A DNA stretch of 32,000 bases from Prochlorococcus sp. MIT 0801. GTDB taxonomy: Bacteria; Cyanobacteriota; Cyanobacteriia; PCC-6307; Cyanobiaceae. Position numbers and translations under genes: made by a program. Where the stretch lies: NCBI RefSeq assembly GCF_000757865.1, contig NZ_CP007754.1, positions 1,800,001-1,832,000 of the forward strand, written 5' to 3'. Positions 1 through 32,000 of the stretch are shown here, one piece after another. Numbering within the stretch: position 1 is the first letter of the stretch; each line of letters begins with the position of its first letter. The notes beneath the pieces are model-generated. The model searched no databases. It saw only the letters and a list, made by a program, of their open reading frames with translations, and was not told the origin of the DNA.

Positions 1-1154
1 ACCTTTGCAATAATTGAAGAAGGAACATAACCAAGAATATTTTCCATATTGATTGAATCTTGTAAGTGCCATCTATAGCCGCAGAATAATTCATCTGCAC
101 CCTCTCCAGAGATCAAAACTTTAAGTCCATAGAATTTAGCTTTTTCGGCAATTGCTAGTGCTCCTAAAAAATTAGGATGTGTAATAGGTAAATCTAATTG
201 ATATAAAGAATGATAAATATTCTCAGGAGTAAAATCATTATTGTTAGTTTTTACTTCATAGTAATTAGATTTAATATTAAAAGTTTTTATTACCAAATCT
301 TGCCAATATTTTTCATTCATCTCAATATCATCTAGAGTAATAGAAAATATTGAAGTTAGTTTCTTATTTTTCATTAGCTCTAATAAAATTAAAGTAGAAT
401 CAATTCCACCGCTAAACAAAATTCCAAAAGGCAAATCAGGAATTTGGCTTTTTACAGAATTCGAAAAAATTTCAGAGTATGTTTTTTTAGCTTTGAGAGT
501 TTTATTAACTATCAAATCAAATGAATATTGATTTCTCTTATTATTTTTTAAATTAAAATGAATAATTTCACCTGCATTAATTTTATTTATAGATTTATAA
601 ATAGTATCTGAATTCCAAGTAGTGCCATAAGATAAATATTCTACTAAAGCCTGAGAATTATATGAAGAATTTAAATGAGAAGAAAGAGGCCTTAATTCAC
701 TTGAAATATATAGTTTTCCGTTTAGAAAAGAATAATAAGCTGGTTTAACTCCAAAGAAGTCTCTCGCTAAAAAGACTTCATTTCTTCTAAAATTTATATA
801 AGCAAAAGCAAATATCCCATCAAGTTTTGGTATAATTTCTTTAATATTAAACTTTAAAAGTTTATACAAAACTTCTGTATCAGAAATTTTTGAGGATTTA
901 ATATCATATTCATCTGCTAGTTCTTTAAAATTATAAATTTCTCCATTAAAAACTAAGCAATCTTCATTACTATTTTCTGTATAAGGTTGATCAAAATCTT
1001 CTTGATTTCCCACTATAGAAAGACGATTAAAACCAATTTGCCAATTATTTTTTATAAGAGTTTTAGATGAATCAGGTCCTCTATGACTAATTAAATTAAG
1101 AGAATTAGTTAGTTGAAAACTATTATCATTATAAGAACAAACGAAACCACACAT
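1..1154 (-). CDS. Asparagine synthase (glutamine-hydrolysing)-like amidotransferase; N-terminal ~384 aa, 3' end runs off the window
   Basis: Absent from the ORF track because it is open at the window edge. The reverse complement from the ATG at 1154..1152 reads MCGFVCSYND (Met-Cys start typical of Ntn amidotransferases). Further on it reads GILFSGGIDST (SGGxDS PP-loop), and at the window edge VLISGEGADELFCGYRWH (AsnB-family signature). The start lies 4 nt after the stop of the upstream gene, so it is the last visible member of the operon. Confidence 0.85.
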   Translation of the reverse strand, partial: MCGFVCSYNDNSFQLTNSLNLISHRGPDSSKTLIKNNWQIGFNRLSIVGNQEDFDQPYTENSNEDCLVFNGEIYNFKELADEYDIKSSKISDTEVLYKLLKFNIKEIIPKLDGIFAFAYINFRRNEVFLARDFFGVKPAYYSFLNGKLYISSELRPLSSHLNSSYNSQALVEYLSYGTTWNSDTIYKSINKINAGEIIHFNLKNNKRNQYSFDLIVNKTLKAKKTYSEIFSNSVKSQIPDLPFGILFSGGIDSTLILLELMKNKKLTSIFSITLDDIEMNEKYWQDLVIKTFNIKSNYYEVKTNNNDFTPENIYHSLYQLDLPITHPNFLGALAIAEKAKFYGLKVLISGEGADELFCGYRWHLQDSINMENILGYVPSSIIAK

Positions 1155-1158
1155 ATAT

Positions 1159-1791
1159 TTAAAATGGTTTTGCTGGGACACCACGCACTCTGCTATTGGA
1201 TTTTATATCAGAAATAACAACAGCACCAGCAGCAATCAAAGAATCAGATCCCAGAGTAAGTCTAGGTAGGACTTTTGCTCCTACACCTATGTATACTAAA
1301 TCACAAATTTTCACTTTGCCACAGATATAAGAGGCAGGTCCAATAAAATTATAATCACCAATAGAACTTTCATGAGCTATACCAGAACAACTAGATATAA
1401 CATTATGAGATCCAATTTTTACTTGAGGATGAATCATGGAATTTTCATATACTATATTACCCTGACCAAAAGTAACAGAATCTATATTAATTGAAGGGTG
1501 AATTACATTTAAAAAATTAAATCCTTGTTCAATAAATGAATTAGTAATTTCTTTTCTAAGATTTGTTTTGCTAGCGATTGTGTTAATTAAACTGACATCT
1601 TCGGGAAAATATTTTAAATCATTTAAACCTCCTAAGATAGGAATTCCATGATAGAAATTACCTATATTCTGAAAATTATTATCTATAAATCCTAAAACAT
1701 TTATTGTTTTTGAAAAACTATTGATATCATTAATAGTTCTAATAATTGTAGGATTATTAGCACCAATAATTATCGTATTTTTAAATTTCAT
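1159..1791 (-). CDS. Sugar N-/O-acetyltransferase, left-handed beta-helix (hexapeptide repeat), NeuD/PglD-like
   Basis: 210-aa ORF. The N-terminal region is Rossmann-like (MKFKNTIIIGANN...). The C-terminal part has hexapeptide-type repeats (IGSHNVISSCSGIAHESSIGDYNFIGPASYICGKVKICDLVYIGVGAKV). Its ATG overlaps the TGA of the upstream aminotransferase (ATGA at 1788-1791), the usual aminotransferase-acetyltransferase pairing. Confidence 0.8.
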   Translation of the reverse strand: MKFKNTIIIGANNPTIIRTINDINSFSKTINVLGFIDNNFQNIGNFYHGIPILGGLNDLKYFPEDVSLINTIASKTNLRKEITNSFIEQGFNFLNVIHPSINIDSVTFGQGNIVYENSMIHPQVKIGSHNVISSCSGIAHESSIGDYNFIGPASYICGKVKICDLVYIGVGAKVLPRLTLGSDSLIAAGAVVISDIKSNSRVRGVPAKPF

Positions 1792-2915
1792 TTGGTTTGA
1801 TTAAATAAATGACGAATACAATTAACAGATCTCATAATTTGTTCCTCCGAAATATCGTGAAAGCTTGGAAGATTTATTGCCCTCTCTGGTATAGACCATG
1901 AATTAATATTATTTCGCTGGGATGTAAACATAGGAAGCGAAGAAAGTGGCCAAAAAAATACCCTTGCATCAATATTCTGCTCTGCAAAAGCATGAGCTAA
2001 AGAGTCTCTATTGATATTCAGATAATCATCAAAAACGACTGTAGGCATCCACGCTCCATTGATGCAAGAAGTGCGTTCATAATTAAAAGTTAAACCACTA
2101 AAGTTAGATAAATAATTTTTATATTGACTTAAAATTTCTCTTTTTCTCGCTACCAAGTCCTCGATTCTTTCAAGCTGAGCAAGCCCTATAGCAGCTTGAA
2201 TATTTGACATCTTATATTTATACCCAACGTTGTCCGCCCAAAACTGCTTCTTTTGAAATTTAGATCTTCCATGATTGGACAATGTCAATACCTTCTCGTA
2301 AAGATTAGAATCATTAGTTACTAATGCGCCTCCCTCGCCAGTTGTAATGGTTTTTGTTCCATGAAAAGAAAAAGCACCGAAAATACCAATGCATCCTGCT
2401 TTTTTACCAAGATAAACTGATCCGATGGCTTCAGCAGCATCTTCAATTAAATAAAGATTATACTTCTTACTTATTGATAATAATTTACTCATATCAGCTA
2501 AATTCCCATAAAGATGAACTGCAATTATTGCTTTCGTTCTTTTTGTTATTGCGTTTTCAACTTGTATTGGATCTAAGCACCAACTTTCCTCTTCAATATC
2601 TACAAAAACAGGCTGTGCGCCAAGATGGACTACTGGTGAAACTGTGGCAATCCAATTAGTATCTGCCAAAATGACCTCATCCCCAGGGCCAATACCAAGT
2701 GCTTTCATACCCATATGAAGTGCACCAGTACAACTACTAGTTGAAATTGCGAAAGAAGTTCCTACATAATCTTTAAATCTATTTTCAAATTTATAAATAT
2801 AGTCATAACATCTTTCACCCCAGCCATTAGCTGCAGCATCAGTAGCATAATTAGTTTCTAAATCCGTTATTGATGGTCTAGTATATGGAATTTTATCTTG
2901 TACTTTAGGAGACAT
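1788..2915 (-). CDS. PLP-dependent nucleotide-sugar aminotransferase (DegT/DnrJ/EryC1/StrS family)
   Basis: 375-aa ORF with family-typical blocks: ALHMGMKALGIGPGDEVI, LIEDAAEAIGS and FSFHGTKTITTGEGGALV. The Schiff-base Lys is present in the HGTK motif. That supports a true aminotransferase rather than an RfbH/E1-type 3-dehydrase, which carries His at that position. Confidence 0.88.
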   Translation of the reverse strand: MSPKVQDKIPYTRPSITDLETNYATDAAANGWGERCYDYIYKFENRFKDYVGTSFAISTSSCTGALHMGMKALGIGPGDEVILADTNWIATVSPVVHLGAQPVFVDIEEESWCLDPIQVENAITKRTKAIIAVHLYGNLADMSKLLSISKKYNLYLIEDAAEAIGSVYLGKKAGCIGIFGAFSFHGTKTITTGEGGALVTNDSNLYEKVLTLSNHGRSKFQKKQFWADNVGYKYKMSNIQAAIGLAQLERIEDLVARKREILSQYKNYLSNFSGLTFNYERTSCINGAWMPTVVFDDYLNINRDSLAHAFAEQNIDARVFFWPLSSLPMFTSQRNNINSWSIPERAINLPSFHDISEEQIMRSVNCIRHLFNQTK

Positions 2916-2925
2916 ATTTCTCAGA

Positions 2926-4152
2926 TCAAGAAATCTCTTTCATTTTAGGCATCGCAACGAAAAGTTTATATCCTAATAAATCTTTTTGTAATTCATCAAT
3001 AAGATTCCAGGGCAAAATTAAAATTGAATCAGGATTCAAATCATTCAACTTTTCTGGCGAAAGAATAGGAATATGACTACCTGGAAGAAACTTGCCTTGT
3101 TTGCTTTTTGCATTATCAAAAACAGCAGGTATTAAATCAGATTTAATACCTGCATAATTAATTAATGTATTACCTTTAGCAGCAGCACCGTAAGCCATAA
3201 CTTTCTTACCAATCTTCTTTTGAGTTATCAAATATTCAATTAAATTGTATTTTGAAAACTCAGCATTTCTTTGGAAGTTTTTGTAAGTTTCTAAATGAAG
3301 TAATCCATAATCTTTTTCGATATTTAATATTTTTTCTACAGATTGATTAGGTTGAGAAATATTATTATGTCTTAGCCAAACTCTTAAACTCCCACCATGA
3401 GTATTTAATTCTTCAACATCTACAATGGATAATCCAACATGATTTGACAATACCTGAACAAAATTCAAGCTCAGATAACTGTAGTGTTCATGATATATTG
3501 TATCAAATTGATTATATTTGATTAAATTTAATAAATGAGGAAATTCAATAGAAACATACCCATCATTTTTAAGTAAAAGTTTCACACCTAACATGAAATC
3601 ATTAATATCTGGAACATGAGCTAAAACATTATTTGCAATTATCAAATCTGCTTTATTTTTTACTTTAAGATTATTCTCCAGCAATTCATTTGCAAGATTA
3701 GATCCAAAAAATTTCTGAATTGTTTCTATACCTTTCTTCCTAGAAGCATAAGCCGTTTCCATAGTTGGCTCAATCCCAATATTCGGTATTTTTTCGCGTT
3801 GAAGATACTCTAATAAATAACCATCATTACTCGCTATTTCTATAACTAAACTAGTTCGATTAAGACCTAGTTTTTCAATTGCTTTATATGTAAACTGTTT
3901 AGCATGCTCGCACCAAGATTTAGAAGTACTTGAGAAATAAGCATAATCTGAAGTAAATAGCTCTTCAGCTTTAGCATGTTCAGGTAGTTGGACAAGCCAA
4001 CATTTTGAACAAACAAATAATTTCAAAGGATAAGTAATTTCAGGTAAATGAAGATTCGATTTAGAAATATAAGCATTACTTGGAGGTTGATGGCCTAAAT
4101 CAATAACTTCCTCTTCAAGTAAAGCAGAACAATGACGACACTTGTATTTCAT
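2926..4152 (-). CDS. NDP-hexose C-methyltransferase (TylC3/NovU-like; SAM-dependent, N-terminal Zn-ribbon)
   Basis: 408-aa ORF. The N-terminus has CxxC...CxxC (KCRHCSALL ... VCSKCWLVQL) followed by HQPPSNAY, then a class I SAM-methyltransferase core (VIEIASNDGYLLEYL) and the C-terminal domain typical of sugar C-methyltransferases. Family assignment is from motif memory, not an HMM run. Confidence 0.75.
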   Translation of the reverse strand: MKYKCRHCSALLEEEVIDLGHQPPSNAYISKSNLHLPEITYPLKLFVCSKCWLVQLPEHAKAEELFTSDYAYFSSTSKSWCEHAKQFTYKAIEKLGLNRTSLVIEIASNDGYLLEYLQREKIPNIGIEPTMETAYASRKKGIETIQKFFGSNLANELLENNLKVKNKADLIIANNVLAHVPDINDFMLGVKLLLKNDGYVSIEFPHLLNLIKYNQFDTIYHEHYSYLSLNFVQVLSNHVGLSIVDVEELNTHGGSLRVWLRHNNISQPNQSVEKILNIEKDYGLLHLETYKNFQRNAEFSKYNLIEYLITQKKIGKKVMAYGAAAKGNTLINYAGIKSDLIPAVFDNAKSKQGKFLPGSHIPILSPEKLNDLNPDSILILPWNLIDELQKDLLGYKLFVAMPKMKEIS

Positions 4153-4156
4153 CTTT

Positions 4157-4687
4157 TTAAAAATAAGGTAATAATTGATCTTTCATACTTATTTCAGTTA
4201 AAGGTAAAGGCCAATTAATTTTAAATTTGAAATCATTCCATCGATAGCCTTTTTCAAATTCTGGCACCCAATCCTGAGAATGAAGATATAATACTTGACT
4301 ATTTGGCTCTAAAACTTGAAAACCATGAGCAAACCCCTCAGGGATAAATAAGGCATTTAATTTTTCAGGCGACAAAGTAGTTGCAACCCATTGACAATAG
4401 GTTAATGAATTTACACGCAAATCAATTGCAACATCCCAAATCTTACCACTAAGACAACGAACAATCTTTGCATCCATATAAGGATTTGATTGAAAATGTA
4501 AACCTCTTATAGAGCCAACTTTAATATTATTACTGATGTTAACCTGACGAATTTTTCTATTACCCCAAGCTTCCCTAAATAATAAATTATTGTCTCTAAA
4601 AATGTTAATAAATGAACCACGACTATCTGAATTCTCAATGGCATATATCTCAAATAAACCTTCAATAGAGAGTTCTTTTATATGCAT
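4157..4687 (-). CDS. RmlC-like cupin: NDP-4-keto-6-deoxyhexose 3,5- (or 3-/5-) epimerase, probably CDP-specific
   Basis: 176-aa ORF with RmlC signatures (SRGSFINIF, IRGLHFQ, KIVRCLSGKIWDVAIDLR, IPEGFAHGF). It sits directly after rfbF-rfbG. It is a paralog of the rfbC at 23208..23783. Confidence 0.8.
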   Translation of the reverse strand: MHIKELSIEGLFEIYAIENSDSRGSFINIFRDNNLLFREAWGNRKIRQVNISNNIKVGSIRGLHFQSNPYMDAKIVRCLSGKIWDVAIDLRVNSLTYCQWVATTLSPEKLNALFIPEGFAHGFQVLEPNSQVLYLHSQDWVPEFEKGYRWNDFKFKINWPLPLTEISMKDQLLPYF

Positions 4688-4691
4688 ATTA

Positions 4692-5819
4692 TTATTTTGA
4701 TTGATATGCTTCTAGATCAGAGATACAACAGTCTAAAGCATTTATTCCATCGTAATTCTTTTTATACCATGAAACGGTTTTACAAATAGTTTGTGAGAAA
4801 TCCCATTTAGGCTTCCACCCTAAAAGTCTATAAGATTTCTCACTTGTCAAAAATAATAATTCCTCTTCTTTTGGAGTGTCTTCAGATAATATTTCAACCC
4901 ATTCTCCTGGCCAATATTCTAATAAGCATTCAATCAATTGTCTAACTGTATTATTTGATTGAATATTTGGTCCAAAATTAAAAGGTTGGCTAAATTTGGC
5001 ACTAACTTTATTCCTATGATTTAAAAATAACTCTTTCGCAAGAATTAAATAACCAGAGAGAGGTTCAAGGACATGAAGCCAGGGACGACTTGAATTTGGA
5101 TTTCGTAAAGGAATAGTTTCATTTTGAATCAAACTACTAATAGCATCTGGAACCAAGCGATTCTCTGCCCAATCTCCACCTCCTACTACATTGCCAGAAC
5201 GAGCAGTCGCAATAGATATATTTTTGATTTGATAATTGCCAATTCCACAAAAACTTTCTCTCCAACTATTTATTACGATCTCCATTGCAGCTTTACTTGA
5301 ACTATAAGGATCTTTTCCCCCTAAGCGATCATCCTCACGATATCCATATAGAGATTGTCTATTTTGATAGACTTTATCTGAAGTTATACAAACAACGGCA
5401 CAATCGTGATCCAAATCCCTTAAAGATTCCAAAACTTTTAAACTTCCAATAATATTAATTTCCCAAGTTTCTATAGGATTTAAGTAACTATTTAAAACTA
5501 AACTTTGAGCTGCAAGATGAAAAACAACTTGTGGTTGTACCTCAACAATTATTTTTTTTAAAGTATTACTATCCCTTATATCTCCCTCATAATGTTTAAA
5601 GTTACCATAAGCATTAGAAGTTGATAATTGAGCTAAATCTAATTCATTAAATAACTTATTTTTGTTTGAAGTAGGTAAAGAAAAACCAGACACATCGGCA
5701 CCCATTCTTAATAACCATAGAGCTAGCCAGGAACCTTTAAAACCAGTATGACCAGTAATTAGAACTTTTTTATTTTTCCAAAAAGTATCATCTCCCTTTA
5801 GTAAACTTTTAGCTACCAT
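4692..5819 (-). CDS. rfbG: CDP-glucose 4,6-dehydratase
   Basis: SDR with FWKNKKVLITGHTGFKGSWLALWL (GxxGxxG), a SDKVY-type active-site region and YSSSK (YxxxK). I prefer the ATG at 5819 (MVAKSLLKG...) over the track start at 5849. With that start the gene overlaps the rfbF stop in the string ATGGTAG, which suggests translational coupling. Confidence 0.88.
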   Translation of the reverse strand: MVAKSLLKGDDTFWKNKKVLITGHTGFKGSWLALWLLRMGADVSGFSLPTSNKNKLFNELDLAQLSTSNAYGNFKHYEGDIRDSNTLKKIIVEVQPQVVFHLAAQSLVLNSYLNPIETWEINIIGSLKVLESLRDLDHDCAVVCITSDKVYQNRQSLYGYREDDRLGGKDPYSSSKAAMEIVINSWRESFCGIGNYQIKNISIATARSGNVVGGGDWAENRLVPDAISSLIQNETIPLRNPNSSRPWLHVLEPLSGYLILAKELFLNHRNKVSAKFSQPFNFGPNIQSNNTVRQLIECLLEYWPGEWVEILSEDTPKEEELLFLTSEKSYRLLGWKPKWDFSQTICKTVSWYKKNYDGINALDCCISDLEAYQSK

Positions 5820-6583
5820 AACTTCCACGGTGCTTGACCAGATAACCATAGATCTTGAAGTTTATTTTTATCACGCAAAGTATCCATAGGTTGCCAAAAA
5901 CCGTCATGGTTGAAAGTAGAAAGCTCACCTTTTGAAGCTAACTTAGGAAGAACATCATTCTCCCAACTGGAATCATCATTTTTAATTAAATCAAAAATTT
6001 TTTTATTTACTACAAAAAATCCACCATTGATCCAAGACAAATTCCCTTCTGGTTTTTCAGTAAAATCAGTTACTTTATTGCCATTCGATTTGATTGCGCC
6101 ATACCTACCAGGTGGCCGAACAGAAGTAAGAGTTGCTAAACAATTTTGATTGTTATGAAATTTGATTAACTCATCTATATTTACATTTGAGAGCCCATCT
6201 CCATATGTAAAACAAAAAGATTCAGAGTGAATATATGACTTTACTCTTTTTAATCTACCAGCAGTTTGACTTAAATCTCCAGTATCTACAAGAGTAACTT
6301 TCCATGGCTCACTTCTTTTTTGATGAACTTCCATTCGATTATCCTCATCCATATGAAACGTAATATCACTCATATGAAGAAAATAATTAGCAAAATACTC
6401 TTTAATCAAATATCCTTTATATCCGCAGCAAATAATAAATTCATTAACACCAAAAGAACTATAGATCTTTAGAATATGCCACAAGATTGGCATTCCTCCG
6501 ATTTCGACCAGTGGTTTAGGTCTTATTACTGTTTCTTCAGAAAGTCTGGTCCCTAAGCCACCTGCAAGTATTACAGCTAACAT
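5813..6583 (-). CDS. rfbF: Glucose-1-phosphate cytidylyltransferase
   Basis: 256-aa ORF. The N-terminal MLAVILAGGLGTRLSEET...PKPLVEIGGMPILWHI motif and the overall length are typical of RfbF/DdhA. It is followed directly by rfbG. Confidence 0.9.
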   Translation of the reverse strand: MLAVILAGGLGTRLSEETVIRPKPLVEIGGMPILWHILKIYSSFGVNEFIICCGYKGYLIKEYFANYFLHMSDITFHMDEDNRMEVHQKRSEPWKVTLVDTGDLSQTAGRLKRVKSYIHSESFCFTYGDGLSNVNIDELIKFHNNQNCLATLTSVRPPGRYGAIKSNGNKVTDFTEKPEGNLSWINGGFFVVNKKIFDLIKNDDSSWENDVLPKLASKGELSTFNHDGFWQPMDTLRDKNKLQDLWLSGQAPWKLW

Positions 6584-6585
6584 AA

Positions 6586-7779
6586 TTATAAGATTTTATC
6601 CACTTTATATTTAGTCCCAATTCTTTGCCAAGGAGTTAACATAGAAAATGCAATGTCAGCAAAGTCTATAACTCTATCTGCATATTTATCAGGATCGATA
6701 ATCATTGCGCCATTCATTAAACCATTCCAACCTACTTCATGTTTTTGCCTTTTTTGCGGTTTAAACTCAGGTAAAAATTCAGCTAAGTCAGTCTGCTGAA
6801 TAAAAGTAATTAGCTCATCTTTAAATTTATCAAAATAAATAGGATCAAGTGTTGTCAGTTCTTGAGCTACGCCTTTAATTACATTAACTTTATTTACCTC
6901 AACAAAATAATTATGTTTTTCCATCCAATAATTATTTAAAAAATAAATGCAAAGTGCTAGTGAAAATGGTAGACGTTGATCACTTGCTAATCCATCAACC
7001 GTTCCAGCATCTTTATACCAGTTATCAATAGCATTTTTCTTATGTTTATAATCAATAACAGCAGCTGAATTAGATTTTTCGCAAGCACCTAGAATTGAGA
7101 AAGGGCGCTCTATCATAACGAATTCATTAGTACACAACAGGGCATTGTAACCAGCCTCATAGTCAACGGTCTCAGCGCCAAAGACAACGCCATTATTCAA
7201 ATCTTTAACTTTATTAATTAAGCTACGTTTCCAACATCCATGATAAATAGTTGGTCCAGAACCCATTGATCTTTTAGGTTCATCCCACCTTAAAGATTTT
7301 TTTAAATGTTCCTCAGAAGGAATTCTTCGTAACTGATCACCATCGACAGGAATTGCTGCAGGATTTCTCCTAGAATCTACAGTAACACCTTTCCAAGAAA
7401 AATTAATTCCTCTCCAGTTCAAAGATTCAAATTGCTCAGAACCAGCATTAGTTAAAAAGTGTCTAAGAAAAAAAACTAAATCAGGGCTAAGAATATCATC
7501 ATCGCCAATGATAGAGACCCACTCACCCTGACTAACAGATACACCTCTCTCCCAATTCTCTCTCATTGATAGAGTCGGATTAGGTGAGGCTAAAATTTTT
7601 AATCTTTTATCGTATAAGAAAGGTTGAAGATATTTCAAAATTAATTGTCTTTGATCAGAATTATCAGCAACAATTACCTCTCCGAGATTATCAACAGATC
7701 GTAAATAATAAGATACTGCATCTACAACGTATTCTTGCCTATTACGGGTAGGAATAATTAAAGAATGAAAAACACTCAT
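6586..7779 (-). CDS. Family 2 (GT-A) glycosyltransferase with an uncharacterised ~200-aa C-terminal extension
   Basis: 397-aa ORF with an N-terminal SLIIPTRNRQEYVVDAV, then VADNSD and IIGDDDIL (DxD). It is the first gene after the giant-gene terminator and lies 2 nt upstream of rfbF. Confidence 0.75.
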   Translation of the reverse strand: MSVFHSLIIPTRNRQEYVVDAVSYYLRSVDNLGEVIVADNSDQRQLILKYLQPFLYDKRLKILASPNPTLSMRENWERGVSVSQGEWVSIIGDDDILSPDLVFFLRHFLTNAGSEQFESLNWRGINFSWKGVTVDSRRNPAAIPVDGDQLRRIPSEEHLKKSLRWDEPKRSMGSGPTIYHGCWKRSLINKVKDLNNGVVFGAETVDYEAGYNALLCTNEFVMIERPFSILGACEKSNSAAVIDYKHKKNAIDNWYKDAGTVDGLASDQRLPFSLALCIYFLNNYWMEKHNYFVEVNKVNVIKGVAQELTTLDPIYFDKFKDELITFIQQTDLAEFLPEFKPQKRQKHEVGWNGLMNGAMIIDPDKYADRVIDFADIAFSMLTPWQRIGTKYKVDKIL

Positions 7780-7791
7780 AGACTGATTTAT

Positions 7792-7821
7792 AAAAAAAAA
7801 AGAGGGGTTATTACCCCCTCT
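7792..7821 (-). terminator. Rho-independent terminator downstream of the giant surface-protein gene
   Basis: The minus strand reads AGAGGGG-GTAATAA-CCCCTCT: a 7-bp stem with 5 G:C pairs and a 7-nt loop. Nine consecutive U follow (plus-strand A-run 7792-7800). The element starts 25 nt after the stop codon at 7846. Confidence 0.8.
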
Positions 7822-7845
7822 TTAAATAAGATTTAACTAAGTTAA

Positions 7846-10800
7846 TTAGTCAAGAACGAAGTTTGTAGCAGCCAAGGTTGTGACATCAGTAACACCTGAA
7901 AGTATTGCCAAATCTGCCACTGCAGTGAAACCTCCAGCAGTTGCGAGAGTAGCTTCAGCAATTCTTACATTACCTCCACTTGCAGCTTGGTAAGCAACTA
8001 CAACTTGTGAGGCAGCTGTATGAACAGATGAACCAATAGTGGTGTTACCCTCTTCAAGAGTATCCAATAATGCAGCAGCGTTAGCGTAGTAGTTGCCTGT
8101 ATTCAGTACAAGAACGTTGTCATTGTCTGCACCAGCGTCATTAAACGTTGTAAGTACATGCAATGCCTCAGTGGTTGTGTTATTGAATGAAGCGAGTGAG
8201 GTTAGATTCAAGATGTCCTTACTTGCACCAGCTTCAAAGTTGGTGATTGTGTCAAGGTTACTTGAACTGTTTGCCGCACCACTCATGTACCAAACGTCGT
8301 TATCGCCTGTAGTTTCTCCAAAGTCAACAACGTCGTTACCTTTGTAAGTGTAGAAGACGTCAACACCATCAGCACCACCATTAAGAGTATCTGTACCAAG
8401 TCCACCCTTAATAGTATCTGCACCGGCAGAACCAGTGATATTGAAACTACCTTCTATTTCAGCAGAGCCGTTGAAATCAAGTTCACCGCTACCACCAGTC
8501 AATACTGCTGCTGTAAGGGTAATTGTCTCTCCTGCAGACAAAGCATCACCCATAACAATTTTCAACTGTTGAGTTGTAGCAGCAGTAACCCCAATCGTTT
8601 CAAATCCTGTGAAACTTGCTCCGAAGGTAGTTGTACCACCCTCAACAGCAGTGATTTGAATGATGTCATTAGCACCAGTACCACCTTTCAGTGTGTCATC
8701 TGCTGTGATTTCTCCATCAGCGGCAATAATTGTTATTGCAGCTGATGATGCCGAACCATCAATTGAGTCAGCACCAGCGTTGATATTCACGGATAGTGCG
8801 TTATCAAAACCAGCTCCAACAGTAACTGTATCTACAGCACTTGCAGCTCCTTGAATACTTGCTATACCCGTTGCATCAGCTTTTGAACCAAGAGTAATTG
8901 TATTTGCACCTCCTGTACCGTCAAGGTTGACAACACTAGTTATGTTCGTGAAGTCAGCATCAACAACTGTTGATGCATCAGAGAATGTAAGGACGTCAGC
9001 TCCATCTCCACCAGAAACGGTATCTGCAGAAGTTAAACTACCCGATGCGAATGTAAATGTATCTGCTCCACCGGCTCCAACAAAGTTAGATTTCTCAGTT
9101 CCACCTGTTATTGAGTCAGCACCAGCACCACCAGTTACGTTGACAGTTGCAAGTGATTCACCTGTACCAGTTTCTCCAGAGACAAAGGTAAACGTAGCTG
9201 CTGTGCTGGTTAAAGCAGATGCGTTAACAGTTAGTGCTTGAGAAGTTGTTGCGTTTTCGTTCTTAGTAGTAACTTTTATAGTATTTGTTGTTGCAGCAGC
9301 GACTGTGACTGTTTCAAATCCAGTAACTGAAGCACCAAGGTTTGCTGTACCTGAATCGGCTGTCAATGTAATTGTGTCACTTGAACCAGTACCACCTTTA
9401 AGTGTGTCATTGGTAGTAATTGAAGCAGCAGCAGCGGCGATATTGACTGCAGCCGCTGAAGCAGAAGCATCAATTACATCATTACCAGTTAAGACGTTTA
9501 CGGTAAGAGCATTATCAAAACCTGCTCCGACGGTAACTGTATCTACACCAGATCCATTACCAGTGATTGTGGCCAAAGCACCAGCATCAGCTACTGAACC
9601 AAGAGTAATGGTGTTAGCAGCATTAGTCGTACCTTGAGTCAATGTCTCAACCGATGTGACATTGGTGAAGTCCGAATCAATAACTGTTGAAGCATCAGAG
9701 ATTGAAAGAATATCAACTCCATCTCCTCCAGAAATTGTATCAACAGATACCAAACCAGCTGAAGTGAAAATAAAAGTATCAATTCCTCCTCCACCAGCAA
9801 AGTTAGATGTCTCTGTTCCAGCTGTAATGGAATCAGCACCAGCACCACCAGTAACGTTGATAGTTGCTGTGCTGTTTTCACTAGATGTGAAAGTTAAAGC
9901 CGCAGCTGTGTTGGTTAAAGCAGATGCGTTAACAGTTAGTGCTTGAGAAGTTGTTGCGTTTTCGTCCTTAGTAGTAATTTTTATGTCATGAGTTGTTGCA
10001 GCAGCGACTGTGACTGTTTCAAATCCAGTAACTGAAGCACCAAGGTTTGCTGTATCTGAACCGGCTGTCAATGTAATTGTGTCACTTGCACCAGTACCAC
10101 CTTTAAGTGTGTCATTGGTAGTAATTGAAGCAGCAGCAGCGGCGATATTGACTGCAGCCGCTGAAGCAGAAGCATCAATTACATCATTACCAGTTAAGAC
10201 GTTTACGGTAAGAGCATTATCAAAACCTGCTCCGACGGTAACTGTATCTACACCAGATCCATTACCAGTGATTGTGGCCAAAGCACCAGCATCAGCTACT
10301 GAACCAAGAGTAATGGTGTTAGCAGCATTAGTCGTACCTTGAGTCAATGTCTCAACCGATGTGACATTGGTGAAGTCCGAGTCAATAACTGTTGAAGCAT
10401 CAGAGATTGAAAGGATATCAACTCCATCTCCTCCAGAAATTGTATCTGTAGATACTAATTGAGCTGAAGTGAAACTAAAGGTATCAATTCCTCCTCCACC
10501 AGCAAAGTTAGATGTCTCTGTTCCAGCTGTAATGGAATCAGCACCAGCACCACCAGTAACGTTGATAGTTGCTGTGCTGTTTTCACTAGATGTGAAAGTT
10601 AAAGCCGCAGCTGTGTTGGTTAAAGCAGATGCGTTAACAGTTAGTGCTTGAGAAGTTGTTGCGTTTTCGTCCTTAGTAGTAATTTTTATGTCATGAGTTG
10701 TTGCAGCAGCGACTGTGACTGTTTCAAATCCAGTAACTGAAGCACCAAGGTTTGCTGTATCTGAACCGGCTGTCAATGTAATTGTGTCACTTGCACCAGT

Positions 10801-13800
10801 ACCACCTTTAAGTGTGTCATTGGTAGTAATTGAAGCAGCAGCAGCGGCGATATTGACTGCAGCCGCTGAAGCAGAAGCATCAATTACATCATTACCAGTT
10901 AAGACGTTTACGGTAAGAGCATTATCAAAACCTGCTCCGACGGTAACTGTATCTACACCAGATCCATTACCAGTGATTGTGGCCAAAGCACCAGCATCAG
11001 CTACTGAACCAAGAGTAATGGTGTTAGCAGCATTAGTCGTACCTTGAGTCAATGTCTCAACCGATGTGACATTGGTGAAGTCCGAGTCAATAACTGTTGA
11101 AGCATCAGAGATTGAAAGGATATCAACTCCATCTCCTCCAGAAATTGTATCTGTAGATACTAATTGAGCTGAAGTGAAACTAAAGGTATCAATTCCTCCT
11201 CCACCAGCAAAGTTAGATGTCTCTGTTCCAGCTGTAATGGAATCAGCACCAGCACCACCAGTAACGTTGATAGTTGCTGTGCTGTTTTCACTAGATGTGA
11301 AAGTTAAAGCCGCAGCTGTGTTGGTTAAAGCAGATGCGTTAACAGTTAGTGCTTGAGAAGTTGTTGCGTTTTCGTCCTTAGTAGTAATTTTTATGTCATT
11401 AGTTGTTGCAGCAGCGACTGTGACTGTTTCAAATCCAGTAACTGAAGCACCAAGGTTTGCTGTACCTGAATCGGCTGTCAATGTAATTGTGTCATTTGCA
11501 CCAGTACCACCTTTGAGTGTGTCATTGGTAGTAATTGAAGCAGCAGCAGCGGCGATATTGACTGCAGCCGCTGAAGCAGAAGCATCAATTTGATCATTAC
11601 CAGTTGCGACATTTACGGTAAGAGCATTATCAAAACCTGCTCCGACGGTAACTGTATCTACACCAGTTCCATTACCAGTGATTGTGGCTAAACCTGAAGC
11701 ATCAGCTAGTGAACCAAGAGTAATGGTGTTAGCAGCATTAGTCGTACCTTGAGTCAATGTCTCAACAGATGTGACATTGTTGAAGTCCGAATCAATAACT
11801 GTTGAAGCATCAGAGATTGAAAGAATATCAACTCCATCTCCTCCAGAAATTGTGTCAACAGATGTCAAACCTGCTGATGTTTCAATGAAAGTATCAATAC
11901 CTGCACCACCTGAAGCGTTATCAGTACCAGTACCAAGTGTGATACTGTCAGCTCCACCTCCAGCGGTAATGGTGTCATCACCAGTACTAGAAATAATAGT
12001 GTCAGCACCTGCTCCGGTAGTGACAGTCATGTCTCCAGTACCAGTAGTTAGGTCTAAATCTCCAGTAGCAGAACCAGCAGAAATCGTTAAAACTTCATTC
12101 CCAAAAGCATTTGTAACTTCAAGATTTTGATCACCACTAATTTCTACTGTCGCTGTATCAACAGCATCAGTAGTAATAGTTGCAACTACATTGGCTGTTG
12201 ATCTAGAAACTAATGAAAGTGTTTCCAGATCGTTAGTTGCACCTGCTGCCCTAGAAATTGTGATTGTTGAGTTTCCAGTTGCTCCATCTAGATTGATCAA
12301 AAGATCATCAGTTGAACCAGCTAGTGCAGTATTAGTAAATTGGAATGTTGAATCACCATCATTTGTATTGATGTTGATTGTTGTAGGTACAGCTACGATA
12401 TTATTGAGGACTAGATTATTATCATTAGAACCAGTATTAGTAATAGTTGTAATACCAGTTGCTGCAGCAAGATTCAAAGTAACAGCTGCGTTACCAGAGG
12501 TTAAGTTGAAAGTTTCAATCGACGTAGAGGTAACTGAGGCAGTATGAGCAGTACTGAATGTTGCGTTTAAAACATCATCGCCATCACCACCTGCTAGCAC
12601 ATCTCCGTTGTTTAATGAATTAGATGTACTTGCGTCGAAAGTATCTGCAACACTTGATCCAGTGAAATCAGATCCGGTGTTAGTACCTGTAGTTAAAACT
12701 AATGTTTTAGCTGTTTGAGCAGGGTCAGTATCGTCATTACTGATCGTACCTGTAGCAGTTACATCAGCAGTAAGGCTTGAACCAGAGAACTTGACCACAA
12801 CTGTCTCATCTGATTCATAGTCTGTATCACCAAGTACAGAAACATTTACCGTCGCTGTCTTTTGACCAGCCGCAAAAGTAATTGTTCCTGATGTTGCTGT
12901 GAAATCTGTACCAACTGTTGCTGTACCAGTAGTTAATGTCTCGTAATTAACTGTGGTTTCAGCAGTTACTGCAGAATCAAGCGTTACTGTAAATGCAAGG
13001 TTTTTTGTACCTGAATCAGTTTCAGTAACACTTGGTGAGGTTGAAGTAAGTGTATAAGTTGAAGCAGCAGCATCGTCATTACTGATCGTACCTGTACCAG
13101 TTACATCAGCAGTAAGGCTTGAACCAGAGAACTTGACCTTAACTGTCTCATCTGATTCAACATCTGTATCACCAAGTACAGAAACATTTACCGTCGCTGT
13201 CTTTTGACCAGCCGCAAAAGTAACTGTTCCTGATGCTGCTGTGAAATCTGTACCAACTGTTGCTGTACCAGTAGTTAATGTCTCGTAATTAACTGTGGTT
13301 TCAGCAGTTGCTGCAGAATCAAGCGTTAATGTAAATGCAAGAGTTTTAGTACCTGAATCAGTTTCAGTAACACTTGGTGAGGTTGAAGTAAGTGTATAAG
13401 TTGAAGCAGCAGCATCGTCATTACTGATCGTACCTGTACCAGTTACATCAGCAGAAAGGCTTGAACCAGAGAACTTGACCTTAACTGTCTCATCTGATTC
13501 AACATCTGTATCACCAAGTACAGAAACATTTACCGTCGCTGTCTTTTGACCAGCCGCAAAAGTAACTGTTCCTGATGTTGCTGTGAAATCTGTACCAACT
13601 GTTGCTGTACCAGTAGTTAATGTCTCGTAATTAACTGTGGTTTCAGCAGTTGCTGCAGAATCAAGCGTTAATGTAAATGCAAGAGTTTTAGTACCTGAAT
13701 CAGTTTCAGTAACACTTGGTGAGGTTGAAGTAAGTGTATAAGTTGAAGCAGCAGCATCGTCATTACTGATCGTACCTGTACCAGTTACATCAGCAGAAAG

Positions 13801-14658
13801 GCTTGAACCAGAGAACTTGACCTTAACTGTCTCATCTGATTCAACATCTGTATCACCAAGTACAGAAACATTTACCGTCGCTGTCTTTTGACCAGCCGCA
13901 AAAGTAACTGTTCCTGATGCTGCTGTGAAGTCATCACCAGCTGTAGCTGTTCCAGTAGTTAATGTCTCGTAGTTAACTGTGGTTTCAGTAGTAGCTGCTT
14001 GATCAAGCGTTAATGTAAATGCAAGAGTTTTAGTACCTGAATCAGTTTCAGTAATGCTTGGCGCGTTAGAAGTAAGTGTATATTTCCCATCTTGGATACC
14101 ATTAGTTTTTATAGTTGTAATACTCGCAGTAACCTGAGCAGCTGTATGAGTTGTATCTTTATCTATACCAGCAATAAATGTTTTACCTTCAGCAAAATTG
14201 TTTCCTTCAACCCATGGATCTGAAGATTGAGGCTGATAAGCAAGAAGAGCTGTAGCATCAGCTTTAACTGCAGCTGTATATGCAACAGCAGCATTCGTTT
14301 TGTTTGTTAGTGCAGTCTTGTCATCATCACTACCAGAATTATTGGTTGCAGCCCATATAAGATCATTAGCTATTGAAGCAAGTTCCAACGCGCCTGAATT
14401 TATCTGTTTAGTCCAATAAACAAGTCCTGCAGCGTCGGCTGATCTATCAAATAGATTTTGATAGATCTGGTTAACTTGAGCCTCTACTGAAAGACTTCCA
14501 TATACAGATTTAAATTCATTCTGAGCGTACTGACTAGCTGCAAAAGCCTTTGTAGTAACGCCTGTGTCGGTCCAATAATCAAGACCAGTTGGATCAGCTG
14601 CGCGTCCGAAGTAAGCGATGTACAGCTGTTGTAGTTGAGTCGCAGTCGCGTTGGCCAT
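7846..14658 (-). CDS. Giant (2270 aa) repeat-rich, probably secreted cell-surface protein: two DUF4214-like motifs, 4 Calx-beta-like modules, 5 x 235-aa RTX-like beta-strand repeats, C-terminal RTX nonapeptide region
   Basis: One uninterrupted ORF starting with ATG. There is no N-terminal signal peptide (MANATATQLQQ...). DUF4214-like motifs are LYIAYFGRAADPTGLDYW and IYQNLFDRSADAAGLVYW. Four 114-aa modules end in ...GDTDVESDETVKVKFSG...GTISNDD (Calx-beta-like). Five 235-aa units carry GGxGxD turns (VTGGAGADSIT, ISGGDGVDIL, LKGGTGASDTITL). A canonical nonapeptide, KGGLGTDTLNGGADGVDVF, lies near the C-terminus, and the protein ends ...ATNFVLD. I saw no Cys anywhere in the translation. Confidence 0.9.
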   Translation of the reverse strand: MANATATQLQQLYIAYFGRAADPTGLDYWTDTGVTTKAFAASQYAQNEFKSVYGSLSVEAQVNQIYQNLFDRSADAAGLVYWTKQINSGALELASIANDLIWAATNNSGSDDDKTALTNKTNAAVAYTAAVKADATALLAYQPQSSDPWVEGNNFAEGKTFIAGIDKDTTHTAAQVTASITTIKTNGIQDGKYTLTSNAPSITETDSGTKTLAFTLTLDQAATTETTVNYETLTTGTATAGDDFTAASGTVTFAAGQKTATVNVSVLGDTDVESDETVKVKFSGSSLSADVTGTGTISNDDAAASTYTLTSTSPSVTETDSGTKTLAFTLTLDSAATAETTVNYETLTTGTATVGTDFTATSGTVTFAAGQKTATVNVSVLGDTDVESDETVKVKFSGSSLSADVTGTGTISNDDAAASTYTLTSTSPSVTETDSGTKTLAFTLTLDSAATAETTVNYETLTTGTATVGTDFTAASGTVTFAAGQKTATVNVSVLGDTDVESDETVKVKFSGSSLTADVTGTGTISNDDAAASTYTLTSTSPSVTETDSGTKNLAFTVTLDSAVTAETTVNYETLTTGTATVGTDFTATSGTITFAAGQKTATVNVSVLGDTDYESDETVVVKFSGSSLTADVTATGTISNDDTDPAQTAKTLVLTTGTNTGSDFTGSSVADTFDASTSNSLNNGDVLAGGDGDDVLNATFSTAHTASVTSTSIETFNLTSGNAAVTLNLAAATGITTITNTGSNDNNLVLNNIVAVPTTININTNDGDSTFQFTNTALAGSTDDLLINLDGATGNSTITISRAAGATNDLETLSLVSRSTANVVATITTDAVDTATVEISGDQNLEVTNAFGNEVLTISAGSATGDLDLTTGTGDMTVTTGAGADTIISSTGDDTITAGGGADSITLGTGTDNASGGAGIDTFIETSAGLTSVDTISGGDGVDILSISDASTVIDSDFNNVTSVETLTQGTTNAANTITLGSLADASGLATITGNGTGVDTVTVGAGFDNALTVNVATGNDQIDASASAAAVNIAAAAASITTNDTLKGGTGANDTITLTADSGTANLGASVTGFETVTVAAATTNDIKITTKDENATTSQALTVNASALTNTAAALTFTSSENSTATINVTGGAGADSITAGTETSNFAGGGGIDTFSFTSAQLVSTDTISGGDGVDILSISDASTVIDSDFTNVTSVETLTQGTTNAANTITLGSVADAGALATITGNGSGVDTVTVGAGFDNALTVNVLTGNDVIDASASAAAVNIAAAAASITTNDTLKGGTGASDTITLTAGSDTANLGASVTGFETVTVAAATTHDIKITTKDENATTSQALTVNASALTNTAAALTFTSSENSTATINVTGGAGADSITAGTETSNFAGGGGIDTFSFTSAQLVSTDTISGGDGVDILSISDASTVIDSDFTNVTSVETLTQGTTNAANTITLGSVADAGALATITGNGSGVDTVTVGAGFDNALTVNVLTGNDVIDASASAAAVNIAAAAASITTNDTLKGGTGASDTITLTAGSDTANLGASVTGFETVTVAAATTHDIKITTKDENATTSQALTVNASALTNTAAALTFTSSENSTATINVTGGAGADSITAGTETSNFAGGGGIDTFIFTSAGLVSVDTISGGDGVDILSISDASTVIDSDFTNVTSVETLTQGTTNAANTITLGSVADAGALATITGNGSGVDTVTVGAGFDNALTVNVLTGNDVIDASASAAAVNIAAAAASITTNDTLKGGTGSSDTITLTADSGTANLGASVTGFETVTVAAATTNTIKVTTKNENATTSQALTVNASALTSTAATFTFVSGETGTGESLATVNVTGGAGADSITGGTEKSNFVGAGGADTFTFASGSLTSADTVSGGDGADVLTFSDASTVVDADFTNITSVVNLDGTGGANTITLGSKADATGIASIQGAASAVDTVTVGAGFDNALSVNINAGADSIDGSASSAAITIIAADGEITADDTLKGGTGANDIIQITAVEGGTTTFGASFTGFETIGVTAATTQQLKIVMGDALSAGETITLTAAVLTGGSGELDFNGSAEIEGSFNITGSAGADTIKGGLGTDTLNGGADGVDVFYTYKGNDVVDFGETTGDNDVWYMSGAANSSSNLDTITNFEAGASKDILNLTSLASFNNTTTEALHVLTTFNDAGADNDNVLVLNTGNYYANAAALLDTLEEGNTTIGSSVHTAASQVVVAYQAASGGNVRIAEATLATAGGFTAVADLAILSGVTDVTTLAATNFVLD
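8380..11905 (-). repeat. Five tandem in-frame copies of a 705-bp (235-aa) coding repeat inside the giant gene; boundaries approximate
   Basis: The marker string gcttgagaagttgttgcgttttcgt recurs at about 9232, 9937, 10642 and 11347 (period 705). By manual alignment, ~9777-10694 and ~10482-11399 are identical. The first mismatch I found is g/t at 10695 versus 11400. The outer copies (8380-9085 and 11200-11905) are progressively more diverged. Confidence 0.9.
12729..14096 (-). repeat. Four tandem in-frame copies of a 342-bp (114-aa) coding repeat (Calx-beta-like modules)
   Basis: The marker (c/t)atcgtcattactgatcgtacc recurs at 12729, 13071, 13413 and 13755 (period 342). The middle copies differ by only a few substitutions. 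The copy closest to the N-terminus is the most diverged. Confidence 0.9.
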
Positions 14659-15260
14659 TCTGGAATTGTGTCTAAGTAAAGGGGATTTGCAGTTTAGCTG
14701 CGGTTACCGAGTAACCAGCTGAAGTGGATCCCGGAGAATATAGGAAGCTGTAAGAAAGCCTGTAGAAATAATTCAACAGACACTCCTCACGAGAATCTCG
14801 CCAAACTATAAACTATTAACCGACAAGCACAATAGATAAAATGTACACTCAAGGAAATCAAGACAATTAAATCAATCAAGTTCTATTTAAAAATTTGAAC
14901 AATGATTTACCAAAAACTATGTAATATCATACTCAAAAAATCACTTGTGAAGTCTCCAAATAGCTTTCCATCACTAACTTCTTCAATTATTTCCAAAAGA
15001 ATAAAACTTGAGCAAAACAAGCGAATCAAATAAGCCATCCTCAATCCCAAAGGACCTAACACTGTTGTGTGCAGAACATAAAGTGCACACCTAGAAAATG
15101 CGATTTATAGAAACTTTTTAAAGAAAAGTAGCCAAAAGCACGAAATAATTACTTGAATTTTTCAATAAAATCAAAAATATTCTCTTGAGAATATGCGCAT
15201 ACCAATGTTAAATATTGAGTAAATATTTTAAATAATTTTATAAGGCGTATTCGAAAGGCG

Positions 15261-16226
15261 ATGACAAAAGTGCCAAGTAAATCTTGTTTTGTAATTGGTT
15301 GTACTGGCCAAGATGGGTCTATGATGTGTAGATCGTTGCTGAAAAAAGGTTTTGAAGTTGTAGGTCTTACCAGAAAAATAAATTATTCAAGCGTAAATTT
15401 TAAAAAATTAGATATTCGAGGTAAATTCAAGGTCATAACACTTGATTTAAAAAATCATGAGCAATACATAAATTTAATCGAAGAGTATCAACCATCTGAA
15501 ATTTATAATCTATCTGCACAATCCTCGGTTGGATTGTCTTTTGAGAAACCATTAGAGACCTATCAAAGTATCATCAATGCAACCTACAATTTATTAGAAA
15601 TTTGCCGAAAAGCGAATTATGAAGGAAGAATTTTCTTTGCAGGAAGCAGTGAGATATATGGAAATGTGAAAGGAAAAGCTAAAATCAATGATCCAAAAGT
15701 CCCAATAAACCCTTACGCTTTAGCAAAGATATCTAGTATGAATTTTGTTAAATTTTATCGAGAAATATACAAACTAAATTGTTTAACAGGAGTACTCTTT
15801 AATCATGAATCAACTTTACGAGCTGAAAGTTTTGTAACTCAAAAAATTATTACAGGGGCAATTAAAAGTTTAAGGGATCAACAATATAAATTCAAAGTTG
15901 GTAATGTTGACATTATCAGAGACTGGGGAGACGCTGAAGAATATGTAGAGGCCATGCAAATTATAACAAGAGCAACAATATTAAAAGACCAAATAATATG
16001 CACAGGAAAAGGTACCAGCCTTCGAGAATTTATTAATAAAGTATTTAGTCAACTTGCCTTACAATGGGAAAAGCATGTAGAAATAGAACCCAACCTATTT
16101 CGAAAATCAGATATCCAAAGAAGTGTTGGGAATCCTGAAGATTGCTTCAACGATACAGGATGGAAATCTTCAGTTGATATTGATTCGTTAATCAAAAAAC
16201 TTATAAAAGAGAAAATAAATAAATAA
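15261..16226 (+). CDS. gmd: GDP-mannose 4,6-dehydratase-family SDR
   Basis: 321-aa ORF with VIGCTGQDGSMMCRSLL (GxxGxxG), NLSAQSSVGLSFEKP, GSSEIYG, PYALAK (YxxxK) and the GMD-type block GVLFNHESTLRAESFVTQKI. It is somewhat shorter than typical Gmd proteins, so substrate specificity is uncertain. Confidence 0.75.
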   Translation: MTKVPSKSCFVIGCTGQDGSMMCRSLLKKGFEVVGLTRKINYSSVNFKKLDIRGKFKVITLDLKNHEQYINLIEEYQPSEIYNLSAQSSVGLSFEKPLETYQSIINATYNLLEICRKANYEGRIFFAGSSEIYGNVKGKAKINDPKVPINPYALAKISSMNFVKFYREIYKLNCLTGVLFNHESTLRAESFVTQKIITGAIKSLRDQQYKFKVGNVDIIRDWGDAEEYVEAMQIITRATILKDQIICTGKGTSLREFINKVFSQLALQWEKHVEIEPNLFRKSDIQRSVGNPEDCFNDTGWKSSVDIDSLIKKLIKEKINK

Positions 16227-16228
16227 TT

Positions 16229-19200
16229 TTAATTATTCAATTCAATTCCTCTAATCATTCCTTGTAATCGTGGACCAAGTTTACTAAACCTATGTTGAGA
16301 CCTCCAAGCGTGTTGATATTCATTTAAAGACTTTTCTTTCTTTGATATCTTTTTATTAAGATACCAATTTTGTATACCCTCAGCTAATAAATCCTCAGTA
16401 ACACCAGGTAAAACATCAACGACTTTAAATACATCAGAGAATATTGAAATAGGGGTCACTGCAACTGGTACACCGCTAGCCAAGCCATGACGAACTGAAG
16501 CACTAGAAGATTCATTAGAATTTTGATAGGGGAAAACAATTAAGTCAGATTCTGAGAGTTTTGATAGTGTTGATTGATCAGAGTCATATGTAGTATCTAA
16601 AATAATTAGGTTAGAAAGTGAATACTGATCAATTAAATCTAGAAGTTCAAGATAGTATTCTTTGGAACAAATAGAACTATGAATAGCAGCATATAATCTT
16701 AAATTAACAACAAATTCTCGATCTTTAAGAATTTTTATTGCTTTAATTAACTCACTAAATCCTTTATTTGGCAAACAATAACCATATGCAGAAATCAATC
16801 TTTCAGTTTTATCATTCATTATTTGAGTAAATATACGTCTTTTAAAGGATGTGATATTAGAATTATTTTCAAAATAAAAGTCCAAAATTCCATGTGGAAA
16901 AATTCCAATATTTGATAAAAGGTCAAGATCCTTAAGCCTATTTAAATCTTCTGGAGTATGTACCAAGATACGAGAACACTTTTGAAAGGCTTTTTTTAGA
17001 TTTGATAGTTTTTTAGACGGATTATCTACAGGATCTTTTGTTGAATGCATCATCATAATTATATTCACCTTATTATTCGTTAATCGATTAATAAATAAAC
17101 ATAAAGAATCAAAATTATAAAATCCATAATTAAATTGAACTACAACGGTTGTTAATTTCTCGTGAATAATTGTTTCGTATAACTCCTCTAATTCATCTGG
17201 AACTGAACCCTCTAAATTCCAGCATCTTTTAACTATTAAATTGTCATCAGCAATTAGATCCTCTTGCTTAGGAGATAAGATAATTTTAAAATCAGAGATA
17301 TATTCAATAAGATGTTTAGAATATGCCGCAATACCACATCTTGAATTCCATGTCGATACCCAACCAATCCTGGATTCACAAAATGATGATCCAAGAGCTA
17401 AATTCCTTACAAAGCTTATATTTTTCTTAGCAACATTCGACCATTTATATTCCTTAATAGTCTGTTTTGCAGCCTTTAATTTAGAAGTTATCACTTCAGG
17501 AGTTTCACAATAAACTTCTTTCAATAATTCAGTTAAATGACTTTCAGATGGCTTAGCCCAAACTGATGATGTTAAATTAAAATGCGTATTTGCATATTCA
17601 AAAGAGAAATCTAATAACCATGAATTTAAATGATTACAAAAATCAATCTGACCACCCCAACCATTGGTTATAACTGGTAGACCTAAATGCATAGCTTCAG
17701 CAATTAAAAGCCCAAAACCTTCTCCGTAACTTGGTGCTACAAGACAATTTGATGAATTAAATAGCGAAGACATTTGAATATCTGAAAAATCACTATCTAT
17801 TATCAAGACATGAGGATATGAAGGATTTGATAGAATTAATTGTTCAAGAATCTGACTTACATTGTTATGTGGATTAGGAGCAGTTTTAATAATTAGGGAT
17901 ACATCATCTTTAGAACTAAAAGCATTACCATACGCTGTTAAAAGTATTGATATTCCCTTCCTTGGAAAACAAGATGAAACATGCAGAAATTTGAATTTTT
18001 TTGCATCTAAACTAAGAATATCCTTATTCGGCTTTATATGATTAACGCCTAAACTAGTAACTTTAATTGGCAATTGACAACCATTATCAATTAATATCTG
18101 CTTTACTTGTGAAGACATTACAGATAATCCATCTAGATTTTTGTTAAATTCTTCTATCCATTCAGATGGGAATTCAGTTTCCTCCCAACCATATGAATGT
18201 AAAATATTAATTCCATTATCAAAGTCATTGACTCTTGGAGGGTAAAGGTTTCTACTAATAATTGTTGGTTGATAATTATTAATCCTAGAATCTTCATGCA
18301 ATTTTAAAATATCCTTATGACTTTCTAAAAATTTTAAATCTGGTGCATAATCACCTGGTCCTTCCGTTGATAGAATCTTAACGTCAACATCTAAAGCTTT
18401 TAGAGCTAATGCAAATTGTCGATTAAGTATTGCAAGACTATAAGTGGAATCATAGGGTCCCTCTACTCTCCAGACTAATTTATCAGCCAACCATTTATGT
18501 TCACATTTTATATACCTAATTTGATTTTTTATTAATACTAATGAAGAACTTATTTGTTTTAATAAACAATCTGATTTTGAAGCATCATCGATAGAATTAA
18601 CTATAGTCTTAATTCTTTTAATAAATTGAGTATAACTCATAAGTTTATTGTTATGACTCTTATTTTTATTTATAACCATACTTTTTTCAAAAGCATTAAT
18701 ACAGTTTTCTGCTGTTTGTTTCCATGAAAATAATTTTGATCGATTCTTTGAGTTATTAGCTAGCAGTTCTCTAAATCGTTCATCAACTAAAGCTTTTTCT
18801 AATGTTTTCGCTATATCAGCAACATCAAATGGGTCGAAAAGAGCATTTGCATCTCCAACTATTTCAGGAATACTACTTGTGTTTGAACCAATAACAGGAG
18901 CACCACAGGTCATAGCCTCTAAAACAGGAAGGCCAAAGCCCTCATGAAGAGAAGGGAAAATAAACAAACTACAATTTCGATATAAACGAGATAATTGCTC
19001 ATCAGATACATACCCTAAAATTTTTACTAATTTTGAACTTAAATGATTACTTGCTATCCAATCTTTTAATTGCTCTAATTCTTCAGGTAAAAGATAACCA
19101 ACAAAAACTAGTTTATATTTGTTTCTTAATTCCTCAGATAAAAGAGCATAAGCTTCAATCAAACGACATAAATTCTTGCGAGGATCACCTGCTCCAGAAT

Positions 19201-19882
19201 ATAAAATATATTCATAATCTATTTTCAAAGGATCATCTTTAATATTAGACACTTTGGAAGCAAATAGGTTCTCATCACAAGCAGAAGATATATTGAAAAG
19301 ACATTCTTGATCAAATGCTAAATATTGTTCGGCTTCACTTTTAGAGGATTCTGAAATAGATAATAAAGAATCAAATTTAGAAAGACTAGCCAATTTACGG
19401 TGATAAAATTCAGAGAAAAGTGGATTTTTTTCTAAATATAATTTAGGATTAATAAGTGGTATTAAATCATAAATTATTGAAATTATAGAGGGTGTTATAT
19501 ATAATTCTGAAAGATCAGTTAAGCAATTATCAAGGAAGCCCTCAAAAAAACTAGTTATAAAAAAAATATCTGCATCCAATAATGAAATTGCATAACTTCT
19601 TAATTCACTAGCAATAAATGAATTATTCCCTTGCTGGCCAAATTTTTTATTAATAGGGCCTGGAGAGTACCATTGAAAATATTTTACGTTCATTTTATCT
19701 GATGTAATTTCCTCTTTGAAATCTTCTCTCATATCTCTTAGAGAATTATTAGCAAATAAAATATACTCATGTTGATTTTGATATTTAATCAAAGCCTTGA
19801 TTAAGGCCATGGAATAGCGTCCAATCCCTCGTAATCTACTGGCCTCTGATTGACATCCTTGTAAATCAATTATTATCCTCAT
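16229..19882 (-). CDS. Trimodular GT-B (GT4-like) glycosyltransferase, 1217 aa
   Basis: Three successive GT4-type C-terminal nucleotide-sugar binding blocks are present: EGFGLPVLEAMTCGAPVIGSN (module 1), GEGFGLLIAEAMHLGLPVITN (module 2) and SSSASVRHGLASGVPVAVT (module 3, degenerate). The N-terminal MRIIIDLQGCQ...RGIGRYS is typical of polymerising mannosyl-/rhamnosyl-transferases of the WbdA type. Confidence 0.8.
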   Translation of the reverse strand: MRIIIDLQGCQSEASRLRGIGRYSMALIKALIKYQNQHEYILFANNSLRDMREDFKEEITSDKMNVKYFQWYSPGPINKKFGQQGNNSFIASELRSYAISLLDADIFFITSFFEGFLDNCLTDLSELYITPSIISIIYDLIPLINPKLYLEKNPLFSEFYHRKLASLSKFDSLLSISESSKSEAEQYLAFDQECLFNISSACDENLFASKVSNIKDDPLKIDYEYILYSGAGDPRKNLCRLIEAYALLSEELRNKYKLVFVGYLLPEELEQLKDWIASNHLSSKLVKILGYVSDEQLSRLYRNCSLFIFPSLHEGFGLPVLEAMTCGAPVIGSNTSSIPEIVGDANALFDPFDVADIAKTLEKALVDERFRELLANNSKNRSKLFSWKQTAENCINAFEKSMVINKNKSHNNKLMSYTQFIKRIKTIVNSIDDASKSDCLLKQISSSLVLIKNQIRYIKCEHKWLADKLVWRVEGPYDSTYSLAILNRQFALALKALDVDVKILSTEGPGDYAPDLKFLESHKDILKLHEDSRINNYQPTIISRNLYPPRVNDFDNGINILHSYGWEETEFPSEWIEEFNKNLDGLSVMSSQVKQILIDNGCQLPIKVTSLGVNHIKPNKDILSLDAKKFKFLHVSSCFPRKGISILLTAYGNAFSSKDDVSLIIKTAPNPHNNVSQILEQLILSNPSYPHVLIIDSDFSDIQMSSLFNSSNCLVAPSYGEGFGLLIAEAMHLGLPVITNGWGGQIDFCNHLNSWLLDFSFEYANTHFNLTSSVWAKPSESHLTELLKEVYCETPEVITSKLKAAKQTIKEYKWSNVAKKNISFVRNLALGSSFCESRIGWVSTWNSRCGIAAYSKHLIEYISDFKIILSPKQEDLIADDNLIVKRCWNLEGSVPDELEELYETIIHEKLTTVVVQFNYGFYNFDSLCLFINRLTNNKVNIIMMMHSTKDPVDNPSKKLSNLKKAFQKCSRILVHTPEDLNRLKDLDLLSNIGIFPHGILDFYFENNSNITSFKRRIFTQIMNDKTERLISAYGYCLPNKGFSELIKAIKILKDREFVVNLRLYAAIHSSICSKEYYLELLDLIDQYSLSNLIILDTTYDSDQSTLSKLSESDLIVFPYQNSNESSSASVRHGLASGVPVAVTPISIFSDVFKVVDVLPGVTEDLLAEGIQNWYLNKKISKKEKSLNEYQHAWRSQHRFSKLGPRLQGMIRGIELNN

Positions 19883-19903
19883 ATTTTCACTCTAGAATGA
19901 CAT

Positions 19904-21088
19904 TTATTTAAAATCTTGATAAGTTTTTTTAGCTTCAGAGGAGGACTCATAATATCCTGATAGCATATCATTCAAAGTATGTGAATTATGATTAATCTTA
20001 TCTATCTGTATGATTTTAGAAAGAATTTTTCTTGCTAGAACATCCTGACCAAGAAGTTTAGAGATTTTAGAAATAAATTTATAGAATACTATTGTATGAG
20101 AATCTGATAAAACTGATGTAATCATTCTAAAGCTAAAATGTATAAAATAAACAACAAAATTCCTGATATTTAGCAAGATAAATTTAATATTCGCTTTTAT
20201 TTTTCTAATTAATTTAAAAGGTAGTGAATTAAATATTTTATTTTGTCTAAATAGCAAGAAATTAATTGTATTTTTCAAGTTATTAATTTCATTATCATAT
20301 TGTTTATTCATTAATTTTATACTCTGCTCAATATTAAATATCTTTTCATCAAATAAGCTATAAGCTTGATCCGTACTAATAGCGATATTTAATTTGTCTT
20401 TCCAAAAAGATTCATGAGCAAAAAGATGAGAATTATATTCATTATTAATAGTTCCGATAAACACAACATCTTGAGCGACAGAACCAATCACCTCTAATAA
20501 AGAAAAAGATTTTGGATTATACAACGGGCCCCCGTTAATCAAATAATATTTGACCTTTTCAAAACCAATTACATTTAATCTATGTACGAAACTATCAGGA
20601 TTAATATGATTAATATGTGTAGGATCTAAATAAAAATTTTTTGTAGAAACTTTAATATTATCAATACTTGGAGTTTCTAAAATTAAAACCCCGCCAGGTT
20701 CTAAAAGTCTTTGGCATTCTCTCATTAGAACTTCTAATTTATTATTATCTAAATGTTCTATTAAATGAAAAGCACTAATAATTTGAAATGAACTTTGATT
20801 ATATCTTTTTAATTCTATTAAAGCATCCTCTTTAACAACATTTAATTTTAAGCCTTTACAAAATTCATACATAGAATCATTGCTTTCTATACCTAGAGAG
20901 CTAATACCTTTATCATTACATATCTCAAGCCATTCCCCCCTGCCACAGCCTAAATCTAATAATTTGGGAGAATCAAAGTTATCCAATATATATTCTAATA
21001 AGCCATAGTAGTTATATAAACGTTTTTTTATTTTATCTCTAGAGCCTCTAAATTTATTTTCAAATTTTAAATAAGATTCCTTGTCCAT
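19904..21088 (-). CDS. Class I SAM-dependent methyltransferase with a ~170-aa C-terminal extension (heptad-like, then amphipathic/hydrophobic)
   Basis: 394-aa ORF. Motif I is LLDLGCGRGEWLE and the post-I region is LLEPGGVLILETP. The C-terminal part contains an Asn/Lys/Ile-rich stretch (EKIFNIEQSIKLMNKQYDNEINNLKNTINFLL), then a hydrophobic segment (FILLNIRNFVVYFIHFSFRMITSVL). It lies 21 nt upstream of the trimodular glycosyltransferase. Confidence 0.75.
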   Translation of the reverse strand: MDKESYLKFENKFRGSRDKIKKRLYNYYGLLEYILDNFDSPKLLDLGCGRGEWLEICNDKGISSLGIESNDSMYEFCKGLKLNVVKEDALIELKRYNQSSFQIISAFHLIEHLDNNKLEVLMRECQRLLEPGGVLILETPSIDNIKVSTKNFYLDPTHINHINPDSFVHRLNVIGFEKVKYYLINGGPLYNPKSFSLLEVIGSVAQDVVFIGTINNEYNSHLFAHESFWKDKLNIAISTDQAYSLFDEKIFNIEQSIKLMNKQYDNEINNLKNTINFLLFRQNKIFNSLPFKLIRKIKANIKFILLNIRNFVVYFIHFSFRMITSVLSDSHTIVFYKFISKISKLLGQDVLARKILSKIIQIDKINHNSHTLNDMLSGYYESSSEAKKTYQDFK

Positions 21089-21209
21089 ATAATTTGCAAA
21101 AATACCTATTTAAAAAGTAGCATATAAAGGAACTACTTCAAAAAACAGGATAATTCATTTGATTTCACGTTTTTGCAGAAGCTAAGAAAACATTGAGAAT
21201 CAGTATTTA

Positions 21210-22262
21210 TTAATCCTGAGCTATCCATTGCATATTTTTTAGGTACCAATCAACAGTTTTTTCAATTCCTATTTTAAAATTGTATTTAGGTCTCCATCCT
21301 AATTCCCTTTTTAGCTTTGATGAATCTATAGCATACCTGTAGTCATGACCTAATCTATCTTCTACTGATTTTACGAGGTTTTTATACGGATAATGATTAG
21401 GTTTTTTATGATCTAAAATATCACATATCATATTAATAACTTCTTTATTTGAATATTCCTCTCCTGCTCCAATACAAAAACGTTGTCCTGCATATGCTTT
21501 TTCTGCAATTAACAATAGAGCACTAATATGATCATCAACAAATAACCAATCTCTAATATTTTCTCCTTGACCAAACATAGGAATATCTCGATTATTTAAT
21601 GCTCTGGATATTACCAAAGGTATTAATTTCTCCGGGAATTGTCGAGGTCCATAATTATTACAACAATTAGTGATAATAGAAGGGAGTCCATAAGTATGAA
21701 ACCATGAATTCACTAAATGATCACTTCCAGCTTTGGATGCTGAATATGGACTTCTTGGACAATATTGTGAAGTTTCAGAAAAATACCCAGTAACTCCAAG
21801 CTCACCAAAAACTTCGTCAGTACTTATGTGTATTAATTTAAAGCAAAGTTGTCTATCTTCAGGTAATGTTTCATAATGATTTCTTAGTGAATTAAGTAAA
21901 TTATAAGTGCCTACAATATTACTGTTTATAAACTCATTTGGACCTTTTATAGAACGATCAACATGACTTTCAGCAGCTAAATGAAATACTAAATCCGGAT
22001 CTGAATATTTTATAGCATCTGTTGTCTTATTTGCGTCTACAAGATCTACCTCTAACAATTCATAATTCTGTTCGATAAGACTTTTACTGTGAACAAAAAA
22101 ATCGTCTATATTATATTTTGAGCTAGCATAAGATAATTTATCAAGATTATATATTTTAAAGTTTCTATTATTAATTAATTTACTGATGAGATTGGAACCT
22201 ATAAAGCCAGCGCCTCCAGTCACTAGGATTTTTCTTTGCTTCCCAAGAAATGATGATTGCAT
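21210..22262 (-). CDS. rfbB: dTDP-glucose 4,6-dehydratase
   Basis: 350-aa SDR with KILVTGGAGFIGSNL, HLAAESHVDRSI, HISTDEVFG and YSASKAGSDHLV, all canonical RmlB blocks. Its ATG overlaps the rfbD TAA (TAATG at 22260-22264). Confidence 0.92.
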   Translation of the reverse strand: MQSSFLGKQRKILVTGGAGFIGSNLISKLINNRNFKIYNLDKLSYASSKYNIDDFFVHSKSLIEQNYELLEVDLVDANKTTDAIKYSDPDLVFHLAAESHVDRSIKGPNEFINSNIVGTYNLLNSLRNHYETLPEDRQLCFKLIHISTDEVFGELGVTGYFSETSQYCPRSPYSASKAGSDHLVNSWFHTYGLPSIITNCCNNYGPRQFPEKLIPLVISRALNNRDIPMFGQGENIRDWLFVDDHISALLLIAEKAYAGQRFCIGAGEEYSNKEVINMICDILDHKKPNHYPYKNLVKSVEDRLGHDYRYAIDSSKLKRELGWRPKYNFKIGIEKTVDWYLKNMQWIAQD

Positions 22263-23173
22263 TAGCTAATATTACTATTCTTAATTTCATTTAATACAGC
22301 GCGTAAACAAATTCGCCAGTGTTGAGGCTCTATATTCAATTGACTAAGCATAAGAGAAGAATCCAAAGCAGAAAAAGCTGGACGTAAAGCCAAAGTTTCA
22401 TATGCATCGGACTTAATTGGAAGAATTTTTGTATTTAAATTAAATAACCCAATATCATTTCCTATCTCCAGAACCGCGTATGCAAAATCATACCAACTAG
22501 CTATTCCAGCATCTGAAAAATGAATAAGATTAGATGACTTAAGACCTTCTTCCATAGATTTAATCAAACTCCAGCAAAATTTTGCTAAAGAAATACTACT
22601 TGTTGGAGTACTAACTTGATCAGAAACTATTTTTAGAGTTTTCTTAAGCTTCATTAAATTAATAATTTTATTAACGAAATTATTCCCCCAAGCAGAATAC
22701 AGCCAGCTAGTTCGAATTATCTTCACCTGCTCAGTGGATGACAAAATTTCCAATATTTTTTCTTCTCCTTGAACTTTGCTTAAGCCATATGTATTCAAAG
22801 GGTTAACAAGGTCAGTAGTTTTATAAGGCAAGGATTGATTTCCATCAAATACATAATCTGTACTGAAATGAATTAATTTACCACCTATTTTTTTTAAAGC
22901 TTTAGCAAATACAGCTGGTGCATCTGCATTAATTTTATAAGTCAATTTCTCTTGTGACTCTGCAAGATCAACAGCTGTATATGCAGCTGCATTTATAAGA
23001 TAATCTGGTTGATATTCCAAAATAATTTTCTCACATTGATTAGGAATTGAGAGATCTAATTCTTCTCTAGAGGTCATCTTCAAATCTACAGTTTTACCCG
23101 CAATATCCACTGGTAAAGTTTCAATTAAACTCAAACCTAATTGACCATTTTTTCCTACTAATAAGACCTTCAT
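22262..23173 (-). CDS. rfbD: dTDP-4-dehydrorhamnose reductase
   Basis: 303-aa ORF with MKVLLVGKNGQLG, INAAAYTAVDLAE, HFSTDYVFDG and YGLSKVQGE (YxxxK). It lies between rfbC and rfbB. Confidence 0.9.
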   Translation of the reverse strand: MKVLLVGKNGQLGLSLIETLPVDIAGKTVDLKMTSREELDLSIPNQCEKIILEYQPDYLINAAAYTAVDLAESQEKLTYKINADAPAVFAKALKKIGGKLIHFSTDYVFDGNQSLPYKTTDLVNPLNTYGLSKVQGEEKILEILSSTEQVKIIRTSWLYSAWGNNFVNKIINLMKLKKTLKIVSDQVSTPTSSISLAKFCWSLIKSMEEGLKSSNLIHFSDAGIASWYDFAYAVLEIGNDIGLFNLNTKILPIKSDAYETLALRPAFSALDSSLMLSQLNIEPQHWRICLRAVLNEIKNSNIS

Positions 23174-23207
23174 TTTAAAACTTACAAAATAAAAATTCTA
23201 ATATTTA

Positions 23208-23783
23208 TTAGAAATACAATAAATCATGAATTTCATCTAAACATTTTCCATCATTATCTTTAGATGAAATTATAGGTAAGTCTGAAATTAATGGCCACTT
23301 AATAGAAATAGTTGGATCATTCCATCTAAGAGTAATTTCAGCATCTTGGTCCCAATAGTCAGAAACTTTATACATTACCTCAGCTTCACTGCTCATAGTC
23401 AGAAAGCCATGAGCAAATCCACTTGGTAACCATAGTTGTTTTCGATTAGTACTACTTAAAGTAACCCCAAACCAATTACCAAAAGTGGAGGAATTAATTC
23501 TAAGATCAACTCCAACATCGTAAATCTCACCTTGCAAACATCTAATCAATTTACCTTGAGAATGAGGCGCAACTTGAAAATGTAAACCTCGCAATACATT
23601 AAAAGTGGATAGAGAATGATTATCCTGAACAAAATTTATATCTTGGCTCAATAGATTATTAAAATTCCTTTTGTTCCAACTTTCGGTAAAAAAACCTCTT
23701 TCATCTTGAAAGATTTCTGAGACAAACATCAAAGGTCCTTTAAAATTTTCACCTTTAATATTTTTTAAATAATAGCTCTTCAT
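23208..23783 (-). CDS. rfbC: dTDP-4-dehydrorhamnose 3,5-epimerase
   Basis: 191-aa ORF with FQDERGFFTESW, LRGLHFQ, KLIRCLQGEIYDVGVDLR, LPSGFAHGF and VMYKVSDYW, all canonical RmlC blocks. Confidence 0.92.
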   Translation of the reverse strand: MKSYYLKNIKGENFKGPLMFVSEIFQDERGFFTESWNKRNFNNLLSQDINFVQDNHSLSTFNVLRGLHFQVAPHSQGKLIRCLQGEIYDVGVDLRINSSTFGNWFGVTLSSTNRKQLWLPSGFAHGFLTMSSEAEVMYKVSDYWDQDAEITLRWNDPTISIKWPLISDLPIISSKDNDGKCLDEIHDLLYF

Positions 23784-23810
23784 AAAATAAATTCTTGTAT
23801 ATAATATTAG

Positions 23811-24695
23811 TCAATCTTTATCACTTTCATTAGATAATAACTGATTTAAATATTCACCATAACCGCTTTTTGATTGTAATTGAGCAATTTGGTAAATCTT
23901 TTTATTACTTATCCAACCCTGACGCCATGCAACCTCTTCAGGGCAACCTACTTTTAATCCTTGTCGTCTCTCAAGAGTCCGAATAAAAGCTCCTGCTTCA
24001 TGCAAGGAGTCAAAGGTACCCGTATCTAACCAAGCCATACCTCTACCCATGATTTGCACTTTAAGTTTATTTTCTTGCAAATACTGCCGATTTATATCAG
24101 TAATTTCCAATTCCCCTCTTTCAGAGGGTGTAACGGTTTTCGCTTTTTCAATAACAGTTTTATCAAAAAAATACAAACCTGTAATTGCAAATCTACTTTT
24201 TGGTTTCACTGGTTTTTCTTCAATCGATAGGGCCAAACCATTCTGATCAAATTCCACAACACCATAGCGATGTGGGTCTGATACTCGATATGCAAAAACA
24301 GTCGCAGAATCTTTATTTTTATCAGCTTTTCTCAATTGGTCTCTGAGATCAGAGCCATAAAATAAATTATCACCCAAAATTAAAGCACAAGGAGAGTCTT
24401 TTAAGAAATCAGTAGCTATTAAGAGTGCTTGAGCTAAGCCTTGAGGCTCTGGTTGAATTTCATATGTTATTGATATTCCAAATGAACTTCCATCTCCAAG
24501 CAATCGCTGAAAAGACGACTTATCAATTGGAGTAGTAATTATTAAAATTTCATTTATCCCTGCCAACATAAGAGTTGTTAGAGGGTAATAAATCATTGGT
24601 TTATCATAAATTGGTAAAAGCTGTTTACTAATTGATTTTGTAATGGGGCTTAAACGTGAACCAGTTCCACCAGCAAGAATGATCCCTTTCCTCAT
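23811..24695 (-). CDS. rfbA: Glucose-1-phosphate thymidylyltransferase
   Basis: 294-aa ORF with MRKGIILAGGTGSRLSPIT...SKQLLPIYDKPMIYYPL, ALILGDNLFYG and GRGMAWLDTGT, all canonical RmlA blocks. Confidence 0.93.
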   Translation of the reverse strand: MRKGIILAGGTGSRLSPITKSISKQLLPIYDKPMIYYPLTTLMLAGINEILIITTPIDKSSFQRLLGDGSSFGISITYEIQPEPQGLAQALLIATDFLKDSPCALILGDNLFYGSDLRDQLRKADKNKDSATVFAYRVSDPHRYGVVEFDQNGLALSIEEKPVKPKSRFAITGLYFFDKTVIEKAKTVTPSERGELEITDINRQYLQENKLKVQIMGRGMAWLDTGTFDSLHEAGAFIRTLERRQGLKVGCPEEVAWRQGWISNKKIYQIAQLQSKSGYGEYLNQLLSNESDKD

Positions 24696-24731
24696 GATTG
24701 GAAAATTCTTTATTTAATAACCATCATTTTA

Positions 24732-25181
24732 ATGGTAATTCATATCATAAAACATGCTGAAGGTGCTCCAGGTTTACGGTTACTAGGACTGGGACCAGGT
24801 TTACTGCCTAGCGATGGGTTGAAAAAGCTACAGAACTTATTTAATAGAAATGCATTTTGGGCCAAAGATAGAGATTTAAAATCTATTCGCAAAATGCTAG
24901 CGAATAGTTCAGGTGTGATTAGTATTTGGAAAAACAAAGAGATAATTGGCTTTGGAAGAGTAACTACTGATTGTTCATATAGAGCGGTAATTTGGGATGT
25001 TATTGTAGAAAAACAATACCAAGGCAGCGGAATAGGAAAACTTGTTATTGCAGAAATACTAAAGATGAAAAAACTAAGACAAATTTGTAAAATATATGTA
25101 ATGACAACAAATCAAAAAGACTTTTATCTTCAAATGGGCTTTAAATTGGAAGAGAATCAATATTTAATGATTAAAGAATAG
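24732..25181 (+). CDS. GNAT-family N-acetyltransferase
   Basis: 149-aa ORF with GNAT motif A (VIVEKQYQGSGIGKLVIAEIL) and a C-terminal FYLQMGF. Substrate unknown. Confidence 0.75.
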   Translation: MVIHIIKHAEGAPGLRLLGLGPGLLPSDGLKKLQNLFNRNAFWAKDRDLKSIRKMLANSSGVISIWKNKEIIGFGRVTTDCSYRAVIWDVIVEKQYQGSGIGKLVIAEILKMKKLRQICKIYVMTTNQKDFYLQMGFKLEENQYLMIKE

Positions 25182-25182
25182 A

Positions 25183-27435
25183 CTAAATATGATTTGAATA
25201 AATTTGTATAAGTAAAGATTCATAATCCTGAACAAAACTATCAGAATTAAAGAACTTTGAGTTATCATTTAGATCATACAACTTATTTTTGATTTCATCA
25301 AAAAACTCGTAATTAGTGGCAAGATTAAATGCTAATTCTTCATATTCAGATAAACTTCTAGCAATTAACTTATTAAGTCCTAAAGCATTTAATATACTTG
25401 ACGACATTCTAGATGTATAACTTTTTCCTTCATAGGCAATAATTGGTGTACCAGCTTTAAGAGCAATAAAAGCTGTAGCTCCAGCAGAGTAATTAAAAGT
25501 GTCTAAAAACAAATCTGCATTTTGATGTCGAATTATATGATCATTTAATGGTAATGTTTCAGCAAAAACTAGTCTTTTAGGATCTATTCCTCTAATTTTG
25601 GCTGAATTTAAAAGATTTAATTTTGTTTCTTCTGAAGACTCATATAACCACAATATAGATTCATCAACCCTTTTTAACAAATTCATCCAAATATCAAACT
25701 CAATAGGGGATATTTTGTAACTAGAGTTAAAACAAGTAAAAACAAATTTATTATTAAAATCAACATCTTTATTTAATTCAGGAGATTTACAAATTCTTGG
25801 TAATTGATCATCGTTACACTGATATGTAAGAGGTAAATAAACAACTTTCTCGGAATAGTACTTCTTCATATTATTAGGTATTAAATATTGATCAGCAATT
25901 ATATAATCTATACAATCGGAACCAGTGCTTCCTGGATAGCCTAAATAGGAAATTTGAATAGGAGCTATTCTATGAGCAAAAATAATAAAGTTGTTACCTT
26001 TTGTATAACCCATTAAATCAATTGCTATATCGATATCATGACTTCGAATCAATTCAATCTGTTCCGAATTAGACAAATTTTCTATCGGAATATATTTAGC
26101 TTTCAAATTTTTTATTCGAGAAGTATAAGAATCAGTCTTGTGATTATCTAATGAATATAAATACAACTCAAACTTACTACTATCATGAAGTTCTAAAGTT
26201 CGTATCAATAATTGAATTACTGGATGATCATTAAAATTAGCTGAAATATAACCCAAACGTATTATTTTTTTTTGCTTAATGATAATACTTTTTTCCTCAA
26301 CATCGAAGTAAAACTTAAATAACCTTTTAGCTCTAATTAAATCAGTTTTGGGATCATCATACATAGCTAACATCCCCAAATGAACAATAGGTTTATCGCC
26401 TTTAATTCCTATCCTATTTGCTATGACTAAATCATTTTCAAACTCTTCCCAGTCACATAATCTATGTTTTAAATGAATCAAATCTGCATGAGCCTTATAA
26501 AAATATTTATCAAGTAAAATAGCTTTTTTAAGATAGTCTATAGACTTTAAGAAATCACCTTTCTCTTTAAAGGCATTAGCTAGATTATACAAATAAATTG
26601 GATTATTAGAATCAAGAATAACTACTTTTTTTAATAAATTTATAGCCATATTTGTATTACATGTATTAATATATAATACCGCTAAGCTATTTAAACTATT
26701 GACATGATTAGGATTATTTTCTAAAGCTTTTTTATAATAAAATTTTGCTTTATTAATGTTTCCAAGTTCCTGTAAACATGTACCTATATTACTTAAAGAA
26801 TCAGCATGAAAACTATCTATTTCAATAACCTGCTGATAAAAATTTAAAGCTTTTTTGAATCGCCTTAAAGAAAAATTTAAATTACCTAAATTAAATAATG
26901 CTGGTATAAATTTCGGATTAATTAAAATAGAATTTGTATAGAACTTTATTGCCTTATCATAATCTTTTATCATCACATATGCAATACCTAAATTATAATT
27001 TATTTGTACGTTATCATTATCAATAGAAAGTGCTTTAGTTAAAATCTGTATCGCCTTCAATGGATCCTTACTCATCATCAAATTAGCAAGGTTAGTTAAA
27101 GCAGGAAGATAATTCTTATTGATATTTAATGCCTGATTAAAATAATATTCTGCTTGAACAAAATCTCCCTCTGCCTTAAAAATATAACCAAGACAATTAT
27201 AACCCTCAGTATAATTAGAACAAATAGAAATAGAGTTTAGAAATAAAGTTTTTGCTTCCGTAAAGTTATTTAAAAGTAATTCCACATAAGCAAGACGAGC
27301 TATATAAAAATGATTATCAGGATCTATCTTTAATAATTTATTATAAATCAACTTAGCATCATGAAAGCTTGACTCTTTAATATACTTTTCAGATAAATTC
27401 TGTAAGGTTTTGATCTCTTCTTTATTGATTTTCAT
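25183..27435 (-). CDS. TPR-repeat protein fused to a GT41 (O-GlcNAc transferase / SPINDLY-like) glycosyltransferase domain, paralog A
   Basis: 750-aa ORF. The N-terminal ~330 aa are consecutive 34-aa TPR units (A..Y/F...L.I.P.. periodicity). The C-terminal half has OGT catalytic-domain blocks: IRLGYISANFNDHPV, DIAIDLMGYTKGN, FAHRIAPIQISYLGYPGSTGSDCIDYIIAD, YYSEKVVYLP and HQNADLFLDTFNYSAGATA. Confidence 0.85.
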   Translation of the reverse strand: MKINKEEIKTLQNLSEKYIKESSFHDAKLIYNKLLKIDPDNHFYIARLAYVELLLNNFTEAKTLFLNSISICSNYTEGYNCLGYIFKAEGDFVQAEYYFNQALNINKNYLPALTNLANLMMSKDPLKAIQILTKALSIDNDNVQINYNLGIAYVMIKDYDKAIKFYTNSILINPKFIPALFNLGNLNFSLRRFKKALNFYQQVIEIDSFHADSLSNIGTCLQELGNINKAKFYYKKALENNPNHVNSLNSLAVLYINTCNTNMAINLLKKVVILDSNNPIYLYNLANAFKEKGDFLKSIDYLKKAILLDKYFYKAHADLIHLKHRLCDWEEFENDLVIANRIGIKGDKPIVHLGMLAMYDDPKTDLIRAKRLFKFYFDVEEKSIIIKQKKIIRLGYISANFNDHPVIQLLIRTLELHDSSKFELYLYSLDNHKTDSYTSRIKNLKAKYIPIENLSNSEQIELIRSHDIDIAIDLMGYTKGNNFIIFAHRIAPIQISYLGYPGSTGSDCIDYIIADQYLIPNNMKKYYSEKVVYLPLTYQCNDDQLPRICKSPELNKDVDFNNKFVFTCFNSSYKISPIEFDIWMNLLKRVDESILWLYESSEETKLNLLNSAKIRGIDPKRLVFAETLPLNDHIIRHQNADLFLDTFNYSAGATAFIALKAGTPIIAYEGKSYTSRMSSSILNALGLNKLIARSLSEYEELAFNLATNYEFFDEIKNKLYDLNDNSKFFNSDSFVQDYESLLIQIYSNHI

Positions 27436-27465
27436 AATGCCATAATGATATATTTTATAAGATTT

Positions 27466-29616
27466 TTAAGTATTAAAATGTTTAATATATAGTTTTTTAT
27501 ATAAATTATCTAGTTCTTTTGTAAATAATTGAGAATTAAAAATAGATGAATCCTCTAATGACATCTTTAATTTACTTTTAACATGATGCAAATAATCTTT
27601 ATCTCTTGCTAATTTCAAAGCTAACTGCTTATAGTCTTTTAGGTTGTAAGTTATTAACTCAGTCATATCTATAGCTTGTAATAAGCTACTACTCATTCGT
27701 GCGGTATAACTATTTCCACATAGAGTCACAATTGGAACTCCAGAAGCAAGAGATAGCCATGCTGTTGCACCAGAAGAGTAGCAAAAGGTATCTAGAAAAA
27801 CATCTGCATTTTGGTGTCTATTTAAATGACTTTCAATTGAAACTTTTTTCGAAAATATCAATCGTTCTGCATTAAGCCCATTATCTTCAGCATAAAGAAT
27901 TAAATTTTTTTTTGATAGTTCATTAGATGCATAAATCCACAAAATACTCTCCTCAAAAGTTAATAATATTTCTATCCATACATCAAAAATAGTTTTACTT
28001 ATCTTGTAATTGGCATTAAAAGAAGTAAAAATCACTTTATCCTTAGGGAAGTCTTCTAGAGTATCCTTTTTAATACCTTTGGGAATAAGTCGATCGTCAT
28101 GAGCTAAATAAGTATTCGGAAGATAAATTACTTCTTCTGAATAAAATCTTTGATGTGATTCAGGTATTAAAAATCTATCTGCAATTAAATAATCTATAGC
28201 ATCCGAGCCAGTAGTTCCTGGATAGCCCAAATATGAAATTTGGATTGGAGCTAACCTATAGGAAAATAATGCAAATCTAGTATCTGTTGTAAATCCCATT
28301 AAATCAATCGCTATATCTATAGAATCCTCTCTAACCTGACGAAGTACTTTTAGATCATCTAATCCCTTAATATCAATATATTTATCTACATTATTTCTAA
28401 TTTCCCAAGTAAATTCATCTTCCTCAAAAGTAGAATACGAATAAGCGAATACCTCAAACTCATCTCTATTATGAAGTTTTAAAATATATCTAATTAATAA
28501 AGTTACAGGATGATTATTAAAATTTGCAGAGAAATAAGCAATTCTAATCTTAGACTTTTTAATTTTTTTAATTTCTTTCGATTCTCTTTTAAAATTTTGA
28601 AGAAAGAAATTCTTTGCTCGAGACAAACTTAAATTAGGTTTGTCCTGAAAAGACATAAATAGCATTGGGGATATAGCATTATTACCAGAGTCAATATTTT
28701 CTAACAAGGAAATATCCTGAGAGTAGTCAGACCAATCACAAATATGAGCTTTAGATCTTAATAAATAAATTATTAAAGATTTTTGTAAGGGATTAATGGA
28801 AAGTACTTGTTGATAAAGTGTAATAGCTTTTACATAGCATTTATTACGAAATTCAATATGTCCAAGATTAATTAGTGCTGATTCAAAATTAGGATTAATT
28901 AAAAGAACTTCTTCAAAAAGTAATTTCGCCTTAGGATAAAATCCCATCAACCCATATGTAATTGCCAAACCATGTAATGCTTTATAATTATCTTTCTGTA
29001 TATTTATCACTTTTTCAAAATAATTTATTGCTAACTCAAATTTAAATTGATTTCTAAATAAATTCCCCAATCCTATAATGGAATCAAGATGATTTGGTCG
29101 TATTAATAAAGCTTTTTGATAATTCTCTATTGCTAAACTATACTGATTTTGCAACTTAAAAGCTCTACCTAAAAATGAATAAGCTTTGAAAGAATTAGGT
29201 TCTAATTCAAGAACTTTATTAAAATACCTGATACTATTTACAATATCTCCAGAATCTAAATAAATTAAAGCTAGTGTTTGATAATAATTTGAACATGATG
29301 GTTTAACTCGAATTGACTTAAAAGCATAATCAAAAGCCTCATAATAATTTTTTAATTCCTTATAAGCTATAGCTAAATTATTTAAAGCATCTGAATCTTT
29401 TGGCTGGATAAATAATGCTTTTTTTAAGAAAAAAACCGCACGCTTCAATTCCTGTTTCATCAAACATATGGCACCTAAATTCGCGTAAATAACGTTATTC
29501 TCAATAGCATCATCAATACAATCTAAATATACTTTTTCTGCAAGATCTATTTGACCAATTTGAAGGTAATCTAAGGCCTTTTGGAGTCTTTCTTTAGTAG
29601 TTTTCCTTGAGCTCAT
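27466..29616 (-). CDS. TPR-repeat protein fused to a GT41 (O-GlcNAc transferase / SPINDLY-like) glycosyltransferase domain, paralog B
   Basis: 716-aa ORF with the same architecture and blocks as paralog A: IRIAYFSANFNNHPV, DIAIDLMGFTTDT, FSYRLAPIQISYLGYPGTTGSDAIDYLIAD, FYSEEVIYLP and HQNADVFLDTFCYSSGATA. It starts 22 nt downstream of the tRNA-Gly 3' end. Confidence 0.85.
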   Translation of the reverse strand: MSSRKTTKERLQKALDYLQIGQIDLAEKVYLDCIDDAIENNVIYANLGAICLMKQELKRAVFFLKKALFIQPKDSDALNNLAIAYKELKNYYEAFDYAFKSIRVKPSCSNYYQTLALIYLDSGDIVNSIRYFNKVLELEPNSFKAYSFLGRAFKLQNQYSLAIENYQKALLIRPNHLDSIIGLGNLFRNQFKFELAINYFEKVINIQKDNYKALHGLAITYGLMGFYPKAKLLFEEVLLINPNFESALINLGHIEFRNKCYVKAITLYQQVLSINPLQKSLIIYLLRSKAHICDWSDYSQDISLLENIDSGNNAISPMLFMSFQDKPNLSLSRAKNFFLQNFKRESKEIKKIKKSKIRIAYFSANFNNHPVTLLIRYILKLHNRDEFEVFAYSYSTFEEDEFTWEIRNNVDKYIDIKGLDDLKVLRQVREDSIDIAIDLMGFTTDTRFALFSYRLAPIQISYLGYPGTTGSDAIDYLIADRFLIPESHQRFYSEEVIYLPNTYLAHDDRLIPKGIKKDTLEDFPKDKVIFTSFNANYKISKTIFDVWIEILLTFEESILWIYASNELSKKNLILYAEDNGLNAERLIFSKKVSIESHLNRHQNADVFLDTFCYSSGATAWLSLASGVPIVTLCGNSYTARMSSSLLQAIDMTELITYNLKDYKQLALKLARDKDYLHHVKSKLKMSLEDSSIFNSQLFTKELDNLYKKLYIKHFNT

Positions 29617-29638
29617 CTATTTAGTCAGAAGGCTCAAA

Positions 29639-29710
29639 AGCGGATGAAGAGATTCGAACTCTCGACATTCTCCTTGGCAAGGAGATGCTCTACCACTGAG
29701 CTACATCCGC
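29639..29710 (-). tRNA. trnG: tRNA-Gly (anticodon GCC), CCA not encoded
   Basis: The minus strand reads GCGGATGTAGCTCAGTGGTAGAGCATCTCCTTGCCAAGGAGAATGTCGAGAGTTCGAATCTCTTCATCCGCT and folds into a cloverleaf. Acceptor stem is GCGGATG/CATCCGC, D stem GCTC/GAGC, anticodon stem TCTCC/GGAGA with loop TTGCCAA, and T stem GAGAG/CTCTT (one G-U pair) with loop TTCGAAT. The discriminator is U, as expected for bacterial tRNA-Gly. Confidence 0.95.
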
Positions 29711-29793
29711 ATCAAAACCCGAAGATCTTGTTTAATAAGCATGCCTCAAAAGAGGTGATGTGGTCAAATGATTTTCTTAAGTAACAAGATTAC

Positions 29794-30270
29794 TTAATCC
29801 AACGCCTTCATCAATGACGCCATCTCTAGGGCTTGTAAAGCATAACTCCATCCAAGATTATTCTTAATTCCTGCTCTCTCTAAGGCCTGCTGCATAGTAT
29901 CTGTTGTTAAAACCCCAAAAATAATAGGCAATCCTGTTTCTCTGGAGACAGTAGCAATGCCTTTACTTGCCTCGGATACCACAACATCAAAATGAGGGGT
30001 ATCGCCGCGAATAACTGCTCCCAAAGTAATTACAACATCATAATTAGCTTTTCGAGCAAGTTCTTGCGAAATAATTGGTAGCTCAAATGCGCCTGGAACC
30101 CAAGCCACATCCAACTGATTACTGGACTCTGAAATATTAATTCCATGCCTAGAAAGGCAATCTAAACAGCCGCTTAAAAGCTTAGTAGTTATAAGATCAT
30201 TAAATCTAGCTACCACAATAGCTATTTTAAAAGAAGATGCTTTCTCAAAGGTACCCTCAATTGTCGCCAT
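29794..30270 (-). CDS. ribH: 6,7-dimethyl-8-ribityllumazine synthase
   Basis: 158-aa ORF with [38 protein letters not shown] and [11 protein letters not shown], all canonical RibH blocks. Confidence 0.93.
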
Positions 30271-30375
30271 TTCTTAAAGGCTTTTTATACTCACTAACAC
30301 TAACGTCTTTCGAGTAAATTTAAAACATCAGCTTTAAAATTTAGTTTGTATATAGATCTTACTTAATTAATGTTC

Positions 30376-30591
30376 TTACACACTCATTTGATGAGTGATG
30401 TATTCGCCAACTAAGGCCTGAAGGAGGACCAAATGAAACCAAACTCCTGCAAGGATCTCGATCTTTTTAATATTGGGATTTCTATTGTCCTCTGGGTTGG
30501 TTTGGGTCATGTAAAAAACAGGAACACCAATTACCAAAAGCAAAGAAGAGAACAAAAGTGCGTTAGCAACGACTGAATTAATAGCCAACAT
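30376..30591 (-). CDS. psbZ: Photosystem II reaction-centre protein Z
   Basis: Two predicted TM helices and the PsbZ-like block LLLVIGVPVFY. The track ORF (to 30618) begins at a TTG (plus-strand caa at 30616-30618). The first ATG is at 30591..30589 and gives a 71-aa product, closer to the ~62-aa PsbZ norm. The ribH/mutS neighbourhood is consistent with picocyanobacteria. Confidence 0.7.
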   Translation of the reverse strand: MLAINSVVANALLFSSLLLVIGVPVFYMTQTNPEDNRNPNIKKIEILAGVWFHLVLLQALVGEYITHQMSV

Positions 30592-30742
30592 AGTTGAAGC
30601 TGCAGAAAAATTTCTCAATATTCAATAATTCTCCCATGTAAGTGTTTTGTTTGAGTTGTTCATCTTCATATTTGTAGCGAGGCTTCACATGCAAAAAAAA
30701 TTAATTCTTCTAATATGCATTGATTAAACAGTGAGCAATGAA

Positions 30743-32000
30743 ATGGCTGCCAGCCAAAACCCCATACAAGGCAGTCTATTCGGGGAAAATGAGCACATCG
30801 ATATCAATGATGCTGAAAGGCTTAATAGTTCAGAAGCATCGAACGGAAATCTGTCACATCAACAACTAGAAGAAGACGCATCGCTTAGACCTCGCATAAA
30901 ACAGACTGCTAAAAATCAAAAACAAATCATTGATTTTGATGAGTTTTCTCATGTAGAAATCGAAGAACCCAAATGGTCACATCACAATTTACCAAAAATT
31001 GATGATCTCACTCCTGCACTAAGACATTATGTCGAATTAAAGAAAGAAAATCCTGACCGAGTTTTGCTTTATAGGCTTGGAGATTTCTTCGAATGTTTTT
31101 TTGAAGATGCAATAACACTCTCACAGCTTTTAGAAATCACACTCACAAGTAAAGAAGCTGGGAAAAAAATTGGCAAAATCCCAATGGCTGGAATTCCTCA
31201 TCATGCATCTGATCGTTATTGCACAGAACTAATTAAAAAGGGTTTATCTATTGCTATTTGTGATCAACTTGAAGCTGCTCCAGCAAAAGGCAATAAATTA
31301 ATAAAAAGAGGCATAACAAGATTAATCACCCCTGGAACAATTCTAGAAGAGGGAATGTTAAGTGCTAAACAAAATAATTGGCTAGCTTCTGTTCTGCTAG
31401 AGGCCAAATATAATCCAGCAATAATACACTGGTCTTTAGCAAAAATAGATGTAAGCACCGGGGAATTTATTGTTCAAGAAGGTCAAGAAAGTAATAATTT
31501 ACGTCACGAATTAATTAAATTAAATGCAGCTGAGGTTATTTCAGAAAAAAACTCAATTTCAAATAAAATCTGGCATGAGGGATTAATAGAAATAACAGAA
31601 TTTAATAAAACATCATTCTCTAGCTTGGAGGCAATAACAACTATTAAAAATCATTATTGTTTAAATAATATTGATAGCTTAGGGATAAATGCCAACTCTC
31701 TATCAATCAGAACTATTGGAGGGTTAATTTCATATTTAAATAAAACGCACCCAAATATAGATAATAAATCTAACAATGAAATCAAAACAAATATCTGTAT
31801 TGATTACCCTCGAATAAAAAATAGTCGATCTGGATTAATTATAGATAGTCAAACACGAAGAAATTTAGAAATTACTTCAACTCAGAAGGATGGAAAATTT
31901 CAAGGCTCATTACTTTGGGCAATTGATAAAACATTAACTGCAATGGGTGCAAGATGCATTAGGAGGTGGATAGAAGAACCTTTAAAAGATATTAATGCAA
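30743..32000 (+). CDS. mutS: DNA mismatch repair protein MutS; N-terminal ~419 aa, 3' end runs off the window
   Basis: Absent from the ORF track because it is open at the window edge. From the ATG at 30743 (an in-frame GTG at 30731 is also possible; the in-frame stop is at 30725) it reads MAASQNPIQGSLFGE.... Further on come TPALRHYVELKKENPDRVLLYRLGDFFECFFEDA, PMAGIPHHA and ICDQLE...RGITRLITPGT, the canonical MutS domain I. Confidence 0.9.
   Translation, partial: MAASQNPIQGSLFGENEHIDINDAERLNSSEASNGNLSHQQLEEDASLRPRIKQTAKNQKQIIDFDEFSHVEIEEPKWSHHNLPKIDDLTPALRHYVELKKENPDRVLLYRLGDFFECFFEDAITLSQLLEITLTSKEAGKKIGKIPMAGIPHHASDRYCTELIKKGLSIAICDQLEAAPAKGNKLIKRGITRLITPGTILEEGMLSAKQNNWLASVLLEAKYNPAIIHWSLAKIDVSTGEFIVQEGQESNNLRHELIKLNAAEVISEKNSISNKIWHEGLIEITEFNKTSFSSLEAITTIKNHYCLNNIDSLGINANSLSIRTIGGLISYLNKTHPNIDNKSNNEIKTNICIDYPRIKNSRSGLIIDSQTRRNLEITSTQKDGKFQGSLLWAIDKTLTAMGARCIRRWIEEPLKDINA

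Follow-up and report, generated by a model that had tools for sequence, protein, structure and literature searches.

What is the function of the two adjacent glycosyltransferase genes that lie beside a tRNA-Gly gene in Prochlorococcus sp. MIT 0801, and does it concern the giant protein encoded nearby? The original prediction named them as TPR-GT41 candidates for the glycosylation of this protein. We examined the window, i.e. the whole 32-kb stretch of DNA analysed, in which the pair and its functional parts are placed as follows.

25183-27435, minus strand: GT41-A, soluble TPR and GT41 protein of 750 aa
26461-27435: TPR region of GT41-A, nine TPRs (residues 1-325)
25186-26283: GT41 catalytic domain of GT41-A (residues 385-750)
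26224-26226, minus strand: His H404 of GT41-A
25714-25716, minus strand: catalytic Lys K574 of GT41-A
25489-25491, minus strand: gatekeeper Tyr Y649 of GT41-A
27466-29616, minus strand: GT41-B, soluble TPR and GT41 protein of 716 aa
28741-29616: TPR region of GT41-B (about residues 1-292)
27469-28569: GT41 catalytic domain of GT41-B (about residues 350-716)
28510-28512, minus strand: His H369 of GT41-B
28003-28005, minus strand: catalytic Lys K538 of GT41-B
27778-27780, minus strand: gatekeeper Tyr Y613 of GT41-B

The predicted coordinates, strand and sizes of these two co-oriented neighbours, which are separated by 30 nt, were confirmed, as was their common architecture: both proteins give many TPR matches together with a Glyco_transf_41 domain (PF13844, Pfam cut-off 25 bits), at 236 bits (E 7.7e-70) for GT41-A and 245 bits (E 1.9e-72) for GT41-B. 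The announced nine to ten TPRs are about right for GT41-A (9) and slightly high for GT41-B, whose number of about eight is deduced from two gaps of about 34 residues in its alignment to GT41-A. The motif blocks said to align to OGT are found in GT41-A (HRIAPIQISYLGYPGSTGSDCIDYIIAD...YSEKVVYLP) and in GT41-B (YRLAPIQISYLGYPGTTGSDAIDYLIAD...YSEEVIYLP). Human OGT is the best sequence match of both proteins in the PDB (E 1.7e-94 for GT41-A and 2.1e-100 for GT41-B), followed by SPINDLY, XcOGT and TtOGT. In the AF2 model of GT41-A (pLDDT 94.7), nine TPR helix pairs precede a GT-B domain; the top Foldseek match of the model is SPINDLY (E 4e-40), OGT is also retrieved, and the best geometric match is XcOGT (target TM-score 0.91, rmsd 2.7 A). 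As neither a TM segment nor a signal peptide is predicted in either protein, both are assigned to the cytoplasm. GT41-A and GT41-B are thus TPR-GT41 glycosyltransferases of the same type as OGT, SPINDLY and XcOGT, soluble and located in the cytoplasm.

The Lys/His set of the OGT active site, singled out by the original prediction, is kept in both proteins. K574 and K538 are the equivalents of human OGT K842 and SPY K665, a position at which 220 of 223 homologues have Lys, and the equivalents of human OGT H558, G654, H901, R904 and T922 are also retained. Both genes are intact and, judging from these residues, the enzymes that they encode are probably active. Both carry a Tyr at the gatekeeper position (human OGT C917, SPY Y744), where most bacterial GT41 proteins (80% of 223) have Tyr or Phe, so that this feature is not particular to the MIT 0801 pair. 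A Tyr gatekeeper is proposed to disfavour GlcNAc, and Y744 of SPY to exclude GlcNAc and to suit a 6-deoxyhexose (PMC9715652). Because of this Tyr, the transferred sugar is probably smaller than GlcNAc. In both proteins the nucleotide-binding loop is also of a variant form, reading S[AS]GAT..[IL] instead of NGHTT..D.

Among characterized relatives, XcOGT (XCC0866, Xanthomonas campestris) and TtOGT (Thermobaculum terrenum) are bacterial TPR-GT41 proteins whose natural substrate is unknown. They likewise combine TPRs and GT41 without the metazoan intervening domain, conserve the catalytic Lys and His and possess a gatekeeper Tyr (Y463 in XcOGT, Y419 in TtOGT; PMC9715652). However, they share only about 24% identity with the MIT 0801 proteins, they have HTT..D where these have GAT..I/L, and the solved chain of XcOGT has 568 aa, the N-terminal region of GT41-A and GT41-B (8-9 TPRs) being longer; moreover, the MIT 0801 genes have been kept together as a pair, and they lie in an island devoted to surface glycans. 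Arabidopsis SPINDLY, a protein O-fucosyltransferase of family GT41, resembles them in its long TPR superhelix, GT-B domain, catalytic Lys (K665) and gatekeeper Tyr (Y744), but is only 22% identical and is a eukaryotic, nucleocytoplasmic and regulatory enzyme that uses GDP-fucose.

This overall similarity to OGT and SPY, together with the report that Y. pestis HmwC O-GlcNAcylates multiple proteins (PMC11329713), would fit OGT-like regulators that act in signalling by adding O-GlcNAc or O-fucose to a wide range of intracellular proteins, as eukaryotic enzymes do or as reported for Yersinia. We consider such a role very unlikely. The gatekeeper Tyr speaks against GlcNAc (PMC9715652), no O-GlcNAcase gene was found by Pfam in the 32-kb window, and the proteins are rare, strain-specific and cassette-like, with only two close relatives each among 5.8 billion sequences; a hypervariable surface island with a slot that is empty in many strains is also a poor fit to a core regulator.

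These close relatives are the orthologues P0002 (64%) and P0003 (62%) for GT41-A, and P0122 (69%) and P0029 (64%) for GT41-B. GT41-A and GT41-B share 35% identity over their full length and 45.5% in the catalytic domain, and GT41-B ranks only 42nd among the relatives of GT41-A, so that the two are, from their sequences, ancient paralogues and the earlier expression "divergent duplication" is misleading. A metagenome scaffold (L002) representing a second lineage carries both genes at this position, and they have been retained together although their catalytic domains are only about 45% identical. That both of these non-redundant genes persist suggests that they serve two acceptor classes, use two sugars or form a heterodimer. 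A third GT41 gene is found elsewhere in MIT 0801.

The surroundings of the pair consist of a core flank, a conserved inner edge and an island backbone:

30376-30618, minus strand: psbZ/ycf9, core flank (Pfam)
29794-30270, minus strand: ribH, core flank (Pfam)
29639-29710, minus strand: tRNA-Gly (GCC), core-side edge of the slot (ARAGORN; Rfam RF00005, 74.7 bits)
24732-25181, plus strand: GNAT acetyltransferase, conserved inner edge of the slot (Pfam)
19904-21088, minus strand: SAM-dependent methyltransferase of 394 aa, backbone (Pfam)
16229-19882, minus strand: triple-GT4 protein of 1217 aa, three Glycos_transf_1 stretches (Pfam), backbone
15261-16226, plus strand: NAD-dependent sugar epimerase/dehydratase of the GDP-mannose-dehydratase family (Pfam), position conserved
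7846-14658, minus strand: giant surface-protein candidate of 2270 aa (Pfam and composition), candidate GT41 substrate

The pair fills a slot flanked on one side by tRNA-Gly/ribH and on the other by a conserved block made of the GNAT, methyltransferase, triple-GT4, epimerase and giant protein genes. On the core side, ribH and psbZ/ycf9 are 82-100% identical in all related loci (tblastn), and the start codon of GT41-B lies 22 nt past the 3' end of tRNA-Gly; no integrase or att repeat was found, nor any copy of the tRNA-Gly 3' end elsewhere in the 32-kb window. On the inner side, the GNAT gene converges on GT41-A, leaving 1 nt between the two stop codons, and adjoins the slot in related loci wherever the region is visible. 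The methyltransferase is present in most related loci where its region is visible, and the triple GT4, with more than 1000 homologues, is conserved but fast-evolving, at 42-51% identity in most Prochlorococcus-like loci, 60% in L002 and 93% in L055. GC content is 0.25-0.28 in the island vs 0.33-0.36 in the core flank. Counting the window itself, 25 loci have a visible slot, of which 3 contain a true GT41, 10 have nothing there and 12 carry other cassettes; occupants in other strains include a single GT41, TPR-GT9-like fusions, a 497-aa GT4 and other genes. The two GT41 genes therefore make up an optional cassette, and the slot that they occupy, which varies between strains, lies at the margin of a Prochlorococcus cell-surface island. 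By description, and by gene content rather than by position relative to MED4, the locus resembles Prochlorococcus genomic island 4 (Coleman 2006, Avrani 2011), with strain-specific surface-biosynthesis genes next to a tRNA and high divergence in sequence and gene content (PMC3429526).

Between the GNAT and methyltransferase genes lies a cassette for dTDP-L-rhamnose synthesis; the original prediction was silent on this cassette as well as on the variability of the slot.

23811-24695, minus strand: rmlA (Pfam)
23208-23783, minus strand: rmlC (Pfam)
22262-23173, minus strand: rmlD (Pfam)
21210-22262, minus strand: rmlB (Pfam)

This rmlACDB cassette (21210-24695), whose rmlA is divergent from the GNAT gene with 36 nt between start codons, is optional among strains. 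It is present in all three loci with a true GT41 in the slot vs 3 of 23 others (Fisher p = 0.0077, or 0.033 when counting the two independent GT41 lineages on which the association rests). In three rml-positive loci (L051, L056 and L024), GT41 is neither present in the slot nor detected next to GNAT, and other GT41 members with the variant loop sit in islands devoid of rml genes within 10 kb (L094, L095 and L097). No synthesis pathway other than that of dTDP-rhamnose could be assigned beside the pair, and dTDP-L-rhamnose from the neighbouring cassette is our leading guess for the donor.

The association with rml could also mean that the pair builds a glycan rather than a glycoprotein, adding or extending rhamnose or another small sugar on a polymer that resembles O-antigen or capsule and is synthesized by the methyltransferase and triple GT4 nearby, with the TPRs docking the enzymes onto the polymerase complex. 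The entire window is a sugar-nucleotide and glycosyltransferase island, the alternative cassettes of the slot also encode glycosyltransferases (the 497-aa GT4 and the TPR-GT9-like fusions), and another GT41 member, ApHMW1C, makes glucose-glucose bonds as well (PMC9715652). Nevertheless, we judge this reading unlikely, given that the characterized GT41 enzymes of the literature consulted (OGT, SPY, HMW1C and SeOgt) all act on proteins or are needed for their glycosylation (PMC9306852, PMC9715652), that TPR domains bind the protein substrate in OGT, SPY and FlmG (PMC7591256), that GT41-A and GT41-B lack any lipid-carrier or membrane-association feature and that no wzm/wzt or flippase gene was found by Pfam in the 32-kb window.

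If the acceptor is a protein, the giant protein is the obvious one to consider. It displays an N-terminal DUF4214 region (44-79% conserved across strains), four Calx-beta domains, 15 GGxGxD motifs and about five repeats, each some 235 aa long. It is very acidic; an acidic, Cys-free and RTX-like character is common to its family. It had been described as one-third Ser+Thr; it is indeed Ser/Thr-rich, at a slightly lower 29% (Thr 19.5%). Its N-x-S/T sequons number 47 vs 42 expected, in agreement with the earlier statement that their density is no more than composition predicts. This sets the locus apart from the HMW1C/NGT systems, which share the GT41 fold and glycosylate in the cytoplasm a large secreted adhesin encoded nearby (PMC4550697), but form N-linkages at N-x-S/T. 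The NCBIfam NGT model has a cut-off of 1000 bits, and GT41-A and GT41-B score only 29.7 and 26 bits with it. HMW1C is not known to carry a TPR domain.

The giant gene lies 10.5 kb from the GT41 pair. The expected co-occurrence of the two holds by half: a giant homologue occupies the syntenic position in 22 of the 22 loci where the region is visible, whereas 10 of the 12 loci with both regions visible, including SAG AG-315-B03, MIT 1011 and CP114778, have no GT41 within 10 kb. The giant gene is thus a fixed element of the locus, the GT41 pair an optional cassette, and the link between them is not specific. Strains without GT41 at the slot may carry one elsewhere. Of the proposal that the pair glycosylates the giant protein, what stands is a genuine and apparently active pair of TPR-GT41 enzymes, while the specific pairing is not supported in the form proposed. 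Type I secretion (T1SS) genes adjoin giant homologues in two genomes (L098 and L100). The island collects all sorts of surface genes, so that proximity by itself is weak evidence.

Since the giant gene occurs with or without GT41, the target could be encoded elsewhere, as a type IV pilin or another exported protein; the position of the pair would then reflect only that the tRNA-proximal slot is a hot spot for insertion. The only cyanobacterial GT41 substrate identified experimentally is PilA, whose glycosylation requires Ogt in S. elongatus and OgtA in Nostoc punctiforme (PMC9306852). By description, these are likewise cyanobacterial cytoplasmic TPR-GT41 proteins, with an essential catalytic Lys (K445), that are needed for the modification of an exported surface protein often encoded next door, ogt and pilA being often adjacent, and SeOgt uses UDP-GlcNAc in vitro (PMC9306852). 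Further GT41 genes of Prochlorococcus (L094, L095 and L097) are located in islands unrelated to this one, with no large repeat-protein gene among the Pfam-annotated genes within 10 kb. Against this, the MIT 0801 window differs from the pilin systems in having no pilin-like gene among annotated ORFs of at least 100 aa, two of the five GT41 homologues whose contexts were looked up regardless of location sit in the same island, and GT41 recurs immediately beside giant surface-protein genes in two loci. In L099 (CP114777) a TPR protein and a TPR-GT41 are directly downstream of the giant homologue, and in L096 (GCA_902519995) the slot GT41 is directly followed by a DUF4347 protein that is cut short where the contig ends. 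We regard a target encoded elsewhere as rather unlikely.

We tentatively favour, with a probability of roughly 45%, the reading that GT41-A and GT41-B are protein Ser/Thr glycosyltransferases for an exported or surface protein. The TPR superhelix would hold an extended polypeptide, as in OGT, SPY and FlmG, and the inverting GT-B domain would place a single small sugar, possibly rhamnose, on Ser/Thr before export. Caulobacter FlmG offers a parallel in principle, being a soluble protein whose TPR domain binds the secreted substrate, flagellin, and whose C-terminal GT-B domain glycosylates Ser/Thr prior to export (PMC7591256), although its substrate and its sugar, pseudaminic acid, are different. 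The neighbouring giant RTX-like protein would be the leading candidate target. Its family adjoins T1SS genes in the two genomes mentioned above, and cargo of this kind is expected to remain unfolded in a cytoplasm poor in calcium. Glycosylation also appears to occur on two RTX surface proteins of cyanobacteria, SwmA and oscillin (PMC3034196). Phage-resistance mutations are known to concentrate in genes of hypervariable surface islands (PMC3429526). Under the reading that we favour, the ecological role of the pair would be to make the cell surface differ from strain to strain, for instance as a defence against phage adsorption.

Both genes of the original prediction were recovered as co-oriented ORFs on the minus strand, GT41-B at 27466-29616 (716 aa) and GT41-A at 25183-27435 (750 aa), separated by 30 nt. 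The Pfam search returned numerous TPR matches in both proteins and, in each of them, two stretches of PF13844 (GT41), totalling 236.1 bits for GT41-A and 244.7 bits for GT41-B against a cut-off of 25. Human OGT was matched by phmmer among PDB sequences (E = 1.7e-94 for GT41-A and 2.1e-100 for GT41-B), together with Arabidopsis SPINDLY, Drosophila OGT, XcOGT and TtOGT. A very confident AlphaFold2 model of GT41-A (pLDDT 94.7, pTM 0.87; alignment of 52 sequences) bears out the proposed TPR-GT41 architecture, nine pairs of TPR helices preceding a two-lobe Rossmann-like GT-B region. A Foldseek search with this model ranked SPINDLY first (E = 4e-40), then OGTs including the human enzyme, and XcOGT superposed on it with a target TM-score of 0.91 and an rmsd of 2.7 Å. 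With 35% identity to the modeled GT41-A over the full length, GT41-B probably shares the GT-B and TPR fold. The assignment of the pair to the GT41/PF13844 (OGT/SPY) family is firm. Two other branches of GT41 differ from it. Metazoan OGTs carry an intervening domain of about 120 aa between N-Cat and C-Cat that the pair lacks: the alignment skips residues 746 to 871 of the human OGT chain while the query advances from 549 to 563, and in the GT41-A model the two lobes are joined by a short linker only. The NCBIfam model for HMW1C/NGT (NF049992) scores 29.7 and 26 bits for GT41-A and GT41-B, with a cut-off of 1000.

The catalytic Lys and His that the original prediction expected are in place. Human OGT K842 (SPY K665, SeOgt K445) corresponds to K574 in GT41-A and K538 in GT41-B, human H558 corresponds to H404 and H369, and the equivalents of G654, H901, R904 and T922 are also kept in both proteins. 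These correspondences were read from a HMMER alignment to human OGT chain 7ntf, whose residue numbers we take to exceed the usual human OGT ones by 40, with the FNQLYK and GNHPT motifs as anchors. Of 223 bacterial homologues retrieved, 220 have the Lys and 219 the His. Neither GT41-A nor GT41-B has a transmembrane segment or a signal-peptide-like N-terminus, and both look active and cytoplasmic. At the gatekeeper position (human OGT C917, SPY Y744) both carry a Tyr, Y649 in GT41-A and Y613 in GT41-B, and a Tyr or Phe gatekeeper has been argued to shrink the pocket and disfavour GlcNAc (SPINDLY structure paper, PMC9715652, section 12). This Tyr is not peculiar to the pair, Tyr/Phe being the majority state, with 80% of bacterial GT41 homologues. 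The nucleotide-binding loop of human OGT, NGHTT..D, reads S[AS]GAT..[IL] in the pair (H920 to G, T921 to A, D925 to I/L), a variant common to about 30 of the 225 homologues retrieved. An O-GlcNAc transferase in the strict sense, with UDP-GlcNAc as donor, combines a GlcNAc-accepting pocket (small residue at C917) with the UDP-binding NGHTT...D loop, and the pair has neither that residue nor that loop.

GT41-A and GT41-B share 45.5% identity in the catalytic domain, and GT41-B ranks only 42nd among the relatives of GT41-A. Among 5.8 billion sequences, each protein has just two close relatives (62-69% identity), all others being at or below 42%. A recent tandem duplication was thus rejected, since each protein has its own orthologues at about 70% and the two are 45.5% identical to each other; judging by these identities, they are ancient paralogues. 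A second lineage, represented by the metagenome scaffold L002, retains the pair in the same order and place, which speaks against redundancy of the two functions. Compared between the two genes, a 160-nt stretch of the catalytic core (25876-26035 and 28162-28321; APIQISYLGYPG) is 78% identical at the DNA level. Such a core, despite 35% overall protein identity, could reflect either strong constraint or local gene conversion. A phage origin of the pair was also rejected, as 50,697 phage records gave TPR-level matches only, and so was membership in a defence system, PADLOC returning only generic TPR and methyltransferase matches.

The window is an island of sugar genes. From the core flank, the locus reads psbZ, ribH, tRNA-Gly, GT41-B, GT41-A, GNAT (opposite strand), rmlA, rmlC, rmlD and rmlB, followed by a methyltransferase, GT4x3 (a 1217-aa triple GT4), an epimerase (opposite strand), the giant RTX-like protein and a GT2 with a pathway for a C-methylated amino-deoxy sugar. 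The tRNA immediately precedes the pair:

29639-29710, minus strand: tRNA-Gly(GCC), 22 nt upstream of the GT41-B start codon

Related loci were collected using GT4x3 with 10-kb flanks as a probe. A single-sequence scan of genome contigs gave no matches and an alignment-based scan recovered the loci, 8 from species-representative genomes and 80 from metagenomes; three complete genomes were added, and all window genes were mapped by tblastn. Prochlorococcus-like contigs share a backbone of psbZ, ribH, a variable slot, GNAT, rmlACDB in some loci, methyltransferase, GT4x3, epimerase and the N-terminus of the giant protein. Its surface genes are very divergent between strains (GT4x3, 16229-19882, 42-51% identity and methyltransferase, 19904-21088, 34-46% in most loci; GNAT, 24732-25181, 43-57%; epimerase, 15261-16226, 45-54%), beside ribH and psbZ (29794-30618) at 82-100%. 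Divergence with retained synteny looks like the outcome of diversifying selection. The slot itself, between tRNA-Gly/ribH and GNAT, has at least six alternative states.

Contents of the slot in related loci
Empty: 10 loci
GT41 pair: the window and L002
Single GT41, reversed: L019, of the same lineage as L003-5
Further GT41 type: L096 (GCA_902519995), taken from the GT41-A homologue list rather than the GT4x3 probe and kept outside the counts
TPR proteins without PF13844: L022, L033 and L034, with weak GT9-like C-termini in L022 and L034
497-aa GT4: L040, L051, L056, L098 and L099
ORF without Pfam match: L081, with a similar ORF beside GNAT in L025
DUF4214-cadherin protein: L062:1-2072(-)

The weak tblastn matches (23-28%) to the TPR proteins of L022, L033 and L034 were rejected as GT41s because they reflect TPR-only similarity without PF13844; matches of the same strength occur in L087 and L027. 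These slot proteins lie at L022:673-4796(-), L034:464-3064(-) and L033:1-1369(-), and the C-terminal 300 aa or so of those in L022 and L034 weakly match GT9 (heptosyltransferase; E from 2e-6 to 1e-3), so that they may represent an uncharacterised TPR-glycosyltransferase fusion. Among GT9-like enzymes, the BAHT group adds heptose to autotransporters in the cytoplasm.

The GC content of the cassette is 0.25-0.28 vs 0.33-0.36 in the core flank, and the marks of a tRNA-linked genomic island (tRNA adjacency, variable content, atypical composition) are all present. Within the window the tRNA 3' end does not recur, even with up to three mismatches, and we found neither flanking direct repeats nor, among the Pfam-annotated ORFs, an integrase gene. 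Rfam returned the tRNA only, and a promoter and terminator scan performed no better than on shuffled sequence.

The original prediction proposed as substrate the giant protein (7846-14658, minus strand, 2270 aa), of which Ser and Thr make up 29%. Its caution about N-glycosylation sequons was justified, 47 being observed vs 42 expected from composition. The protein has no Cys, 248 acidic vs 50 basic residues and 15 GGxGxD motifs; its first 190 to 220 residues (DUF4214 region) are 44-79% identical across strains, the remainder being variable. From its Cys-free acidic composition, its motifs and its conserved N-terminus, the family looks like an S-layer-type RTX protein as described in PMC3034196. 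The giant gene stands out by a GC content of 0.40-0.44 vs about 0.30 around it, and its near-identical internal repeats, with a period of 705 nt, account for spurious antisense ORFs of 110 aa at 9305, 10010 and 10715. Across Prochlorococcus, GNAT, methyltransferase, GT4x3, epimerase and the DUF4214 giant form a conserved block, seen in the window (7846-21088 and 24732-25181), L007, L098, L099, L100 and about 20 metagenome loci. In MIT 1011 and CP114778 (L098, L100), the giant homologue is followed by an HlyD-like adaptor and a C39-ABC exporter, which make up a type I secretion system; here the block resembles that of Caulobacter RsaA, where an RTX S-layer protein, its type I secretion system as well as the anchoring O-antigen genes lie together. 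We know of no S-layer described in Prochlorococcus.

A dedicated pairing of the GT41 enzymes with the giant protein would show as phylogenetic co-occurrence, and this was not what we found. Where the giant region and the slot are both visible (12 loci), the giant gene occurs without any GT41 within 10 kb in 10, and the window is the only one with a GT41 in the slot. Of the two-way separation that the original prediction named as speaking against it, one half, a giant gene with no GT41 nearby, was thus observed; the converse lies beyond the reach of the GT41-bearing L002 and L019 contigs, which end before the giant region. A homologue of the giant N-terminus is present in 22 of the 22 loci with that region visible. 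Because of this presence, and of the 10 of 12 loci without GT41, the giant gene is a fixed part of the locus whose presence does not follow that of the pair. The twelfth locus, L099 (CP114777), has a TPR protein and a TPR-GT41 directly downstream of its giant gene, and in L096 the GT41 is directly followed by a DUF4347 protein (12424-14529, plus strand) broken off at the contig end; these two neighbourhoods of a GT41 and a giant surface-protein gene speak for the proposal.

A type I secretion cargo of the giant type is expected to stay unfolded in the cytoplasm. OGT-like enzymes bind extended peptides, and such a cargo would suit them. Among RTX surface proteins of cyanobacteria, SwmA and oscillin appear glycosylated (PMC3034196), and in the literature we found no enzyme named for this modification. 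In cyanobacteria, glycosylation of the exported pilin depends on TPR-GT41 enzymes (PMC9306852), and FlmG binds its secreted substrate through its TPR domain (PMC7591256). We rank the giant protein first among the candidate substrates of the pair, to which it is not specifically linked.

A feature overlooked by the original prediction is that the pair abuts GNAT and the dTDP-rhamnose cassette rmlACDB. Among slot-visible loci, the cassette is found in 3/3 with a true GT41 in the slot vs 3/23 without (Fisher one-sided p = 0.008, or 0.03 with the window and L002 taken as one lineage), an association drawn from just two independent GT41 lineages. In three rml-positive loci a GT41 appears neither in the slot nor next to GNAT. 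The co-occurrence and the gatekeeper Tyr offer a thin suggestion of a 6-deoxyhexose donor for the pair. In L002, the only other lineage with the pair, rmlB is split into two ORFs of 183 and 167 aa (14545-15596), through a frameshift (pseudogene) or else an error of assembly; a real split would weaken a functional link between GT41 and rhamnose. The GAT..I/L loop was rejected as a general marker of rhamnose-linked GT41s, members in L094, L095 and L097 having no rml nearby.

Other Prochlorococcus GT41 genes also lie in variable islands with modifying enzymes. In L097:554-7727, elsewhere in the MIT 0801 genome, a third GT41 (P0168, 647 aa) has a TPR-sulfotransferase fusion of 1146 aa on one side and a methyltransferase and glycosyltransferase fusion of 573 aa on the other, and L094 holds two GT41 genes in divergent orientation together with a methyltransferase and a sulfotransferase. 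TPR-fused modifying enzymes seem to be a recurring theme in Prochlorococcus islands. Downstream of the giant gene, the window has a complete-looking unusual-sugar pathway with a GT2 (1159-7779), comprising a nucleotidyltransferase, a 4,6-dehydratase, a 3,5-epimerase-like enzyme, a C-methyltransferase with a zinc-binding N-terminus, a DegT aminotransferase and a hexapeptide acetyltransferase, which suggests a C-methylated acetamido-deoxyhexose as product. In Prochlorococcus, mutations to phage resistance fall mainly in strain-specific surface genes within a hypervariable island (PMC3429526), which is most likely the selective setting.

We propose that the pair is a strain-variable cassette that O-glycosylates an exported protein with a small sugar, a reading to which we give a probability of roughly 45%. 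A far more specific version, which we regard as improbable, would be that TPR-glycosyltransferase cassettes (GT41 pairs, single GT41s and TPR-GT9-like fusions) are swapped by Prochlorococcus strains beside the conserved giant RTX-like protein. Until its export by type I secretion, this protein would remain unfolded in the cytoplasm, and in MIT 0801 the two enzymes would draw it through their superhelical TPR domains, O-rhamnosylating its repeats rich in Thr and Ser with dTDP-L-rhamnose from the co-acquired rml cassette. If this O-rhamnosylation were true, it would provide a GT41 with a dTDP-6-deoxyhexose donor, none having been described to our knowledge, an identified enzyme for the glycosylation of RTX surface proteins secreted by type I systems, and a modular route to cell-surface variation against phages.

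In bacteria, TPR-GT41 proteins are very frequent, in marine metagenomes above all, and the substrate or sugar is known for few. With an intact and retained pair, an adjoining dTDP-rhamnose pathway and a giant secreted Thr-rich candidate in the same island, MIT 0801 is a tractable case in which to test what bacterial GT41 enzymes do, and this is its main value. If the pair modifies no surface protein, it simply adds to the strain-specific gene content of a known hypervariable island. If it modifies the giant or another surface protein, it could explain how type-I-secreted cyanobacterial RTX surface proteins become glycosylated, and Prochlorococcus, the most abundant marine phototroph, would diversify its surface by swapping cytoplasmic protein-glycosylation cassettes.
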